The notes beneath the pieces were generated by a model. It did not search any database. It had not been told where the DNA came from and was given only the letters and a program-made list of their open reading frames with translations. The translations under genes were made by a program, and so were the position numbers. DNA of 64,000 nt from assembly GCA_041641305.1 (NCBI GenBank), contig JBEPYN010000001.1, forward strand, positions 416,001 to 480,000, in the 5' to 3' direction. How positions within the stretch are numbered: the first letter of the stretch is position 1; every line of letters begins with the position of its first letter. This stretch comes from Nitrososphaerota archaeon (GTDB lineage: Archaea > Thermoproteota > Nitrososphaeria_A > Caldarchaeales > Caldarchaeaceae). Shown one piece after another: positions 1-64,000 of this stretch.

Positions 1-35
1 TGAGCGGGTGGAGAAGCTTCGGAGAGAGCTGCGGC

Positions 36-953
36 TTGTCGCTGATTGACTTCTCCGCCGAAGAATACGAGGTGCTTTCTTGGCTTAGCCATCTTATGCA
101 GGGCTCGGAAAAGGGTGTGAAGATATTTGAGGTAGACGCCAAGACAGGCGAGGTCAAACTGGTTGCAGACCCTCCGATGAAGCTTGACCGATCCTCACTA
201 TTCAAGATTCTCGACAGGCTGGAGTCACGTGGGCTTGTTAAGAGTGTTTTCGAGAAGAAGATTGCGACATGCGTGAGATGCGGGAAGGGGCTTTTCCAGC
301 CTCATCTAAACTGTCCCGCATGCAGCTCAGAGGACATCGAAAAAGTTATTGTTCATGTTCATAACTGTGGGGCATCTATACCTGAGACACTGCTCTCCTC
401 TGTGAAAACTTGCCCAAAATGCGGCGACGTTCTTGAGAGAAAGGATTTTGTAAACAGTCATGGAAGGTTTGTATGCAACAGCTGTGGAGAGGTTTTTGAA
501 CATCCTGAGGTTGTGTCCGAATGTGTTTCATGCGGCTTCAGTGCCAAGGCGTCTGACATGGTTTATCTGACGCTCCGCCGCTACACGCCTACGGAGAGCG
601 GCTCACTGCTGCTTGAGGTCCGCAGCCCACTCAGAGTATTGCTTAGAAAGCTTCTCGAGGAGGGGTTCAAAGTATCTGAAAACGTGTCCCTGCGCGGAGT
701 CAGCGGAGCCACGCATCAAATCAGCTTGCTGGCTGTAAGGGTGGAGGAGACACGCGTCTACGAGGTTGGATACTTTGTCGACGCCGAGACGCTTCTCAGG
801 TTTGCTGTTAAAAGGCTCGACGTGGAGAAAACCAGCATCCCCGGGGCCTTGGGTAGAATACGCTGGATAATGGCGGGTGTCGAGTTCGCCGAAGCTGCTC
901 TGAAGACAGCGGAGACATTCGGTGTCGAAGTGGAGGTCGTCAAAGTTGCTTGA
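36..953 (+). CDS. TackOD1-like protein (N-terminal wHTH, multiple CxxC zinc ribbons, C-terminal restriction-endonuclease-like domain)
   Basis: CVRC, CPAC, HNC, CPKC, CNSC and CVSC motifs; C-terminal 'LRGVSGATHQISL' resembles the Mrr-like G.SG..H motif; TTG start. Confidence 0.65.
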   Translation: MSLIDFSAEEYEVLSWLSHLMQGSEKGVKIFEVDAKTGEVKLVADPPMKLDRSSLFKILDRLESRGLVKSVFEKKIATCVRCGKGLFQPHLNCPACSSEDIEKVIVHVHNCGASIPETLLSSVKTCPKCGDVLERKDFVNSHGRFVCNSCGEVFEHPEVVSECVSCGFSAKASDMVYLTLRRYTPTESGSLLLEVRSPLRVLLRKLLEEGFKVSENVSLRGVSGATHQISLLAVRVEETRVYEVGYFVDAETLLRFAVKRLDVEKTSIPGALGRIRWIMAGVEFAEAALKTAETFGVEVEVVKVA

Positions 954-2331
954 TACCTCGGTGACACGTTCTATTCTTGATTTTGTTCTGGTTTATTGGC
1001 CCTATCTCAGTATGGCTGGGTTAGCTGCCACAGTGATTGGACTATACGGGCGTCTACAGGAATCGGAGAAGAGCAGCAGCGCAGAGAAGGAGCAGACGTT
1101 TTTCCTCGTCATCCTCTACGTCTTCCTCAAGAGCGGAAAAACAATGCTACAGTCCCTTAGAGAAGCAGCCTCGCGGAGAAGATATATCAAACACCTTTCC
1201 GAGGTCTCGTCTTTTCTGGTGCGGGAGTCTGAGAGGAGGACTCTTGCCGATGGTTTGAAACAGTATGTTCATCCGAGCCGTGAGTTCACGCTGTTGCTGG
1301 GTTCGCTTGGCGAGGATTTGGAGAGTGGCTTCGGTGTCGTCGAGAAGGTTGAGAAACTGATTGAGCAGGCCATTTCACGTGAGTCAGACAGGTGGAAAAG
1401 ATACGTGGACAGTGTGGAGACGCTCGGGGAGGTTGTCGTATCTGTGATATTGTTGATTCCGTTGATTTATGTGGTGGGCGGGCTGCTGGGCGGGTTTCCG
1501 CTTATCTATTCTGTTGTCATCGCTATTGCGGCCGCCGCTGTTCTCTACGTTGTGTCCAGCGCCTCGGAGCCGTTGCATCTCGTAGATCTTCCACGCAGCA
1601 TCACATTCATCTCGACGGCGGTCATCTTCGTCTTTGGAGGGGTTTTGGCTACGAGTCTGCTGGGTTTCATGCCTGTGCTGCTTGGTGTGGTTGCGGGGGT
1701 GGCGACGCTTGTGTGGGGCTTGTTTGTCCACTTCATGTATGTCCGGAGGGCTGTTGCCGAGGGTGAGGCATCTTTTCTCCTGTTGGATGGTGTGGCGGCT
1801 CGGCTGAGAGCAGGGTATCCTCTTGGACGAAGTCTCGAGGCTGTCGCTGACCCGAGGTACAAGCGGTACGCGATGGCTATTGCACATGGGCTTGAGATAA
1901 ACCCGTATAACAGGTTCATGGCTTTGGCGATGGAGACCGTGAAGATTGCGCGGCTGGGTGGACTGGGGGCTGAGGCCCTCAGCCTCTTGGCGAGGCTCGC
2001 CCTCTCCATCTACCTAAGCTTCACAGGGGCCCGTGCACGTATGAAGCTCTACACAGCGCTTGCGATAGCAAGCGGCGCAGCAATCATCGCCGTCTCAGCC
2101 ATAACGCTCGCACCTTTCACGGGTCTTCCACAAGATGTGGCGACGGAGGTTCAGCGCCTCATAGCTGTTCCAAGCATAGAGCCTGTTCTTCCTCTTGCGA
2201 TGCTTGTCTCATATGTGTTGGGCGTGGTTGTGGGACGTATTGAGGACCAGACGATAGCTGCTTGCTGGAGAGCTGGAGCAGGTGTGCTCGCCACGTTGCT
2301 TGTGTATTCCATAGCTTCTGCTATTGTATAG
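946..2331 (+). CDS. Type II secretion F-domain / TadC-ArlJ-like pilus platform membrane protein
   Basis: Two repeats of the T2SSF pattern (LKSGKTMLQSLREA; LRAGYPLGRSLEAV) with multiple TM helices, next to pilins; TTG at 946 overlaps the upstream stop (ORF open from 922). Confidence 0.65.
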   Translation: MLDTSVTRSILDFVLVYWPYLSMAGLAATVIGLYGRLQESEKSSSAEKEQTFFLVILYVFLKSGKTMLQSLREAASRRRYIKHLSEVSSFLVRESERRTLADGLKQYVHPSREFTLLLGSLGEDLESGFGVVEKVEKLIEQAISRESDRWKRYVDSVETLGEVVVSVILLIPLIYVVGGLLGGFPLIYSVVIAIAAAAVLYVVSSASEPLHLVDLPRSITFISTAVIFVFGGVLATSLLGFMPVLLGVVAGVATLVWGLFVHFMYVRRAVAEGEASFLLLDGVAARLRAGYPLGRSLEAVADPRYKRYAMAIAHGLEINPYNRFMALAMETVKIARLGGLGAEALSLLARLALSIYLSFTGARARMKLYTALAIASGAAIIAVSAITLAPFTGLPQDVATEVQRLIAVPSIEPVLPLAMLVSYVLGVVVGRIEDQTIAACWRAGAGVLATLLVYSIASAIV

Positions 2332-2567
2332 CACAGGTATGATGTTATGTGGGTGAATCGCGGGGTAGGTTGGTGAGGCCGTGGTTTATGGTTGTGTATT
2401 GTTGTGGGGTATAGGGTGCTTGTGGGGACGCTGTAGCCGGGCGACGATGCTCCGGCCATGTTTATCTCGAGGAAACAGGTCAGGACTTTGCCGCTGTTCT
2501 AGAAGGACAGAAGGCGGCCGGCTTGCTGCGGAAACCAGCCGACATCATCCAAAAAAGGGGTGGGTGG

Positions 2568-3020
2568 TTAGGCAATTACGCCTGTCACAGCTGTCGACAG
2601 AACTTGGCTTGAACCATCAACGAATGAAACAGTGATTGACACCGGATAGGATTGGCCAAGAACGGTGCATCCCGCCGTATCTGTAGATGTGCCCGCCAGG
2701 GTTGCTCCAGGATCTCTACTTCCGGTCCATGTCCATGTTGTAAAGGCGCAACCTGCCGGCAGACCAGATATAGTCACAATTGGGTTTGTGGCGGAGATAG
2801 GGACGTCTCCTGTGTTTTTTAAGACTATGGTGAGTGTTGCTGCACCAGCCGGTGTTGCTACTAGTCTTATCTGGTCTATTATTGCTGTTGGTCTTCTGCC
2901 TGCTATGCCTGCAAGGTTGAAGAAGACACCTGAGACGACGACGGCGGCTGCAACGGTTATCGCTATCAACAGGATAACGGCTACAAGAGGGCTCAAACCT
3001 CTAGCTCCTGAACGAGTCAT
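2568..3020 (-). CDS. Archaeal type IV pilin (class III signal peptide)
   Basis: MTRSGARG|LSPLVAVILLIAITVAAAVVV N-terminus; C-terminal LKNTG motif and beta-rich domain. Confidence 0.85.
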   Translation of the reverse strand: MTRSGARGLSPLVAVILLIAITVAAAVVVSGVFFNLAGIAGRRPTAIIDQIRLVATPAGAATLTIVLKNTGDVPISATNPIVTISGLPAGCAFTTWTWTGSRDPGATLAGTSTDTAGCTVLGQSYPVSITVSFVDGSSQVLSTAVTGVIA

Positions 3021-3099
3021 GTGGCCACGGGCCTTTTCCGATCATAAAAACTTTGATGAAGTTCTTTTGGCCAATAGCCCCCAATTCATACGCGGAGAT

Positions 3100-3510
3100 T
3101 TATGGCACAAACACATGGAAGGAAAAAATTTTGCCTGATGATGTTCTCACCAGAAGCGTGTATTCGCCCGTTGGCCATCCAGATGCTAGGAGAGGGTAGG
3201 AGGCATAGTCTCGGGGGTTTATCTCCAAGCATGGGTTGATGACCACTCCGCTGCCGAGCTGCACAACATGGACCTCCGCGACGCAGACAGGGAGTACGCC
3301 GTTGTTGTAGAATATGATGACACCGCTCCCATGAGCCTCGGCAACCACCAAGCTTTCCCCCGCACGACGAACATCCAAAGCCGCAAACTGGTTCAACACA
3401 CCAAACTGAAAACCAGCAGCCTGCGTAAAAACAACCACAGCCGCCAAAGTAACCCCAAGCACCAGAAGCACACCCACAATATAGCTAAGACCACGCGAAC
3501 CCAAACGCAA
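3100..3510 (-). CDS. Pilin-like protein (class III signal peptide)
   Basis: TTG start at 3510 after GGAG gives MRLGSRG|LSYIVGVLLVLGVTLAAVVV; YNNG motif. Confidence 0.75.
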   Translation of the reverse strand: MRLGSRGLSYIVGVLLVLGVTLAAVVVFTQAAGFQFGVLNQFAALDVRRAGESLVVAEAHGSGVIIFYNNGVLPVCVAEVHVVQLGSGVVINPCLEINPRDYASYPLLASGWPTGEYTLLVRTSSGKIFSFHVFVP

Positions 3511-3734
3511 ACAACTCCGAAACAAACACGACCAAAAGTATCTCGGCCAGGCAAATTTACCGCAATCATTCACCGTGGCCAAATCCCTAAGATTGGGGAG
3601 AAAATTGTTTCTTACAGTCACGGACACAAAAAATATCCCGGGCCGAATTTATCTATTTTTGTTAGAAGTTTGGAGTACTGAGCCATGATGATTTCCCTAA
3701 ATTATGGAATGTGTTTCCGATTACTCAGCGCTTC

Positions 3735-5174
3735 TCAGCATACGGCAGGCGGTAACCTAGACACTGTGAAGCTACTGGTGGAGGTTAAGGAGCCGCTCTC
3801 ACCTATTACTGTCACTGTCCCATCACTCCATATAACGAAGCTAAATGTGGCGGTATGTGTTCCGCCTGCGGTCACTGTTACGGGATTGGGTGTAAAGGTC
3901 TCGGTTCTGATGACGTTGTTGTTTGGTGATTCTGTGAACGTCAAAGTGACGGTGCCACTCCATCCGCCCAAGCTCGAAATCTCGACGGGAACCGACACCG
4001 CGTCTCCTCGACATCCAACAACAGCGGGCATCAAGACGTTTACAACGAAACTCCCCCCACCAGAGGGTACCAAAATACAGAAATCCGGTAACACAGTCAT
4101 CACAAAGGAGCTGGTCTTAACGGGGCCGAGGCCGTCATCTCCCGCAACCACGACAGTCCTAGTGCCTGAACCGGTGGGCCTGGCGTTTACGTGGACGTAG
4201 AAGTCGGCCGTGGTCACGGCATCCCTGACCGGCACCGGGTCGGGGGATGCGGCGTAGTTAATCCTCGTGTCGGGTGGAAAGATCGTGGAGACCCGGAAAC
4301 CAACATCCGACCGGTAGTTGGTTGGTGTTACTACTAAGCCGATGGTTGTGGCGCAGCCCTGCTCAAGGCTAATCGATGACGGAGTGAAGCCGAATGTGAA
4401 ATCACCCACAGCAACCCTGAGGAGAAACTCTCTCGCAAACCCGCCCGTGTCAACACGTATCCTCATAAAATATGTCCCTATGGGAGTGCCTGCCGGAACG
4501 CTGGCCAAAATATTCACCACCACAGCACCACCGGGTGGCACGGTAACGGGGCTAGAGGGGTTGAAGGACACAGACCAGCTGGAGCATGAAGCCGGCGCTG
4601 GTGTGACCGAGACACAGCTGACGGTCACCGGACCACCTGTGAAGTCTGGCCCCGTAGCCAAAACAAGCTGGGTCAAAGGCCCATTAACACCGCTGCTAAA
4701 CCCTGGCCTCACCAACCTCATCTCATCCCTCAGACTAAACAAAGACCAGGGCTCCGACGGAGCATCACCAACAGTAAAAACGCTCCCCCTCTCCGAGACA
4801 ACCTTGTATTGACGGCTAGGATTGCGTGGAGACTCCGCAGCCAAAACATCCCTGAATGTTTTCGGCTGGACAGACCAATCCACCGAATTAAGCGGCCCTA
4901 TAACGTTCACACCGCCGCTGTCAGATGATATCCAGTACCTGATTACAACGGCTAAGCTGCTGTGGTTGTTGAAAAGCCTAACATGCGTGCTGTTCACCCA
5001 GTAAATCATGAAGAAAGCCTCCATAGCCCTCTCCGCCTCCCTCCTAACAGCCTCGCTCGAAGAAGCCTGAAGAGCGTAAAGCATACCGAGAGCAGCGGAA
5101 ACAAGGCCCAGAAACACAACAGTAACCACCAACGCCGCGATGACCGTGCTTATGGCCCGCCGGTCCCCATACAT
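3735..5174 (-). CDS. Large pilin-like/adhesin protein with class III signal peptide and Ig-like beta domains
   Basis: MYGDRRA|ISTVIAALVVTVVFLGL; 'KVVSERGSVF' pilin-associated motif; three Thr/Val/Pro-rich beta-sandwich-like segments. Confidence 0.7.
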   Translation of the reverse strand: MYGDRRAISTVIAALVVTVVFLGLVSAALGMLYALQASSSEAVRREAERAMEAFFMIYWVNSTHVRLFNNHSSLAVVIRYWISSDSGGVNVIGPLNSVDWSVQPKTFRDVLAAESPRNPSRQYKVVSERGSVFTVGDAPSEPWSLFSLRDEMRLVRPGFSSGVNGPLTQLVLATGPDFTGGPVTVSCVSVTPAPASCSSWSVSFNPSSPVTVPPGGAVVVNILASVPAGTPIGTYFMRIRVDTGGFAREFLLRVAVGDFTFGFTPSSISLEQGCATTIGLVVTPTNYRSDVGFRVSTIFPPDTRINYAASPDPVPVRDAVTTADFYVHVNARPTGSGTRTVVVAGDDGLGPVKTSSFVMTVLPDFCILVPSGGGSFVVNVLMPAVVGCRGDAVSVPVEISSLGGWSGTVTLTFTESPNNNVIRTETFTPNPVTVTAGGTHTATFSFVIWSDGTVTVIGESGSLTSTSSFTVSRLPPAVC

Positions 5175-5219
5175 GACGCCAACAACTCCACGTCAGTAAT
5201 AAGAATTAAACAAATTCCT

Positions 5220-6113
5220 TTAGCCTGTGAGACCAAGCCGCGCCTTAATCTCCGCAATATCCCTCTCGATGCGGGCAATCCTCTCCTCAAAGAGAGATGA
5301 GATATCCCGTCTCAACCCCCTAACCTCCTCCACCAAAACATCATGCCTCCCCAAAATCTCATCCTGCTTTTGAAGCATCAAGTCCTGTTTCTGAAGCATC
5401 TGGTCCTGCTTCCCAAGCATCTGGTCTTGCTTCTCCAGCATCTGGTCCTGCTTTTGTATCATTATGTCCTGTTTTTGAAGCATCAGGTCCGTTTTCTGTA
5501 ACATCAAGTCCTGCTTCTGCAACATCTCGTCCTGTTTTCGCAACATCAAGTCCTGCTTCTCCAGCATCTTATCCTGCTTCTGCAACATTTCATCCTGCTT
5601 CTGTATCATTATGTCCTGCTTTTGAAGCATCAAGTCCTGTTTATGGAGCATAAGATCCTGCTTCTCCAGCATCTGGTCCTGCTTATGCAACATCAAGTCC
5701 TGCTTCTCAATCAACGTGTCCAGCTTCGCAAGAGCCTTATCCTGTTTATCGAACATTATCTCGAAGTAAGAAGCTCCTGTTGCAAAGCCTTCCACCATCT
5801 CCTCCGCCAAATCCTTCACAATTATCTTGAATGTTTTGAATTCGCCAGTCGGCTTGGTGTATGTTACTGTTGTTTCGTCGACATGTATGGGCGGTGGAGC
5901 GGATTTGATCGTCTCTATCAGCCTCTCGACCTTATCTTTGGTGGATTCGGCGACTATTTTCACGGCTCCGTTTTCAAGATTCTCGACAAGCCCTTTTACA
6001 CCGAGCCGCCTCGCAGCCCTCCTAACAAAATACCTAAACCCAACCCCCTGAACATCACCGTCAACCACTATCTCCGCCCTCACCAAGCCATCCAGCGACA
6101 CAGCGGTCAACAA
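5220..6113 (-). CDS. Acylphosphatase domain fused to long heptad-repeat coiled coil
   Basis: VQGVGFR and GLVENLENG acylphosphatase motifs, then about 19 KQDxMLQ heptads. Confidence 0.85.
   Translation of the reverse strand: MLTAVSLDGLVRAEIVVDGDVQGVGFRYFVRRAARRLGVKGLVENLENGAVKIVAESTKDKVERLIETIKSAPPPIHVDETTVTYTKPTGEFKTFKIIVKDLAEEMVEGFATGASYFEIMFDKQDKALAKLDTLIEKQDLMLHKQDQMLEKQDLMLHKQDLMLQKQDIMIQKQDEMLQKQDKMLEKQDLMLRKQDEMLQKQDLMLQKTDLMLQKQDIMIQKQDQMLEKQDQMLGKQDQMLQKQDLMLQKQDEILGRHDVLVEEVRGLRRDISSLFEERIARIERDIAEIKARLGLTG
5349..5747 (-). repeat. 21-bp tandem coding repeat (about 19 units, KQD[LQEI]ML[QEH])
   Basis: Visible in DNA (tcctgcttctgcaacatcaag-like units) and in the protein. Confidence 0.9.
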
Positions 6114-6228
6114 TTCATCTCACATAAAACGGCATATAAGTGTTGTCGACAAAATCGTCTTACATTTCGCGACGCGTTGCGTTTTCACCTTCTATGGTTT
6201 ACAGCTTAAATAAAAAAGGGATTGTTTT

Positions 6229-6693
6229 TCAGAGCTTGATATCTGTTTTGAATGTTCGTGTCCATGTGCCCCCTTGCCCTGGTTCACCTCTTTCCTGCCA
6301 TACTTTGACAGGTGTTTTTAGTCTGTGGCTGAGGAAACCGTTTAGAAAGCCTTCGTGAAAGCTGCATTCAAAGAATTTGCCGAGCTCGGGTATTTGCCCG
6401 CAAATTATGCAGTCAGATATTCTGATGGTTAATGTTTCCTCGGTTATTACCTCTAGTCTTCCAACGGAGTGTTTTCTCCAAACTTCGGAGAGATGGTTGA
6501 GAGATGCGAGAAGCTCTTTTTCCGGAATTGATTCCGAAGCCTTTCTACCAAACTCTTCGCCTATTTTACGCATTAAATCCTTGGAGCTCACACCAAACTC
6601 GCGCTGGAGCGGGCTTACCGCCGGCGAAAAGAAAGCAGCCGTGCTCGCAAAATCTCGCCAAAAACCTTTATCCTCAACTAACTCACTCATCAC
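6229..6693 (-). CDS. V4R (4-vinyl reductase)-domain protein
   Basis: 'IGEEFG', 'GRLEV', 'DCIIC' and 'CSFHEGFLNGFL' pattern typical of V4R/TRAPP-like domains. Confidence 0.7.
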   Translation of the reverse strand: MMSELVEDKGFWRDFASTAAFFSPAVSPLQREFGVSSKDLMRKIGEEFGRKASESIPEKELLASLNHLSEVWRKHSVGRLEVITEETLTIRISDCIICGQIPELGKFFECSFHEGFLNGFLSHRLKTPVKVWQERGEPGQGGTWTRTFKTDIKL

Positions 6694-6736
6694 TGATATA
6701 ACGTCTTAGCGCAAAATAAGCTTAATTCATGTGTAG

Positions 6737-6810
6737 TGGGCCGGGGCGGACTTGAACCGCCGACCTCCACCGCGTCAGGGTGGCGTCATACCAGGCTAGA
6801 CCACCGGCCC
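6737..6810 (-). tRNA. tRNA-Val(GAC)
   Basis: Reverse complement GGGCCGG...CCACC-CTGACGC-GGTGG...GGTTCAAGTCC...CCGGCCCA; anticodon GAC; no intron, CCA not encoded. Confidence 0.95.
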
Positions 6811-6842
6811 GGGGTTTTTCGGCGAATTTTTTGGTATTAGAC

Positions 6843-8402
6843 CTATTTAGACGTTGTGTAGATGATTTGCCGATGTAGGCGGGTTTGTAGACTGTGGGCC
6901 AGTTTGCGGCTGTATCCGGGGTAGGTTTCTCGTTTTGTCTCGATGATGATTATTTTTTTGAAGCCGTGTTTGGAGAGGGTTTCGGCTGCTTCGCGGAAGA
7001 TTCTGTCTTCAAGTTGCTTGACAAGTGTTTCGGGATATGTTGTTTGGGAGATGGGGAAAACGTGGTAGAGCGAGAGCGGCACCAATCCATATGGTGTGTC
7101 GTGGACAAATACTTCGAAACAGCCGTCACCCACCACCTGTGCAACCTGGTCAAACAGCTTTTCAGGCTTTTTGTTGGTGACTGCTCTGTGGCTGACTAGG
7201 ACAGCGGCCTCTACGCATGAAGGGCTCCAGCGCTTCACCCACTCAACCATCCTCCTGTATTCGGGTCTCTGCAAACTTGTGGCGTCGAAAAGAAACAGCC
7301 CTCGCCGTTTTGAGATCGGTGTATGCTGGGCCATGGTTTTTAGCGTTTCCTCGTCAGTGATGATTTGTTGAAATGCTTCATAGACGGCTGGATGTGAGCG
7401 TGCCTTTCTCTCCAGCATCTCATACAACCTGCCCTCCCAAATAGCCTGCTTAATTGCCTCGACCTCCTGAAAACAGACGGACAGATTGTGGAGTGCAAGG
7501 TTTCTAAACCGTTCTCCGCTTTCGAGCTCTCGCAGCTCTTTCGCCGAAAACCGTGTGCAGACCTCGCAGCTGCAGGGCAAGTAGCTGAGCTGCTCCAAGC
7601 GTACAGTTCCCTCGGGCAAAATGTAGCGGCCCTCTTTGGCGAAAAGAGCGTAAGAAGCCGAGTCAAACATGTCCACACCAAGAGCAACTGCCAGCCCAAA
7701 CATCATGGGGTGTCCTGCGCCGAAGAGGTGGAGGGGTTTGACGGTGCCGAGCACCTGACGCGTCGTGGTTATCATCGAGACAAGCTCGCGGTATCTGTAG
7801 GCGGTCATCAACGGGGTTGGGCTGCCGAGACAGTAGAGGCTAAAGCCGAGTCGCTTATACTCTTCGACACATTTTTGGACAAGGTCCCAGTACAGTCCAC
7901 CCTGTATAGGCCCCACCCAGACACAGCGTCCATCATGCCCCACAAGCTCAACAGTCCGCCTCACATTAGCGAGAGTCTCCTCAACAGTTTTCTCGGCCTC
8001 TCGACGGCCCACCAAACCCGTCGGCCTATCAAGGGGCACAGCTATGTCCGAGCCAATAGCTTCTTGGAAAAACGCGATATCATCGGGCGAGGCCTCGACA
8101 TCGCCGTAGACAAGCACCTGGTAGCCGCCGGAGTCGGTCATGACCACGCCGTCGAAGCCGATAATCCTGTGAACACCCTCCTCAACAGCTCTTGACCGAA
8201 ACCTTTTAAACAAAATGTAAGCGTTCGTGATGACTATTCCACACCTGAATTTTCTCCTCATTTCTTCAGGTGGAACAACTTGGCTCACGGGGTTTATCAC
8301 GGGAACGAAGGCAGGTGTCTCAACCTTTTTTCCTCCTACGTGAAGCGTTCCAACACGCGCCAAAAGGTCTTTGTGCTTCACCTCCAGCTCGGCCTTCATC
8401 AC
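6843..8402 (-). CDS. tgtA: Archaeosine tRNA-guanine(15) transglycosylase
   Basis: ETPAFVPVINP, MTDSGGYQ, HLFGAGHP, DMFDSASY and CSCEVC...LALHNL motifs. Confidence 0.93.
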   Translation of the reverse strand: MMKAELEVKHKDLLARVGTLHVGGKKVETPAFVPVINPVSQVVPPEEMRRKFRCGIVITNAYILFKRFRSRAVEEGVHRIIGFDGVVMTDSGGYQVLVYGDVEASPDDIAFFQEAIGSDIAVPLDRPTGLVGRREAEKTVEETLANVRRTVELVGHDGRCVWVGPIQGGLYWDLVQKCVEEYKRLGFSLYCLGSPTPLMTAYRYRELVSMITTTRQVLGTVKPLHLFGAGHPMMFGLAVALGVDMFDSASYALFAKEGRYILPEGTVRLEQLSYLPCSCEVCTRFSAKELRELESGERFRNLALHNLSVCFQEVEAIKQAIWEGRLYEMLERKARSHPAVYEAFQQIITDEETLKTMAQHTPISKRRGLFLFDATSLQRPEYRRMVEWVKRWSPSCVEAAVLVSHRAVTNKKPEKLFDQVAQVVGDGCFEVFVHDTPYGLVPLSLYHVFPISQTTYPETLVKQLEDRIFREAAETLSKHGFKKIIIIETKRETYPGYSRKLAHSLQTRLHRQIIYTTSK

Positions 8403-8476
8403 GGTGTGTGGAGGTTCTCCATTTATATAGTCGAGGCGTAAACAATTATTAACACGGTGTTGGAAGTAGGGTCAGT

Positions 8477-9178
8477 ATGCTGGAGACAGAGGTAAGCTTT
8501 GTGGACGGGGGCAGGGACGTAAGGGTTTCTGACGGTATTTTGGTGGAGGGGTTGCCGGGCATAGGTCTTGTGGCGAAGGTCGCGGTTGCCTATCTTCTCA
8601 AAAACCTCAAGGCGAGGAAAGTTGTCAGGTTCTACTCACCGTTTTTCCCCGCCATTGGATACATCTCAGAGGGCAAAATCATCTTCAGTTTCGCAGACAT
8701 CTATGTCGCTGAGCATGACCCTCCGCTTCTCATTCTATACGGCAACGCACAGCCCTCGACCAGCTACGGACAATACGACCTCTGCACCAAGATAATCCAG
8801 GTAGCGAAAGACATCGGCTGCTCAACAGTTTTCACCATCGGGGGATACGGTAAGGAAACGGTTTCAGAGAAAAGAACGGTCTACTGCTCCTCGACTGACG
8901 AGGAGCTGCTGGAGCGGTGGATGAAAGTGGTGGATGGGGTGAGATATAGTGGACAGATTGTCGGCGCCGCGGGGCTTCTCACGGTTCTCGCTTCAGAGGC
9001 TGGGTTGAAGAACTTCTCCATGCTGGTCGAAACCGCTGAAATGGCTCCAGACTTCTTCGCCGCTAAAAGAGCCGTAGAAGCTGTGGCGAAGCTTCTCAAC
9101 CTCTCGATAAAGATTCCTTCGGCGGAAGAGCTTTCAAAAGCTTATCTACTTAGTTTGATGGAATACGAGGCCGTTTAG
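8477..9178 (+). CDS. PAC2-family proteasome assembly chaperone
   Basis: EGLPGIGLVAK, IVGAAGLL and PDFFAAK motifs. Confidence 0.85.
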   Translation: MLETEVSFVDGGRDVRVSDGILVEGLPGIGLVAKVAVAYLLKNLKARKVVRFYSPFFPAIGYISEGKIIFSFADIYVAEHDPPLLILYGNAQPSTSYGQYDLCTKIIQVAKDIGCSTVFTIGGYGKETVSEKRTVYCSSTDEELLERWMKVVDGVRYSGQIVGAAGLLTVLASEAGLKNFSMLVETAEMAPDFFAAKRAVEAVAKLLNLSIKIPSAEELSKAYLLSLMEYEAV

Positions 9179-9216
9179 GTTAAATTTATCTCTTAGAATA
9201 ACGGATTTTGGACAGG

Positions 9217-9558
9217 ATGTCGGCTGAAGACGAGGAGCTGGAAAGAATACGTCAGCAAAAGATGGCCGAGCTTCAGGCGAGGGCTGCCGAGGAACAGGCC
9301 CGTAGGCAGAGGGAGCTTGAGCGAGCCGCCGTAATGAGAGCCATACTCACACCTGAGGCGAGGCAGAGGCTCAACAACCTCAAGCTCATCAAACCCGACA
9401 TAGCCGAGAGGGTTGAAACCTACCTTATTCAGGTCTCCCAGACAGGCAACATCAGGCTCCCCGTGGACGACGAAACTCTCAAACTAATCCTTGACAAAAT
9501 CATGCCAAAGAAGAAAGAGACACGAATAGAATTCAGGTCGCGCAACACAGGGTGGTAA
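9217..9558 (+). CDS. PDCD5-family DNA-binding protein
   Basis: DEELERIRQQKMAEL...ILTPEARQRLNNLKLIKPD. Confidence 0.9.
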   Translation: MSAEDEELERIRQQKMAELQARAAEEQARRQRELERAAVMRAILTPEARQRLNNLKLIKPDIAERVETYLIQVSQTGNIRLPVDDETLKLILDKIMPKKKETRIEFRSRNTGW

Positions 9559-9561
9559 AAA

Positions 9562-9972
9562 ATGGTTGAAATCGATGAAAAGACTCATCTCGAGAAATTC
9601 AGGCAATTCATCATACTGAATACTTGTGCATCCTACATGCCCGCAGCCTATCTGCATGACACATCGGTTTTTCCCGAAAGAGATCCTGAGCACGGCACCA
9701 TCTATGTCGAAGCGGTGTCAAAGGTTCCGCTGCGTGAGATGCGTGACGTCAAGTTTGTGAAGGTCGCCGATGTTCTCGGAGTGATTTACCGGTCCAAGAG
9801 CGGTAACACCGACTTGAAGTGGAGGCAGATAAAGGGCCCTTTCGGACGACTCACAGGCACTGCTTCCCCCAATTCGGTGGTTAACCTTCTGGAAGCAGGC
9901 ATACTGAGAAGGGATACTATTCTCAGGAAAATTGATGAGACAGCCGCCAAGTCTGGTGAAGACACTGGTTAG
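9562..9972 (+). CDS. Conserved hypothetical protein
   Basis: 136-aa ORF in operon context; no recognised motif. Confidence 0.6.
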   Translation: MVEIDEKTHLEKFRQFIILNTCASYMPAAYLHDTSVFPERDPEHGTIYVEAVSKVPLREMRDVKFVKVADVLGVIYRSKSGNTDLKWRQIKGPFGRLTGTASPNSVVNLLEAGILRRDTILRKIDETAAKSGEDTG

Positions 9973-10004
9973 GCTTAAGAATAGGTCATCTCATTTGAGA
10001 AGCC

Positions 10005-11189
10005 ATGAAGGTGGCGTTAGCTTACAGCGGTGGACTTGACACAACTGTGATGATTAAGTGGATAAGCCAGAGATACAACGCCGAGGTGGTGACAGTTACA
10101 GTCGACGTTGGACAGGATGAGGATTTTTCCGAAATAGAGGAGAAGGCTTACAAAAGCGGCGCCGTCAAGCACTACAGCATAGATGCGAAGAAAAAATTTG
10201 CCGACGAGTTTCTTTCACGGGCGATTAAGGCGAACGCGATGTATGAAAGGAGCTATCCTCTTTCATCTGCTTTGAGCAGGCCTTTGATAGCCGAAGAGAC
10301 TGCGAAGGTTGCTTTGAAGGAGGGATGTGACGCGGTTGCCCATGGATGCACGGGGAAAGGGAACGACCAGCTGCGGTTTGACGCGACCTTCGCAGCCGTT
10401 GCACCGGACCTCAAGATAATCGCTCCTGTAAGAGAGTGGAATATGAGCAGAGATGAGGAGATCGAGTATGCACTGGAGCACAACCTTCCCGTCAACCCTG
10501 TCAAAAGCCGCTTCAGCATAGATGAGAACCTCTGGGGCCGCTCTATAGAGGCCGCTGAACTCGAAGACCCATGGACGGAGCCGCCAACCGAGGCTTTCAA
10601 ACTCGTTAAACCCCTCGACCAAACACCTGACAAGCCCGAGGAATTCACCATAGGCTTCAGAAACGGTGTCCCCGAATACATCAACGGCGACAGAAAAGAT
10701 CTCGTGACACTTGTTAGAATGCTGAATGTGTTGGGAGGGATGCATGGCTACGGGTTGGTCGACCATGTAGAGGACCGCGTCGTTGGCCTAAAGTCCCGAG
10801 AGGTTTACGAGGTCCCCGCGGCCCTCATCCTAATCAACGCGCACATGGATCTTGAGAAGATGTTTCTTGGGAGACGGTTCCAAGCATTCAAGCAGCAGGT
10901 GGATAACCTTTGGGCGGATCTTGTCTACTCGGGTCTATGGATGGACCCGCTGCGAAAGGCTCTTGACGCGTTTATCGACGAGTCGCAGAAGGGGTTGGAT
11001 GGGGAGGTGCGTCTAAGGCTTTACAAAGGCTCGCTGCGGGTAGTTGGTCGGCGTGGAGAGAAGCCGCTCTACTCGCCAAAATACATCACCTATGCTCGTG
11101 AGAGTGTTTTTGACCAGAGGGCTGGTGAAGGCTTTTCAAAGCTGTGGAGCCTCGAGACACGGCTTAGCAGTCTGAGGGAGAAGGAGTAG
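10005..11189 (+). CDS. argG: Argininosuccinate synthase
   Basis: LAYSGGLDT, HGCTGKGNDQ, SIDENLWGRS, KSREVYE. Confidence 0.97.
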   Translation: MKVALAYSGGLDTTVMIKWISQRYNAEVVTVTVDVGQDEDFSEIEEKAYKSGAVKHYSIDAKKKFADEFLSRAIKANAMYERSYPLSSALSRPLIAEETAKVALKEGCDAVAHGCTGKGNDQLRFDATFAAVAPDLKIIAPVREWNMSRDEEIEYALEHNLPVNPVKSRFSIDENLWGRSIEAAELEDPWTEPPTEAFKLVKPLDQTPDKPEEFTIGFRNGVPEYINGDRKDLVTLVRMLNVLGGMHGYGLVDHVEDRVVGLKSREVYEVPAALILINAHMDLEKMFLGRRFQAFKQQVDNLWADLVYSGLWMDPLRKALDAFIDESQKGLDGEVRLRLYKGSLRVVGRRGEKPLYSPKYITYARESVFDQRAGEGFSKLWSLETRLSSLREKE

Positions 11190-11192
11190 CTG

Positions 11193-12626
11193 ATGGATGC
11201 GCCACATAGAGCGGCGTTATCGCGAGGGATGGATGAGGACGCGGCACGCTACACATCATCCGCGGCATTCGACACAGAAATTTACGAGACCACGGTTTAC
11301 GTCAACGCGGCCCACATCAAAATGCTCGAGAAACAAGGCCTCCTAAACAGGGAGTCGGCGGAAAAGGCTCTCACAACCCTGAGACATCTTCTCCAAACTC
11401 GGCAAACACCACCACCCACAGTAGAGGATATCCACATCTATCTCGAGCAACTTCTTTCCGAAAAAGCACCCGAGGCCGCTGAGATGCTCGCTCTCGGCAA
11501 AAGCAGGAATGACGCGGTCGTCGCGGCCGTGAAAATCGAGGTGAGACGTAGAGCATACAAAATCGCTGATATGGCGCTCGATGCTGTTGAATCGCTTGTG
11601 AGGAAAAGCGGCGAGCATGCGGCCACGGTTTTCCCTGTTTACACCCATCTCCAGAGAGCCGCTCCCGCTACGTTCGGGTTTGTTTTACAGTCCTATGCAA
11701 TCCGCCTACTGAGGTGCTGCAACTCACTTCTCACCATGCTTGAGGCATGTGAGGAGTCTCCCCTCGGCTCCGCGGCTGTTGCGGGAACATCCGTGCCCGT
11801 GGACCGCGAATACATAGCTCAGCTCCTCGGGTTTAGGAGAACGAGCTTGAACGCCCTTGAGGCCACGGCTTCCCGCGAATTTCTTACCCTAGTTCTGTCT
11901 CCTCTACATGTCACAGCCTTGGTTCTATCCTCATTCGCTGAGGAGATTGTTCTCTACGCGTCGGAGGAGTTCGGCCTCATCCAGATACCTGAGGAGCTCG
12001 CCGCCACCAGCAGCATCATGCCGCAGAAGAGAAACCCCGTCGTAGCCGAGATAATGAGGACAAAGGCCTCGGAGGTGCTGGGGCTTCTCGCCACGGTTTC
12101 GGGGATTTTGTCGCGGCAGCCGAGCGGCTACAACCTTGACCTACAGCAGGTGACTCCGAAGGTTTGGCAGGCTCTAAGAGAGGTTTCTGAAAGCCTCCAT
12201 ATGATGAGAAAACTCGTGGAGAAAATTGAGGTTAACAGGGAGAAGGCCTGGGAGGCCTGCGCCCCTCCCACGGCCGCAGTCGAGCTCGCAAACCACCTAA
12301 CCCTGAAACATGGAATAGGCTTCAGGAAAGCACATCAGATAGCGGCGAAAATCAGCCGAAGCATCGCCGAACAAAACCTCACACAGGAGAGGCTCGACAC
12401 AATCTTCCAAGAGCATGGGCTAAAACCACTATACGCAATCGGGGAAGTTCTTTCTCTGATGAACCCAGACGCCGCCGTTAAACGCTACACGGCACCTGGC
12501 TCGGCAAACCCAACCATGGTCTCCGAGAACGTTGAAAAGCTCCTCAAAACGGTTGAGGAGATTAGAAACCGTGTAGAAGTGGAGCGGCGTGTTCTCGAAG
12601 ATTGTTTAAAGAGATTGCTGAGCTGA
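11193..12626 (+). CDS. argH: Argininosuccinate lyase
   Basis: KSRND, YTHLQRA, SSIMPQKRNP. Confidence 0.95.
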   Translation: MDAPHRAALSRGMDEDAARYTSSAAFDTEIYETTVYVNAAHIKMLEKQGLLNRESAEKALTTLRHLLQTRQTPPPTVEDIHIYLEQLLSEKAPEAAEMLALGKSRNDAVVAAVKIEVRRRAYKIADMALDAVESLVRKSGEHAATVFPVYTHLQRAAPATFGFVLQSYAIRLLRCCNSLLTMLEACEESPLGSAAVAGTSVPVDREYIAQLLGFRRTSLNALEATASREFLTLVLSPLHVTALVLSSFAEEIVLYASEEFGLIQIPEELAATSSIMPQKRNPVVAEIMRTKASEVLGLLATVSGILSRQPSGYNLDLQQVTPKVWQALREVSESLHMMRKLVEKIEVNREKAWEACAPPTAAVELANHLTLKHGIGFRKAHQIAAKISRSIAEQNLTQERLDTIFQEHGLKPLYAIGEVLSLMNPDAAVKRYTAPGSANPTMVSENVEKLLKTVEEIRNRVEVERRVLEDCLKRLLS

Positions 12627-13688
12627 GTCCATCTCTCTGACGAACTCCACATATATCTGGGCCGCTGTCATGATGTCTTTTATTTCGACTGCTTCGGCGG
12701 ATGTGTGGGCTAGGGTTGAGTCGCCGGGTCCGCATGCAACGATGTTGGGTGTCACGGCTACGAGTGTGTTCATGTCGCTTGTCCCAGTTTTCTTCACGAT
12801 GCGCGGCTTCAGCCCCAGCCTGAGCATAGCCCTCTGAAGCGCTCTCGCAGCAAGGTTGTTCACGTTGGTGACCACGGGCTCTGTCACGTCGATGACCTCT
12901 ATCTGGCAGTCAGCTATCTTCACGAACTCCTCCAGCTTTGACAGTATCTCCTTCGAGCTGTATGGATGGGGGAACCTGATGTTGATGCTTCCCTCGGCTC
13001 TGTCAGGTATTCTGCTCACCCAGTCACCAGCGTGAAGCGTTGTGAGGGCGGAGGTCACCTCCTCATACCTCTTCCCGCCATAGTGTTCTTCTACAAGTTT
13101 CCATAAATGGAGAATTTTCTCGAGAGCCGATTCGGCGATGTAGGGAGCTGAGGCATGGCCTCCACGCGCTTGGGCCCTTATCTTTACGCTCAAGCTTCCT
13201 CTGTATGAGAGGGCGATTCCAGTTGTCCCGGTTGGCTCGCCTATGATTATAGCGTCTGCTTCGAGACCTTCTTCGACAAGCTTCTTAGCACCGTAGCCAT
13301 TGCCCTCCTCATCCACCAGCCCGGCAACTATGAGGCGGATGTTTTTCAGTTTTGATGCGGCTGCGCTTCCTGCGAGAAGCATGGCTGAGAGAGGGCCTTT
13401 GGCGTCAACCGCGCCTCTGCCATAAACCTTGCCCTCGGAAACACGGACACGAAGCTCCCCGGGAACGGTGTCAACGTGGCTCACCAGCATAACCGTCCTC
13501 CCGCCACTTCCCGCGGCCGCGAAATAGTTGCCCACCTCATCCCGCCAAAAATCTCTGTAACCAAGGTCGCTGCAGACCCTGAACCATGTTCGCTCAAGCC
13601 TACGCTCCTCCCCCGGCGGTGTGTAAACTTCGAGAAGCTGGACAAGCGTCGAGACCGCTGTCTCCCTGTGGATTTCCACCGCGTTCAA
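12606..13688 (-). CDS. lysK: [LysW]-lysine/ornithine hydrolase (M20 family)
   Basis: SHVDTVPG, GRGAVDAKG, DEEG, GEPT, GTSDMN, GPGDSTLAHT; lysW cluster context. Confidence 0.9.
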   Translation of the reverse strand: MNAVEIHRETAVSTLVQLLEVYTPPGEERRLERTWFRVCSDLGYRDFWRDEVGNYFAAAGSGGRTVMLVSHVDTVPGELRVRVSEGKVYGRGAVDAKGPLSAMLLAGSAAASKLKNIRLIVAGLVDEEGNGYGAKKLVEEGLEADAIIIGEPTGTTGIALSYRGSLSVKIRAQARGGHASAPYIAESALEKILHLWKLVEEHYGGKRYEEVTSALTTLHAGDWVSRIPDRAEGSINIRFPHPYSSKEILSKLEEFVKIADCQIEVIDVTEPVVTNVNNLAARALQRAMLRLGLKPRIVKKTGTSDMNTLVAVTPNIVACGPGDSTLAHTSAEAVEIKDIMTAAQIYVEFVREMDSAQQSL

Positions 13689-13771
13689 TCCTTTTTCCAG
13701 AAAACTTGGTGAAACAGTTTTGTATTAAGTGTTTACGCAACCCTTTTAACACCAGATACGATTGGATAAGC

Positions 13772-15109
13772 ATGGCGGATCGTGTCAAAACCGTGATCAT
13801 GGGAGCCGCGGGACGTGACAGGGCCCTTCTCTGAAGGCCCCACGATTTCCATAACTTCAACGTCTTCTTCCGAGGTAACGAGCGATATGAGGTTGTGGCG
13901 TTTACGGCAGCTCAGATACCTGGCATAGCTGGACGCGTTTATCCCCCTACACTCTCTGGCCCACTCTACCCCGACGGCATACCCATATATGATGAAGAGA
14001 GGCTTCCAGAAATAGTTGAGAGACATGGCGTCAGACTTGTTGTGTTCTCCTACAGCGACCTTACCCATGTAGAGTTGATGAACAAGGCTTCCAAGGTCCT
14101 TGCGCTGGGTTGCGACTTCATGCTTCTAGGCCCGCGCTCAACAATGCTCAGGTCAAGGAAGAAGGTTGTAGCTGTTACGGCTGTGAAGACCGGTGCTGGG
14201 AAAAGCACAGTATCGCGGCTGCTCGTCAAGCTTCTCAGGGAAAAGGGTGTTAAACCCGTTGTCGTCCGCCACCCCATGCCATATGGCGTTTTAGAGAAGC
14301 AGGTCGTGCAACGTTTCTCCAGCCTAGACGACCTTGAAATTCACAGATGCAGCATCGAGGAGCGGGAGGAGATTGAGCCGCATCTCCGAGAAGGCAACAT
14401 AGTCTACACAGGCGTCGACTATGAGATGGTTCTCAGGGAGGCTGAAAAAGAGGGTGATGTGATTGTCTGGGATGGTGGAAACAACGACCTGCCCTTCTAC
14501 TGGCCAGACCTCCACATAACCGTTGTAGACGCGACACGGCCTGAACTGATAACCAACAGCTACCCAGGAGAGGCCAACATCTACATGGCCGACGTAGTAG
14601 TCTTGCACAAGGTTGACAAAGTTTCGAAGGAGCAGCTCGACAAAGCAGTTGAGATCGTGAGAAGCTTGAACCCTAGGGCGGAGGTCGTATCCACGGCTTC
14701 CAAGATACGTATAGAGGATGATGCATCGCTTAGAGGACGAAGGGTCGTCGTGGTAGAGGATTCGCCGTCGGTCACACACGGTGGGATGAGTGTGGGAGCC
14801 GGCTACATAGCAGCCGTAAACGCGGGCGCATCAATCGTCGACCCACGGCCCTACGCCGTCGGAACCATAGCCAAACTATACCGAGAATATACTCATCTAG
14901 GGCCGGTTGTTCCCGCTCTGGGCTACACCGAGGAGCAGTTAAGAGACCTTGGCGAAACTCTCAGGAGAGTCGAGGCAGAGATGATAGTTTCCGCGAGCCC
15001 CGCCGATTTCACCAAGTTAATAGATTGTGGGAAGCCTCTTGTTAGGGTGTGGTATGATGCTGAGCAGGTTTCGGGCACGCCGTTGTCAACTTTTCTCAGA
15101 AGGCTGTAG
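13772..15109 (+). CDS. Arginine synthetase ArcE / cyclic 2,3-diphosphoglycerate synthetase-like P-loop protein, intron-split: join(13772..13819,13847..15109), 436 aa
   Basis: Spliced N-terminus MADRVKTVIMGAAGRD|FHNFNVFFRGNERYEVVAFTAAQIP; GAGKST P-loop, RHPMPYG, WDGGNNDLPF, VVEDSPSVTHGGM. Confidence 0.85.
13820..13846 (+). other. 27-nt bulge-helix-bulge (archaeal splicing-endonuclease type) intron in a protein-coding gene
   Basis: GGA-CGTG-AC^A-GGGCC(C)TTC-TCT-GAAGGCCC-CACG-AT^T-TCC; 4-bp central helix CGTG/CACG, two 3-nt bulges, in-frame TGA at 13832-13834; removal restores the reading frame and motif. Confidence 0.88.
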
Positions 15110-16267
15110 ACGCTGAAACTCTTCAGCGGTTTTCCTCAAGGTCTCAGCCGCGAAAAGTATGTCTTCTCGGGTTATTAGGTAGGGTGGGAGAAAACGGAGG
15201 ACTGTGAGACCCGCCTTGAACCCTATCAATCCATTTTTCTGAAGCATCTTGATAAACTGGGTGGTTGTCGTCCGCATTTCAAGCCCTATCATCAGCCCCG
15301 TCTGCCTAAGATCCCTGAAAACCCGGCCATAGTCTTGTAGAAGAGGCTTGAACTCTTCTGACAGCATCGCTCCCTTGACCTCGGCTTGCTCAGGGATGTT
15401 TTCCTCGAGGAGAACATGTGTCGCCGCGGTTATGGCCGCGAGCGCGAGAGGGTTGCCGCCGTAGGTTGAGCCATGGTCCGTGTCCTTCACCCTCGAGGCC
15501 GCCTCCTCAGTAACAGCTATCAGGCTCGCGGGGAAGCCCCCGGCAACCGCTTTCGCAGCCGTCAACATATCCGGCTTAATCCCACCCCTCTCATGGGCCC
15601 ATACAACCCCAGTTCTTCCAAACCCAGACTGAACCTCGTCAACAATAACATACACACCCAGCTCCCTCGCCTTCTTCTCAACAGCCCTCATAAACTCTGG
15701 CTTCGCCGGGATGATGCCACCTTCGCCTTGCACAGGCTCAAAAATCACCGCCGCAAACTCCTCGCTCAGCTTCTCCTCAACAGCTCCCGCGTCGTTGAAT
15801 GGTGCGAAAACCACTTCAAACGGAAACGGGTCAAAACCTTCTCGGTACTTCGGGTTCCAAGTCGCCGAGAGAGCGGCCATGGTTCTGCCGTGGAAACCGT
15901 TGTTGAAGGCAAGCACTTTTCTTCTGCCCGTCAGCTTGCGGCTCAGCTTGAGAGCCATCTCCACCGCTTCGGAGCCGCTGTTTAGAAAAAACACACGTGT
16001 CAGGTGGGGTGGAAGGATTTTTCCAAGCGCGTCAAGACATTCATCTAGCACGTCGGTGTCGAAGGCTGGGGTTATCGTCATGTAGCGGCTGAGCTGCTCC
16101 TCCAAAGCCTTCACCACACGTGGATGACGGTGTCCGAGAAAAGCCGCACCATATCCCATGTAAAAATCGAGATATCTTCTGCCTCCGCTGTCCCACACAT
16201 ACTGCCCCTCAGCACGTGCCACACGCAGTCCACGGGGGGCGGCGAACCTAAGCAGAGAAACAGTCAC
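15086..16267 (-). CDS. lysJ: [LysW]-aminoadipate semialdehyde/glutamate semialdehyde transaminase (class III PLP)
   Basis: NSGSEAVE, FHGRT, EPVQGEGG, DEVQSGFGRTG, HGSTYGGNPLA. Confidence 0.9.
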   Translation of the reverse strand: MTVSLLRFAAPRGLRVARAEGQYVWDSGGRRYLDFYMGYGAAFLGHRHPRVVKALEEQLSRYMTITPAFDTDVLDECLDALGKILPPHLTRVFFLNSGSEAVEMALKLSRKLTGRRKVLAFNNGFHGRTMAALSATWNPKYREGFDPFPFEVVFAPFNDAGAVEEKLSEEFAAVIFEPVQGEGGIIPAKPEFMRAVEKKARELGVYVIVDEVQSGFGRTGVVWAHERGGIKPDMLTAAKAVAGGFPASLIAVTEEAASRVKDTDHGSTYGGNPLALAAITAATHVLLEENIPEQAEVKGAMLSEEFKPLLQDYGRVFRDLRQTGLMIGLEMRTTTTQFIKMLQKNGLIGFKAGLTVLRFLPPYLITREDILFAAETLRKTAEEFQRLQPSEKS

Positions 16268-17109
16268 CGCTTCAACACCTCAACACTCTTCTCGACTATC
16301 TTTGTCGGCAAATCATAGCCTGTGACAAGTACAGTGTTCCTGAACTCGACCACGCCGTTCACCTCGTTGACAAGCATACCTTTCTCCCGTGACTCGAGAA
16401 CATCTACTCCGAGGACTCCTCCGCCGACTGCGTCACCTGCCTTGATGACGAGGTCTGCGAGCTCGTCGGTCACGGGACATGGCTGAGCTTTTCCGCCGAG
16501 GGCTGTGTTTGTTTTCCAGTTTTTGCTCACCCTGTAAATTGCGACGGGGACTTCACCCCATACGTAGAAGGCTCGGATATCTCTCTCGGGCTTGTCGACA
16601 TGCTCCTGTATGTAGTGTATCTTCATCTGCGGATTTGGCATGTTCTCCCTCAGCTCGAGTATGTCGAGAAGCGACTGCTCATCGAAGGCTCTCGCGATGT
16701 TTCTTCCCCAGCTTCCCGAAATAGGTTTAACAACTACTGGAAACCCTATCTTCCTCGCGGCCTTCAACGCTGTTTCCCTGTTTAAGGCAATCGCTGTCAC
16801 GGGGGTGGGGACGTTTTTTCGGGCCAGCAGACATGATGTAAGAAGTTTGTCGGCTGAGTTGCGGAGCACTTGGGTGTTGTTCACGACTATGTAGCCGCTT
16901 CTCTCAAATATGGCGGTGGTGGCGGCGGCCCTGTTGTAGCTGACACAGCGTTGGATGATGAAGTCGGCGTCGAGGCCATTTCCCTCGTTTATCCAGAATT
17001 CTCTCGCGACAACATGTATGGGAAGAGGTTTGTGCCCGAGATTGTTTATAGACTGGAGTAGAGCCTTCTCCTCAAACCGCACAACGTCGTAGGAGAGGCC
17101 GATGTTCAT
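16264..17109 (-). CDS. lysX: LysW-aminoadipate/glutamate ligase (RimK ATP-grasp, LysX/ArgX)
   Basis: VVKPISGSWG, YIQEHV, RDIR, WKTNTALGG, VNEVN. Confidence 0.92.
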   Translation of the reverse strand: MNIGLSYDVVRFEEKALLQSINNLGHKPLPIHVVAREFWINEGNGLDADFIIQRCVSYNRAAATTAIFERSGYIVVNNTQVLRNSADKLLTSCLLARKNVPTPVTAIALNRETALKAARKIGFPVVVKPISGSWGRNIARAFDEQSLLDILELRENMPNPQMKIHYIQEHVDKPERDIRAFYVWGEVPVAIYRVSKNWKTNTALGGKAQPCPVTDELADLVIKAGDAVGGGVLGVDVLESREKGMLVNEVNGVVEFRNTVLVTGYDLPTKIVEKSVEVLKR

Positions 17110-17112
17110 CCG

Positions 17113-17295
17113 CTACTGGCCCCAGTCTTCCGCAACCTCTTCAGCAACTTTGAGTGAAGCTGTGTTCTTTTCATCCATGAAGTATTCCAGCTGGGCGCCG
17201 CAGTCCCCGCACTCAAACAACTCGCCGGGCAACGCGTCGTTCGGCACCTCCACGGACGCTCCGCAGACCGGACAGTTCAAAGAGGGCATACTCAT
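17113..17295 (-). CDS. lysW: Amino-group carrier protein LysW (C-terminus EDWGQ)
   Basis: CPVCG...CGDCG zinc finger, acidic, ends EEVAEDWGQ. Confidence 0.92.
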   Translation of the reverse strand: MSMPSLNCPVCGASVEVPNDALPGELFECGDCGAQLEYFMDEKNTASLKVAEEVAEDWGQ

Positions 17296-17409
17296 TACCT
17301 CGCGGGACGTAATCGTAACGCCCTTATTTAAATCGTTATAGTTGTGGTGGAAATTTGTCGTGGGTCGGATGGTTTTTTCCGATTATCGTAATTGTCTAAA
17401 CATCCTTCG

Positions 17410-18216
17410 TCAACCGACGATAACCGTCCCGCCGCCTAAATCAGCCGCTTCAACAGGGTCGGCGACAAGCCCAGTGCATATGTGCGCCCTCTTTACACCT
17501 GATTGCACAGCCCTGGCGGCCATCATCACTTTGCGGTTCATGCCCGGCCCTATTTTGTCCAGTATCTCAAGCGCCTGTGCAGCGGTTAGACTCTTAACCA
17601 GCTCACCGTCAAGCAGCAACCCATCAACATCAGTGAGGAGATACAGCTTGTCTGCGTGTATGCTGCTTGCTATGGCGGCTGCGGCCGAGTCGCCGTCTAC
17701 GTTGAGTAATTCGCCTTCCTCCCCTATTGCGAGTGGTGAGACAACGAGCACAACCCCGAGCTCGAGTAGACGTTTTATGAATTGTGCGTCGACCTCTGTG
17801 ATTGTTCCCGTGTATCCGCCGTCGACCACACGTTTGCGTCCTCTTTCGTCGACTATCACGATTTTCTTCTTTCTCTGGGCTTTGATGATCGAAGCATCTA
17901 CTCCCGAGAGGTTTACAGCTTTAACGCCCAGCTTGTTGAGGTAGGCGGCAATCTCCTTGCCGAGTTTTCCGGCCATAACCATGGTGTAAACCTCTATCTC
18001 AGCGGAGTCGGTGAGCCTGCTTCTCACACCCGAGGGTGAGACAACTATCTTCGGCTCAACACCCAGCCGACGCTCAAACTCCGAAACAATATCTCCCCCA
18101 CCGTGGACGAAAACCACTCCATCCGAGGAATGCCGCGCGACTGACTGGAGTATGTTTTGTCTGTTCGACGCGAGAGCTCTACCACCTGCCTTGACAACTA
18201 TCACGGAATAGCTCAT
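17410..18216 (-). CDS. lysZ: [LysW]-aminoadipate/glutamate kinase
   Basis: VVKAGG, VHGGG, SPSGVRSRLTD, GGYTG, LLNVDGD. Confidence 0.92.
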   Translation of the reverse strand: MSYSVIVVKAGGRALASNRQNILQSVARHSSDGVVFVHGGGDIVSEFERRLGVEPKIVVSPSGVRSRLTDSAEIEVYTMVMAGKLGKEIAAYLNKLGVKAVNLSGVDASIIKAQRKKKIVIVDERGRKRVVDGGYTGTITEVDAQFIKRLLELGVVLVVSPLAIGEEGELLNVDGDSAAAAIASSIHADKLYLLTDVDGLLLDGELVKSLTAAQALEILDKIGPGMNRKVMMAARAVQSGVKRAHICTGLVADPVEAADLGGGTVIVG

Positions 18217-18234
18217 CCCGATGTGGATTTAAGG

Positions 18235-19302
18235 TTAGGCTGGGCGCAGAGGAGGATAGTTGAGACCGTCTCTTTCATCGAAGCCGTGCATGATGTTGAA
18301 ACACTGAACCGCCTGCCCAGCCGCACCCTTCATCAGGTTATCAATCGCCGCGAAAAGAGCCGCGCGTCCTATCCTTTTCTCCACGGCGAAACCCACGTCA
18401 GCAAAATTGCTGCCCACAACATATTTTGGGTCAGGATACCTGAAAGGCGCCCCATGAACTATCCTTATGAAGGGCTCCTTGGCGTAGCGGCTTGCATACA
18501 CTTTCCAGACATTGTTTTCATCAGTTTCCTCGTTTAGAAACCATACATGAGCTGTTGCAAGTGCTCCGCGTACTGCTCCGACGGCGTGCGGAACCAGTGC
18601 TACCTTTACCGGCTTTTTCGCAAGCAGAGAGAGCTCCTGCTCAACCTCGGCAACATGCCTATGCCCCTCCGCCTCATACGGCCTCATCACGTTAGCTCTC
18701 TCCGGATGATGGGTGCCCAGCGAAGGCTTTATCCCAGCCTCACTGCTCCCAACCTTGACGTCAACAACAATCCTCTCCAAATCAATCAACCCCTGCTCTA
18801 CGGCGGGAACAAGAGCTATCAACGCTGCAGTAGAGTTGCAGCCGGGACAAGCGACGAGCGACGCTGTTTTGATAAATTCTCTGTATATTTCGGGCAAACC
18901 ATAAACCGCTTTGTCCAAGAGCTCGGGCCTCGGATGCTTCGTCTCATACCACTTCTCGTAGTCAGCGGGCTTTCTTAAGCGGAAGTCGGCGCTGAGGTCG
19001 AGGACTCGGAGGCCTCTGTCAAGGAACTGCGGTGTCAATGTGGAGGATACGCCGTGTGGTGTGTTGACGAAGACTGTGTCACATTTCTCGACAAGTGCTT
19101 CGACATTTACTTCGGAGAACTTGAGACCTTTGTAGAAGCCGCGGAGATGAGGATGGATTGCTGTAAAGGGCTTGCCAGCATATTCCCGTGATGTTACATA
19201 GGTTACTTCAACGTTTGGATGGACCGCGAGAATTCTTAGAAGCTCTCCTCCTGTGTATCCGGAGCCGCCGACTAAACCTACACGGACAACCATTCCAGCC
19301 AC
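18235..19302 (-). CDS. lysY: [LysW]-aminoadipyl/glutamyl-phosphate reductase (ArgC family)
   Basis: GGSGYTGGEL, DLSADFRL, ACPGC, DNLMKGAAGQAVQ. Confidence 0.93.
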   Translation of the reverse strand: MAGMVVRVGLVGGSGYTGGELLRILAVHPNVEVTYVTSREYAGKPFTAIHPHLRGFYKGLKFSEVNVEALVEKCDTVFVNTPHGVSSTLTPQFLDRGLRVLDLSADFRLRKPADYEKWYETKHPRPELLDKAVYGLPEIYREFIKTASLVACPGCNSTAALIALVPAVEQGLIDLERIVVDVKVGSSEAGIKPSLGTHHPERANVMRPYEAEGHRHVAEVEQELSLLAKKPVKVALVPHAVGAVRGALATAHVWFLNEETDENNVWKVYASRYAKEPFIRIVHGAPFRYPDPKYVVGSNFADVGFAVEKRIGRAALFAAIDNLMKGAAGQAVQCFNIMHGFDERDGLNYPPLRPA

Positions 19303-19358
19303 ATATCCTGCCCCCTTTTTTATAAAGCATATTATTTACTCCGTTACTTCTACTGCCG

Positions 19359-19790
19359 ATGTCGGCGGACATCGATGAGATTGATAGAAAGATAATTGAG
19401 ATGCTAAAGGAGGATGCTAGGAGAAATTTCACTGAGGTGGGGAAGGTGCTTGGTTTGTCTGAGGGGGCTGTGCGCCGGAGGGTGAAAAACCTCATGGACA
19501 AAGGTGTCATCAAAGGGTTTACCGTGGTTCTCTCCAAAGACTATGGAGTTAAGGCCGTTACCTTTCTCAGCGTCCATCCCTCTGTGCCCACCCCCGAGGT
19601 CGCCGACAAGCTCATCAAGTTGGAGGGTGTTGAAGAGGTTTACGAGATCACGGGAACAAGGGACGTCATGGCTATAATCACGGTACCCTCGATGGCGTCA
19701 CTTAACAAGGTCATCGAAGCTATTAGAAACATATCCGGTGTCAGCGAAACCAACACAAGCATTATTCTTAGGCAAGTTAGGAAAAGTTAG
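19359..19790 (+). CDS. lysM: Lrp/AsnC regulator, LysM-like
   Basis: DEIDRKII...LSEGAVRRRV HTH plus RAM domain (VYEITG); divergent from lysY. Confidence 0.75.
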   Translation: MSADIDEIDRKIIEMLKEDARRNFTEVGKVLGLSEGAVRRRVKNLMDKGVIKGFTVVLSKDYGVKAVTFLSVHPSVPTPEVADKLIKLEGVEEVYEITGTRDVMAIITVPSMASLNKVIEAIRNISGVSETNTSIILRQVRKS

Positions 19791-20260
19791 TCGATGACCT
19801 TGGCCCGTGTTAAGAGAAGAAGCAGCTCATCATATGTGCTGTCAACATCGTTTACGGCGGACTCGGGGACGTCGAGGTTTACGGGTACGCGGTGCTTCCA
19901 GTAGTAGCCGTTCTCGACGTTTAGCCGTGTGAAGACGCCGGTAACAGCGGGCGGAAGCTTGTAGTTGTGTTTGTTAAGGATGTATTCGACGAAGCATATT
20001 CGGTAGGCTTTTTCATGGATGTCGCCGTAAAAAGTGTTGAAATAAACATGGAGAGGCGAGTTTCTGGTGTATGTTTCCCATGTTGTGAAGGCTGTGTAAA
20101 CAGGTATCCAGCCGTCGTCTCGGAGGACCTTGTCCTCGAGAGAGATGGGCCGTTTCCAGCTGCTTACGAAAAATCCTCTGGCCTCAAGCATGGGGATAAC
20201 ATATCTATGTATTATCCCCTGCCTCATCAGCTCAATCTTCTCCCTCAGCGTCAGCGCCAT
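19787..20260 (-). CDS. Hypothetical protein
   Basis: 157-aa ATG ORF filling the gap between lysM and surE. Confidence 0.6.
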   Translation of the reverse strand: MALTLREKIELMRQGIIHRYVIPMLEARGFFVSSWKRPISLEDKVLRDDGWIPVYTAFTTWETYTRNSPLHVYFNTFYGDIHEKAYRICFVEYILNKHNYKLPPAVTGVFTRLNVENGYYWKHRVPVNLDVPESAVNDVDSTYDELLLLLTRAKVID

Positions 20261-20328
20261 ATATGTGCACCTTCGAAGCCGTCGGCCGCAAAACCGCCTA
20301 AAACAACATGTTCGGGTTGTTTAAAACT

Positions 20329-21132
20329 TCATTTTTCACAGGTCTTCAGATAGTTTAGAAGCCCTGACCCGTCGACCTTTTCCGCCGCGGATGTATCCGC
20401 TTTCATGAAGGTAATAGAGATAGCCTTTTCCACAAAAACGGCGTAGGCGTCTGTGCCTGGCTCAAGGTCTTTACGCAGCTCCCCCTTCAGCCAATAATAT
20501 GGCTTGCCTCGGGGGTCTATTCGCTCCTCGACAAGCTCTTTGTAACGGTTTCTCGCCGCCCTCGTTATGACGTAGGGGGTGGAGTCTGAAACCATGTATG
20601 GGAAGTTGACGTTCAGATAGTCTGCGCCCTTTGGAAGCCCGTGTTGAAGAAGATAGCTTATGATGGGCTTTGCTTTGGCCGCTGCTTTGGCCATCATGGT
20701 TTTCATCCACTCGGCCGACGGAACACTGTCCTCCGGCAGCGAGAGTGAGAAGGCGGCAGCCGGATAACCCATCAGGCAAGCCCTTATGGCCGCGCCGATG
20801 GTTCCGCTGCCATAAACAGCCTGAAGCGAGACGTTGTTACCCTCGTTTATCCCCGAGACCACGAGATCCGGGCCCTCGCCGCCGTAGACATGCCTAACCG
20901 CCATTATCACGCAGTCTGAGGGGCTGCCTGAGCAGGAGTATGCTACATGTCCTCCGAACTTAATTTTCCTTAGCCGTAGCGGCTTGTGGAGGGTTATGCT
21001 CATGCCGACGGCGCTTTTCATCGACTCGGGCGCAACAACCGTGACCTCGCCCAAATCACTTAAAACATCATAGATGGCCCAGAGACCGGGCTTCAGAACA
21101 CCGTCGTCGTTGGTGAGAAGTATTTTCTTCAA
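20329..21132 (-). CDS. surE: 5'/3'-nucleotidase SurE
   Basis: ILLTNDDG, GSPSDC, VVSGINEGNN, SGTIGAA. Confidence 0.95.
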   Translation of the reverse strand: MKKILLTNDDGVLKPGLWAIYDVLSDLGEVTVVAPESMKSAVGMSITLHKPLRLRKIKFGGHVAYSCSGSPSDCVIMAVRHVYGGEGPDLVVSGINEGNNVSLQAVYGSGTIGAAIRACLMGYPAAAFSLSLPEDSVPSAEWMKTMMAKAAAKAKPIISYLLQHGLPKGADYLNVNFPYMVSDSTPYVITRAARNRYKELVEERIDPRGKPYYWLKGELRKDLEPGTDAYAVFVEKAISITFMKADTSAAEKVDGSGLLNYLKTCEK

Positions 21133-21134
21133 GC

Positions 21135-21734
21135 CTATTCCTTCTGCATCAGCATCTTCGCAATCTCTGTCCGGAGAACAGGCTTAAGCCTCTCGAGCCT
21201 CGCTTCGACGGAGTTATCGTATCTCATGGAGCCGTCGACTGAGGTTGCTCTTAGCCCCGCCTTAATCGGCGCCGGCTTACCAGACACAACAACTTTTACT
21301 CCGTATTTCTTCTCAGCCACCACCTCTCTCAGGAGTGGGAGAGCCACCTCGTTTGTCTCAACCACTATGTCACGGCCCATAACCTGCACGGTTTCATCCA
21401 ATAACCTAGTAAGCACCTTTTTGAACTCAGGCGTCCCCGATTCCTTGGCTATCTTCTCGAGAACAGACTCGAATATTTTGTTGACTTCTTCCTCGACGGC
21501 CGCTATCGCCATGTTCTTGGACTGGATTTCCGCTGTGCTTAGTATCCTTTGGACGGATGCTTGGCGCGATGCTTTGCCCGCCTCCTCAATCTGGGCCAGC
21601 TCTTGCATAACTTCTCTTTCCACGCGGTTGACCACCTCGAGGGCCTCCGCCTCCGCTTGATCGAGAACCTTCAACCCGTTCATCAAAGCGTCCTGAAGAA
21701 CCTCGTTAATCACTTTGGACAGCGGCACCGACAA
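21135..21734 (-). CDS. A/V-type ATP synthase subunit E
   Basis: N-terminal coiled coil; C-terminal 'GLRATSVDGSMRYDNSVEARLE'. Confidence 0.85.
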   Translation of the reverse strand: MSVPLSKVINEVLQDALMNGLKVLDQAEAEALEVVNRVEREVMQELAQIEEAGKASRQASVQRILSTAEIQSKNMAIAAVEEEVNKIFESVLEKIAKESGTPEFKKVLTRLLDETVQVMGRDIVVETNEVALPLLREVVAEKKYGVKVVVSGKPAPIKAGLRATSVDGSMRYDNSVEARLERLKPVLRTEIAKMLMQKE

Positions 21735-21775
21735 GACTGCTCAACCCGAGAACATACACCCTCCTAAAAAAGATG

Positions 21776-22072
21776 TCAAACACCGAGGACGCTGCGGAGA
21801 AGCTTGCGGTAATCGATTTTCCGCGGGGCCCCTACAGGTGGTGACAGCTCATACACCAGCGGCGTGGGCTTGCGGGCCCTTAGCTCGTTCAACTCATCCC
21901 TGAACTTTTCTGAAAGGTCTTCCGAGACGATTATCAAGCCGACATCAGCCCTGCCCATAAGCTCCTTGATGGTTTTGAAAGCCTCCTCCGGTGAGTTGAC
22001 CGCGACACCCTCCGCACCGGCTAAGATGAAGCCGTTCACAAAAGTCGCTCCACCGACAGCGTATACCTTCAA
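21776..22072 (-). CDS. A/V-type ATP synthase subunit F
   Basis: KVYAVGGATFVNGFILAG...DVGLIIVSE...LLRSVLGV. Confidence 0.88.
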   Translation of the reverse strand: MKVYAVGGATFVNGFILAGAEGVAVNSPEEAFKTIKELMGRADVGLIIVSEDLSEKFRDELNELRARKPTPLVYELSPPVGAPRKIDYRKLLRSVLGV

Positions 22073-22106
22073 TCCGTCAAGCCTTCTTTCACTCCTTGAT
22101 TTAACG

Positions 22107-23264
22107 TTAAACCACGAGCTCTACGGTGTCGCCGTCCATCAGGACGTGGCTGGGCCCAACCTGCTGACCCTGTATCTTAACCGACCTACCCCAGACCCGT
22201 GCATACCGCAGCTCCTCCGCTATCTCACGGTGAATGATCTGAGCGAGCTCCCTAACGGTTGTCCCCTTCTTCACCACAACGGGTTTCCTGTTAACGACGC
22301 CGTCTTTCTGGGTGTAGATCCTGATGAGCTCGAGATGCTGAAATATCTGTTCGGCGAGGTCTCTGTAGCTGGCGGGACTGCTTTCCGCGATATAAATAAG
22401 TGGGAGACTTAGTTCCTCGGTTGAGCGGCTCAGCTTCTCAGCTTCAGCAGCTGGTATATGTTGGCTGCGTCCCACGGCGACCAGGGCTTTTTTGTAGATT
22501 GTTGGACGGAAAACCTGTTCCAAAACCCCGTCCACATCAGTTTCGCCGTATATCTTAACAACAGCGTTACGTATCCCTATCTGCTGGAGCTGTGACTTAA
22601 GCTCTGCTAAAGAGCCGTGGAAGCGGCCGAACAAGACAATCCTTATGCCGCCGCTGTCCGTCTTCTCGACCTCTACATCGAAGCTCTTTTCACCCAGCAT
22701 TATGCCAGCGTCGTCAAGCATCTCGACAAGTTTATGGAGTTGCTGCACGGGGTTGCTCATGCCGTCTAACGTGAGCACGATGAGGTCGGCGCCACGGGCC
22801 GCGGCTATGCTTCTGACAGCGAAAGGTGTTGGCTCTAGTTTTGACGTAAGGACGGCGGGAAGCTCAACAAGCTGGATGTAAACATCTTCGTAGAGCATCA
22901 TGGCTGGGACTGGGCGGGTTGTCGTCAACTCATACATACCCACCTCGGGCTTGGCGTTTGTCAGGGCCCTTATGATGGTTGATTTTCCCGAGTTAGCTAC
23001 ACCGAGGAGTGCAACCGTGGCGGCGCCCTCTTTTCTGAATGCGAAAAGATCGGTGCGGGAAACCTTGGCTGACTTTTTCCTCTCAGCCTCTTTCCGAAGC
23101 TTGGCGAGGGTTGTCTTCAGCTGCGCCCGCATCTTTTCCGTGCCTTTATGGTCAGGTATAAGCGGCAGAGCCTCCTCGAGGGCCCTTATCTTCTCCTCGA
23201 TTGTACGGGCCTCCTGATACTTGGCCAGCTTCGCCTGAGCCTCGGCGGGAAGGTTTGTCGGCAT
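22107..23264 (-). CDS. DRG/OBG-family GTPase with TGS domain
   Basis: MPTNLP start, HKGTEK, GVANSGKST, C-terminal TGS (ARVWG...GQQVG..HVLMDGD). Confidence 0.9.
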   Translation of the reverse strand: MPTNLPAEAQAKLAKYQEARTIEEKIRALEEALPLIPDHKGTEKMRAQLKTTLAKLRKEAERKKSAKVSRTDLFAFRKEGAATVALLGVANSGKSTIIRALTNAKPEVGMYELTTTRPVPAMMLYEDVYIQLVELPAVLTSKLEPTPFAVRSIAAARGADLIVLTLDGMSNPVQQLHKLVEMLDDAGIMLGEKSFDVEVEKTDSGGIRIVLFGRFHGSLAELKSQLQQIGIRNAVVKIYGETDVDGVLEQVFRPTIYKKALVAVGRSQHIPAAEAEKLSRSTEELSLPLIYIAESSPASYRDLAEQIFQHLELIRIYTQKDGVVNRKPVVVKKGTTVRELAQIIHREIAEELRYARVWGRSVKIQGQQVGPSHVLMDGDTVELVV

Positions 23265-23301
23265 CCCTTGTGTCAGGCAGCCCTCCGAAGGAATAAAGGT
23301 T

Positions 23302-23841
23302 TCATAGATAGTTGAGCAGAAAGTAGACAAGTACGCCGAGGACAAGGCTTAGGCTCCACAGCCTCACCCCCCATCTACCGACGGCTCTGTGCCTCGTCTT
23401 TTTCCCAACTTCTGCGACTGGTGTAAAAAGCCCGGTTAAGATGTTGTAGAGCACAAGAGGTACGGAGACAATTGAGAGACCGAGATGAATGATGAGAGAG
23501 GGTAGGTAGACAAAATCACGTATTGGCTGTGGGCCTGTGAACTGTTTTACTCCCCCGAGGAAGAGGCGTCCGAGATACATCGTCAAAAAAGCCGTAATTA
23601 GGATGAATGAGGCCAGCATCAGAAGTCTGTGAAGACGGATGTCGCGTCTCCTGATGGCTCTGTAACCCGTGAGAAGAGTGACGACGGCGACTGAGTTGAC
23701 GGCCGCGATAGCATGGGGCAGGATTTCCACGAGCGGTGAAGACGTCGCTGGAAGTTCCCGCGGAGCAAGGAGCAGGTAGCCGAGAACACCGTATGCGGCT
23801 AAAGTTATGACAAGAGTCACGAGCGAAAACCTGCTGAACAC
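23302..23841 (-). CDS. DUF420-family membrane protein
   Basis: PHAIAAVN, HRLLML, HLGLS, HRAVGR, LGVLVY pattern. Confidence 0.8.
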   Translation of the reverse strand: MFSRFSLVTLVITLAAYGVLGYLLLAPRELPATSSPLVEILPHAIAAVNSVAVVTLLTGYRAIRRRDIRLHRLLMLASFILITAFLTMYLGRLFLGGVKQFTGPQPIRDFVYLPSLIIHLGLSIVSVPLVLYNILTGLFTPVAEVGKKTRHRAVGRWGVRLWSLSLVLGVLVYFLLNYL

Positions 23842-24103
23842 ACCTGCTTATACAAGGGTCACAATTTAAAGCTCCGTACTCCGAGCTGACCATCCTCCTC
23901 ATCAAACACTCACACCAGACAAACTATCACCCCAAACATAAACAAAAACACCATAAAAGAAGGGAGAAAAGAGGGGATGGTTGGCTGGCAGGCAACCACC
24001 AACAACACCTAGGAAACCCTAAAAGAAGCCGGCACTTTAATTGTGACGGCAAGCCTCTTAAAGAGACTCTTTATTTAATTTGGCATACCGGCTTTTTTGG
24101 GTT

Positions 24104-25069
24104 TTATCCCTGTTGTTGGGCCGGTATGCCTGCCAGCTTCTGGGTTTCCTGTCTGATGGTCGTCCAGATTGTTTTTAGTAGTTCTTGTTGTTGTTTTCCT
24201 TGTTGTTCTGTTCCATGTATTGCTCTTGCTAGTCTGGTTAAGGCGTGTCGTGTCTCATGGTTGTATTGTTTGTATCGTTTATTATCGAAGAGGCGTAGGT
24301 AACGTTTGAGCTTCATGAAGCCTCTTGAGAAGTCGACATAGGTCAACAATTCAGCCAAAGCCTCCCTAGCCATCACATGGTTGTCTCTTATTCCGAGTAT
24401 GTCTGCGATTGTTTTGTAGTATGGGTACCTCCTCTCAGCCTCCTCAGCAATAATCTCTGCCAGCTTCCTCATTCTCTCCTCGTTAAACCTTATCTCCTCC
24501 CTCAGTATCCTTCTCTCCATCTCTGATACTGCCTTAGACATGTTGAGCAGTCTCTGATGAGTTTTTAGGAGACTCCGGAAGGCAGCTATCATCCTCCTCA
24601 TTATGAGGAAGTCTTCATCCACCCTACGGAACCACTTATCACCAATAGCCATCAGAACCCTGATGTCAGATTTCGCGGACTTGGATTTTATGTTCAGCCT
24701 CTGCCTCACCGCCTCAATCATGCTTAGTCTCCGCAGATAGTAGACCTCTGCGCCTCTCCTCAGAAGCTCCATGAAACCATCTGTGTGGATTATTGGGATG
24801 GTGTCGACGAATACCTTGTCTCCCGGACCCACAGGAATCTCCGAAGGAGAATCAACATGCCTAAAGTTTTCGCCATCAGTTGTGTATGTTATCCTGTATC
24901 CGCTGTCGTCTTTCTTACGGTGGATGTCGGCGTAGAACCTTTTTACACCTTCTGCGCCCACGCCCTTGTCGCCCACCGCCGGGCCAGCGGCGGACGCCCC
25001 CGAATCATCAATCAGCCTCTCGGGAGCGGAGTCCGACTGGGAAGACGCGGAGGACATAATCCTCCCCAT
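24104..25069 (-). mobile_element. IS110-family-like transposase, divergent or possibly inactive (start uncertain)
   Basis: YADIHRKK (first D), VFVDT, KSAKSDIRVL (KTDxxDA-like), coiled coil, then F..LKRYLRL...YNHETRHAL (Transposase_20-like). Confidence 0.6.
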
Positions 25070-25372
25070 ATGGTTGTTGGGGAGGCGGGCTCATGAAGCC
25101 CGGGAGCTCCGTGTCTACCCAGCCGCCCCGCTGTGACTAGGTCCCCAAAGGAGGCATTATTCCTCCGAGAATCATCGTGAACACCTATGTCTCCGCCAAA
25201 GGGCTTTGGAGCCGCTCCCACCAAGCGCCCCCATGGCGCCGTGATGAGAGAACCCGTGGAGGAGACACCATGCCTCCCCCACGGAAAACAGGCTCCAAAA
25301 ACCCTTGGCGAAGCATCTGAACAATCGTCTGACTATCTTCTGTCCTGTCCATGGTGTCTAGGGGGTGGTGTA

Positions 25373-25600
25373 GTCATGCGTAGCACGGCCTACACACCCC
25401 GCGATGCCGACCATGCGTAGCACGAGAAGGCATGCTTTGTCAAGACACCTGGACAGGCCTCAGCCGCATCGGCTCCGCCCCCGGCTCCGTCATGCGTAGC
25501 ACGGCCGGAGCCTTTCCCATCCCATGCATCCCGGAGAAGCCTGTCATGCGTAGCACGGCCAGACAACTCCACAGAGACACCCGTCATGCATGGCACGGCC
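25373..25600. repeat. Five copies of GTCATGCGTAGCACGGCC, each at the apex of a different hairpin
   Basis: Copies at 25373, ~25410 (partial), 25489, 25543 and 25583 (variant). Confidence 0.85.
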
Positions 25601-25862
25601 GGGTGTCTGGGGCGGCGGACGCATGGGCTGGAGCGGAGCCGGAAGCCAGCCAACCACCCCCGCCACCCCACAAAGAATAATCAATGGGGTGGCCGCCTTG
25701 TTTCAGGCGGGTTAAGGGTGGCTGGTTCTTTTGTTTTCCCTCCTCTGCTTCTGTTTCATTGAACCCTTTTTTGGGTTCTCTGCTGTCGACTCCGCGAAGA
25801 TGTCTTCGCGAAGTCCCATACCCTATCGAATGTGGTAGTGCTGGAGGCTTTTCTCCTTTTTT

Positions 25863-26447
25863 GTGGAATCTTTGTTTCCACCCTCTCTGGGAGTATATGT
25901 TTTTGTGATGGTTTCTCCGTTTTTTCATGGGTTTATGGGTTCTGGTGGGCGTGTTGGGGCAGCGTGTCTCCTACTCCTCATATACCTCTCCCTTAAGGGC
26001 TGGTCTCTGAGACGGCTGATATCTCGCCTGACACGGAATCCGAAGCGCCGCTATGCTAGGGTCCAGTTTAGGGAGCTTGCCGGTGAAATTGGGGTATCAC
26101 ATACACGTGTCAGGGGATGTGTGGATGAGCTTGTCGACGCAGAGTTTCTGGAGATCCGCCGTGAGGGTGAGGAGATATACATCATGGTTACTCGTAAGGG
26201 TGAGAGGCTTTCCTCAACGGCGACGAACTCAAACCTCATACTCCTGATATCCATAGCCCTCTACCTCTCAACGCTGTATAGCGTAGCCATCACGGCGAAC
26301 CTTGTCCTAGGAAAACCCATCGAACCCTATACAGGGCTCCCGTTAATAGTGGCGCTACTCACCACCTTCGTAATAGCCCTACCCAGACTCTACACAACCC
26401 TCCTACTAAGAAACCTAAGAAAAGCGTTAACAGGGCAGGAAAGATAG
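25863..26447 (+). CDS. Hypothetical wHTH protein with transmembrane helices (start uncertain)
   Basis: FRELAGEIGVSHTRVRGCVDELVDAEFLEI...VTRKGE wHTH followed by two hydrophobic helices. Confidence 0.55.
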   Translation: MESLFPPSLGVYVFVMVSPFFHGFMGSGGRVGAACLLLLIYLSLKGWSLRRLISRLTRNPKRRYARVQFRELAGEIGVSHTRVRGCVDELVDAEFLEIRREGEEIYIMVTRKGERLSSTATNSNLILLISIALYLSTLYSVAITANLVLGKPIEPYTGLPLIVALLTTFVIALPRLYTTLLLRNLRKALTGQER

Positions 26448-26721
26448 AGAGTATCCAACCACACCACATGATGAGGACAACGGGGCAGGGGATGCAAACA
26501 GCGACAGAAAAACCATCGCTCTTAATCCGATTTTTGTGGGTTTGTTTATTGCCTGGTGTTTATATGCTACATAGGTTTGGCTGTATCACTCACCTTAGAT
26601 GGGGAGGGCCTGGTTGGGCTTTTTAAGGAGGTTAGGTGGTCTATCTTGTCCTTTGTGGGAGGGTTTGGAGGCATGGTGGGTACGTGGATCGCAGGGGACA
26701 GGTATGGGAGTAGTTGGAGGT

Positions 26722-27528
26722 CTATGGGTGGGAGAAGGCTACGCGGTATATCAGTTTTCCGAATGGTGTGAGTTCGTATTTTTGTCCTGTGTCTTTGATT
26801 AGTAGGAGGTCTTCGGCCATGGCTTCTGCTACGTCTTTTCCGTATCTTTTCTCGAATTCGTTTTTCTCTATTGCGTTGGGTTGGATTAGGTCTTGGAGGG
26901 CTGAGCGGTATTTTTGGTCGAGGATTTCGGATTTCCAGTCTATGGGTAAGGGGGGTAGGGTGATTGTTGTTTTGAAGGTTTCGTGTCGGTAGTATACTGG
27001 TTTTCGCATTATGAAGGAGACGAGGCTGAGGGCTGTGCCTTCGGGTTTGAACCCTCCAGTGGCGTTTAGAAGCACTCTTTCTCCTTCGTGTTTTTTGATC
27101 AGGTCATAGGTTTTGAGGAGTAGGTTTTGAAGGCCTTTCTCATTGAATTCCTGCTCTGTTTGGAACCCTTCTATCCTGTGTTTTTTGGTGTTTATGCCTT
27201 TTTCCCAGAAGTATCGCTGGAGTGCGTTTGCGCATACCTCTCCAACCTCTGTGTCTGTGTGGAGTAGGTGAACTGTGTCAACTTTCCCTTTTTGTATGTA
27301 TTCTGAGATGGAGCTGAGTTCTGCGCTCGCTTCATGCCCCTTGTTTCTTATGTAGGTTAAGAGTTCTTCCACCACTTTTTCCTTGTTTATCTCATGTTTT
27401 TTTAGGGCGTTTTCCACGTCAAGCTGTCCTTGGAGGCTTGGCGGCAGGGTGGGGAGCTGTTTTTCCCGTAGTGCGTTGTTGAGGAGGCTGGCTCCCACGG
27501 TAACGATGTGAACGTATCTTTTGGGCAT
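26722..27528 (-). CDS. CRISPR-associated CARF protein, APE2256/SSO1393 family (candidate ring nuclease)
   Basis: IVTVGASLL, SAELSSI, LLHTDT.VGE.CA, NATGGFKPE, YYRHETF; C-terminal wHTH; adjacent to array. Confidence 0.8.
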   Translation of the reverse strand: MPKRYVHIVTVGASLLNNALREKQLPTLPPSLQGQLDVENALKKHEINKEKVVEELLTYIRNKGHEASAELSSISEYIQKGKVDTVHLLHTDTEVGEVCANALQRYFWEKGINTKKHRIEGFQTEQEFNEKGLQNLLLKTYDLIKKHEGERVLLNATGGFKPEGTALSLVSFIMRKPVYYRHETFKTTITLPPLPIDWKSEILDQKYRSALQDLIQPNAIEKNEFEKRYGKDVAEAMAEDLLLIKDTGQKYELTPFGKLIYRVAFSHP

Positions 27529-27690
27529 TTCGGACGCCGTAAGAGTATGTGCTGTTTAGATAAAAAAGTTTCTGTTCGCAGGGCTCGGGTTGCCGCCAAT
27601 GTATGGTGCTGTGTTTAGAACTTGTTGTTTTGTTAAGGTTCTCCATCTTCTCTTTTTCATCGAGGGGCCAGTAGTGAGAGCATGCCTCTC

Positions 27691-28784
27691 ATCTCCATCC
27701 TCCTTTCATTGACAGTTGAGCAAGGTCGTTTCCCTGCATAAGTCTTTGAATACTCAGCTTTCCATCCTCTTTTCATTGACAGTTTATTAGTGCATGTGTT
27801 GGGGGGTGTTTTGTGCATGCAGTCTTTCCATCCTCTTTTCATTGACAGCTAAGCGTCGGCGGCATCATCAAAAAATTCTTCATAAACTTTCCATCCTCTT
27901 TTCATTGACAGTGGTCGAGGCGGACAAGCGGTTTTCCAATTTATTCTATATGCTTTCCATCCTCTTTTCATTGACAGTGCATCTCGACCCCGTTGACTTT
28001 AGCGGCATTCCTCGGGACATCTTTCCATCCTCTTTTCATTGACAGACACCACTTAAACAACCACACATATTTATCCAAAGTAAAAATCTTTCCATCCTCT
28101 TTTCATTGACAGCGACATATTTGCCAAGCTGCTGGAGCCAGATACACGCCTTTCCATCCTCTTTTCATTGACAGTTCGGTCCGCTGGCTCTCAGCTTCCA
28201 GTTGGGGCAGGTGATCTTTCCATCCTCTTTTCATTGACAGTGAAAATGTACATGGAGTATGAGGCGGAGCATGAAACAGACGCTTTCCATCCTCTTTTCA
28301 TTGACAGAGACTTGATGATAGTCTCCGACGTTGGGTTCTCTTTTTCCAGCTTTCCATCCTCTTTTCATTGACAGTCACGTGTCTATAGAGTTTGACGGCA
28401 GGCGCTATTGTGTTACGCTTACTCGCTTTCCATCCTCTTTTCATTGACAGAAGAAGTTCATAAGTTGCCTCCTGGGACAAGAGTTCATAGACTTTCCATC
28501 CTCTTTTCATTGACAGACGAAGGATGTGGCCGCGTTTCTTGGAAAAAGCCAGCAGTCTTTCCATCCTCTTTTCATTGACAGAAATATATGAAACACGCAA
28601 AGGATACCACATAATTGCTTACTTTCCATCCTCTTTTCATTGACAGTGGGACATAGAGAACTACCCCGCTCTCGACGTTATGCTGAACGCTTTCCATCCT
28701 CTTTTCATTGACAGGACGTCGAGGTTCGGAGAGTTCCGTGTGGTGCAGATTAAGAAGGACTTTCCATCCTCTTTTCATTGACAG
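27691..28784 (-). CRISPR. CRISPR array 1: 16 perfect plus 1 degenerate 25-bp repeats (CTGTCAATGAAAAGAGGATGGAAAG on - strand), 16 spacers
   Basis: + strand CTTTCCATCCTCTTTTCATTGACAG from 27758 to 28784; degenerate copy 27691-27715 and a further decayed trace near 27640-27665. Confidence 0.98.
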
Positions 28785-28880
28785 GTGTGCCTGATTCCCG
28801 GAAATTTAGGCGAATCGGGCGGTTTTGTCGAGTGGGTCTTTCAGGCGACGAATTTTTGGAGCCTCTATATTAATGTTAGC
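28785..28880 (-). promoter_or_regulatory. CRISPR leader 1
   Basis: Homologous to leader 2 (tgtgcctgatt.ccggaaattt...ggcgacgaatttttggagcctctat); TATA-like ATTAATAT on - strand. Confidence 0.8.
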
Positions 28881-28959
28881 CGGAAATCCTCGAAGGTTCA
28901 GCGATAGCCGTCGGTAATGGGCCCATCAAAAATGAGAGAATAAAGGAAAACTTTTGACA

Positions 28960-30084
28960 TCACCTCCTGAAACTCAGCTTAACCCACCCGAGGGGGCTTG
29001 GCTCGCCGTCCGCCCCTTCCTGCACTAGACGCATAGACGACGGAAAACTCCGAGGGGCCGCCTGACTAAACCTCCTCGAACCTAACGCCCTAAACACCTG
29101 ACCCTCCAGATTTTCAAAGGCCATCGTAACCGTAGTCTTCCAATAACCCTGCCCATAGCCCAAGCTGGTCACAGCCTCCAGCTCACCAACCTTAGAAACC
29201 TCATCCAACAGAGAATCCAACCGTCTCCGAACACTCCCCGAAACATTCCCACCACCCAGCCTAACCAAATCCCTTTGCAGAACAGCCCGAGACCTCTCGT
29301 TAGCCATCTTCACCAAATCACTGACCAACGTCCCAACCATATCCTTCCTCGCAACCTTCTCCGAAACCTTTTGAACCATGAATACATGCAGGCCTCCGCG
29401 AAAAACCGTTCCCGAGGGAACCACCTCAACAAAGCCTAACCGCCTCTGACCAGAACCCCCAAACCTCATGCTAAGAAGCCGCGCCACACAAGTCTCCACC
29501 TCAGCCTCTGGAAACAAGTCAGATGGTCTCAGAAGCCGCAACAAATCACTCTCGAAAGAATGAGTATCCCGCCTAAGAACACTCTCCACCACAGCACCTT
29601 TCCCCTTTCTTTCCTGCTTAATTTCCTCCAACAACTTTCCGGCCAAACCTGAGTTACTCTTCAAAATCCCATATATCAGAGAAGTCCTGAGCGAGCCCTT
29701 CAGACTGCTCCCCGGCAGATACACCGACCCCTCAAGCGTTCTAATGAAAGGCATCAACTCAGAGCTGAAACTGTCATCACGCAAATGGTCCCGGAACCTT
29801 ATCCTGTATCTCGCCACCTTTTCAGCGAAGCGCTGCACGTCAACACCGTTATTCCTAAGGAACAGGGTGAGAGAAAAGTGTCCTGACTCCAGCTCCCTTA
29901 GATACATGTTCACAAGCCGATTTTTTTCCAGTTCTTGGAAAAGTTTGTCATGGTCCACCACGTAAAGCCAGCCGCCATGGTGTATGTAATCGACGCCGGT
30001 CAACCTCTCGTTCATTCCCACGTGAATAGGAGTTAGGGCCTGGACACGAATCTCGTAAACCTCAACCTGTGACAGCCGAGGCAT
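28960..30084 (-). CDS. csm5: Type III-A RAMP Csm5
   Basis: ALTPIHVG, YLPGSSLKGSLRT, LGYGQGYWKTT. Confidence 0.9.
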   Translation of the reverse strand: MPRLSQVEVYEIRVQALTPIHVGMNERLTGVDYIHHGGWLYVVDHDKLFQELEKNRLVNMYLRELESGHFSLTLFLRNNGVDVQRFAEKVARYRIRFRDHLRDDSFSSELMPFIRTLEGSVYLPGSSLKGSLRTSLIYGILKSNSGLAGKLLEEIKQERKGKGAVVESVLRRDTHSFESDLLRLLRPSDLFPEAEVETCVARLLSMRFGGSGQRRLGFVEVVPSGTVFRGGLHVFMVQKVSEKVARKDMVGTLVSDLVKMANERSRAVLQRDLVRLGGGNVSGSVRRRLDSLLDEVSKVGELEAVTSLGYGQGYWKTTVTMAFENLEGQVFRALGSRRFSQAAPRSFPSSMRLVQEGADGEPSPLGWVKLSFRR

Positions 30085-31060
30085 CCATCATCACCGGAAA
30101 AGCATACCCATAACGGTATACGCCGCCGTATACATGCAACATACGCCCAAAGACTCGCTTACCACCGAACGCGGGAAAAACAGAACCCTCCTCGAAAACA
30201 TAACATCTAAACCTCCCAACCCCAGAGTACATCGCAGTCCTCTCAACAACAACATAGCCAAGACCATCTCCAAAACTTTGTATCACTTGGGCTTCATCCC
30301 TAGTCGGAGAATATGGAGAAAGTGTGTAAAAGAGGCCGCCGCTGTCGCGCAAAAATTCGTCGTCCCGAATTATGAGCGGCTCTCCCTCAGATACGCCTAA
30401 ACCAATCGACCTCTCACCACCTACCCCGAGTTCCGCAACAGCCCTGAAGGACGCTAAGAAACGACTATCCTCATCAAACATTCTCAACCAAAAAGCTAGG
30501 CCACAGCCCTCTCCAAGCTCCACCGCAGCGGACCTGAAGAGCTGGGTTCTCATGCTTAGTCTATCCAACACCACCCTCCTACTCTTCACAAGCCTGTGGC
30601 CAGGAATCATCCCCTCCTCGGAACTCAGCGCCAAAACACCCTCTACAATCCTCAACTCCTCCAAGGTCCCTGCGATAAGCCTGGAGACAGCCTCTACAGT
30701 CCCGAAAACCACTCTCTGCGCCAGCTTAGCGGCCTTCCCCTCATCACTTTCCAACCTTTTCGCTACATCAAATAGCCGAGCTCTCAGCCTGGGCATCCGC
30801 GGCACAGGTATCAAAACACTTACCATACCTTTCACCCTCTTCGCAGGGAACATGGATGAGACGAGGAAAGACGGAGCACCGTTAACGAAACGCGACAGAA
30901 GAGACTTCAGCTCATCCCCACCGTAAAGCAGGGAGTAGGCCCAGCAAAAAGCTCCGAACAACGTATCCGCCCCCACGATAACCCGGTAGTCCTCCATAGA
31001 AGGGCCGGAACCGGCTCTATAACTTCTTACGGGGAGGAAAACTAGGAGAGCGTCTGACAC
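30062..31060 (-). CDS. csm4: Type III-A RAMP Csm4
   Basis: ADTLFGAFC, LVSSMFP, GVGGERSIGLG, FEEGSVF, YRYGYAF. Confidence 0.9.
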   Translation of the reverse strand: MSDALLVFLPVRSYRAGSGPSMEDYRVIVGADTLFGAFCWAYSLLYGGDELKSLLSRFVNGAPSFLVSSMFPAKRVKGMVSVLIPVPRMPRLRARLFDVAKRLESDEGKAAKLAQRVVFGTVEAVSRLIAGTLEELRIVEGVLALSSEEGMIPGHRLVKSRRVVLDRLSMRTQLFRSAAVELGEGCGLAFWLRMFDEDSRFLASFRAVAELGVGGERSIGLGVSEGEPLIIRDDEFLRDSGGLFYTLSPYSPTRDEAQVIQSFGDGLGYVVVERTAMYSGVGRFRCYVFEEGSVFPAFGGKRVFGRMLHVYGGVYRYGYAFPVMMDASAVTG

Positions 31061-31066
31061 AAACTC

Positions 31067-31894
31067 TCACTTGCTATTAATTTTTAAGAATTGCATTATC
31101 TGGGACTTGACATCTTCAATATTCGTAAGAACATCGTCAACCGTTTCATAATATCCTTCAGCGGGTATTTTCATGACCCCGTCTTTCGGGTTGCTGAAGT
31201 GGTTTGGTGAAATAACCTTAAACACGATATTCTTGAACTTAATCCTGCCATAACCTCTTGAGCCATAGCCCCCCAAGTAATCCTCTTCGACGAGCTTCAT
31301 CGCCTCAAAGACTATCTTAAAACGTTCCACATCCCTTTTCCCATTGTTTCCTTCTCCGTCGAAGACGAGGTACGACATGTTAACCTCGAACTCAGAATCT
31401 TTGGGAATCCTCTCCACCCACCTCGGGTTCGCCTTGCTAGTCAGTCTATCCAGCGCGTTCTCCCCCTTTACCTCGATCGAGCCAAATACCCTCCACCTAT
31501 TTCTCGTCTGATCTGTTGCATATGAGTCGCTGACTCTCAAACGAGTAAGCGATAAGATGTTTTGAACCTCGCCCGACTCCTGACTCTGTTGCTTTTCAAC
31601 CAACTCGGGCTGCCTCCCAAAAACTATGCAAACATCGCAATCGATATTGTCGCATAGGTGAATGCTCATTTTGAGCTTGGTGCTGAGGGGTAGATCCCTG
31701 TAAAGCTCATACTTTGACCTCATCGCGCCCTTCAGTGAGGAACCGGGGATATACGGCTCCTGAGTGAACGGGTCCTTTATCACAACGTTCTCCACACCAC
31801 CTATTTCGGTGCCTCCGGGAGTTCCACCGATCCTAAGCCCAGTTAGACAGGACAACAAAGCATTTACCTTAATGAAACCAGCAATCCTAACCAT
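31067..31894 (-). CDS. csm3: Type III-A RAMP Csm3
   Basis: TGLRIGG, PYIPGSSLKG, KGENALDR, DYLGGYGSRGYG; alternative GTG start at 31903. Confidence 0.92.
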   Translation of the reverse strand: MVRIAGFIKVNALLSCLTGLRIGGTPGGTEIGGVENVVIKDPFTQEPYIPGSSLKGAMRSKYELYRDLPLSTKLKMSIHLCDNIDCDVCIVFGRQPELVEKQQSQESGEVQNILSLTRLRVSDSYATDQTRNRWRVFGSIEVKGENALDRLTSKANPRWVERIPKDSEFEVNMSYLVFDGEGNNGKRDVERFKIVFEAMKLVEEDYLGGYGSRGYGRIKFKNIVFKVISPNHFSNPKDGVMKIPAEGYYETVDDVLTNIEDVKSQIMQFLKINSK

Positions 31895-32348
31895 ACCTTT
31901 CACGCTCCATCTCTTTTATGAAGTTGTAGTAGGCGATTATGGATTCAGAGACGTTGAAGACCAGCTCTATATACTTGTGCGGCTCTGGCGAATCCATCAA
32001 CTTAGTCACCAAATTTTTCATTAAATTGAAGTAGTTGTCGATGCTTTTATTTTTACGAGGTCCCTGTCTTGCATGTTGATAGGTAGTTATGTAACTTAGC
32101 TTAACTAACCCCCTCTTTAACTCAGTTATCTGTTCCCGAGGGACGGTATCGGCATATGCTCTGAGACTGGCGGCCAGCTTGTTCAACCTTATCAGCTCTG
32201 AATGAATTCTTCTCAACTGGTGTTCGGCGAAATTCTCTCTAACTAACCCCTCCCCCAAGAATTTACCTACCTCATCTATCAAAGACGGTTCGTTTTGTAG
32301 CTGTGTTAAATCTGGATTTTTTACAAAGTCTATTTTCCCTGAACTCAT
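31887..32348 (-). CDS. csm2: Type III-A small subunit Csm2
   Basis: Helical protein with 'HQLRRIH' and 'ESIIAYY'; lies between cas10 and csm3. Confidence 0.8.
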   Translation of the reverse strand: MSSGKIDFVKNPDLTQLQNEPSLIDEVGKFLGEGLVRENFAEHQLRRIHSELIRLNKLAASLRAYADTVPREQITELKRGLVKLSYITTYQHARQGPRKNKSIDNYFNLMKNLVTKLMDSPEPHKYIELVFNVSESIIAYYNFIKEMERERYG

Positions 32349-34720
32349 GCTACCACCTCTTTTCTAGTGTATTTTTCCACGAGCCATGTTAGGGCTCTCA
32401 TCATGGGGAATAATATTGTAAGCTCTTGTAGATATGTCTTTTCTAGCTGGTCTAGTCTCTGGCTAGCCCTTCTCTCCTCTTCCTTGGCCATGTGTTTTGA
32501 CAAGACGTATTTCAGCCTATGTCTCGTCACCGACCAGTAGTGCTCCACTGAATACTCTGTGAAAAGTTGTTCGAGTTTGAAGATAAGCGCCCTCGAGACC
32601 TCTCCTTTTTTAATCCCATTCGACAACTGGTGAGCTACCTTTAGTAGGTCTTTGAATACGTTCCAGCCAATGACCTCGCCCTCACAAGATATGCAGTTCT
32701 TTCTCTTTTTCGCTTCCGCCATCAAGTTGTCAAGCGTCTCTGTGGCAACCTTGACAGGGGTTTTCGGGTCTTCGACCAAGAGGGCGCAGCTCATCGTCGG
32801 CCTTTTGGTTCCGAAGCATTTCCTGATTTCGGTTTCAAGGACCTCGGAAAATTCGACAACTTCGTTCCATGGACCAATGATTAGAAGGTCATCCCCACCA
32901 GAGTAAATTAGGTATAGGTTGTTTGTCCTTGTCCCGGTTTTATCTAGGCGTGTTTTTCTCACCAGCTGCTCTACCACCCCCTCCATAACTATGGAGACAA
33001 GCTGGGAAACCGTGGACAGGACAGAGAATCTGTCGGCCCTGTCTCTTATAAGAGAGCCCATGCCGTCCAAGTCAAGGCGTAGGTAACCGATCTCGGCGGA
33101 CCCCTCTGAGCTAGAGGCTAGGTCGTCGAAGGACATTATCTGGCCGTCTCCGGTTAGTGGGGCCCATTGGGGCATGAACATGAAGCCAACCGATATGGGG
33201 AGTTTTCCTATTTGGTTGCTGATGTGGTTGATTATTTCGGTGAGGTTAGTGTCGTTGATTATTTTGACGGAAACAAGCCTGAGGCTTTTTTGTTTATCTT
33301 CTAAGAATCGGAGGAAAGTCGCTAGTTCCTCTTTTTTCTCGGCAAGGTAGTAGCTGATGCTTAGGCCGTCAGTGGTGAAGTTGATCACGTCCTGCCAATC
33401 GTCTAGGTTTTCGATTTCTGCATCCTGCGTCCATATCTCTACGAGGTACTTGGACTTTGTTATTCTTCGTCCAAGGTCGGCTAGCCCGTAGCAAATTGAG
33501 CATACTCTTAGGCCCTCCTCACCCTCGCCAATCATCTTAGCCTTCCCCTCGTCCTCGATGTATATCCCGCATGATTCGCAGACCATGTTCTCCTTTTCGA
33601 TTCTTTCCCCGAACAGGGTATCGTAAAACTCGGAGAGCAGCTCCTTGAAAGCGTTTTCCTTTCTTTTCTTCAAGTCTTCATGGGCCTCGTTTATTTTTTG
33701 CTTTAACAATTCCCAGGTCTTCTTTTGACCGGTGCCTGTTGATGGTTCTCCGAGATTTACGTCGGCGAAGCCTATGTATAGTCTGAGGGAGCCTTTGTGT
33801 CTCTTCAACAGGAATCGGTTTATTTCTTTCACTAGCTCGGTTTTTGCGCTGCTGTATAGGGTTGGGGAGATTATCATGAAGTGTCCTCCTCCTGAGTAGA
33901 TGAGGTTGAATGGCGGTAGTCTGAGTTTGATTAGGAGGTGTTTGGCGACGGCGTCGGATAGGAAGGAGATGTATGCGCTTCTTCCTTTCAGTGATTTTAG
34001 GGCTTGTTTGTAGACTCTTTGGCCGTAGACGAATCGTTGGATGCCTCCTATGTCTCCAACTATTATTGTGAAGGATTTTTTCTGGCTTCTTTTGAAGCAG
34101 ATGGAGAGGGCGGCTGTTAGCCTTGAGTGTTCGTATAGGGAGTTGGTTGGCTCCTTTTCTACGGCTGGCGCGGATGGGACGAGAAAGAGCTCCTTTCTCA
34201 ACAGCTCTGAGAGACTGGCGATGTATGGTAGCGTGTTTCCCATATTGTAAAGTCTTTCTATTGATTGCATGCCTTCTTCGAGCTCGTTTGCAATCTCTAT
34301 GTATTCTACGATTCCTGCTTCTGCTTGGCTGGATGGATAAAATAGGGTGAGGTCTCCGATGCTAAGTCTTCTAGCTGGGTAGTAAACCTTCTCGTCCGGG
34401 TCTGCTAAGGGGGATTTTAGGGGTCTGTGGAGTGGGTAATAGATTTGGCCAGTCTCCTCGCTTCTTTCCATTTCTCTTTCACCAGCTGATGCGTGGTCGG
34501 CTTCTATGAGTAGTCGCAGTAGTGGGTCGTCTCCTCCCTCATGATGTCCTTCGACCAGCCGAGATACATTTTCAGCGGTCGTATAATCTGGAATGTGTTC
34601 TTTTACAAAGTTTGCTGAGAGTCTTTCATGTTTAACGTGGTTACCGGCTCTCTGTAACACTTTTCCGATGTCGTGGAGTAGAGATGCGAGGGAGAGGATG
34701 ACCTCGTCGGTATCTAACAA
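32345..34720 (-). CDS. cas10: Cas10/Csm1 with HD nuclease and GGDD cyclase palm
   Basis: LLHDIGK HD motif, SLYEHSR, GDIGGIQRF, YSGGDDL. Confidence 0.95.
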   Translation of the reverse strand: MLDTDEVILSLASLLHDIGKVLQRAGNHVKHERLSANFVKEHIPDYTTAENVSRLVEGHHEGGDDPLLRLLIEADHASAGEREMERSEETGQIYYPLHRPLKSPLADPDEKVYYPARRLSIGDLTLFYPSSQAEAGIVEYIEIANELEEGMQSIERLYNMGNTLPYIASLSELLRKELFLVPSAPAVEKEPTNSLYEHSRLTAALSICFKRSQKKSFTIIVGDIGGIQRFVYGQRVYKQALKSLKGRSAYISFLSDAVAKHLLIKLRLPPFNLIYSGGGHFMIISPTLYSSAKTELVKEINRFLLKRHKGSLRLYIGFADVNLGEPSTGTGQKKTWELLKQKINEAHEDLKKRKENAFKELLSEFYDTLFGERIEKENMVCESCGIYIEDEGKAKMIGEGEEGLRVCSICYGLADLGRRITKSKYLVEIWTQDAEIENLDDWQDVINFTTDGLSISYYLAEKKEELATFLRFLEDKQKSLRLVSVKIINDTNLTEIINHISNQIGKLPISVGFMFMPQWAPLTGDGQIMSFDDLASSSEGSAEIGYLRLDLDGMGSLIRDRADRFSVLSTVSQLVSIVMEGVVEQLVRKTRLDKTGTRTNNLYLIYSGGDDLLIIGPWNEVVEFSEVLETEIRKCFGTKRPTMSCALLVEDPKTPVKVATETLDNLMAEAKKRKNCISCEGEVIGWNVFKDLLKVAHQLSNGIKKGEVSRALIFKLEQLFTEYSVEHYWSVTRHRLKYVLSKHMAKEEERRASQRLDQLEKTYLQELTILFPMMRALTWLVEKYTRKEVVA

Positions 34721-34946
34721 CTTAATTTATCGATTATGTAAGGGGTCATATAACTCTTTAGCCGTTCACATCGCTGCACCATCGTAAAGTTGTTGCAAAT
34801 AGTGGAGTTTTGGAGGTTTGAGTCGGTAACTGTGAAACATTTACGGAGGGGCTGGTGGCTAAATTGATAGAGGGACAGCGTGCATGAAGTTGTTTGCTAT
34901 ACTTTCAATGAAAGCTCACAAGTATTCGGCCCCAGCATAGAAACCA

Positions 34947-35856
34947 CTTTCCATCCTCTTTTCATTGACAGTGACAATTCATTTGGAGAATTGCGGCATC
35001 ATCGAAATTGACACCTTTCCATCCTCTTTTCATTGACAGAGAAACACCATCAAAAGAATACTCCTACCCGCCGAATACTACTTTCCATCCTCTTTTCATT
35101 GACAGTTCAACTTTTACGGCGAGATAGTGGCGTTCACAGTGGCCTTTCCATCCTCTTTTCATTGACAGTAACTTTTTTTGAAATGTTGAGAGTGTTATGC
35201 ATAAATTGTAAGAGCTTTCCATCCTCTTTTCATTGACAGGTAGCTAAGATGCTGTTGGGTGAAGCATGAATGGGGGGGTTGTTAGTCTTTCCATCCTCTT
35301 TTCATTGACAGCCGGAGGGTGGTGGGACGCCCTCCAGCACCTCTCCAAATGTCTTTCCATCCTCTTTTCATTGACAGTCTAATTTGCTACCAATGGGTGA
35401 ATGGCAGATATGTATACTTTCCATCCTCTTTTCATTGACAGGGCTGGGCAGGTTTACGCGAACAGTATCGAAGAGGTCTACGCCAACTTTCCATCCTCTT
35501 TTCATTGACAGAGGGTTGCGAAGCCTAAGCGTTGCCCAAAATGCATGAGGTGGTTGAACTTTCCATCCTCTTTTCATTGACAGGTTTACCGAAGTAACAG
35601 TGGTTTAGTGTATATGTATCTATATCTTTCCATCCTCTTTTCATTGACAGTTAACCGACATCATGAACGCGCTTAACACTTTGCAGACGAAGACTTTCCA
35701 TCCTCTTTTCATTGACAGTTTCTCTCGCCAGCCGCCTCAACCTCGACAAAGACTTCTGGATAATCTTTCCATCCTCTTTTCATTGACAGAACCAGAAGCT
35801 TGACAAGATTTCTTGGGCAATGGTTGAGAGACTTTCCATCCTCTTTTCATTGACAG
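34947..35856 (-). CRISPR. CRISPR array 2: 14 perfect 25-bp repeats (same repeat), 13 spacers
   Basis: Repeats from 34947 to 35856; possible decayed trailer repeat at ~34890-34914. Confidence 0.98.
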
Positions 35857-35950
35857 TGTGCCTGATTTCCGGAAATTTCAGGGAATTGGGTGATTTTGTC
35901 GGGTGAGGGTGTCGGGCGACGAATTTTTGGAGCCTCTATTTAAGTTCTAC
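35857..35950 (-). promoter_or_regulatory. CRISPR leader 2
   Basis: Homologous to leader 1; AGAACTTAAATAG BRE/TATA-like on - strand. Confidence 0.8.
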
Positions 35951-36145
35951 GTGTGTCTACGCCAATCCTCGGAAGCGGACCTATGCTAAAAGAAAAAACA
36001 CAGCCAAAACCCTTGGTTCATCACCTCCTCGACAAAAAATCGCGAAAGCCATCCCTGCGGCACACGTCTACCACCTTGGGCAAACCCCCAAATAAACACA
36101 ACAATCATATATAACCTCATCTCAAAAACACCGGAAACAAACAAA

Positions 36146-37045
36146 ATGATAATCCTCTATGACCTCATAGCCGAATGCAGCGACGATAAACTACTCATGA
36201 CAAGCCTCCCAACAGCCAGACTCAGAGGCCTCCTCGGACAATGCATAAAAGTCTACTCAAAAACCCACAACCTAAAACTCTACGAAAACTTCTTCAAACC
36301 CAGAAGAGGGATGGTGGGAAGGGACATTGCCAGAAAAATACCTACACCCAAACCCTACATAATCAACCCCCCAACACTACTCCACAGAGACACAATTCAG
36401 TTCAGACTCACTGTATTCGGACACGCCAACCAGCTCATGCCCCACATCCTCAAAGCAATAAAAAAAGAACACGGCAAACTGCAACTATTAGAAGCAACAA
36501 TAATAAACGACGTAACAGGCGAAAAATGGGAAATCACCGACGACGAAAAAAGAACACAACAACACGCAATAACATACCAAATGCTCCTCCAAAACACAAG
36601 ACAACACATCGAAGACAGAGAGAACTTAGACATAACACTGATGTTCCTCACACCCGTAAGACTAACCCGCGACGGCTCAGACATCAAACCCAACCAGCTA
36701 AAACCATCCGACCTCATACGCTTCGCAGCCCGACGCCTCTTCCTACTAGACTACCTATACTACTCAGCTGGTAGAACACTGCCCTTCAAGCTATCACCAG
36801 AAACCGTGAAAAAACTCACGGAATGCGCAGACTCCACAACCAATATAGAAACAACACTCAGCGAAAAAATCCTCAACCTCAAGCAAAAAACAAAAACACT
36901 CACCGGAAAACTCAAACTCAAAATCCAACATAAAGGAGAGGAGACGCTAAAGGCAGTCTTCCTGCTAAAAGCATGCGAATACCTAGGCATAGGAAAACAC
37001 ACAGCATACGGACTGGGAAAATACACACTAACATACAGCACATGA
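36146..37045 (+). CDS. cas6: CRISPR endoribonuclease Cas6
   Basis: LRGLLG, PKPYII, FLTPVRL, C-terminal GIGKHTAYGLG glycine-rich loop. Confidence 0.85.
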   Translation: MIILYDLIAECSDDKLLMTSLPTARLRGLLGQCIKVYSKTHNLKLYENFFKPRRGMVGRDIARKIPTPKPYIINPPTLLHRDTIQFRLTVFGHANQLMPHILKAIKKEHGKLQLLEATIINDVTGEKWEITDDEKRTQQHAITYQMLLQNTRQHIEDRENLDITLMFLTPVRLTRDGSDIKPNQLKPSDLIRFAARRLFLLDYLYYSAGRTLPFKLSPETVKKLTECADSTTNIETTLSEKILNLKQKTKTLTGKLKLKIQHKGEETLKAVFLLKACEYLGIGKHTAYGLGKYTLTYST

Positions 37046-37316
37046 ACAACCCAAACAACATATGCGACATCTATCCACCTTCCCGCAGCCATAAACCAAC
37101 TTTGAGTCACGTTTTGCTCAATTCGCTACCCCAATATTCTTTTCTACACACCTACAGCTAAGACATAGCACCTATAAACAGCCCACTAGTCAAAACTCCC
37201 AATGCCAAGCGTTTACATCTGTAGAGAAGGGGTGGGAGTATGCCTGCCCCGAAAACGGAGTCCCCAATATTATCCAGCTCTGTAAAACACTCTACCCATT
37301 TTTATCAATCCCTTTT

Positions 37317-37960
37317 GCCTTGTGGCTTATCTTCTCTCCCTCCTCTGGCTCTCGAGGCCTTTCTACGGTTCTGTCTAGTGGCTTTTCGGGTCTTGATGGT
37401 GGTTGCTTATAAGGCTTATGGCCTACTGTTACTTCCCCTTCTTGATGATGTCCTGCTGGGGGAGGGTTGATGGGAGGCTCATATGTAGAGGCTCTGAGGG
37501 AGTCTAGAGAACCAGTTGTTAGACTCTACTGGGGTTAAGGCCCATAGGGCGGGATCATGGCTGGGGAGGAGATACGGTAAGAGGGGGAGGTATGTTAGGA
37601 TGCATGTAGCTGTAGATGCTAGGACTGGTGAGATAATAGACGTGGAGGTTTCCAGGGATGGTGTTCATGACTCTGAGATGGCTAGGTCCTTCTAGAAGAT
37701 CAGCTGCTAGGATGATGAGGGACCTAGGATACGACTTATGGAGGAGGATAATGGTAGGAGGTGGATGGCTGAGACAGCCATATCGGTATTCAAGTCGATA
37801 TTCTGCGAAGAGATACTATCAAAGAAGCCTAGATGGATGAGCATAGAGATAGTACATAAAACGTTCATATACAACCTCCTCCTGAACGCTGCGTAACACA
37901 AGACACAGGAAAACCAGCGGGAAAAGAGGGCATAGAACCAAAGAAATTAGGCCACAACGC
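37317..37960 (+). mobile_element. Internally deleted IS5-family (IS903-like) element with transposase pseudogene
   Basis: Fragments LDSTGVK...MHVAVDARTGEI...VHDSEM* and RWMAETAISVFKSIF; imperfect 19-bp terminal inverted repeats 37317-37335 / 37942-37960 (15/19). Confidence 0.75.
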
Positions 37961-38020
37961 ATATTTTTTCTAAAGCTTATATAGCTTGATGTGGTAGTGT
38001 TTACGCTGGTGGGCTGAATA

Positions 38021-38233
38021 ATGGATCATCAGCATAATTTGGATAATTTCTTTCCTGAGAAGGTTTTTGAGAGTGTTGAGGCTTGTAAGGTCTATGAGGC
38101 TACGGGGACGCTGAGGCTTAAGGTGAGTAAGAAGGTCTGGAAAGCGTTTAACATCCCAGATAAGGCTGTTGTAAGGTGTAGGGCGTTTAAAAGCAGGTAT
38201 GATACCACTGCCGCCCTCAGGCTACCTGTTTGA
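38021..38233 (+). CDS. Hypothetical protein (possibly the N-terminal half of a frameshifted gene)
   Basis: ATG ORF after TATA-like cttatatag; overlaps next ORF in +1 frame. Confidence 0.35.
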   Translation: MDHQHNLDNFFPEKVFESVEACKVYEATGTLRLKVSKKVWKAFNIPDKAVVRCRAFKSRYDTTAALRLPV

Positions 38234-38513
38234 GAACGGTTTCATGGAGTATAGTGATGGAGAAAATAATGGTCAGAGGCGTTTATTTATCGACTTATGG
38301 GTTGAGGACGGCATCCTATGCACGTCTTATAAGCCTGACGAGGAATATGACCATTACGAGAATACACCGAGCTTTAAAGCGCCGAATTATGGGAAAGGTA
38401 TAGGCTTCTGCGCAAGATGCCAAGGAGGATACATTCTCGAATACTCTCCCAAATGCCCAATTCACGGTATAAAACTAAGAACAAAACCAAGAAAAAAGAA
38501 ACAAACAACATAA
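38199..38513 (+). CDS. Hypothetical zinc-finger protein (CxxC...CPxH, LRTKPR tail)
   Basis: FCARCQ...KCPIHGIKLRTKPR. Confidence 0.5.
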   Translation: MIPLPPSGYLFENGFMEYSDGENNGQRRLFIDLWVEDGILCTSYKPDEEYDHYENTPSFKAPNYGKGIGFCARCQGGYILEYSPKCPIHGIKLRTKPRKKKQTT

Positions 38514-38555
38514 TTAGGGCATTATTGTGATATTTAATTTTGGCTTCATGTAACG

Positions 38556-40439
38556 GTGGCTGGGTTGAGGAGGCTTCTCGACGAGGTTGGCAAGCTCTTG
38601 CTAGACGCTGGCGTGGAGCAGCCCAGGGTGTCGATGGCGAAGGATGCGAGGTTCGGCGACGTCTCATCCTCGGATGCTTTCGACTTGGCTAAGAAGACGG
38701 GGAAAAAGCCCGTCGATGTAGCGAAGGAAATCGTTAATCGGATAGACTTGTCGAAGGCTGTTTACGTTGATAGGGTTGAGGTGGCGGGTGCCGGTTACAT
38801 CAACTTCCACGCCCGCTGGCCCCGGCTCGCATCAGATATGTTGGCAGAGGCGTGCGAAAAGGGGAGAAGCTATGGCGAAACCAGCATAGGCGGCGGCCAG
38901 TATGTCTTGGTCGAACACACGAGCGTAAACCCTAACAAAGCCCTTCACATAGGACACGCACGCAACGTCTGCCTCGGCGACAGCCTCGCACGGCTGCTGA
39001 AAAAGAATGGGTACCGCGTTGCTGTGGCCAACTACATAGACGACAGCGGTGTGCAGATGGCTGAGCTACTTCTTGCATTCAAGCACCTCGGCTACAGCAT
39101 GGAGCCGCCTATAGGGCAGAAGTTCGACGAATACTGCGGCGGAGTCTACACGGAGGTAAGTAGGCGAATTGAGGCTGACCCGGAGCTTGAGGCTTTGAGG
39201 CGGCGGCTGGCTGCCCAGCTTGAGGACCCCGGGTCGGAGACGTCGCAGCTTAACAGGCAGGTTGTAGACCGTGTCTTGATGGAGCAGCTGAGGACATGCT
39301 GGCGCCTCGGAGCACGGTATGATGTGTTGAACAAGGAGAGCGACATCCTGCTTTTCGACCTGTGGTCGGAGGTTTTCAAACGGCTTAGGGAAAAGGGTGT
39401 GCTCTATGTTGCACAGGATGGGCCTAAGAAAGGCTGCTGGCTATTCGACCTTAGCGGCCACCCGAAGCTGAGCAAAGAAGGCGACGAGGTTGTGGTCAAG
39501 AGCGACGGCTCGACAACATATGTCGCGCGCGACTTTGGGTATGCTGCTTGGAAGCTCGGGCTGTTGGACAAGGACTTCCGCTACAGGCTTCTCACAAAAA
39601 ACCCCGACACCACGCCCGTATACATAACCGACCGCAACGGAGCAGAGACCCACAAATTCGGAAACGCATCCTTCACGATAAACGTTGTTGATGTTCGACA
39701 GAAGAGGCCGCAGGAGATTGTACGCTATGCGCTGGAGAAGCTTGGAGCCGACCCCTCAAGATACATCCACTACGCATACGAGGTTGTTTCGCTCAGCAAA
39801 GCAGACGCCGAGAGGCTCAACCTCAACGTCGGAGAACGTGGATTCGTCCACATGAGCGGCAGAGGCGGAATCTACGTAAACGTCGACCCGCTTCTCGACT
39901 ATGTTAAACAGAAGGCCGCTGAAGGAGCCCGGCAAAGACATCCTGACTGGAGTGAAAGCCATGTCTCCGAAGTCGCTGAAAAAATAGCGGTCGCCGCCAT
40001 AAGATACTTCCTCATACGAGCAGACCCGGATAAGATGATTGTTTTCGACAGCGAAGAAGCCTCAGACATCGAGGGCGACACAGGCCCCTACATTCAGTAT
40101 GCATACGCGAGGGCTACAAGGATAATTGAGAAGGCCGACGCCCAGCCCAACCCCCGCAACCCTCCGTCAACACTTGACGCAAAAGAAATAGCGCTCATCA
40201 AACAAATAGGGATGCTCTCACTCGTCTATGAAGAAGCGGCGAGAAACCTTTCGGTCAAAAGAATAGCCACATACCTGAGGGAGCTCTCCTTTGCCTTCAA
40301 CGATTTTTACGAAAACTGTCCAGTTCTCTCCGCTGAAGAGGATGTCAAGGTTTTCAGGCTGGCGTTGGTAGAGGCGTTCAGGTCGGCTGTTTCCTCGGCA
40401 GCGGACGCCGCTGGTATTCCCCTGCTCGAGGAAATGTAG
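38556..40439 (+). CDS. argS: Arginyl-tRNA synthetase
   Basis: EHTSVNPNKALHIGHARN HIGH motif, MSGRGG, GPYIQYAYAR. Confidence 0.96.
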   Translation: MAGLRRLLDEVGKLLLDAGVEQPRVSMAKDARFGDVSSSDAFDLAKKTGKKPVDVAKEIVNRIDLSKAVYVDRVEVAGAGYINFHARWPRLASDMLAEACEKGRSYGETSIGGGQYVLVEHTSVNPNKALHIGHARNVCLGDSLARLLKKNGYRVAVANYIDDSGVQMAELLLAFKHLGYSMEPPIGQKFDEYCGGVYTEVSRRIEADPELEALRRRLAAQLEDPGSETSQLNRQVVDRVLMEQLRTCWRLGARYDVLNKESDILLFDLWSEVFKRLREKGVLYVAQDGPKKGCWLFDLSGHPKLSKEGDEVVVKSDGSTTYVARDFGYAAWKLGLLDKDFRYRLLTKNPDTTPVYITDRNGAETHKFGNASFTINVVDVRQKRPQEIVRYALEKLGADPSRYIHYAYEVVSLSKADAERLNLNVGERGFVHMSGRGGIYVNVDPLLDYVKQKAAEGARQRHPDWSESHVSEVAEKIAVAAIRYFLIRADPDKMIVFDSEEASDIEGDTGPYIQYAYARATRIIEKADAQPNPRNPPSTLDAKEIALIKQIGMLSLVYEEAARNLSVKRIATYLRELSFAFNDFYENCPVLSAEEDVKVFRLALVEAFRSAVSSAADAAGIPLLEEM

Positions 40440-40525
40440 CAAGAAAATATCCAGACAAAGAACCCTGAATAGTTTGCGGAGTGGTTGTGGAGCCTGCTCG
40501 AGCCATATGTCCGTTCAAGAGCCAG

Positions 40526-41890
40526 TTAAAACACATCCATAGCCCTACCCTGAACAGGCATCTCGGCAACGGGCCTCAAGCCAGAGTTGTTTAGAAGGTG
40601 CTTCATCATCTCAGGCTTATGGGTGTGTACCGGGATAACCTTCCGCGGCCCAATTTCTTCGATTATTTTTAGGAGGTCTTTTTGCGGAGCGTGTCCAGAG
40701 GAGTGTATGTGTTCATAGCGGAGGTTGAGGAGGTTTACCCAGTTATGTATCCGGTCTTCTTCGAGCATCTGCTCCTCCGAATGGGCCTCGCTCGTTGACA
40801 GTATGAAAGGTGAGCCCGCCGCGGGCGCTATGTCGCTCAGCTTGATGATGTCCTCGGCCCTGCTTAAAACGAGCAGATACTTTTTCTGTTCTCGCCTTAT
40901 CTCCTCGTCTCCGACGGTTGGTATTCGGTCTATTAGCTCGGTTTGCCAGCTCGGGTAATCTGTTTTGGAGTATGTGCCTGTGCGTCTCCTCTCGAGGAAG
41001 GCTGCCAGCTTGTCGTCCCTTAGCTCGGGGATGTTCATCCGGGCTCCTCCTGTTTTGAGTGTGGTCAGCAGGTTGGCGTGGTGGAGAGAGATTGCGACGA
41101 CGCGGTCAAAGTCTTCGGCTATGCTCAGAACGCTGTTGAGCCTGTCAAAATCCATCATCGCCACGACTACCGAAACAAGCTTATCACCCGCCTTCGATAA
41201 GACACGGGCCAACTCTTTTTTCACATCACTCTCAGAAGAGACATCTGTTTCATCCAACCGCGTCCCCTCGATGACAAGGGTCTCGACATTCATCTTCACA
41301 CATTTCTCCACAAAGTCATGTGTCATCTCGGCCTTGGGCCCATGCATTCGAAGGTCTCCCGTGTATGCGAGGACTCCTTCACCAGTCTCTATAACAAGGC
41401 CGTAGGCGGCCGGGATGCTGTGGTCCACGTGAACAGGGTGTATTACGACATCCTCGAAAACCAGCCTCGACCCCGTGCGGAAAACTTCTACAGGATGGTT
41501 CTCGTTCTTGTTGAACAGGTTTTCGGGCGACTTCTGCTTGGTTGTCTCCCGTGCTTTTATAAGAAGCCTAGTAGTCTCACCCATGTAGAGAGGTATGTCT
41601 GGACGCAAAAGTGAAGCATGTCCATAGTGGTCAAGGTGACCGTGGGTTATTACGACGGCTTCGGCGAAGGCTGTGCCGTCTTTTTCGTAAAGTCCTTTTA
41701 AAGCGGGTAAGACGCCTGTGGCCACGTAGTCTCTGACGAGGGCGAATCGCCGTGGTTGGAGAAAGGTGCTGAAAAACCTGCTTCTTGTGGTAAAGTCGAC
41801 TCCGAAGTCGAGGAATACACGGCGCCGGCCCTCCAGAAGTATTTTGTTTCCACCTATTTGCCCTGCTCCGCCGTAGACCGTCAGCTTCAA
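40526..41890 (-). CDS. Metallo-beta-lactamase/beta-CASP ribonuclease (RNase J-like)
   Basis: QIGGN, THGHLDH, VDHS, YTGDLR, HSSGHA, IPVHT. Confidence 0.85.
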   Translation of the reverse strand: MKLTVYGGAGQIGGNKILLEGRRRVFLDFGVDFTTRSRFFSTFLQPRRFALVRDYVATGVLPALKGLYEKDGTAFAEAVVITHGHLDHYGHASLLRPDIPLYMGETTRLLIKARETTKQKSPENLFNKNENHPVEVFRTGSRLVFEDVVIHPVHVDHSIPAAYGLVIETGEGVLAYTGDLRMHGPKAEMTHDFVEKCVKMNVETLVIEGTRLDETDVSSESDVKKELARVLSKAGDKLVSVVVAMMDFDRLNSVLSIAEDFDRVVAISLHHANLLTTLKTGGARMNIPELRDDKLAAFLERRRTGTYSKTDYPSWQTELIDRIPTVGDEEIRREQKKYLLVLSRAEDIIKLSDIAPAAGSPFILSTSEAHSEEQMLEEDRIHNWVNLLNLRYEHIHSSGHAPQKDLLKIIEEIGPRKVIPVHTHKPEMMKHLLNNSGLRPVAEMPVQGRAMDVF

Positions 41891-41991
41891 CGGCGGGTAG
41901 ATGCGGCGCTTCCGTAAATTCTTTGCATCAGATATGCCGGTGTTGGTGTTGCGTCTTTAAATAACGGCGTTATACCCACATACCCAGAAAC

Positions 41992-42765
41992 ATGGAGCTG
42001 AAAATCGTCAACCTACACGCCAGCGTAGAAGGCAAACAAATTCTGAAAGGCGTTAACCTTACGGTAAGAGAAGGGGAGATACATAGCTTGATGGGCCCCA
42101 ACGGCTCGGGAAAAAGCACCCTCGCAGCAGTAATCATGGGTCATCCCAAATACACCGTTGACGAAGGAGACATACTTCTCAACGGCGAAAGCATAATCGA
42201 CCTATCCCCCGACCAGCGGGCGCGTAAAGGCCTTTTCCTCGCCTTTCAATACCCTGTCGAGATATCGGGCGTGACTTTGGCTAACTTTCTCCGCAGAGCC
42301 TACATCAACATGAAATATGGCGGCGACGCTGACAAGACGAAAATAAGCGTTCCCGAATTCCAGAAGCTTCTAAAGGAGAAGATTGAGATGCTTAAGCTTG
42401 ACCCTAACATCGCGAGACGCTACCTCAACGAAGGCTTCTCGGGTGGAGAGAAAAAACGCTGCGAAATCCTCCAGATGGCCATCCTCTCCCCCCGTATAGC
42501 TGTCCTCGACGAAACTGATTCCGGCCTCGACATAGACGGTGTTAAGATTGTGGCTGAGGGTGTGAGAACCATATCCGCTGAGACGGGAATGGGTGCTCTT
42601 GTAATCACGCACTACCAGAGAATACTCAACTACTTGAAGCCTGACGTTGTTCACGTGATGTATGGCGGCAGGATTGTTGAGACAGGGGGCTATGAGCTGG
42701 CCCAGCTCCTCGAGGAGAAGGGATACAGCATCATAGAGGAGAAATATGGGCCGGTCAGCGGCTGA
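41992..42765 (+). CDS. sufC: Fe-S assembly ATPase SufC
   Basis: GPNGSGKST, FLAFQYP, NEGFSGGEKKR, LDETDSGLD, ITHYQRIL. Confidence 0.95.
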   Translation: MELKIVNLHASVEGKQILKGVNLTVREGEIHSLMGPNGSGKSTLAAVIMGHPKYTVDEGDILLNGESIIDLSPDQRARKGLFLAFQYPVEISGVTLANFLRRAYINMKYGGDADKTKISVPEFQKLLKEKIEMLKLDPNIARRYLNEGFSGGEKKRCEILQMAILSPRIAVLDETDSGLDIDGVKIVAEGVRTISAETGMGALVITHYQRILNYLKPDVVHVMYGGRIVETGGYELAQLLEEKGYSIIEEKYGPVSG

Positions 42766-43486
42766 TGCTGGGCAGTGATATCCTCGCTCTCACGGCCTTG
42801 TATATCGGTATAGCGACAGCCGACCCCACGACGACCTGGCCGATGTTCAGCGGCACCTCAGCCGCCGGAACGATATCCGGCAAAACCCCCAAAACCACAG
42901 CCAGAGTCTCATACAGGAAGTATCCGGCCACCATGACAAGTCCAGCCAACAGAAGCGACCCCACAAGCCAGGCCTCATGCTCCTTACGCCTAAACACGTA
43001 ATAGGCTGGTACGGCAGAGCCGAGAAGCGCCAAAAGAACCCACGTTCCGGGGTTGACCGCCAACTGGAAACTCTCGCCAGTGTAGAGAGTTATCTCCACT
43101 ATTCCGCTCATCAGTAAGATGCCTACGGAAACGAGAATTCCAAAGTATAGTCCAACAACTATAGCTGATAGGAGTAGAGCGTTTGCGAAAGAAACTTTGC
43201 TCAGCCTCCTAAACAACACAGCAGCAGCAGCTCCCTCGGCTGCTTTTATCAGCAGAGTCCCGGGTGCGAAAGCCGTGTAGCCCAGCAGGACATCCGCCAG
43301 AGCCGAGCCAACTCCCCCAGCGAAGGCGCCGACAACAGGGCCGCCGACTAACGCAGCTAGATAAACCATAGTCTCTCCGAGGTTGAAGTATCCGCGTGTA
43401 AGCGGAAAGTATACGCTGAGAACCATCGTTGCGGCGGCAACCAACGCCGTGAAAACAACGAGCAAAGCAACCTCGGACGATTTCAT
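42755..43486 (-). CDS. ECF transporter S component
   Basis: GYFNLGETMV, GGVGSALADV, APGTLLIK, NIGQ. Confidence 0.85.
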   Translation of the reverse strand: MKSSEVALLVVFTALVAAATMVLSVYFPLTRGYFNLGETMVYLAALVGGPVVGAFAGGVGSALADVLLGYTAFAPGTLLIKAAEGAAAAVLFRRLSKVSFANALLLSAIVVGLYFGILVSVGILLMSGIVEITLYTGESFQLAVNPGTWVLLALLGSAVPAYYVFRRKEHEAWLVGSLLLAGLVMVAGYFLYETLAVVLGVLPDIVPAAEVPLNIGQVVVGSAVAIPIYKAVRARISLPSISR

Positions 43487-43517
43487 GATAAGAGTTCAGC
43501 GTTTCAGGTTATAAATA

Positions 43518-44060
43518 TTATGCGTCATCGCCCAAAACGATTCTGAAGGGGCGAGGGTTTTGGATTACATTCTCAACCTCCCTACGCAGATGATCGATGG
43601 AGATGCCGTGATAGCTTTTTGGAGCGTTGCTTAACGCTTTGAGCGCCCTGCGTAGAATAGACTTGAATCCTTTAACATCATTTTTCTGAAGGTGGACGTA
43701 GGCTGCAGCGGTCAGTATCACTCCATGTAAGATGTCTTTCTCGGGTGGCTTGGATTGTCTCCAGAGGGGTTCAAGAGTTTCATGGGCTTCCCAGAATCTT
43801 TCGCTGTTGAAGAGTGCAACGGCTTTTTCGACCGTATTCGGCGGCGCTGACGCAGTTTTCTCTGTCAACTCAATTATTTCCATAACCTCTTCATCAAGTA
43901 GCTGCGGCCGTGTCTCGCTCAGTATGTCAACCTCTATGTGGTTTGTGGCGACTCTAACGTCCACGACCCTGAGACCCTTTGCACGGAAGGCTTCTTTGAG
44001 GTGTCGGGCATCGGCTGGGCTGTAGCCTCTGTTCCTAACCAGTGCCAGAAACCGCCTCAT
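43518..44060 (-). CDS. DUF309-family protein
   Basis: FNSERFWEAHETLEPLW...AAAYVH. Confidence 0.85.
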   Translation of the reverse strand: MRRFLALVRNRGYSPADARHLKEAFRAKGLRVVDVRVATNHIEVDILSETRPQLLDEEVMEIIELTEKTASAPPNTVEKAVALFNSERFWEAHETLEPLWRQSKPPEKDILHGVILTAAAYVHLQKNDVKGFKSILRRALKALSNAPKSYHGISIDHLRREVENVIQNPRPFRIVLGDDA

Positions 44061-44368
44061 CCCCCCGTGGTCTCCAATACCCATTCCAGATATTTTGTGT
44101 TAACTTTCTCAGGGGCGAGCTCGATGATGGCTGGAACTCGGTAGGGATGCTCCATTTCCAGCACTTTCCGCAGTTCATCAGCTTTTGCTGAGCTTGTTTT
44201 GATGATGAGCAGAGCCTCCTCCACCTGGTTTAGCCGATTTTCCCAGAAGAAGAAGGAATCTACGTGTGCAACGTTTATGCTTGCGGCTAGCCTTCGTGCT
44301 ACGAGGCTTCTACACCATGACACATAGTCTCTATCTCTTGGGTAGGTGACTAGAAACAGGCGCAGCAT
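44057..44368 (-). CDS. cutA: Divalent-cation tolerance protein CutA
   Basis: RLAASIN, SFFFWE, LIIKT, HPYRVPAI. Confidence 0.9.
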   Translation of the reverse strand: MLRLFLVTYPRDRDYVSWCRSLVARRLAASINVAHVDSFFFWENRLNQVEEALLIIKTSSAKADELRKVLEMEHPYRVPAIIELAPEKVNTKYLEWVLETTGG

Positions 44369-44452
44369 AGCATAAAGAGGGCTGGCGGGAATAAAGCGTT
44401 ACTCCATAGGTGAGACTAAAATTATTGCAAATCGCTTGAAGTAGGCAAGGAT

Positions 44453-46366
44453 ATGTTGCCTCTGGCTCCATGGCTGGCATGGGTCATCCCTCTTCTCGGC
44501 AGCCTCCTTGTCCCAGTTTTCTTCAAAGCCGGTAAACGTGTAGGAGAAATTTACTCTGTGGCGGTCGCTTTCCTCGCCGCGGCCTTCAGCCTCTCCATGA
44601 TTCCCGACGTGTATGGCGGAAAATATTCCCAAGTCATAAGAGTGCCATGGATACCGCTTGGCGGGGACAGGTTCATCGAGGCAAGCCTCTTAGTCGACCC
44701 GCTGAGCGTCTTGATGGCCTCAATAGCGACGGGAATAGGCTCTCTCATAGTGTTGTACAGCGTCGGATACATGGCTCATGAGGAAGGCCTTCCACGATAC
44801 TACTTCTACATGCTCTTCTTCATAGGCGGCATGACTCTTCTCGTGATGTCGGAGAACCTGCTGATGCTCTACATAGGCTGGGAAATCGTCGGCCTCTGCA
44901 GCTATGGCCTCATCAGCTTCTACAACAAAAGACCGGAGGCTAACCACGCGGGCATCAAAGCATTCGTCACCACGAGAGTAGGAGACGCGTCGATGCTTGT
45001 AGGCATCCTCATCCTCTTCGCCTTGTTCGGCACCTTCAGCTACAGCGGACTGAGCGAGGAAATAGCCGAGGGCCTGAGAGCGGGTGTTGTCTCGGCTGGC
45101 TTCCTCGTCATACCGTTTCTCCTCCTCTTCGGCGGCGCCGTGGGCAAGTCAGCCCAGTTCCCGCTCCATGTGTGGCTGCCCGACGCGATGGAGGGTCCGA
45201 CACCCGTTTCAGCACTGATCCACGCCGCCACCATGGTCAAAGCCGGTGTATACCTAGTAGCTAGAATGATTTATACGGTGATACCTTTTGAGGAGTTTCC
45301 GCCCGCATTGTTCGCTGACTGGTATCTGGTTGTGGCGACAATCGCAGGTTTCACGGCGTTCTTCGCGGCGACGATGGGCCTCGTTTCGAATGACATCAAG
45401 AGGGTGATTGCGTATTCAACGATAAGCCAGCTAGGCTTGATGCTCGCGGCGCTTGGCATGGGCTCCGAGATAGGGTTGTTCGGGGGAACTTTTCATCTGC
45501 TTAGCCATAGCATCTTCAAGGCCCTTCTTTTCCTCGCCGCTGGAGCGGTTATCCACACGGTTCACACGAACAACCTCGATGAAATGGGTGGGCTGAGGCA
45601 AAAAATGCCCATAACATTCTGGACCTCGACCGTCGGGGTGTTGTCTCTTTCAGGAGTTCCTCTGCTAAGCGGTTTCTGGAGCAAAGACCTCGTCATAGAA
45701 TCCTCTTTGCAGGCCCTCAACATCCCCGTCTACCTCTTCATCACAGGCGCCTCAATACTCACTGTCGCCTACAGCCTCCGCTGGCTCTATAAAGTATTCC
45801 TCGCACCGGCGAGCAACAGCCACCATAATCATGTCCACGAAGCACCAAATGTCATGACAATACCGCTCATCGTACTAGCGGCACTGTCGGTTTTCATAGG
45901 CGTGACTGGCCCATTCTTCGAGGAAGAGTTTCACCACTACCTAGGATTACACGGCGAAATAGGTGTAAGCCTAACCACCTACGCCTCCACAGCGGCTATC
46001 CTCGCCCTTGGCGGGGGTCTCGGCTACCTATACTACCTCGGCGGCGTCAGAGACCCAGCTGCCATTAGGCAATCTGGCTTAGGGGCAACTCTGCACAGAC
46101 TGCTTGAAAACCGCTACTACATAGACGCCTTCTACTACAAAGTGTTCGTCAACGGCCTCGTCGCGCTCGGTTCCATCATCTACCGCTTCATAGAGGTGAA
46201 GGTGATAGACGGCTTCAACTACTTCATCTCACGCGCTACCGTGGCCTTCGTCCAAGTATTCCGCAACATCCAGACAGGCCAAAGCAACATCAACATCAGC
46301 GGCCTCATCCTAGGACTGGCAATTCTACTCATTCTCCTACTCAGGATATTCTTTGGCCTCAGCTAG
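44453..46366 (+). CDS. nuoL: NADH-quinone oxidoreductase subunit L
   Basis: GWEIVGLCSY, GKSAQFPLHVWLPDAMEGPTPVSALIHAATMV, AYSTISQLG. Confidence 0.93.
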   Translation: MLPLAPWLAWVIPLLGSLLVPVFFKAGKRVGEIYSVAVAFLAAAFSLSMIPDVYGGKYSQVIRVPWIPLGGDRFIEASLLVDPLSVLMASIATGIGSLIVLYSVGYMAHEEGLPRYYFYMLFFIGGMTLLVMSENLLMLYIGWEIVGLCSYGLISFYNKRPEANHAGIKAFVTTRVGDASMLVGILILFALFGTFSYSGLSEEIAEGLRAGVVSAGFLVIPFLLLFGGAVGKSAQFPLHVWLPDAMEGPTPVSALIHAATMVKAGVYLVARMIYTVIPFEEFPPALFADWYLVVATIAGFTAFFAATMGLVSNDIKRVIAYSTISQLGLMLAALGMGSEIGLFGGTFHLLSHSIFKALLFLAAGAVIHTVHTNNLDEMGGLRQKMPITFWTSTVGVLSLSGVPLLSGFWSKDLVIESSLQALNIPVYLFITGASILTVAYSLRWLYKVFLAPASNSHHNHVHEAPNVMTIPLIVLAALSVFIGVTGPFFEEEFHHYLGLHGEIGVSLTTYASTAAILALGGGLGYLYYLGGVRDPAAIRQSGLGATLHRLLENRYYIDAFYYKVFVNGLVALGSIIYRFIEVKVIDGFNYFISRATVAFVQVFRNIQTGQSNINISGLILGLAILLILLLRIFFGLS

Positions 46367-47708
46367 AAACCTTGATAACGAAGACACATTTTTTACCGCC
46401 TTTACTACTGCACTCCAGCTCCGAAACCTCAACACCCGTCCTAAACACTGCCTTCGCAGCACCCTTGAGCACGTGTGAAAATGTTTCCATACAGTGGCCC
46501 GGGTTCTCGAAGGCGTCTAATTCACAGCACACAGGGCAGCTCTTCACCTCCATCACATACATAGTTGACGATTTTTTCTTAACATCAGCCTTCAACCCAA
46601 GATGGCGCCTCAATATCTTCTCTAACAACGCCTCAAACGATATGCTCTCTATGTTAGCGTATGCATATGCTGTGAGGCGTGCGTAGAGCTGGCGCAGATA
46701 GCCCAAAGTGTTGTCAAGCTTCATATCTTTATTCATATCGTAGGTAAGGTTGAGATAATCTATAACCGTCTCAGCCAGCTCCTCAAACCCTGCCGTGAAA
46801 ACAACCGCGAGCTTTTGCCCATAGTTCCCCACTTTTTCATGGAGAAATGACTTGTCAACCGGAATAGCTACAAACTTGACGACGCCCAGATCATACAGAA
46901 TCCCGAGGCTCTTTAACACATCGTCAACCTCGTCCCAGAAGGCGTCCGCAACCCAGCTTAGGCTCCAGCCCGAAACCTCTCTCAACAGGAAATAGTGGTT
47001 GATAGATGTTTTACCGGCGTATTTACCTGTGAAAACAACCTTTACCCCTTCACCCGATACAAGCAACTGCCTTATCCTTGCCATCGCAGATTCGGGAGTC
47101 TGCACCTCAGGCCTTATCAACAGTTTACCATCTGTGATGACGTATGAGACTGGCTTGAGGTTGTATCTTTCGTCCGACAGCCTGATAGGTGTAAAGGTTG
47201 TTTCATAGCCGGCTGGCTTTTTCTCGACGTTCAACTCAATAGCTCCATCAACTATTGAGAGCAGCTTTCTCTCAAAATCTGTGAAAGTATGCTTAGGGAT
47301 GATGAAGAACTCAAGATGCCCGTTTCTCCTTATCTCGTCCAACCAGAAATTAATCATCCTCAGGACGTTTTCTTCACCATGTTTTACCAAGATGTCGGGG
47401 AGATAGAGATGTAGGAGAATCATAGGTTGATGCGTTTTCCTTACGGTGTTCACCTGTATGGAGAGAGACTGAAGATTGTCGACCTCTACTTGGAGAACGT
47501 TCCTGCTTTGGGAAGAACCGCGCGGCGAAATTATTTCTATGATAGGCGAGCTCTGGAACAATGTCTGGATGAAATTTCTTCCCTCAGCGAAACTTTCATC
47601 CAGTACAAGGACAGCTGCGCCAGCATTAAACTTCACAATCTCGTCGAACTCTTTGTTACCGGTCTTGAACAGCTCCCCCATGCCGGGGCGCTGCTTTTCA
47701 CCACTCAA
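46359..47708 (-). CDS. Degenerate KaiC/RAD55-like ATPase fused to a C-terminal V4R domain
   Basis: KTGNKEFDEI start and IVDGAIEL (RecA-fold remnants, no Walker A); C-terminal CPVC...C...ELECSSKGGKKCVF. Confidence 0.6.
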   Translation of the reverse strand: MSGEKQRPGMGELFKTGNKEFDEIVKFNAGAAVLVLDESFAEGRNFIQTLFQSSPIIEIISPRGSSQSRNVLQVEVDNLQSLSIQVNTVRKTHQPMILLHLYLPDILVKHGEENVLRMINFWLDEIRRNGHLEFFIIPKHTFTDFERKLLSIVDGAIELNVEKKPAGYETTFTPIRLSDERYNLKPVSYVITDGKLLIRPEVQTPESAMARIRQLLVSGEGVKVVFTGKYAGKTSINHYFLLREVSGWSLSWVADAFWDEVDDVLKSLGILYDLGVVKFVAIPVDKSFLHEKVGNYGQKLAVVFTAGFEELAETVIDYLNLTYDMNKDMKLDNTLGYLRQLYARLTAYAYANIESISFEALLEKILRRHLGLKADVKKKSSTMYVMEVKSCPVCCELDAFENPGHCMETFSHVLKGAAKAVFRTGVEVSELECSSKGGKKCVFVIKVSS

Positions 47709-47874
47709 CTCTCTAGAAGATAGATTAGTCTATCCTTAATAAGTGTGCGGGGCCACGTTAGTGATTCATTGACTGTCACGAGCCGCCTAAAGGGCGTAAT
47801 GCGGAAAAACGTAGACATGGTTGCGGAGGTTTGGCCAAGCTTGCGAGGAGAGGCTTAGCATTATATTGTAGTTT

Positions 47875-49377
47875 TTGGCTGGATGGATGATGCTGCCCGG
47901 TACACAGCTTGATGTTCCGCTTCTATCGCTCGCAGTCTTTCTCCCCATAGCGATGACACCATTTGTGTATCTGGTGGGTAAAGTGGCTTCTTGGAGGGCA
48001 GCCTATGTCTTTTCCTCAGTCGTTCTGTTCATTCCCTTGGTTGTTTTTCTCAGCCTCACGCCCATGGTGTTAAGTGGGCAGGGGTTCTACGAGGAGTATG
48101 AATGGGTGCCGTTTCTCGGCCTCAACGTTGGACTTGTGCTCGACAACCTCAGCTACCCATTCATCCTACTCATAACTCTGGTCGGCTTCCTCGCGACAGT
48201 TTACTCGGGAAAATACATGGAGAAAGAACATGGCTTAACAGCCTACTTCACGCTCTTGACGCTCTTTGTCGGCGGAATGATAGGCGTCGTACTCGTCTCA
48301 AACCTTTTTCTCTTCTACATCTTCTGGGAACTGATGCTCATTCCCTCATACGCGTTGATAGCGTACTGGGGCACGGGTAACCCGAGGCTGATAGGCTTCA
48401 AGTACTTCATATTCACTCACGCGGGCGCGCTCTCTCTGCTTATAGGCATAGCTTGGCTCGCCGCGGTCTTCGGCGACCTAAACATCTTCTCCCTCTCCCA
48501 AAAAGCTCTGCAAGCCTCCGAGACACTTCGCCCTGTTCTCACATCTATAGCCGTGTTGATTTTCATCGGGGCTGCTGTTAAGATGGCTGTTTTCCCCTTC
48601 CACACCTGGCTGCCCGACGCACACGCTGAAGCGCCCACACCGATCAGCGTCCTCCTTAGCGGTGTGATGATCAAAACCGGTGTCTACGCGGTGGCTAGAC
48701 TCGTCCTCGGAATAATGCCTTTCACCATGGTGGACCTCAGGCTGCCCGTGGCCGTTCTGGCTCTCGTAAGCATGGTTTGGGGCGGTGTGATGGCCCTTGT
48801 GCAGACAGATGTTAAGCGGCTGCTCGCCTACAGCAGCATAAGCCAAATAGGATACATAGTTTTCGGGCTTTCTGCGGCAAACCTCGCCGGTGTACAGGGA
48901 GCGCTGTTCCATGTACTCAACCACGGCTTCGCCAAAAGCCTCCTCTTCATGGCCGCCGGTGTCCTCATCCACGAGGTCCATGAGAGAGACATCCGCAAGC
49001 TCGGCGGCCTCAGCTCAAAAATGCCCCTGACAACAATAGCCATGCTCGTCGGCGGCCTCTCGATAGCGGGCACACCCCCATTAGGCGGATTCATGAGCGA
49101 GTGGATGATATTTGCCGGAGGAGTCGAGGCGGGATGGAACATATTCGTGGCGGTTGCGGTATTCGCCACAGCTATCACCGCTGGATACTATCTGAGAATG
49201 ATCAGAGCTGTTTTCTTCGGCGAAGGAGCTGTCGAGGGCAGAGACCCGGGAGCCTTGATGGCTGCGCCCATGTCCCCTCTACTTGCCCTGGTCATCGTGT
49301 TAGGTTTCCTCGCATCACCAATACTCGCTGTAGTAGGCGAAGGAGCAGCGGCCCTAGTGCTAAATGTGCTACCTTAG
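47875..49377 (+). CDS. nuoM: NADH-quinone oxidoreductase subunit M
   Basis: FWELMLIP, FHTWLPDAHAEAPTPIS, KRLLAYSSISQ. Confidence 0.9.
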   Translation: MAGWMMLPGTQLDVPLLSLAVFLPIAMTPFVYLVGKVASWRAAYVFSSVVLFIPLVVFLSLTPMVLSGQGFYEEYEWVPFLGLNVGLVLDNLSYPFILLITLVGFLATVYSGKYMEKEHGLTAYFTLLTLFVGGMIGVVLVSNLFLFYIFWELMLIPSYALIAYWGTGNPRLIGFKYFIFTHAGALSLLIGIAWLAAVFGDLNIFSLSQKALQASETLRPVLTSIAVLIFIGAAVKMAVFPFHTWLPDAHAEAPTPISVLLSGVMIKTGVYAVARLVLGIMPFTMVDLRLPVAVLALVSMVWGGVMALVQTDVKRLLAYSSISQIGYIVFGLSAANLAGVQGALFHVLNHGFAKSLLFMAAGVLIHEVHERDIRKLGGLSSKMPLTTIAMLVGGLSIAGTPPLGGFMSEWMIFAGGVEAGWNIFVAVAVFATAITAGYYLRMIRAVFFGEGAVEGRDPGALMAAPMSPLLALVIVLGFLASPILAVVGEGAAALVLNVLP

Positions 49378-49387
49378 CTAAACTTGG

Positions 49388-50104
49388 CTAACCTCTTTTC
49401 TCTTGACCCGGGTTTGTTTTGAGCAAGGCTGTGTCGATTTTCTCGAACAGTTCCGGAAAGTTTTCTCTGAAGTAGAGCCTTACCACGTATGCTGTTACCC
49501 CTAATCCGACCAGGCCTGACAATATCATGGCCCACCGTGGATAGAAAAGCGACTCGGTTAGGAATGATGAGATAGCTATCCAGAGGGCAGGAGTTAGTAT
49601 GATGAACAGGGCGACAACCGCTTTAGTCACAAGCATTTTGTCGGCGAGTATTCTGGCTATTGCTGCTGATAGGCCCTCGTGTGTCTCGAGCTCTGAGACG
49701 AGGTCGGGTGAGAGATTGTAGAAGGTTTTACCTATGTTTTCGAAGAGCTGTGGGGTGCTTGCCGCGAAGAGGTCGGGCCTAAGCAAAGCCCTTCTCACAC
49801 CGTCGCGTGTAACAAGGTAGACGCTGTCTCCCTCTACAAACACCCCGAGACCTCTCCTTTTAGCAAACCTCTCGATTTTTGACAGGTTATCTGATGCCGT
49901 GATGTTTGGCACAGGGTTCTTAAGAGCCATGCCGAGGAGAGGGGGTGTTGACGGGATGTATCTATTTACAACAAAGGCGCCGTCCCTGAACTCGGGCATC
50001 TTCTCCATCATCACAGCCTCAGGTACATTTTTGCCAAGCTGCTCCAACACGTGTTTGAAAGCTTTAGAAAAGGCCTCGGACATGATCGCCCAAAACATGT
50101 CCAC
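49388..50104 (-). CDS. Hypothetical membrane protein (two C-terminal TM helices)
   Basis: 238-aa ORF with hydrophobic C-terminal segments. Confidence 0.6.
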   Translation of the reverse strand: MDMFWAIMSEAFSKAFKHVLEQLGKNVPEAVMMEKMPEFRDGAFVVNRYIPSTPPLLGMALKNPVPNITASDNLSKIERFAKRRGLGVFVEGDSVYLVTRDGVRRALLRPDLFAASTPQLFENIGKTFYNLSPDLVSELETHEGLSAAIARILADKMLVTKAVVALFIILTPALWIAISSFLTESLFYPRWAMILSGLVGLGVTAYVVRLYFRENFPELFEKIDTALLKTNPGQEKRG

Positions 50105-50197
50105 CGTCTATTTAATCGTGACTTTGTCCACCGGCAACCCAATCCTATGGAGAACATGAAAAAACTAAATAAAACATCTCGGCAACTGGTTACACGG

Positions 50198-50274
50198 GCC
50201 CAGGTGGTATAGCCAGGTTAGCATCGCCGGCTGTCGCCCGGCGGACCCGGGTTCAAATCCCGGCCTGGGCGCCA
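50198..50274 (+). tRNA. tRNA-Asp(GTC), CCA encoded
   Basis: GCCCAGG...GCCGG-CTGTCGC-CCGGC...GGTTCAAATCC...CCTGGGC-G-CCA. Confidence 0.95.
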
Positions 50275-50314
50275 ATCATGAACATTTTAATTGCTTCGGA
50301 GGGTATCATAGATC

Positions 50315-51523
50315 ATGCGGGAAAGGCTTTGGGCCTCTAGGCGGGTTGCTGTCCCCGGTATTGCTTTGGCTACTTTAGCGGGGTTGTTGGGGGTTTTGCT
50401 CGGAGCATTTTGGCTGCTGTCTTTGTCTGGCTCAAGAATGTTCACTGCGCTTGTCATCCATCATCCCAAGCTGGTGCTCTATGGCTTTGTCTACACCTTC
50501 ATAGCCTCTGTAGCTGCCATACTGGTTCCGAGGTTCAGAGATTTTTCTCCGCAAAAGTATGTGAAGACGCGGCAGGTTTCGGTCTCTCTTCTCGCAGGAG
50601 GAGTTCTGATGTCAGTTTTGGGATATCCTTTCAATGTTCTTGGATTTTTGCTGGCATGCCTTGGAGCCTTGGTGTTGACCTTCTACACCGTGAAGGTTGT
50701 TGGCAGGCCGAGAGGATATCTCGCCCCAGCCGACCCCTTAATTATTCTCTCGATGATTTTGATGCCTGTCACGATAGCGGTTCACGGCTGGCTTGAGCTA
50801 TCGGGTTTCAACCCGTTTTCTAGAGAAGGAATACTGCAGCTCGGATTGTATGGTGCACCGGCCTCCATGGTCTTCGGCATAGGCATCAAGACCGTCCGCT
50901 TCCGCATAGACACTCTATTGCGAAGAGGTTTATCATGGATGCTTACCCCCACACAGCTCCTCACCGTTTTTTCCGCATCAGCGGCAGTGGTCACCGGAAA
51001 CCATCTCTACGAAACGCTATCATCTGTGTTTTTTCTCGCATCAACGGTTTTGTGGATTTTTTCTGTCGATGCTTTTCACAGGGTCACGAGTGGGGTGTTG
51101 GTTGAAAGGATGGCGGAGAGAGATAAAGTGAGATATCTCTATTTCTCTATGGTATTTGTTATTGCCTCGGCTTGGCTCATAGCGGCCGCCTTATTTGGAC
51201 TGCTCACACAGCTAACGAGGGAAATTCATCCGATGACATGGTACCTTTTCAGGGACAGCTTCATTCACTCTTTAACGGTAGGCTTCATAGCAAACATGAT
51301 ACTGGCATATTCGCCGATAATTCTCCCCAGCCTCTTCACAGGCCGCATACCATACAAGGGCCTGAGCTATGTGCCAGCTATCTTATTGAACATAGGAAAT
51401 GTGGCTAGAGTGGGATGGTTTCTATCGGGAGCGTTTCCGAACGTACTACTCACAGCAGTGGTTGCAATCGTGTACATCGCCTCGATATTCCTGACATTAG
51501 CCATGATGCATAACCTACGTTAG
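50315..51523 (+). CDS. NnrS-like polytopic membrane protein
   Basis: About 12 TM helices; HPKLVLYGF...ILVPRF and HSLTVGFIANMIL...P motifs. Confidence 0.55.
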   Translation: MRERLWASRRVAVPGIALATLAGLLGVLLGAFWLLSLSGSRMFTALVIHHPKLVLYGFVYTFIASVAAILVPRFRDFSPQKYVKTRQVSVSLLAGGVLMSVLGYPFNVLGFLLACLGALVLTFYTVKVVGRPRGYLAPADPLIILSMILMPVTIAVHGWLELSGFNPFSREGILQLGLYGAPASMVFGIGIKTVRFRIDTLLRRGLSWMLTPTQLLTVFSASAAVVTGNHLYETLSSVFFLASTVLWIFSVDAFHRVTSGVLVERMAERDKVRYLYFSMVFVIASAWLIAAALFGLLTQLTREIHPMTWYLFRDSFIHSLTVGFIANMILAYSPIILPSLFTGRIPYKGLSYVPAILLNIGNVARVGWFLSGAFPNVLLTAVVAIVYIASIFLTLAMMHNLR

Positions 51524-52056
51524 ATTTCGTCCGCGGCTTTCTCGAGCCTGTGATGCTCCTCCTCGCCTACCTCCCTCAGCTCCACCTCCTCATAGCATGC
51601 GTTGGCTTGGCCGATATCTTCTCCAGTGGCCACGTTCTCGCCCATGGGAAATAGAATATCGTTCTCTTTCGCAATGTGTTGTCTTATCAGCCCGATGTAG
51701 TCTTCGCAAACTGTCAACACCTTCTCCAGCCCCTGGCCCTCGTTGAAATATGTCTCGGCGGCTTTCTCCAAACGGCTTATAAGCTCTCGGCCCAATTGAT
51801 GCTCATATAACATCACTCCAATAGGCCCTCCATTCCGCGGTATCCCCCTCTTCTCCATGCATGGAAAAAGACACCGCTCCTCCTTGCCATGGTGGCATCT
51901 ATCAGTAAAAAGTTTCGCAAATTCTATAAACTTCTCGAGACTCTCGCGCTCGATACGCCCACTCAGACGCCATTCCACAACTCTGTTCTCAAGCCGAGCC
52001 ACAGCTCTCAAAATAACCTCATGATCTTTCAACAGAGAACTTGTTAAACTCTCCAA
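51520..52056 (-). CDS. Hemerythrin (HHE)-domain protein
   Basis: DHEVI, HHGKEE..LFP, EHQLGR, HIAKENDILFP; probable TTG start at 52056. Confidence 0.88.
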   Translation of the reverse strand: MESLTSSLLKDHEVILRAVARLENRVVEWRLSGRIERESLEKFIEFAKLFTDRCHHGKEERCLFPCMEKRGIPRNGGPIGVMLYEHQLGRELISRLEKAAETYFNEGQGLEKVLTVCEDYIGLIRQHIAKENDILFPMGENVATGEDIGQANACYEEVELREVGEEEHHRLEKAADEI

Positions 52057-52148
52057 GGTATCATGCAGTAGTTTCCGCACGATATAAATCAGTCGCGGCA
52101 AGCCTCCAACCCATTTTTTTCTGAATAGTCATGTCTATGCTCCGAAGC

Positions 52149-52285
52149 TTAAACAGGCTCTATGTTGCATTTGATTATGCCTTTTTCATATGGTTTCGTC
52201 GCGTGTTTTATACCCCTATTTGTGTATTATGACTTAGCTTAATAGACGCATTGGGGTGACTCGGGCCGGCTCCCGACACCCAGCA
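52149..52285 (-). pseudogene. Decayed duplicate of the 3' end of the gene at 55857-56426
   Basis: Aligns with 55857-55996 (e.g. tagacgcattggg.tgactcgggcc.gctcccgacacccagca) with stops and indels. Confidence 0.85.
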
Positions 52286-52397
52286 TCTAGAGGAGTGCAG
52301 AGAAACTTAACAAACGCACAAGGGCGAGACATGCTGCAGTACTTTTAATCAATGGAGCTTTTTATCATCTAAATATAGGTCTGTAGGGTTTACTGGT

Positions 52398-52970
52398 GTG
52401 GGGTTTGCTGAGTTTATCCGAGATGTTTTGCGGCATGGTGATGTGGGGAAGGTTTTCGCCGTATCTTCGGCTGTTTTTGCGCTGGTTTATGTCTTCGGGG
52501 TTGGAATGGTTTTCCAGCTTCCGTTTGCGCTTCCTCCATCTTTTACCACTCCTTCGGTTGATGTGGTGTTGGATGGGCCGCTGGGACAAGTTCCATTGGT
52601 GACAATTTACGTTAACAGCCGCTGGGCTTTCTCCTTCAACCCCGAGGCTCTCACAGCCTTAACCGCTTTGTCGATATTGTTTGGCTTAAGCATGGCTGCC
52701 ACACTCTACGCAGGGAGATGCTCAGCATGCAACGTAGCCAAAAGAATACATCTATCTTGGGCTGCTGTGCTCCCCTCATTTTTCAGCTTCTTCACATGCT
52801 GCGGAGGAGGAGTAGTATCAAGCATCTTAATCGCATTAGGCATGGGTCTCTCGCTGCTGCAGGACTACGGCAGACTGTTCACCATAGCTTCGGCCTCGGC
52901 TCTTGCCGCAAACCTATACATCACCTATAGAAGAGTTGCGCGAGTGTCTAGAACATTCCATAAAATATAG
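52398..52970 (+). CDS. Hypothetical membrane protein with Cys motifs (CSAC, TCCGGG)
   Basis: Hydrophobic helices and Cys clusters. Confidence 0.6.
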   Translation: MGFAEFIRDVLRHGDVGKVFAVSSAVFALVYVFGVGMVFQLPFALPPSFTTPSVDVVLDGPLGQVPLVTIYVNSRWAFSFNPEALTALTALSILFGLSMAATLYAGRCSACNVAKRIHLSWAAVLPSFFSFFTCCGGGVVSSILIALGMGLSLLQDYGRLFTIASASALAANLYITYRRVARVSRTFHKI

Positions 52971-53037
52971 TAGGTCACACAAGATTTGCAACATTTCAGA
53001 TTTTTGTTGAGAGGAAATAACTTTTGATGTGCCGCGG

Positions 53038-53988
53038 TTAACCTGCAGTCAACATATCTGCAATCCGGAGCCAGTCGTCCTCTGTTAGAGTCCCAAACCT
53101 TTTCTCATAAACTATGCTGCCGTCAACAGATATGCCGAAAACGGTTTCCTGGCTTATCACCCGCAGAGAAACAAGGAAGTCGACGTTGGGTAGTGTTACT
53201 ATCCAGTCGCTGTGTGCGTTGTGCTGTTCGAGAAATCGCGTTATTTTTTCAACAGTGTCTCCTGGGTCGAAGCTTGACAAAAAAACGGTCACCTTCTCTC
53301 TCATTGACTCATAGGCTCTACTGAGTGTTGTAATGTTTTTGCTGCAGGTCGGACACCAAGTCGCGAAGAAAACGAGCACCAATGGTTTACCTCTTTTGAG
53401 AGCCTCTGAAACCGTGGTTACGTTGTTGTGCAAGGTTTTCAGAGGTATGTTGAAGGCATTGTGGACATCACTAACCTCACTATGCTGATGGCCCTCCTGC
53501 TTTTCCCCATCGGTAAACTTTTTTAACACCACATCCCACCCCATCACCTCTCCACCAAACTTACCACCAAAGTCCAGAGCATCTGAGAAGGATTTGAACG
53601 CAATAACCCCGTGTCTCATAGGTGTCATGACAGACGAGCCCTTCACATACCATGCGACTTTTGCATCAACCTTCTCTGACGACAAATAGTCGTAAACGGC
53701 CGCTCGCTTTACCTCCGCGTTCTTAACCATGTTCTGAACAGGTGGAATAATCCCCATGTGGGATAGGTAATGTATCATCATGCATCCAACGTCGTCGTAG
53801 AAAAGGGTCTGATTGTCTACGATGAGTTCGGCGGCAAACCTCAGGTCCCTGATTTCCATTCCACAGTAGCTGCAGCTTCTTCCGATGGGGCCAGGTTCGT
53901 CAGCCACCGGAGAGGTTCTTAAAAAAACGATTGAGACTACAGCCGTGGCCAGACAAGCTGAAGCAGCGAGAAAAAGCCTTCTCTTCAA
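53038..53988 (-). CDS. NosL-like Cu chaperone domain fused to a thioredoxin/TlpA-like domain, N-terminal signal
   Basis: CSYCGM...FYDDVGCM...TPMRHGVIAF (NosL); FFATWCPTC (Trx). Confidence 0.82.
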   Translation of the reverse strand: MKRRLFLAASACLATAVVSIVFLRTSPVADEPGPIGRSCSYCGMEIRDLRFAAELIVDNQTLFYDDVGCMMIHYLSHMGIIPPVQNMVKNAEVKRAAVYDYLSSEKVDAKVAWYVKGSSVMTPMRHGVIAFKSFSDALDFGGKFGGEVMGWDVVLKKFTDGEKQEGHQHSEVSDVHNAFNIPLKTLHNNVTTVSEALKRGKPLVLVFFATWCPTCSKNITTLSRAYESMREKVTVFLSSFDPGDTVEKITRFLEQHNAHSDWIVTLPNVDFLVSLRVISQETVFGISVDGSIVYEKRFGTLTEDDWLRIADMLTAG

Positions 53989-54045
53989 GACAGTCTACTA
54001 CCTTCGCCACCGCTTTACTCGGCAGAACATGGACAAGTCAGCGCG

Positions 54046-55059
54046 TTACTCTTCAATGATGATTAACCCTATCATCCCCGCGTCGGCGTGGCTAACCACA
54101 TGGCAGTGGAATAAGTAAACACCTGGCTTGTTGTATACAAGGATGACTGTGTCGGCGGCGCCCGGTACGAGGGGCACAATCTGCGCTGGCCAACTTCTTC
54201 CACCCAGCACATACTGTGAGCGATGGTCTCCCACATGGGCGTGGAAGCTGTGGAAAAGGTCCCCTATGTTGATTATGTGGAACCTAAGCCTCTCACCGAG
54301 CTTGGCCTTGAAGACGGGCAGCGACTTGTTGAAGAGCTGCGAAACCCCCTGTAACCCCTTGAGCTGTGGGTAAATTGTGCTCTTGCCCAAGAACACCTTC
54401 TCAAGCTCCGGCTCACCGCCTGGGACACCCATGCTGTTCATGATGTAGAAGGGACGTGGACCTGTGCCTACAATAGCTCCTCTCACCGCAGGTGTTTCAG
54501 CCATGAAGACCACAAAGTTCCGGGAAGGCGGCTCATCTATCTCGTCAACGATTATGGCCCCGTACAATCCCATAAGCATATGGTCAACAATCCTTAGGCC
54601 TCCGTCGGCTGAGTGACAGTGGTAGTACCATATGCCTGCCTTAGTCGCTGGCCATTCGTAAACCCATTCACCGCCCGGGGGAATCATCGAGCCAGCTCCA
54701 ACTCCGGTGATTATGTTTACCTGGCTGCCGTCATGCTGAAGGTCATAATATGGGAGATGTGGGTGGAGACTGTGGGTTAGATTAAGCCTGTTGATGGCCC
54801 TGACCCTGATGATATCACCTACCTTCGCGTAAAGAGTCGGGCCAGGAACTGTTCCGTTATAGGTCCACGCATGCCAGACGACGCCGGGAGCCAACTCTAT
54901 TTCAGCAGGCTCTATAATGATGGTGTACTCTCTAATGTTGGCCTGCTGTGCCACGCCGAAAAGATTCGGAAACCATGTCGGTGCCCAAAAGATGGCTGTT
55001 GCATAACCCATCAAAAAGCCTGCAGCAATCAACGCAGCCAGTATATATGCGGCTCTCAT
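54046..55059 (-). CDS. Two-domain multicopper oxidase (exported)
   Basis: YNGTVPGP, HSLHPH, YHCH...HMLMGL; HSFHAH, FHCHVVSHADAGM. Confidence 0.88.
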   Translation of the reverse strand: MRAAYILAALIAAGFLMGYATAIFWAPTWFPNLFGVAQQANIREYTIIIEPAEIELAPGVVWHAWTYNGTVPGPTLYAKVGDIIRVRAINRLNLTHSLHPHLPYYDLQHDGSQVNIITGVGAGSMIPPGGEWVYEWPATKAGIWYYHCHSADGGLRIVDHMLMGLYGAIIVDEIDEPPSRNFVVFMAETPAVRGAIVGTGPRPFYIMNSMGVPGGEPELEKVFLGKSTIYPQLKGLQGVSQLFNKSLPVFKAKLGERLRFHIINIGDLFHSFHAHVGDHRSQYVLGGRSWPAQIVPLVPGAADTVILVYNKPGVYLFHCHVVSHADAGMIGLIIIEE

Positions 55060-55147
55060 GGTTCGGGCGAATAAAGGCTCCGATATAATCTTAAGCACGG
55101 GAAATAGACATAAATGCTAAAAAACCCTTACATATGAGGGTTCAATA

Positions 55148-55762
55148 ATGGAGGAGGCCGTCCTCAGGCTCAGGGTCGAGTGCCCAACCATCGCTGAGAT
55201 AATGAAGTATTCCTCATCGGTTGAAATTTTGAGCTGCAAACCCTTTAACAACTCCGACGGCACCAGCACGATCCTAACTTTTAGAACCAAATTGTCTACC
55301 TCACAGCTACAAACACATTTTCAGAGCAACCCCCAAGTGTTGGAGGCGCAGTTCAGAAAAATAGGTCGTGAAGGAGGAGTTGCAGTAGTCACATCCTTCA
55401 AATGTCCCTGCACAAAAACGGGAATACTAAACACCCATGTCCTCTCCATAAAAAAGGACGGAAACTGGATAACCTTTCACATAGTTTTCATCAACAAACA
55501 GGAGAAGGAGAAGATTATAAGGAACATTGACGCAACAGGAATAAAATACGAGCTTGAGACAACAAGATTCTTCACCACAAAAAATATTCTAACCACTAAA
55601 CAGGAGGCGGTTTTAAGACACGCCCTAGAAAAAGGCTTCTTCAGGCATCCAAGACCCATGAACATCACTCAAATGGCGAAACACTTCGGCGTTTCAGCCT
55701 CATCCTATACCGAAACGCTGAAAAAAGCATTAGAGAAAATAGTTGCGAAAGTTCTTTTTTGA
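55148..55762 (+). CDS. Bat/HTH_10-family transcriptional regulator
   Basis: LTTKQEAVLRHALEKGFF.HPR...MAKHFGVS.SS..ETLKKA. Confidence 0.85.
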   Translation: MEEAVLRLRVECPTIAEIMKYSSSVEILSCKPFNNSDGTSTILTFRTKLSTSQLQTHFQSNPQVLEAQFRKIGREGGVAVVTSFKCPCTKTGILNTHVLSIKKDGNWITFHIVFINKQEKEKIIRNIDATGIKYELETTRFFTTKNILTTKQEAVLRHALEKGFFRHPRPMNITQMAKHFGVSASSYTETLKKALEKIVAKVLF

Positions 55763-55856
55763 CAGCTGCTTTCAAGCTCTTTCACAGATCTAAAGATAAC
55801 CTCTGTAGACCGTAACTGTTTATTACTACAAGCTTGCCAAATGGGGAGTTGCTGAG

Positions 55857-56426
55857 CTATAGCGGCTCTATGTCGCATTTGATGATGCCTTTTCCTATGG
55901 TTTCGTTGCGTGTTTTGTACCCGTATTCGTGTATTATGGCTTTGAAGGCTTCGTAGACGCATTGGGTTGACTCGGGCCTGCTCCCGACACCCAGCACCGC
56001 TATCTCATATTGCTTCATCTGCTTCATCTTAACCTCGAGACGCTTAAGTGGAAAGAACTGCCCCACAGTTTTCGCGAGGTCGAAAAGCTCCTCGATACTT
56101 GTAGCATAGACCTTGAGCACTTTGCCAACATCTCTTCCAAGCTGTCTGAACCTTTCAAGAAGCTTCTCCCTGTTCACCATGTATAGGTCTGCTATCAGCA
56201 TGTCCATAAACTCGGAAGGCAGAACCACCGCGTCCAAATCCTTCAAGAGAACATGTGCCCTGAAAAGTGCTTTTACATCCTGAGGCTCGATGTTTTCCTT
56301 CATCATTTCCACGAAGGTTTGGAGAATCTGGTTGGTCAATGAATAAAGTGTCATGTGCTTAGCTTCAGCAAGTTTTGACAGTGATTCAGCTATTTGGGCG
56401 TCGACGGCGAGGGAGGCTCTAACCAT
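55857..56426 (-). CDS. Conserved hypothetical protein (RHH-like N-terminus)
   Basis: 189-aa ATG ORF; N-terminal RASLAVD...LAEAKHMTLYSL resembles ribbon-helix-helix. Confidence 0.6.
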   Translation of the reverse strand: MVRASLAVDAQIAESLSKLAEAKHMTLYSLTNQILQTFVEMMKENIEPQDVKALFRAHVLLKDLDAVVLPSEFMDMLIADLYMVNREKLLERFRQLGRDVGKVLKVYATSIEELFDLAKTVGQFFPLKRLEVKMKQMKQYEIAVLGVGSRPESTQCVYEAFKAIIHEYGYKTRNETIGKGIIKCDIEPL

Positions 56427-56457
56427 AGTGCCGACCTATACCCATGGTCTATTAAGC

Positions 56458-57717
56458 TTAACGGGTGAATATTTGATGAAAACGCAGCGACTTTTCGAAG
56501 GTTATTTCCTCGAAGTTGATGCCTAGTGACCGGGCGTAGCGGTATGACTCCAATATCTCCTCTTCTGTTGGATAACGTGCCATATCGCTGTATCTTTTGT
56601 CGAAACGTGGATCGGATGGGTTGCAGTAGCAGTCTGGGTGATACTGGTCCATGATATTGACAGGTGTGTCGGGCATGTTCTCGGCTATCCATCGGAGCGC
56701 CGGCTTGGTGCAGCATTCCACGTGACCCGGCATAACTAGGTGCCTGATTACAATGTCCTCGCCCCAATCATATATCAGCTTATGGTTTTGTGTAACCGTC
56801 TCCAAATACCATGGTGTTCTCGAGAGCCAGATAGCGCATTTGTCGTTCCCGAATTTGAAGTCGGGCAGCCAGATGTCGACGATTTCGCGGAGTATTTTCA
56901 TCGTTTCGCCGCTCATGTACATGTTTGAGTTCCAGAGGATGGGGATGTTGAACTCGCCTTCGTAGAAGGCGTTTCTTGTGTCGAGGCTGTAGGGATAGTA
57001 GATGTCCGCCTTGGCGTCCATAGCCTCCGTATATGTTTCTTTGAAAAATCTGAGCATGCTTATGGCTTCGACGATGGTGTGGAGATGTATGGTTGGTTCT
57101 CCGCCGACGAGGTTGATATTGTGACATCCCTCCATACGGAGTTGCCACATGGCCCACGCCAACATCTGAGGTGTGAAGACTATGCCGTTGTCCTTGTCAT
57201 GCGATATGTCAGCGTTTTGGCAGAATACGCACCGCATGTTGCATGATGTGAAGAATATTGTTCCGGACCCTTTTGTACCCCTTATCGGAAGCTCCTCGCC
57301 CCTGTGGTGAAAATAGCTTGAGACACGTGTGACTGATTCGAGCTGGCAAGTCCCATGTTTGCCGCCTGCCGCCCTGTCAACCCGACAGTTCCAGCGGCAG
57401 AAGTTACAGTGCCTAAGCATCTTTTTAACCAACGCAACTTTGACATCGAGGAAACTGGGCTTTTCTACCCTCAGCTCTTTAAATGAGATCGCCCCTTCCC
57501 TAATCCCTTTGCGGATCCTGTGGAATTCTTCAGCCGCTCTGTCATGTAGGCGCCAGAGCTCCTCCTCCGTCAACCCGTCCAGCTCATCACCGACGGGGAT
57601 GCGCCGGCATATCAGATACTTCGCCGGCAACCTGTTCACCGACACCTGGAAATACCAGTCAAGCTTATTCCGTATCTCCGGTGTTCTCCAGACAGACAGA
57701 GACTCGAAGGCCGCCAT
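56458..57717 (-). CDS. Radical SAM protein, PflX-like
   Basis: SGTIFFTSCNMRCVFCQN CxxxCxxC, NINLVGGEPT, DFKFGN, RHLVMPGH. Confidence 0.88.
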   Translation of the reverse strand: MAAFESLSVWRTPEIRNKLDWYFQVSVNRLPAKYLICRRIPVGDELDGLTEEELWRLHDRAAEEFHRIRKGIREGAISFKELRVEKPSFLDVKVALVKKMLRHCNFCRWNCRVDRAAGGKHGTCQLESVTRVSSYFHHRGEELPIRGTKGSGTIFFTSCNMRCVFCQNADISHDKDNGIVFTPQMLAWAMWQLRMEGCHNINLVGGEPTIHLHTIVEAISMLRFFKETYTEAMDAKADIYYPYSLDTRNAFYEGEFNIPILWNSNMYMSGETMKILREIVDIWLPDFKFGNDKCAIWLSRTPWYLETVTQNHKLIYDWGEDIVIRHLVMPGHVECCTKPALRWIAENMPDTPVNIMDQYHPDCYCNPSDPRFDKRYSDMARYPTEEEILESYRYARSLGINFEEITFEKSLRFHQIFTR

Positions 57718-57779
57718 TCCAACAATGTGTTAGCTTCGGTGAACTTATGCTTTTATCCAGCCAGGGGTAACACGGCCCC

Positions 57780-58799
57780 ATGTACACGGTCAGCGTCATA
57801 AAAGGTGATGGCATAGGGCCGCATATTGTTGAGGAGACTTGTCGTCTTGTAGGTTGGCTTTGCCAAAGTCTGGGTGTTGAGCTGGAGTTTACCGATGCTC
57901 CTGCGGGTGACACGGTCAAAGAGGCTACGGGCTCTGCTCTGCCACCAGAGTCGCTGGAGACGATCATGAAGAGTGACGCGTGCCTGAAAGGCCCCGTCGG
58001 AGAAACCGCGAGAGACGTGATCGTTTACCTAAGGCAGAGGCTGGATCTTTACGCCAACATCAGGCCTTTCAAGAACATGCCCGGCGTCAAGAGCAAATGG
58101 ACCGGTGTTGACTTCGTGATCGTGAGGGAGAACACTGAAGATGTCTACAAATCTGTTGAAGATGTTGGCGTAGATTATGCCGTTGCGCTGCTGATTGTTT
58201 CGCGGCGTGCGGCCGAGAGAATCGCACGTGTTGCCTTCGAAATGGCTGAGACGAGGAGACGTAAAGTGACTGTTGTCCATAAGAGTAATGTGGTCAGGGC
58301 TTACGGATTTTTCCGCGACATCTGCTTTGAGGTTGCCAAGAATTACCGCGATGTGGTTGTCGAAGAGATGTATGTGGATAATGCCGCTTATCAGATGGTT
58401 TTGAACCCTCATCAGTTCGACGTAATACTCACACCCAACATGTTTGGGGACATTTTGAGCGACCTGGCAGCTGGTGTGGTCGGCACGATTGGTGTTGCTG
58501 GGTCGGCAAACGTCGGCGACCGCTTCGGTTTATTTGAGCCTGTTCACGGCTCCGCTCCAACACTAAACCCTGAGCAGGCCAACCCGACTGGACAATTACT
58601 CGCGGCGAAGATGATGCTAGACTGGTTGGGCCGCTTCAAAGTGGAAAAGCGTTTGACAGAGGCTGGAGAGATTCTCGAAAAAGCGGTGTACAGTGTATTG
58701 GCGGAGGGTCGTGCCCTAACTATGGACCTCGGCGGCTCGGCTACATGCAGTCAATTTGTTGAAGAGGTGCGGAAAAAAGCCGAGGCTCTCCTTAGGTGA
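57780..58799 (+). CDS. Isocitrate/isopropylmalate dehydrogenase family (LeuB or homoisocitrate dehydrogenase)
   Basis: [33 protein letters not shown]. Confidence 0.85.
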
Positions 58800-58805
58800 G
58801 GGCCT

Positions 58806-59789
58806 GTGGTCGCAGGAGTTTTCGAGGCGCCAGCCAGCTCAGCCAACCTCGGGCCCGGATACGATGTTTTCTCCCTGGCCCTGGGGAAGCCTAGGCTGAG
58901 GCTCGGCATCGTAGCCGAGGACAGCGACGAATTTGAGGTTATGATTAAAGCTACTGGAAAATACGGATCGGAAATACCTACAAACCCCGATGAGAACGCC
59001 GCAGCAAAAGCAGCCGAAGCTGTGCTACGCTATAAAAAGATAAGGAAAAAACTGTCAATAACCATAGATGCATCTATTCCACCTCGGAAGGGACTTGGAG
59101 CAAGCGGGGCAGAGGCAGCGGCCGCAGTGTATGGGCTTAACACTCTGCTTGGATTGGGGCTGACGAGGGAGGAAATGGTTGAACTTGCTTCAGCGGCCGA
59201 GCCTGGGCAACATGCGGACAACGTCGCGGCATCTCTTCTAGGAGGGTTTGTCATAACACATAGAGACGAATTCGGGTTTAGCGTCCTCTCACTGAAACCG
59301 CCCGAAAACCTCGGAATCGTGCTGATAATACCTGATGTCAAAAAAAAGTCGACCGCCGCAGCGAGAAAAGCTGTTCCGCAAAATATTGCAACTTCTGTTC
59401 ACGTCAGGATAGCGGCGGAGACCGCTCTCGCGGCCGCGGCGATGGCCCAAGGTGATGTTGACCTTTTTCTAAGAGCTGTTCTCATGGACCCGTTTGTCGA
59501 GCCTGCGAGAGCCGATGCAGGGGTTTACGGCAGTGGCTACACTGCTCAGAAACTTTTACAGGAGAAGCAAGAGCTATACAGAAGGTTTGGCGTTTCACTG
59601 GTTATAAGCGGGGCGGGGCCTTCACGCCTGATTCTGTTTAACAGGACAAGAAACATGGGAAAAGTGGGGGAGAGGCCCGTGGACAAAGCTTTGGAGAAAG
59701 TGGTTCAGGGGCTGGATGAAGATGAAATACGCGTTCTTGAAATATTTGAAACTTTTCCAAACACAACAGGATGTGTAAAAATTTCCTGA
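58806..59789 (+). CDS. thrB: Homoserine kinase
   Basis: APASSANLGPGYD, PPRKGLGASG, HADNVAASLLGG, ISGAGPS. Confidence 0.92.
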   Translation: MVAGVFEAPASSANLGPGYDVFSLALGKPRLRLGIVAEDSDEFEVMIKATGKYGSEIPTNPDENAAAKAAEAVLRYKKIRKKLSITIDASIPPRKGLGASGAEAAAAVYGLNTLLGLGLTREEMVELASAAEPGQHADNVAASLLGGFVITHRDEFGFSVLSLKPPENLGIVLIIPDVKKKSTAAARKAVPQNIATSVHVRIAAETALAAAAMAQGDVDLFLRAVLMDPFVEPARADAGVYGSGYTAQKLLQEKQELYRRFGVSLVISGAGPSRLILFNRTRNMGKVGERPVDKALEKVVQGLDEDEIRVLEIFETFPNTTGCVKIS

Positions 59790-59808
59790 AAAAGACGCGT
59801 TCGGTCTT

Positions 59809-60945
59809 CTACACCTCCTCCAATAGCTGGAAAACCTTCGCAAGCTGGTTGACCGACGCCAGTATGAGGTCTACTTCGTTCTCAAACATATAGTCTAAAC
59901 GTCGGTAGTCGTTGTCCGTAACACCGGCGAAGAGCAGGTTTTCCTGGCTGGTCAACGCTCGTTGATACATTATGTGGTCTTCGGCCGAGTTTCCTACATA
60001 TAGCTTGGGACCTTCGCCGCCGAGTCCTTTGAGAGCTTCGAGAAGTGGGATGGGGCTTGGTTTCTCGAGATAACTGTATTTGACAGGGTCTATGATGATG
60101 TAGTCGCTGATGAACATGCATGCGTCCTTCACGAAATACCGGCTCAGCTCACCGAGCGTTCTCCAAGTCTCCCATGAACCACGGCCCGTGCATAAGCCCA
60201 GCCGTATTCCACGCATCGATAGTTTTTCGAGAGTGTCGCGACTGACTAAGAGTTTTTCTTCATCAAGCTTTCCGCTAAATGAAAAGAATGGCCCCGCGTT
60301 CCTCACCTGTGGGACATTCGCCGAGCCGTAGAAAGCCTCGTCAAAAATAGTGGTTAACGGGCTTTCGCCATATCGTCCACCAGGCTTCAACACCTCCTTC
60401 ACCATCTTGGTCAAGGTTGTGTCAATGCCCATTTTTTCCTCCAAGGACGGTAGGTCAGCCGCCGAACCTGAAAAAGGCGCGACCTTTCCGGACAACTCTC
60501 TCAACCAGTTTTCCACCACCGTGTTTGAGACAGCACCGCGGTCTTGTATGGCTCCCAGCCACTCAGTGAAACTTTTCGCCCTCAGCTCATTCACTCTCTC
60601 GCCAACTTGGTCATCCAGTTCAGCCGAGATTCTATCGACAAGCCATTCAACCAAAAGCTGAATAGTGTTGGCGTCGTTGTTGAAGCTGCCTATTGCCCTT
60701 ATGTCGTAGATTGTTTCCTGTTTGATGGATGAGACATCTAGCGTGTAGCCCGTCAACACGCGTGTCAAATAAACAGTTACTTCTTGGATAACCTTGTCAT
60801 AGGAGGTTCTCTCGTCAATCAACACACCATCGCAGTCAAAAATTATACCACATACCCTAGAGAGAGATTCTAACGATGAGAACTTTACGTAGACTGTGCC
60901 CACACTCGTCCGGTACTCCAAGTATTTTCTCTCAGGAGGTTCCAA
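59809..60945 (-). CDS. HAD-superfamily hydrolase
   Basis: FDCDGVL, CTGR, KPSP, YVGNSAED. Confidence 0.8.
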   Translation of the reverse strand: MEPPERKYLEYRTSVGTVYVKFSSLESLSRVCGIIFDCDGVLIDERTSYDKVIQEVTVYLTRVLTGYTLDVSSIKQETIYDIRAIGSFNNDANTIQLLVEWLVDRISAELDDQVGERVNELRAKSFTEWLGAIQDRGAVSNTVVENWLRELSGKVAPFSGSAADLPSLEEKMGIDTTLTKMVKEVLKPGGRYGESPLTTIFDEAFYGSANVPQVRNAGPFFSFSGKLDEEKLLVSRDTLEKLSMRGIRLGLCTGRGSWETWRTLGELSRYFVKDACMFISDYIIIDPVKYSYLEKPSPIPLLEALKGLGGEGPKLYVGNSAEDHIMYQRALTSQENLLFAGVTDNDYRRLDYMFENEVDLILASVNQLAKVFQLLEEV

Positions 60946-61016
60946 GAGCTTCCCAGAATGCTGTTACTGATGATGCATCTTAAAGATTTTTAAGCCGTTC
61001 CGAGCGTTGGACACAT

Positions 61017-61382
61017 ATGTCTAAGGTGAGAACCATAGGCTGGGATGACTTGGAATGGGAAAGAGTGCGAGACGATTTTCTCAGAAAAATAGTTTCCGGA
61101 GAGAAGGTTATGGTTGCGAAGCTGTTGCTTAAGAAGGGGGCCCACGTGCAGTTGCATAGACATGAGAATGAGCAGTTGACGGTGGTTCTTGAGGGCAACA
61201 TCAGGTTCTGGTTTGACGACAACACAGAGCTTGTCGCGAAGACCGGCGAAGTGGTCATAATTCCGTCGAATGTGGGACATGCTGCCGAAGCCCTCGAGGA
61301 CACAGTAACTTTTGACATTTTTGCACCTCCGCGAGAAGATTGGCTAACCGGGCGAGACCACTACCTACGTAACAGGACCTAG
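61017..61382 (+). CDS. Cupin-domain protein
   Basis: HRHENEQ...IPSNVGH...DIFAPPRED. Confidence 0.88.
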   Translation: MSKVRTIGWDDLEWERVRDDFLRKIVSGEKVMVAKLLLKKGAHVQLHRHENEQLTVVLEGNIRFWFDDNTELVAKTGEVVIIPSNVGHAAEALEDTVTFDIFAPPREDWLTGRDHYLRNRT

Positions 61383-61723
61383 GTTTTTTCGTAGAAAATC
61401 CATTCTTTCATCAGTCGTTCGTGCCAGTCAATCGTCTCCTCTATGACCGTGTAAAGCTCCGTTAGCTGCGCTATCTTCACCGCGAGCAGATGATAGCACA
61501 TAGGTTTTTCGTGGCTCATAACCCTGAAGAAAAAGTCTTCACAACTGCAGTAACCGGCGTCAGGTAAAACGAGATAGTCTCGTGTTTTTCCCACAACCAC
61601 CCACCTCACCCTATCACCCGGCTTGAAAACATACTTCTTGACACGCTTCATTTTTACAGTTTCGTAGGCCTCTTGGAAAAGCTCAGGATTCTCTCTCTCA
61701 AGTTTAGAAAGCTCTGTGTTCAA
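61379..61723 (-). CDS. SWIM zinc-finger protein
   Basis: YCSCEDF...CYHLLA. Confidence 0.85.
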   Translation of the reverse strand: MNTELSKLERENPELFQEAYETVKMKRVKKYVFKPGDRVRWVVVGKTRDYLVLPDAGYCSCEDFFFRVMSHEKPMCYHLLAVKIAQLTELYTVIEETIDWHERLMKEWIFYEKT

Positions 61724-62505
61724 CTGACCAGCCTCCGCAGCTCAGCGAGCGTGCCGAGAAAGGTGCCGTCGAGTCCTATAACCTCTGCTTCATCGAGGTC
61801 GAATGCGCCCGACCTCAGCAAAGGCCCCCTCGTTAGACTGCTTTGGCTCAGCTCTGTGACAGACCGTCCCTGCATGATTTTGTTGAAGCTGGGCATGATG
61901 ATGAGAAAGATTTCAGACGGGGACGGTGGGGCATCTGTTTTGAAGAGCTTTGTGAATAGCTTTCGTCTATCACCCCTTATCCGCAGCCAGACACCCATTC
62001 TTACTGATGAGCCGCCTCTTCCTATCCTCAGTACAGGATGTAGGTGACCAGTCACAACAACATCCATGGACACCACGTCGATAGAGGGCTTTACGTGACC
62101 ATGCGTAAACCCAACAGACTCCTCCTCCACAATAAACCCGTCAGCCGGACAAAACTTGGCGTATCCAGATAAAACCTTCTCAATCTTTCCGTCGTGGTTG
62201 CCCGGTAGGACAATCAATTCATCTACAAGTCGCTTTACCGGGTTAACAAATTTTGGGACAATTTCATACTCTAGCCTTGAGAGGCCTTGAACGTTGTGTT
62301 TAAGGTCACCGACCACGATCAGTCTCTTCGCACCCGTTGACTCCACGACGTTAACCAACTCGTCGACGATTTTGAGGCTCTGCAGCGGGACTCGGACGCC
62401 TTTGCTGCGAAGCTCTTCCTCAAACCCGAGATGAAGGTCCGCGACTGCAAGTGTTTTCACCGGTTTTTCGAGCAGAAGCGCCCCATGGCCCTCGACGAGC
62501 TTCAT
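61720..62505 (-). CDS. Metallophosphoesterase (calcineurin-like, SbcD/Mre11-related)
   Basis: ADLHLG, GDLKH, GNHD, THGH, GHLHP. Confidence 0.88.
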   Translation of the reverse strand: MKLVEGHGALLLEKPVKTLAVADLHLGFEEELRSKGVRVPLQSLKIVDELVNVVESTGAKRLIVVGDLKHNVQGLSRLEYEIVPKFVNPVKRLVDELIVLPGNHDGKIEKVLSGYAKFCPADGFIVEEESVGFTHGHVKPSIDVVSMDVVVTGHLHPVLRIGRGGSSVRMGVWLRIRGDRRKLFTKLFKTDAPPSPSEIFLIIMPSFNKIMQGRSVTELSQSSLTRGPLLRSGAFDLDEAEVIGLDGTFLGTLAELRRLVS

Positions 62506-63602
62506 GACTTGGTCAGCTCAGCCAGCTTCTCGGGAAGGTAGTCGGATACTATGTATTCGAGGCCGTAGCGGCTGAGGGCCTCGAGCTCCGCTTTTTTCTG
62601 GAGTTTTTTGAAGTTGGTTATCTCGCGTTTCCAAGGGTCTGAGACATAGCGTGGATCTTTCTCAAGCTCCGACACTCGTCGGATGTCTTCGTCGTTGAAC
62701 TTCATGGCGGGCAGCTTGTATTTTGTGATGTCGCTTGCCCATAGACCCGCCCAGACAGCGTCGGGAACATTCAGTTCTCTGACGTGGGCCGAGAGGGCTG
62801 AGCCGAACACTATCACGCTCGCTATGTGCATACCCCATGGGTCGGCGTCCGTGAAGATGTAGACCGGCAATCCGAGCTCCGCGTTAAGTCTGCGGATGAA
62901 TTTGCGCGTAGCCCGTGGAGCTTGACCCGCGGTGTGGACTACAATCGCCTTGTACTTGGAGGGTACGTTCTCTTCGAGAAATCTCTGGTATATTGCGCCT
63001 TTTTCCACGACGAAGACCTGCTTGGCCGATGATTTTACGAATTTGGCGGTGGTCATGGCGGGGCCTATCATAGCGCCGTCTGGAATGGTTGTGAGGTCAA
63101 GCCTTCTGCCCTCGTAGCCCGGTACATCATATTCTATGGTCAGGGGGCCAAAGACGCTTGAACGTTCTTCGGGATAGATGTTGAAGTCTTCGCGTACGGT
63201 GCCTATGATGGTTTCGAGCTCTGTTACAGCTTCGTCGCTTTCCTGCTGGTCCTCGAAATCGACGTCATAGCCTAAGGCGTTGTAGAAAGCGTCTCTTAGG
63301 GTGCTTGTTTTCCGTGAGCGTATGAGCTGGGAGGCGAACATCGTCATCCAGCAAAGCTGTGCAAGCGGCCTCAGGTGTTTGATGTTTCTGGCTGTCCTAA
63401 CAATCTTCCTGTCCCCCAGCACGTATTGCCTCAGCTCGGCGTTGTACTCTATGTTGGCTGTTGTCCTCGCGGGGATGGCTACCTCGGGAAACTCTCCTTG
63501 CTCCATGCTCTTGACAATTGTTTCAGCGAACTTTGTGATGCTCCTCAGAACCCTGTCTCTCGTGTCCTCCTTATTCTGAAGTTGTTTTGCTTTTTTCACC
63601 AC
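62502..63602 (-). CDS. top6A: DNA topoisomerase VI subunit A
   Basis: TLRDAFY catalytic Tyr, VVEK, DADPWG, KAELEAL. Confidence 0.95.
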   Translation of the reverse strand: MVKKAKQLQNKEDTRDRVLRSITKFAETIVKSMEQGEFPEVAIPARTTANIEYNAELRQYVLGDRKIVRTARNIKHLRPLAQLCWMTMFASQLIRSRKTSTLRDAFYNALGYDVDFEDQQESDEAVTELETIIGTVREDFNIYPEERSSVFGPLTIEYDVPGYEGRRLDLTTIPDGAMIGPAMTTAKFVKSSAKQVFVVEKGAIYQRFLEENVPSKYKAIVVHTAGQAPRATRKFIRRLNAELGLPVYIFTDADPWGMHIASVIVFGSALSAHVRELNVPDAVWAGLWASDITKYKLPAMKFNDEDIRRVSELEKDPRYVSDPWKREITNFKKLQKKAELEALSRYGLEYIVSDYLPEKLAELTKS

Positions 63603-63631
63603 CTATGCCATGGTTCACGCGGTTCTTAAAT

Positions 63632-64000
63632 CTACATCATAAGGATTCTGGAGATTGCCAGAGCCGCGTCGAGGAAAGGTGTTGGATAAATGCCTATCAC
63701 TATAGCTGATGCGGCGAGAGCCAGAAGCGAGAACCGCATACCAGCCGTCACCGGCTTTTTGAGTTGGAGTGTGGGAGAGACCTCTTTGAGGAAAATTGTT
63801 TGGACGAGTCTCATGTAATATGCCACGCTGACCAAGATGTTGATTATCATTATGGCGGCTAGGATTGGGTAGATGCCTCCTGCTTGAAGGGCTGCCGTGA
63901 CTATGGTGAACTCGCTCCAGAAGACGTTTAGACCAGGTATTCCAGCGAGGGAGAAGGCGCCTATGCCGAAACAAGTGGCGGCCAGTGGCAGTTTCTTACC
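63632..64000 (-). CDS. nuoN: NADH-quinone oxidoreductase subunit N-like (3' part, truncated by window edge)
   Basis: FSLAGIPGLNVFWSEF...VSVAYYMRLV...GIYP. Confidence 0.7.
   Translation of the reverse strand, partial: GKKLPLAATCFGIGAFSLAGIPGLNVFWSEFTIVTAALQAGGIYPILAAIMIINILVSVAYYMRLVQTIFLKEVSPTLQLKKPVTAGMRFSLLALAASAIVIGIYPTPFLDAALAISRILMM

What the first reader, a model, noticed from the sequence alone, without database searches (positions are those of the whole stretch)
13811..13850. tRNA-type bulge-helix-bulge intron inside a metabolic protein-coding gene
Seen in sequence: the ORF starting at ATG 13772 reads MADRVKTVIMGAAGRD-RALL*RPHD-FHNFNVFF, so 27 extra nt with an in-frame TGA split the family motif GAAGRDFHNFN. 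The junction folds as a canonical hBHBh': exon helix GGA(13811-13)/TCC(13848-50), central 4-bp helix CGTG(13814-17)/CACG(13841-44), 3-nt bulges ACA(13818-20) and ATT(13845-47), and intron stem GGGCC..TTC/GAAGGCCC. Cutting after the 2nd nt of each bulge (AC^A, AT^T) removes exactly 13820-13846 and gives GGA CGT GAC TTC CAT = G-R-D-F-H and a 436-aa protein. Established: EndA cleaves BHB motifs at these positions and RtcB ligates the exons; the documented archaeal mRNA example is crenarchaeal cbf5. Inference: this is a second class of archaeal mRNA intron, and expression of an amino-acid metabolism enzyme depends on the tRNA-splicing machinery. I know of no report for this gene family but cannot search.
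Basis: partly seen in the sequence, partly recalled or inferred. Interest (0 to 1): 0.95.

Follow-up and report, generated by a model that had tools for sequence, protein, structure and literature searches.

The report
tRNA-type intron inside arginine synthetase gene
A 27-base insert shaped like the introns archaea cut out of tRNAs interrupts the arginine synthetase (arcE) gene of this hot-spring archaeon and 13 relatives, so its mRNA almost certainly has to be cut and rejoined before the enzyme can be made; the papers I could search report that for only one other archaeal protein gene (cbf5).

Summary
Window 13820-13846 is a 27-nt insert with an in-frame TGA. It splits the family motif GAAGRD|FHNFN of an ArcE (TK2200-like arginine synthetase) gene in a Ca. 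Caldarchaeum genome, and it folds as a strict hBHBh' motif.

- All 12 sampled Caldarchaeum genomes and 2 genomes of a sister genus carry an insert at the same codon boundary. Lengths are 23-30 nt, and 7 of 14 shift the frame. All 14 have a stop in the exon-1 frame.
- All 14 keep a perfect 3-bp/4-bp/3-nt-bulge geometry with compensatory changes.
- The canonical cut after the second bulge nucleotide restores GRD|FH in every copy.
- Exons are under purifying selection (dN/dS 0.08-0.2).
- 16 intronless relatives in the order, and 75 more distant homologues whose sequence reaches the site, have the motif contiguous.
- The genome encodes two EndA subunits and RtcB. Its cbf5 carries the classic mRNA intron at the catalytic Asp codon.

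No read or contig spans the junction, so splicing itself is inferred. Public annotations, including C. subterraneum BAJ51159.1, call a truncated 403-aa protein.

This is a new member of a known kind: a new host gene and lineage for BHB mRNA introns. Notes from this scan, mostly unchecked, report similar introns in other genes on other DNA.

The parts
13743..13749 (+). TATA-like AT-rich box (CTTTTAA) about 26 nt upstream of the exon-1 ATG; a probable promoter of a leaderless or near-leaderless arcE transcript
   Evidence: a T/A-rich box (TTTTTAC / TTTTAA / TTTAAA) is conserved at fixed spacing from the start codon in all 12 Caldarchaeum copies. The promoter role is inferred from the usual archaeal TATA position; it was not tested.
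13772..13819 (+). arcE exon 1: 16 codons, MADRVKTVIMGAAGRD
   Evidence: an intact start codon and frame in 14 of 14 intron-containing copies, with synonymous differences. It ends in the family motif GAAGRD.
13820..13846 (+). 27-nt BHB intron (cut-to-cut), excised after the second nucleotide of each bulge
   Evidence: It contains the in-frame TGA at 13832-13834. Homologous inserts of 23, 24, 25, 26, 27 and 30 nt lie at the same site in 13 other genomes.
13811..13813 (+). outer exon helix h, 5' strand (GGA, the Gly codon); pairs with 13848-13850
   Evidence: paired 3 of 3 in all 14 copies. The Gly codon is GGA in 14 of 14 intron-bearing genes but in only 6 of 16 intronless relatives.
13814..13817 (+). 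central 4-bp helix H, 5' strand (CGUG); pairs with 13841-13844
   Evidence: 100% of cells paired. U-A changes to C-G on both sides in 3 genomes, and there is one G-U.
13818..13820 (+). 5' bulge ACA; cleavage between 13819 and 13820
   Evidence: a 3-nt bulge in 14 of 14 copies. The cleavage rule 'between the second and third bulge residues' is from PMC2738675. It was checked on this genome's own tRNA-Trp and tRNA-Ser introns.
13821..13840 (+). intron stem-loop h' (GGGCC-C-UUC / UCU loop / GAAGGCCC)
   Evidence: 5-8 bp in every copy, starting directly after the bulge and ending directly before H. Four of the six aligned pairs show changes on both sides.
13832..13834 (+). in-frame TGA that ends translation of unspliced RNA after 20 residues
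   Evidence: all 14 introns carry a stop in the exon-1 frame within 0-4 codons.
13841..13844 (+). central helix H, 3' strand (CACG)
13845..13847 (+). 3' bulge AUU; cleavage between 13846 and 13847
   Evidence: The last bulge nucleotide U is the first base of the Phe codon in all 14 copies.
13848..13850 (+). outer exon helix h, 3' strand (UCC, spanning the Phe and His codons)
13847..15109 (+). arcE exon 2: 420 codons plus stop, FHNFNVFF...
   Evidence: It is 52-53% identical to Thermococcus homologues and 89% identical to the G009 copy. There is no start codon between the intron's stop and FHNFN. dN/dS is 0.08-0.2.

Best explanation
Window 13820-13846 is a genuine archaeal bulge-helix-bulge (tRNA-type) intron inside the coding sequence of arcE, the TK2200-type arginine synthetase (arginine + ADP + Pi <-> citrulline + NH3 + ATP), in a Ca. 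Caldarchaeum (Aigarchaeota / Caldarchaeales) genome.

Proposed mechanism:
1. The gene is transcribed from a TATA-like box about 26 nt upstream of ATG 13772.
2. Nucleotides 40-79 of the pre-mRNA fold into a strict hBHBh' motif.
3. The two-subunit splicing endonuclease, (alpha-beta)2 EndA, cuts after 13819 and after 13846.
4. RtcB joins the exons and probably circularises the 27-nt intron.
5. The spliced mRNA encodes a 436-aa enzyme with the contiguous motif GAAGRDFHNFN. Unspliced RNA would yield only a 20-residue peptide.

Shown here: the structure; its conservation and covariation in 14 genomes; the frame logic; selection on both exons; the presence of the enzymes; and a cbf5 mRNA intron in the same genome.

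Inferred: the cleavage and ligation themselves, the promoter, and the enzyme activity.

The intron was most simply gained once, in the common ancestor of Caldarchaeum and a sister genus. No function of the intron itself is indicated.
For: 1. Anatomy. The canonical cut gives GAC|UUC.

2. Comparison.
- All 12 Caldarchaeum copies and both copies of genus g3 carry an insert at the same codon boundary.
- Lengths are 23 (x5), 24 (x2), 25, 26, 27 (x2) and 30 (x3) nt.
- Every copy has h 3/3, H 4/4, two 3-nt bulges and h' of 5-8 bp.

3. Covariation (alignment A1).
- 98.2% of cells are paired, against 30-59% when the partner is slid.
- 5 pairs and 15 cells change on both sides.
- 0 of 500 shuffles reach the observed covariation score.
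- The central helix changes from CGUG/CACG to CGCG/CGCG in three genomes.

4. Need for splicing.
- 7 of 14 inserts shift the frame.
- 14 of 14 carry a stop in the exon-1 frame.
- 11 of 14 have no start codon that could begin translation at FHNFN.
- Only the cut after the second bulge nucleotide restores Asp-Phe in all copies. A cut one base earlier would give Glu in the copies whose 3' bulge is AAU or AGU.

5. The gene is alive. dN/dS is 0.08-0.21, with synonymous sites at or near saturation between most species. Exon 1 keeps its start codon and the sequence M..R[VI][KR][TV][VL][IV][ML]GAAGRD, with synonymous changes.

6. Intronless state elsewhere. The motif is contiguous in the 16 other relatives of the order that have the gene and in 75 of 75 more distant homologues whose sequence reaches the site.

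7. Machinery. The genome has two EndA catalytic-fold genes and RtcB. The C. subterraneum genome paper reports a heterotetrameric EndA, 13 intron-containing tRNAs and no selenocysteine system (PMC3082918).

8. [quoted passage not shown] This is the site published for crenarchaeal cbf5 (PMC2738675).

9. Chance. A strict BHB at one fixed site and length has a probability of about 2e-5.

10. Not an assembly artefact. The insert is present in 14 separate genome assemblies; three are MAGs from differently named samples.
Against: - There is no RNA evidence. In the one metatranscriptome that holds the gene (X1), contigs cover 13588-13756 and 13954 onward but not the junction. Two raw-read runs gave no reads at the 3% sampled.
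- No spliced-form or intronless protein fragment of at least 90% identity exists in the 5.8-billion protein collection.
- The generic folding energy is unremarkable (z = -1.09).
- In 3 of 14 genomes a start codon in or just upstream of the insert (TTG in two; GTG or ATG in the third) could in principle start a protein at about FHNFN. Gene callers have used such a start.
- Identity with TK2200 rests on family-level similarity and the paper's description, not on a direct alignment to TK2200.
Confidence: 0.88

Rival explanations
1. The protein is made without splicing, from an internal start: GTG 13895 here, or TTG inside the insert in some relatives. That would give an N-terminally truncated 404-430-aa enzyme, as all public annotations assume. 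The hairpin would then be a 5' regulatory structure or an insertion relic, and exon 1 a leftover.
For: Public gene calls are 403-430 aa. Three of 14 copies have an in-frame start codon in or just upstream of the insert.
Against: - Exon 1 keeps its start codon, its frame and the GAAGRD motif in 14 of 14 copies across saturated synonymous divergence.
- The 16 codons FHNFNVFFR...YEV between the insert and GTG 13895 are conserved as protein, yet in 11 of 14 genomes no start codon can reach them.
- The motif is contiguous in every intronless homologue examined.
- A plain hairpin does not need exact 3-nt bulges and a 4-bp helix in 14 of 14 copies.
Confidence: 0.05
2. Translational recoding: ribosomes bypass (hop over) the 23-30 nt hairpin, as in phage T4 gene 60, or read through the stop.
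For: A stable hairpin with a stop codon lies shortly after the take-off codon. In this genome the last three intron bases are GAU, an Asp codon like the take-off GAC.
Against: - In 10 of 14 copies the would-be landing codon is GAA or GAG, which does not match tRNA-Asp.
- Read-through cannot rescue the 7 frame-shifting inserts.
- Bypassing does not require BHB geometry.
- I know of no report of bypassing in archaea (own knowledge).
Confidence: 0.03
3. A decaying gene: the insert is a disabling insertion and arcE is a pseudogene in this lineage.
For: There is an in-frame stop or a frameshift in every copy.
Against: - dN/dS is 0.08-0.21 over the whole spliced CDS.
- There are no other stops in 13 complete copies.
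- The insert is retained with compensatory changes.
- arcE is the only arginine-to-citrulline enzyme found: there is no ADI hit, but carbamate kinase and OTC are present.
Confidence: 0.02
4. Assembly or sequencing artefact.
For: None beyond the short size of the insert.
Against: Homologous inserts occur at the same site in 14 separate genome assemblies, three of them MAGs from differently named samples, and in the gene's many public gene calls, all of them N-terminally truncated.
Confidence: 0.01

Closest known systems
BHB intron in the cbf5 (pseudouridine synthase) pre-mRNA of Crenarchaeota (Watanabe 2002; Yoshinari 2006; Yokobori 2009, PMC2738675)
   Same: A short BHB intron inside a protein-coding sequence. 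It splits a conserved functional motif and is cut between the second and third bulge residues. It occurs in a lineage with hetero-oligomeric EndA, has a patchy (gain/loss) distribution, and varies in length, including in-frame and frame-shifting versions.
   Different: The host gene is a metabolic enzyme (arcE), not an RNA-modification enzyme. The lineage is Caldarchaeales, not Desulfurococcales or Sulfolobales. The arcE motif is a strict hBHBh', whereas many cbf5 introns, including this genome's own 14-nt one, are relaxed. cbf5 splicing has cDNA and in vitro proof; this intron has none.
BHB intron in the 5' UTR of Haloferax volcanii HVO_1309 mRNA (Schwarz et al. 2020, PMC7714728)
   Same: An mRNA substrate of the tRNA splicing endonuclease. 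The 2020 paper states that cbf5 was the only other mRNA case then reported.
   Different: That intron lies in the untranslated leader and does not interrupt the reading frame. It is a euryarchaeal case with a different type of endonuclease (own knowledge).
tRNA introns of Ca. Caldiarchaeum subterraneum (Nunoura 2011, PMC3082918; Sugahara 2012, PMC3293823)
   Same: The same organism group and the same enzymes. The BHB geometry is the same as in this genome's tRNA-Trp and tRNA-Ser introns.
   Different: The substrate is an mRNA. The arcE BHB is more canonical (4/4 central pairs) than the two tRNA introns inspected (3/4). No sequence-similar copy exists elsewhere in the genome.
HAC1 / XBP1 unconventional mRNA splicing in eukaryotes (IRE1 cut, tRNA ligase or RtcB joining; own knowledge, and PMC4090602)
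   Same: Spliceosome-independent excision of a short mRNA intron defined by RNA structure, with RtcB-type ligation in metazoa. Splicing is required to make the functional protein.
   Different: A different endonuclease (IRE1) and a regulated stress switch. No evidence here of regulation.

Membership tests
Archaeal BHB (EndA-type) intron | Two 3-nt bulges on opposite strands separated by a 4-bp helix | tested here: met
   met in 14 of 14 copies. The central helix is 100% paired.
Archaeal BHB (EndA-type) intron | Flanking helices h (exon-exon) and h' (intron), i.e. the strict hBHBh' form | tested here: met
   h is 3 bp and h' is 5-8 bp in all copies. h is short and fixed by coding sequence, so it never varies.
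Archaeal BHB (EndA-type) intron | Cutting between the second and third bulge residues gives the functional product | tested here: met
   The rule is from PMC2738675 and was checked on this genome's own tRNA introns. It restores GRD|FH in 14 of 14 copies.
Archaeal BHB (EndA-type) intron | Helices maintained by compensatory substitutions among relatives | tested here: met
   5 pairs with changes on both sides, and 0 of 500 shuffles reach the score. The sequences are related, so shuffles overstate significance, but the slide controls (30-59% paired) also fail.
Archaeal BHB (EndA-type) intron | Splicing endonuclease and RtcB ligase encoded in the genome | tested here: met
   two PF01974 genes (97 and 53 bits) and one RtcB gene. 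RtcB carries an intein.
Archaeal BHB (EndA-type) intron | Spliced RNA, a circular intron, or in vitro cleavage observed | tested here: inconclusive
   no contig or read covers 13757-13953; no spliced-form protein fragment in public collections.
ArcE arginine synthetase (TK2200 family; PMC11032458) | Full-length sequence similarity to Thermococcales ArcE homologues, and only remote similarity to cyclic 2,3-diphosphoglycerate synthetase | tested here: met
   52-53% identity over 417-418 residues to Thermococcus proteins; cDPG synthetase structures match only residues 198-314 (E = 3e-14 to 7e-5). TK2200 itself was not aligned directly.
ArcE arginine synthetase (TK2200 family; PMC11032458) | Genomic pattern: carbamate kinase and OTC present, arginine deiminase absent | tested here: met
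   arcC and argF score over their cut-offs; no ADI match in a genome 99.3% complete.
ArcE arginine synthetase (TK2200 family; PMC11032458) | Catalyses arginine + ADP + Pi <-> citrulline + NH3 + ATP | not testable with these tools
   Needs an enzyme assay of the 436-aa product.
cbf5-type mRNA intron | Located in cbf5 at the catalytic Asp codon | tested here: not met
   The host gene is arcE. The genome's real cbf5 intron lies elsewhere (G000:C1:76821-76834).

The most novel reading that the evidence does not exclude
arcE is not an isolated case. In Caldarchaeales, EndA/RtcB splicing of protein-coding mRNAs would be a regular part of gene expression, with at least five protein genes per genome needing it: cbf5 almost order-wide, arcE in two genera, and an XPD-like helicase plus further genes on an accessory element. 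BHB introns would then be able to invade and persist in ordinary metabolic genes, so archaeal gene catalogues systematically mis-call such genes as truncated or broken.
Probability: 0.45. Interest if true: 0.75.

Novelty: new member of a known kind. Interest (0 to 1): 0.6.

Why it matters
In the papers I could search, cbf5 is the only archaeal protein-coding sequence reported to be interrupted by a tRNA-type intron (stated as late as 2020, PMC7714728).

A second, well-supported host gene would show three things. It encodes a central-metabolism enzyme (ArcE, itself described only in 2024), and it lies in a different lineage.
- The tRNA-splicing machinery has mRNA clients beyond RNA-modification genes.
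- Such introns can persist for long evolutionary times under selection for RNA shape.
- Automatic annotation silently truncates these genes. The C. subterraneum reference protein BAJ51159.1 lacks 32 N-terminal residues, including a family motif that is contiguous in every intronless homologue examined.

It also provides a clean, strict-BHB natural substrate, with 14 natural variants, for testing mRNA splicing by (alpha-beta)2 EndA.

Tried and rejected
- **RNA reads.** One metatranscriptome (X1) holds parts of the gene as contigs, but none crosses 13757-13953. X2 covers only 14208-14365. Raw-read runs X3 and X4 gave no reads at 3% sampling. No verdict on splicing or expression.
- **Search for a spliced or intronless form.** I used a 60-residue junction-spanning peptide against 5.8 billion proteins, for lengths of 33-105 aa and over 105 aa. 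The best identity was 82-86%, from other lineages. Nothing was found.
- **Generic fold energy.** z = -1.09, not informative.
- **Genome-wide strict-BHB scan.** There were 9,691 hits against about 6,700 in shuffles. An ORF-joining filter left 1,486 candidates, dominated by chance motifs at boundaries of adjacent genes. I could not count mRNA introns genome-wide without a homology check.
- **carB intron lead from an earlier scan note.** No CPS large subunit was found in this genome, so the lead does not apply here.
- **Paralogues of the intron.** None, so there is no sign of a repeated mobile sequence.
- **Recoding, pseudogene, truncated-start and artefact readings.** Considered and rejected; see the rival explanations.
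- **Gain versus loss of the intron.** The gene tree allows a single change, but the g1/g3/g8 node is unresolved (SH-aLRT 89, drawn open). A single gain is the simplest reading, not a demonstrated one.
Full report
**1. What is in the sequence**

The frame opening at ATG 13772 reads MADRVKTVIMGAAGRD, then RALL, a TGA (13832-13834), RPHD, and then FHNFNVFF... to the stop at 15109. Removing 13820-13846 (27 nt) joins GAC to TTC and gives a 436-aa product.

- h: GGA 13811-13 with UCC 13848-50.
- H: CGUG 13814-17 with CACG 13841-44.
- Bulges: ACA 13818-20 and AUU 13845-47.
- h': an intron stem GGGCC(C)UUC / GAAGGCCC around a UCU loop.

The unconstrained MFE fold recovers this, apart from an equivalent 2-nt register of the 3' bulge. 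The fold energy as such is not unusual (z = -1.09).

**2. Organism and gene**

The window lies in a 1.66-Mb genome that is 99.3% complete. Its congeners carry NCBI titles 'Candidatus Caldarchaeum sp.'. A member of the protein cluster that holds the nearest relatives' 403-aa gene calls (88% identical to the query) is the C. subterraneum reference protein BAJ51159.1.

The protein belongs to the family once called 'predicted GTPase' or 'cyclic 2,3-diphosphoglycerate synthase-like'. It is 52-53% identical over its full length to Thermococcus homologues. This is the family whose T. kodakarensis member TK2200 (ArcE) was shown in 2024 to be arginine synthetase (PMC11032458).

The gene sits in the middle of a LysW-type Arg/Lys cluster:
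- argG 10005-11189
- argH 11193-12626
- an M20 deacylase, 12606-13688 (minus strand)
- a class-III aminotransferase, 15086-16267 (minus strand)
- a LysX-like ATP-grasp protein, 16264-17109 (minus strand)
- a kinase, 17410-18216 (minus strand)
- a semialdehyde dehydrogenase, 18235-19302 (minus strand)

The genome has carbamate kinase and OTC. No arginine deiminase and no CPS large subunit were found. This is the ArcC-plus / ArcA-minus pattern by which ArcE was discovered.

**3. Comparative test**

I searched 60 relatives of the order with exon 2 and read the DNA upstream of FHNFN.

Every one of the 12 Caldarchaeum copies, and both copies of a second genus of the family (g3), carries an insert at exactly the same codon boundary. 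The 16 copies from other genera (g2, g8, g10, g13) read MGAAGRDFHNFN without interruption. Among 80 more distant loci from bacteria and archaea, 75 of the 75 whose sequence reaches the site are contiguous. The only interrupted ones are Caldarchaeum contigs already counted.

Insert lengths are 23 (five copies), 24 (two), 25, 26, 27 (two) and 30 (three) nt. In all 14 copies:
- the outer helix is paired 3 of 3;
- the central helix is paired 4 of 4;
- both bulges are exactly 3 nt;
- an inner stem of 5-8 bp starts directly after the 5' bulge and ends directly before the 3' strand of H.

On the MAFFT alignment A1:
- 98.2% of cells are paired, against 30-59% when partners are slid by 1-3 columns.
- Five pairs and 15 cells show changes on both sides.
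- The central helix switches from CGUG/CACG to CGCG/CGCG in three genomes.
- None of 500 shuffles reaches the observed covariation score.

The sequences are related, so the shuffle count is not a probability. The slide controls, and the fact that the 5' partner of the switched pair is a synonymous third codon position, make the point independently.

**4. Splicing is needed, and only the canonical cut works**

- Seven of the 14 inserts are not multiples of three.
- All 14 place a stop in the exon-1 frame within 0-4 codons.
- In 11 of 14 there is no ATG, GTG or TTG between the last stop and FHNFN in the exon-2 frame.

The 16 residues after the insert are nevertheless conserved as protein.

Cutting between the second and third bulge residues is the published rule (PMC2738675). 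It reproduces the 37/38 junctions of this genome's tRNA-Trp and tRNA-Ser(CGA) introns. Applied here, it yields GAY|UUC (Asp-Phe) in all 14 copies. Shifting both cuts by one base would give Glu-Phe in most.

The spliced CDSs show dN/dS of 0.08-0.21, with synonymous sites at or near saturation between most species pairs. Exon 1 keeps its start codon and sequence with synonymous variation. A T/A-rich box lies at fixed spacing, about 26-31 nt upstream of the exon-1 start, in all Caldarchaeum copies. This fits a leaderless transcript that begins with exon 1; that reading is an inference.

The exon codons that form the helices are fixed in intron-bearing genes but vary in intronless relatives:

| Codon | Intron-bearing | Intronless |
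|---|---|---|
| Gly GGA | 14 of 14 | 6 of 16 |
| Arg CGY | 14 of 14 | 2 of 16 |

These counts are descriptive, because the genomes are kin.

**5. Chance and artefact**

A strict hBHBh' motif (h at least 3, H 4, h' at least 4, length 12-110) occurs 9,691 times in the genome and about 6,700 times in block-shuffled copies. The motif alone therefore means little. At the one position and length fixed by the protein alignment, the chance is about 2e-5, before counting the 13 other genomes. The insert is present in separate genome assemblies, three of them MAGs from differently named samples, so it is not an assembly error. It has no paralogue in the genome.

**6. Machinery and an internal positive control**

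The genome encodes two proteins with the EndA catalytic fold (open frames of 182 and 185 aa; 97 and 53 bits). This fits the heterotetrameric enzyme reported for C. subterraneum, which also has 13 intron-containing tRNAs and no selenocysteine system (PMC3082918). It also encodes one RtcB, interrupted by an intein.

Its cbf5 gene is split into two frames at profile position 70. A 14-nt mini-intron at G000:C1:76821-76834 accounts for this:
- a 7-bp exon helix;
- a central helix CCCU/GGGG;
- bulges AGA and AAA.

[quoted passage not shown] That is exactly the site published for crenarchaeal cbf5 introns. The same split is seen in 35 of the 40 genomes of the order searched; one more has an in-frame stop at the site. 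This lineage therefore must already splice at least one mRNA by this route.

**7. What could not be shown**

Searches of the protein collection with a junction-spanning peptide found no spliced or intronless Caldarchaeum form. Cleavage, ligation, circular intron and enzyme activity are therefore inferred.

**8. Rivals**

- Truncated protein from an internal start. This is what all public annotations assume (403-430 aa). It does not explain the conserved exon 1, the conserved residues that no start codon can reach, or the exact BHB geometry.
- Ribosomal bypassing or read-through. This fails on mismatched landing codons (GAA or GAG in 10 of 14) and on the frame-shifting inserts.
- Pseudogene. 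Excluded by the selection analysis.

**9. History**

On the ArcE tree, a single change of state suffices. Caldarchaeum is monophyletic (SH-aLRT 100). Its grouping with g3 and the intronless g8 is unresolved. The simplest reading is one gain in an ancestor of g1 and g3, but loss in other genera is not excluded.

**10. Novelty**

Papers up to 2020 state that cbf5 is the only reported mRNA with a BHB intron in its coding region, plus a Haloferax 5'-UTR case (PMC7714728). The 2009 cbf5 paper notes that other protein-gene introns had only been predicted. I found no paper mentioning an intron in arcE or in any Caldarchaeum protein gene.

Notes from this scan, mostly unchecked, report BHB introns in other protein genes on other DNA (EF-2, PFK, hypD, acs, carB) and in an accessory element of this same genome. 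I confirmed one of the latter in part: an XPD-like helicase whose Walker A reads GPTGLGK|T across a 61-nt strict BHB, with DEAD_2 and Helicase_C_2 domains in the downstream part.

I therefore class the arcE intron as a new member of a known kind: well supported by comparison and awaiting RNA proof.

Noticed in passing
G000:C1:76821-76834 (outside the window; locus L126): [quoted passage not shown] The same two-frame split at profile position ~70 appears in 35 of 40 Caldarchaeales genomes searched. One more has an in-frame TAG there, and three genomes of genus g10 are contiguous. The 2009 survey listed this intron only for Desulfurococcales and Sulfolobales.
   Followed up: partly
G000:C2:457459-457519 (L125:7960-8020): An XPD-like helicase is split inside its Walker A motif (GPTGLGK|TAPV) by a frame-shifting 61-nt strict BHB (exon helix 7 bp). 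The downstream 522-aa part has DEAD_2 (from profile position 25) and Helicase_C_2. This is a probable further mRNA intron, on what an earlier scan note calls an accessory element.
   Followed up: partly
L125, about 3360-3458 (G000:C2, about 452859-452957): In a gene that an earlier scan note calls a HerA/VirB4-like ATPase (I did not check the family), a 99-nt in-frame stretch with a TAG separates ...VIDWK from GEYVNF....
   Followed up: no
G000:C1:535991-538729 (L113, L114): The only RtcB ligase gene is one 975-aa frame in which a 460-aa intein (Intein_splicing domain plus a weak LAGLIDADG-like match) separates RtcB profile positions 1-50 and 46-426. The RNA ligase needed for RNA splicing therefore itself needs protein splicing.
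   Followed up: partly
whole genome G000; window 10005-19302 for the cluster: arcE sits inside a LysW-type Arg/Lys biosynthesis cluster next to argG-argH. The genome has carbamate kinase (C2:696971-697900) and OTC (C2:582137-583042). No arginine deiminase and no carbamoyl-phosphate synthetase large subunit were found (TIGR01369, PF02787). ArcE with OTC and carbamate kinase may therefore matter for carbamoyl-phosphate or arginine balance, as proposed for Thermococcus (PMC13260591, abstract only).
   Followed up: partly
window 13895-15109, and public records: All public gene calls for this gene in Caldarchaeum are N-terminally truncated or start inside the intron (403-430 aa). One example is C. 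subterraneum BAJ51159.1, 'conserved hypothetical protein', 403 aa. The annotation misses exon 1 and the first 16 codons of exon 2.
   Followed up: yes
whole genome G000: Strict hBHBh' motifs are about 1.45 times more frequent in the real genome (9,691) than in block-shuffled sequence (about 6,700). I could not tell whether this reflects many real EndA substrates or just GC-rich local structure.
   Followed up: no
window 12606-12626: The 3' ends of argH (plus strand) and the M20 deacylase gene (minus strand) overlap convergently by 21 nt.
   Followed up: no

What the first reader, a model, noticed from the sequence alone, without database searches (positions are those of the whole stretch)
52149..55996. 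Copper-oxidase cassette bracketed by a duplicated 3' end of a protein-coding gene
Seen: 52149-52285 is a decayed direct copy of 55857-55996, the last ~46 codons of the 55857-56426 gene, including the stop position (EPV* vs EPL*). It has synonymous changes plus new stops and indels. Between the copies lie four genes: a membrane Cys protein, NosL-Trx, the multicopper oxidase and the HTH regulator. Inference: a ~3.7-kb cassette entered by recombination within the gene and replaced its 3' end, an att-like scar with no integrase nearby.
Basis: partly seen in the sequence, partly recalled or inferred. Interest (0 to 1): 0.55.

Follow-up and report, generated by a model that had tools for sequence, protein, structure and literature searches.

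The report
Foreign copper cassette duplicating a gene's end
Four copper-handling genes from an unsampled relative were spliced into the tail of a conserved archaeal gene, duplicating that gene's last 44 codons, and the organism's own scattered versions of the same four genes are gone: a tidy case of whole-module gene replacement, not a new kind of mobile element.

Summary
52149-52285 is a decayed copy of 55857-55996, the last 46 codons of gene X (55857-56426, minus strand). The two copies show 116 matches, 13 mismatches and 2 indels. There are only two copies in the genome.

Three sister-clade genomes have the predicted empty site, where X directly precedes the hemerythrin gene.

Both copies carry substitutions specific to this lineage. 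So the gene's own 3' end was duplicated rather than swapped for a foreign one. Only the last sense codon and the stop are new. The distal copy then decayed neutrally, and the insertion postdates the split from the sister clade.

The cassette holds four genes: a membrane Cys protein, NosL-Trx, a two-domain multicopper oxidase and an HTH_10 regulator. It is a xenolog. Relatives keep HTH_10-MCO-NosL-Trx and the membrane gene at two other loci. In this genome both loci are deleted, leaving short remnants.

No tyrosine or serine recombinase is found in the genome, the cassette has no terminal inverted repeats, and no donor was found.

The geometry fits Campbell-type integration of a circle carrying the 133-bp segment (about 0.5). 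A one-step break-repair insertion with target duplication is the main rival (about 0.35). Independent metagenome contigs bridge both junctions. Interest is moderate.

The parts
50198..50274 (+). tRNA-Asp(GTC). It marks the ancestral neighbour of X: in six other genomes of the genus X abuts or overlaps it convergently.
   Evidence: ARAGORN. It is 98.7-100% identical in relatives and lies 0-70 nt from X, or overlaps X by 22 nt, in G002, G003, G004, G005, G007 and G008.
50315..51523 (+). NnrS-like membrane protein. It is part of an older two-gene insertion between X and tRNA-Asp that is shared with the sister clade.
   Evidence: Weak NnrS Pfam hit, below the curated cut-off. It is 89% identical in G009 and was not found beside X in the six more distant genomes of the genus that were examined.
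51520..52101 (-). Hemerythrin-domain protein. In the sister clade it is the gene directly downstream of X.
   Evidence: Pfam Hemerythrin, E 1.6e-19. In G009 and L075 it follows X after about 45 nt.
52149..52285 (-). Copy A: the displaced, decaying original 3' end of X (codons 144-189 plus stop). It is still joined to the native downstream flank.
   Evidence: It keeps the native Val codon, the TAA stop and the conserved 22-nt downstream block seen in G009. It has 2 premature stops and 2 frameshifts.
52286..52397 (.). Left non-coding end of the inserted block, upstream of the membrane gene. Junction J1 lies at 52285/52286.
   Evidence: Homology to X and to G009 stops at 52285. There is no terminal inverted repeat and 0 nt of microhomology at J1.
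52398..52970 (+). Membrane Cys protein (190 aa, motifs CSAC and CCGGG). Family unnamed.
   Evidence: No Pfam or NCBIfam family. Single-copy homologues at 45-59% identity in 9 of 11 other genomes of the genus. The native copy's site is deleted in this genome.
53038..53988 (-). NosL domain fused to a thioredoxin/Sco-like CxxC domain. Presumed copper chaperone and thiol-reductase for the oxidase.
   Evidence: Pfam NosL 1.1e-12, AhpC-TSA 2.1e-9, Redoxin 2.8e-8. Only 58% identical to G009's copy.
54046..55098 (-). Two-domain multicopper oxidase (350 aa).
   Evidence: Pfam Cu-oxidase_3 1.5e-21 and Cu-oxidase_2 1.6e-17. It is 90% identical in protein to G009's copy, but synonymous sites are saturated (pS 0.73).
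55148..55762 (+). HTH_10 transcription regulator, divergently transcribed from the oxidase.
   Evidence: Pfam HTH_10 3.9e-15. At most 42% identical to any of the 75 genomes of the order. No close relative in the other collections searched.
55763..55863 (.). Right non-coding end of the inserted block. It includes X's new last sense codon and stop (55857-55862). Junction J2 lies at about 55863/55864.
   Evidence: Homology of the X side to G009 begins at 55863. B ends CTA TAG where A and G009 have GTT TAA.
55864..55996 (-). Copy B: the functional duplicate. It is still the 3' end of X and is under purifying selection.
   Evidence: Its only differences from the state shared by A and G009 inside the repeat are two synonymous Tyr codons.
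55857..56426 (-). Gene X: conserved 189-aa archaeal protein of unknown family, always downstream of a radical SAM gene in this genus.
   Evidence: Found in 24 of 39 related genomes. No Pfam or NCBIfam family. The Atlas gives only leads, to ribbon-helix-helix and AF_0136_C.
56458..57717 (-). Radical SAM protein, the syntenic upstream partner of X. Context only.
   Evidence: Pfam Radical_SAM. Synteny in 7 genomes.

Best explanation
**What happened.** On the branch leading to this genome, after it split from its sister clade, a 3.58-kb block of four functionally linked copper genes was inserted two codons before the end of gene X. The genes are a membrane Cys protein, NosL-Trx, a two-domain multicopper oxidase and an HTH_10 regulator. 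The block came from an unsampled lineage of the same genus or family.

**Effect on X.**
- The insertion duplicated about 133 bp of the host's own sequence, X codons 144-187.
- The gene-proximal copy (B) stayed in frame. It gained one new codon and a stop from the insert and remains under selection.
- The distal copy (A) stayed attached to the native stop and to the region upstream of the hemerythrin gene. It has decayed neutrally.

**Effect on the native genes.** The incoming block made the organism's own genes redundant. These were HTH_10-MCO-NosL-Trx at one locus and the membrane gene at another. Both were deleted, leaving remnants of 30-60 nt.

**Shown.**
- The insertion, its polarity and its rough date.
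- The host origin of both repeat copies.
- The foreign origin of the cassette.
- The two deletions.

**Inferred.**
- The order of events, gain before loss.
- The mechanism of entry. The geometry is that of a Campbell-type single crossover between X and a circular DNA that carried the same 133 bp next to the cassette (about 0.5 in all). This splits roughly evenly between an integrase that was later lost and host homologous recombination with DNA from a conspecific.
- That retention of copy A serves hemerythrin expression.

The confidence given (0.85) is for the insertion and xenologous replacement. The entry mechanism stands at about 0.5.
For: **Empty site.** Window 50196-52285 and 55863-62000 align to adjacent parts of G009 that overlap by 134 bp (L023 8523-8656). 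The gene order there is rSAM-X-hemerythrin-NnrS-tRNA-Asp. Two metagenome contigs of the G009 clade show the same.

**Polarity.** A keeps G009's GTT TAA and the downstream block. B continues into the gene body.

**Host origin and date of the duplication.**
- Three-way site patterns over 141 columns are: A=B differing from G009, 16; B=G009 differing from A, 10; A=G009 differing from B, 5 (3 of them in the last 6 nt); all three different, 2.
- A and B share lineage-derived states at codons 146, 147, 165, 169 and 171 against 3 sister and 6 outgroup sequences.
- The B branch (2-4 changes) is much shorter than the G009 branch (16-18 changes), binomial P 0.0007-0.002. This rejects a duplication older than the split.
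- A's changes are mostly non-synonymous or nonsense (8 of 11-12) and B's are synonymous.
- A's branch is 0.08-0.10 substitutions per site. The dS between G000 and G009 orthologs is 0.28-1.06.

**Xenolog.**
- X and rSAM trees put G000 and G009 as sisters (100/100) with terminal branches of 0.03-0.07. For NosL-Trx the terminal branches are 0.56 and 0.46, and for HTH_10 1.52 and 0.46, and the two genomes are not resolved as sisters.
- Protein identities to G009 are 37% (HTH_10), 58% (NosL-Trx), 45-51% (membrane protein) and 90% (MCO). Flanking genes are 88-91% identical.
- MCO pS is 0.73 against 0.51 for rSAM.

**Native loci deleted.**
- G009 holds HTH_10-MCO-NosL-Trx between orthologs of G000 C2 71313 and 71242. 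G000 has about 70 bp there. That stretch ends in a remnant of a NosL-Trx 3' end that resembles G009's copy, not the cassette's.
- G009's membrane gene (L072 7970-8542) corresponds to about 123 bp in G000 C1 632288-632411. G002 shares both positions.
- All four cassette proteins are single copy in G000.

**Arrangement independently assembled.**
Against: **Donor.** No donor or close relative of the cassette was found in the collections that give context. The source lineage and its gene order are therefore unknown.

**Entry mechanism.** The mechanism is not shown.
- No recombinase of the tyrosine, archaeal-integrase or serine families is found in the genome.
- No circular or excised form appears in the contigs laid (no joints).
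- X is not a recurrent target. No other of the 24 related genomes with X, nor the 2 metagenome contigs, has a second 3'-end copy.

**Weaker points.**
- The remnant alignments for the HTH_10 and membrane-gene 3' ends are weak.
- The dating assumes a rough molecular clock over only 133 sites.
- Metagenome contigs that bridge the junctions may come from one widespread population.
- Gain before loss is assumed, not shown.
Confidence: 0.85

Rival explanations
1. One-step, recombinase-independent insertion. During repair of a break or a stalled fork in X, linear foreign DNA was joined in or copied in. This could be end joining at a staggered break, or a template switch out to the foreign DNA and back. 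Re-entry was 133 bp upstream of the exit point, which produced a long target-site duplication. Selection kept this event because it preserves both X and the region upstream of the hemerythrin gene.
For: - Both repeat copies are the host's own allele and were about identical at insertion.
- No recombinase is found in the cassette or the genome, and there are no terminal inverted repeats.
- The site is used only once among the genomes examined.
- A real integrase island in the sister genome looks quite different: a 21-bp att, a tRNA target, and an integrase next to the att.
Against: - There is 0 nt of microhomology at J1.
- The block contains exactly four intact genes with no truncated neighbours, which is unlikely for a random fragment unless it was trimmed later.
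- The insert supplies an in-frame stop one codon after the junction, as integrative elements do in PMC6563490 (passages on NitEve-E2).
- By my recollection, target duplications of over 100 bp around foreign DNA are rarely documented in prokaryotes. I did not search for this.
Confidence: 0.35
2. Degenerate integrase-mediated island. A plasmid or virus whose attP was the last 133 bp of X, as with e14 or phage 21 at icd, integrated at X. It later lost everything except its copper cargo.
For: - Direct repeats bracket the insert and the target gene's reading frame is restored with a new stop.
- The empty site is present in relatives.
- Tyrosine integrases occur sporadically in the family, in 4 of 17 genomes.
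- Among thaumarchaeal integrated elements, 14 of 68 sit in 3'-distal parts of protein genes, and one figure legend lists a multicopper oxidase gene (SufI) on a cryptic integrated element (PMC6563490, passages read).
Against: - There is no integrase in the cassette or anywhere in the genome.
- Only 379 nt of the 3.58-kb block is non-coding, spread over five spacers, so there is no room for gene remnants.
- The repeat is 2-8 times longer than the archaeal att sites quoted (PMC6563490, passages) and about 6 times longer than the local example.
- The gene-attached copy is not a diverged allele as in icd/icdC (PMC13626634, passages).
- No fragment of X or of the cassette was found in viral contigs.
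Confidence: 0.25
3. The cassette at X is ancestral to G000 and the sister clade together. The empty sites arose by deletion through recombination between the two repeat copies.
For: - Direct repeats can mediate exact deletion.
- The region between X and tRNA-Asp is plastic. L076 has lost NnrS and the first 110 codons of hemerythrin.
Against: - A and B share five lineage-specific derived codons that are absent from all three sister sequences.
- The branch asymmetry (2-4 changes against 16-18) has P of 0.002 or less.
- The sister genome keeps the native cluster at the position shared with outgroups, and G000 carries deletion scars there.
Confidence: 0.04
4. Intragenomic relocation of the organism's own copper cluster, or an assembly chimera.
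For: - The native sites are empty and the cassette is single copy.
- GC content is not deviant, 0.43-0.54.
Against: - MCO synonymous sites are saturated against the sister genome. HTH_10 is 37% and NosL-Trx 58% identical to the sister's, against about 90% for flanking genes.
- The remnant at the old site resembles G009's gene, not the cassette's.
- Contigs from other studies bridge both junctions.
Confidence: 0.03

Closest known systems
e14 (and phage 21) integration into icd of Escherichia coli, leaving the icdC 3'-end pseudogene
   Same: The insert sits in the 3' end of a protein-coding gene. The gene stays intact. A displaced C-terminal fragment lies as a pseudogene at the far end of the insert (PMC13626634, passages read).
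   Different: - There the element encodes its own site-specific recombination system and is a 15-kb prophage.
- There the gene-attached end is the element's diverged allele. The phage 21 details are recalled, not read.
- Here there is no recombinase, the insert is a cargo-only block of 3.6 kb, and both copies are the host's own allele.
Thaumarchaeal integrated elements in 3'-distal regions of protein genes, e.g. NitEve-E2 of Nitrososphaera evergladensis
   Same: An archaeal host, an insertion near the stop codon, and the original stop replaced by one supplied by the insert. In both cases this was verified by an empty site in a related species (PMC6563490, passages read).
   Different: The att there is 13 bp (median 17 bp for the phylum), and the paper states that cryptic integrated elements carry an integrase by definition. 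Here the repeat is 133 bp and there is no integrase.
tRNA-Ser integrase island in the sister genome G009
   Same: Same genus, a lineage-specific insertion, and an empty site in the other genome.
   Different: That island is 7.15 kb. It has a roughly 21-bp repeat at the 5' part of tRNA-Ser(GCT) and a 355-aa tyrosine integrase beside the att.
Campbell-type 'pop-in' integrants of non-replicating circular DNA in archaeal genetics; homology-facilitated illegitimate recombination in bacteria (both recalled, no paper read)
   Same: A single crossover in a short homologous segment leaves that segment as direct repeats on both sides of the insert. No site-specific enzyme is needed.
   Different: Those are laboratory constructs or transformation experiments. 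A natural circle carrying 133 bp of X is hypothetical here.
Xenologous (non-orthologous-locus) gene displacement
   Same: A foreign homologue is acquired at a new locus and the native copy is lost.
   Different: Here four genes at two separate native loci were displaced together by one compact block.

Membership tests
Integrase-mediated integrated element (att-flanked island, e14/icd type) | Direct repeats (attL/attR) flank the insert | tested here: met
   Repeat 52156-52285 against 55864-55996, 116 of 134 columns identical.
Integrase-mediated integrated element (att-flanked island, e14/icd type) | Empty site with a single att copy in related genomes | tested here: met
   G009, L075 and L076.
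Integrase-mediated integrated element (att-flanked island, e14/icd type) | Element encodes a site-specific recombinase | tested here: not met
   None of the four genes is a recombinase. PF00589, PF16795 and PF00239 are not found in the whole 99.3%-complete genome, while the same searches found PF00589 in 14, PF00239 in 12 and PF16795 in 3 of the 14 control genomes.
Integrase-mediated integrated element (att-flanked island, e14/icd type) | att length in the range known for archaea (8-69 bp, PMC6563490 passages) | tested here: not met
   About 133 bp. The local integrase island has about 21 bp.
Integrase-mediated integrated element (att-flanked island, e14/icd type) | Excision or a circular form is detectable | tested here: inconclusive
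   No joints in the contigs of 4 runs. Contigs drop rare variants, and raw reads were not available.
Transposon or casposon | Terminal inverted repeats and a transposase or Cas1, with a short target duplication | tested here: not met
   Ends align no better than shuffles (score 6.0 against a mean of 6.8; 441 of 500 shuffles reach it). There is no transposase in the block. The only Cas1 in the genome is at C1:832 kb, about 2 kb from short direct repeats at 834.5-836.6 kb. I read it as CRISPR-associated but did not examine it.
Multicopper oxidase (54046-55098) | Cupredoxin domains Cu-oxidase_3 and Cu-oxidase_2 above Pfam cut-offs | tested here: met
   77.1 bits (cut-off 21) and 64 bits (cut-off 20.4). 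Copper-ligand residues were not checked one by one.
NosL copper chaperone (53038-53988, N-terminal part) | NosL domain above the Pfam cut-off | tested here: met
   48.9 bits against a cut-off of 24. The C-terminal thioredoxin-like fold also passes (AhpC-TSA 37.8 bits against 26). Copper binding was not tested.
Xenologous gene displacement | The incoming homologue is phylogenetically discordant with host genes | tested here: met
   Trees and identities. MCO pS is 0.73 against 0.24-0.57 for host orthologs.
Xenologous gene displacement | The native copy existed and was lost | tested here: met
   Syntenic gaps with remnants at C2 71243-71312 and C1 632288-632411. The remnant signal is good for NosL-Trx and weak for HTH_10 and the membrane gene.

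The most novel reading that the evidence does not exclude
The cassette entered without any site-specific recombinase. A host break-repair or replication template-switch process would have captured foreign DNA with a target duplication of over 100 bp, preserving both the interrupted gene and the promoter region of its downstream neighbour. This would be a natural 'copy-in' route for archaeal gene acquisition that leaves att-like scars. Because the membrane Cys protein was displaced together with the oxidase, its chaperone and its regulator, all four would form one co-adapted module whose parts cannot be mixed between lineages.
Probability: 0.3. Interest if true: 0.6.

Novelty: new variant of a known kind. 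Interest (0 to 1): 0.42.

Why it matters
**A datable example of whole-module replacement.** This archaeon swapped a whole functional module rather than a single gene. One compact foreign block displaced four native genes at two loci. All the scars are still readable: the duplicated gene end, two deletion remnants, and the empty site in sisters.

**Two uses.**
- It cautions that att-like repeats at a gene's 3' end need not mean an integrase element. Here the repeat is the host's own sequence and no recombinase is found in the genome.
- The joint displacement gives genetic evidence that an unnamed membrane Cys protein works with the two-domain multicopper oxidase, its NosL-Trx chaperone and its HTH_10 regulator. 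That is a testable functional link for a protein family with no annotation.

**Limit.** It does not reveal a new class of element.

Tried and rejected
**Donor search, all negative.**
- HTH_10 protein in metagenome contigs: none.
- HTH_10 in 5.8 billion proteins: only its own cluster.
- HTH_10 in 75 genomes of the order: at most 42% identity.
- HTH_10 in genome contigs: one 30% hit in an unrelated bacterium.
- X, NosL-Trx and the membrane protein in viral contigs: none.

**Run X9.**
- It holds many short contigs 90-99% alike across about 52.35-56.5 kb. Of 126 contigs laid, 19 are at 99% or more, 45 at 95-99% and 62 at 90-95%. So related cassette variants exist in nature.
- Only the 100%-identical contig covers 51500-52334, and nothing covers 55790 or 55860. 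So the context of those variants cannot be read. Missing cover proves nothing.
- One contig diverges left of 52352. Its 30-letter loose end was not found in 20 related genomes.

**Other leads that went nowhere.**
- No joints, so no empty-site or circular form, in the 4 runs laid. Contigs cannot show rare forms.
- GC content of the cassette is not deviant.
- I suspected that the low dS of NnrS (0.29) marked a recombinant left flank. Other ortholog pairs span 0.28-1.06, so I rejected this.
- No terminal inverted repeats and no microhomology at J1.
- Family searches for X and the membrane protein gave nothing above threshold in Pfam or NCBIfam. The Atlas gave only unnamed archaeal clusters and weak leads to RHH and AF_0136_C.
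- In genus g2 an HTH_10 gene (27% identical) lies convergent to X. I considered it a hint of a donor-like arrangement, but it is too distant to use.

Full report
**1. Observation**

The window is ordinary archaeal chromosome. It holds arginine and lysine biosynthesis genes, ATP synthase subunits, a type III CRISPR-Cas locus, NADH-dehydrogenase subunits and a TackOD1-domain protein. No mobile-element family was found among 64 ORFs.

Gene X (55857-56426, minus strand, 189 aa) has no Pfam or NCBIfam family.

Its last 46 codons recur at 52149-52285:
- Over 134 aligned columns there are 116 matches, 13 mismatches, a 4-nt deletion and a 1-nt insertion.
- The whole 1.66-Mb genome holds just these two copies (E 5e-39).
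- In a self-BLAST this is the only direct pair of 85% identity or more among the 36 short same-contig pairs listed.

Four intact genes lie between the copies: a 190-aa membrane Cys protein, a NosL-thioredoxin fusion, a 350-aa two-domain multicopper oxidase, and an HTH_10 regulator.

Contigs from other studies bridge both junctions:
- X5: one contig covering 51500-56328, with 12 differences and one 5-nt gap.
- X3: two contigs covering 51500-53287 and 54651-56328.
- X9: one contig across the left junction.

The arrangement is therefore not an assembly artefact.

**2. Empty site**

X occurs in 24 of 39 related genomes. The closest is G009, a single-contig genome with 90% protein identity.

In G009, window 50196-52285 and window 55863-62000 align to adjacent stretches that overlap by 134 bp (L023 8523-8656). 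The gene order there is rSAM, X, hemerythrin, NnrS, tRNA-Asp. Two metagenome contigs of the same clade (L075, L076, about 90% nucleotide identity to G009) also have a single copy and no cassette.

None of the other 24 related genomes with X, nor these two contigs, carries a second 3'-end copy.

**3. Which copy is which, and when**

- Copy A keeps the sister clade's Val codon, its TAA stop and a conserved 22-nt block downstream.
- Copy B continues upstream into the gene. It ends in a new Leu codon and a TAG stop supplied by the insert.

Three-way site patterns over 141 columns:

| Pattern | Sites |
|---|---|
| A = B, G009 differs | 16 |
| B = G009, A differs | 10 |
| A = G009, B differs | 5 (3 of them in the last 6 nt) |
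| All three differ | 2 |
| Gap columns | 5 |

With three sister-clade and six outgroup sequences, codons 146, 147, 165, 169 and 171 carry states unique to this lineage and shared by A and B. Both copies therefore descend from this lineage's own allele.

A's private changes are mostly damaging. Eight of 11-12 are amino-acid changes or stops, and there are two frameshifts. B's private changes inside the repeat are two synonymous Tyr codons.

The B branch (2-4 changes) is far shorter than the G009 branch (16-18 changes), binomial P 0.0007-0.002. That fits a duplication on the G000 branch and rejects one older than the split.

A's neutral branch is 0.08-0.10 substitutions per site. The dS between G000 and G009 orthologs is 0.28-1.06. 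Under a rough clock, the event falls in about the last quarter to third of the time since the split.

The gene's 3' end was therefore duplicated, not replaced by a foreign version.

**4. The cassette is foreign and displaced native genes**

Relatives carry the same kinds of genes elsewhere. G009 has HTH_10, MCO and NosL-Trx between orthologs of G000 contig C2 positions 71313 and 71242. G002 has them at the same position, and G003 and G008 nearby.

In G000 that interval is about 70 bp. It ends with a decayed stretch that aligns to the last codons, the stop and the downstream flank of G009's NosL-Trx, and not to the cassette's NosL-Trx.

The membrane Cys protein is single copy in 9 of 11 other genomes of the genus. 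G009's copy (L072 7970-8542) sits where G000 C1 632288-632411 has about 123 bp. G002 shows the same neighbour gene. All four cassette proteins are single copy in G000.

The cassette proteins are far too different from G009's to be vertical orthologs:

| Protein | Identity to G009 |
|---|---|
| HTH_10 | 37% |
| NosL-Trx | 58% |
| Membrane Cys protein | 45-51% |
| MCO | 90% |
| Flanking genes (for comparison) | 88-91% |

Even the MCO is saturated at synonymous sites, with pS 0.73 against 0.24-0.57 for host orthologs.

In trees, X and rSAM join G000 and G009 with 100/100 support and terminal branches of 0.03-0.07. NosL-Trx and HTH_10 give terminal branches of 0.46-1.52 and do not resolve the two genomes as sisters.

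GC content is unremarkable. This fits a donor within the same genus or family. No donor was found.

**5. Mechanism**

What is shown:
- One lineage-specific insertion.
- About 133 bp of host sequence as direct repeats.
- A new stop one codon past the junction.
- No terminal inverted repeats, and 0 nt of microhomology at the left junction.
- No tyrosine, archaeal-type or serine recombinase in a 99.3%-complete genome.
- One Cas1 gene, at C1:832 kb, about 2 kb from short direct repeats at 834.5-836.6 kb in the self-BLAST. I read it as CRISPR-associated but did not examine that locus.

Integrases do circulate in the family, in 4 of 17 genomes. G009 has a 7.15-kb island at tRNA-Ser(GCT) with a roughly 21-bp att and an integrase beside it. 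That local positive control differs from the copper cassette in target, repeat length and content.

Published archaeal att sites are also short, and integrated elements carry integrases. Insertion into 3'-distal parts of protein genes, with a stop supplied by the element, is nevertheless known (PMC6563490, passages read). The e14 icd/icdC case has the same geometry, but the element-borne allele there is diverged (PMC13626634, passages read).

My weighting, by inference:

| Mechanism | Probability |
|---|---|
| Campbell-type single crossover with a circle carrying the 133-bp segment | about 0.5 |
| (of which) integrase since lost | about 0.25 |
| (of which) host homologous recombination with conspecific DNA | about 0.25 |
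| One-step break-repair or template-switch insertion with target duplication | about 0.35 |
| Other | remainder |

Copy A may have escaped the deletion that removed the native loci because it carries the region upstream of the hemerythrin gene. The 22-nt block conserved with G009 begins in X's last sense codon and spans its stop. This is inference only.

**6. Function**

By family membership, the block encodes:
- a two-domain multicopper oxidase;
- a NosL-type copper chaperone fused to a CxxC thioredoxin-like domain;
- an HTH_10 regulator, transcribed divergently from the oxidase.

From the sequence the oxidase looks membrane-anchored, but this was not tested. The unnamed membrane Cys protein was displaced together with the other three although its native gene lay at a separate locus. 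I read this as evidence that it is part of the same maturation system, but this is not shown.

**7. Verdict**

- The insertion reading is supported, and the 'replaced 3' end' reading is not.
- The att reading remains open.

The case is a new variant of a known kind: an island-like insertion into a gene's 3' end. It stands out for three things: the host-derived 133-bp duplication, the absence of any recombinase, and the concerted displacement of four native genes at two loci. Interest is moderate.

Noticed in passing
window 23967-25019 (ORF 24104-25069, minus strand): A gene of about 1 kb with no Pfam family. It has four diverged copies in this genome (C1 about 440.0-441.0 kb, C1 515.9-516.8 kb, C2 462.0-463.0 kb, C2 518.3-519.3 kb; 67-81% identity). 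G009 has a copy at a site that is empty in G000 (G009 395694-396761, between G000 C1 22607 and 22604). It may be an unrecognised insertion-sequence-like element.
   Followed up: partly
G009 C1:382207-389357 (L081/L082): A 7.15-kb island absent from G000. It is inserted in the 5' part of tRNA-Ser(GCT) with a direct repeat of about 21 bp and a 355-aa tyrosine integrase next to the att.
   Followed up: yes
window 50198-52148, and loci L059, L060, L061, L024, L025, L026: In six more distant genomes of the genus, X ends 0-70 nt from the convergent tRNA-Asp gene, or overlaps it by 22 nt. The hemerythrin and NnrS-like genes between them occur only in G000 and the G009 clade. This spot has therefore taken two successive insertions.
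   Followed up: partly
L076 10594-10957: One sister-clade metagenome contig has lost NnrS and the first 110 or so codons of hemerythrin. Only the hemerythrin 3' part remains between X and tRNA-Asp.
   Followed up: no
window 26722-37045: A type III CRISPR-Cas effector locus: Cas10 with an HD domain, Csm2-like, RAMP proteins, Cas6 and a Cas_APE2256 (Csm6-type) protein.
   Followed up: no
L057 (G012) 11330-12680 and L058 (G015) 9018-10400: In another genus of the family, a distant HTH_10 regulator (27% identical) lies convergent to X. A cupredoxin-like ORF lies about 5 kb away. This resembles the HTH_10 and X arrangement created by the insertion here.
   Followed up: partly
window 52352 and 53004 (run X9): Contigs of related cassette variants (90-99% alike) diverge from the window left of 52352 and right of 53004. 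This suggests a different context or gene order around the membrane gene in those variants.
   Followed up: partly
L044 (G002 C4:59000-72208): In G002 the membrane Cys gene lies only about 6-7 kb from the NosL-Trx/MCO/HTH_10 cluster. Orthologs of G000 contig C1 (about 631-632 kb) and contig C2 (about 69-72 kb) are contiguous there. A rearrangement therefore separates these regions in G000 and G009.
   Followed up: no
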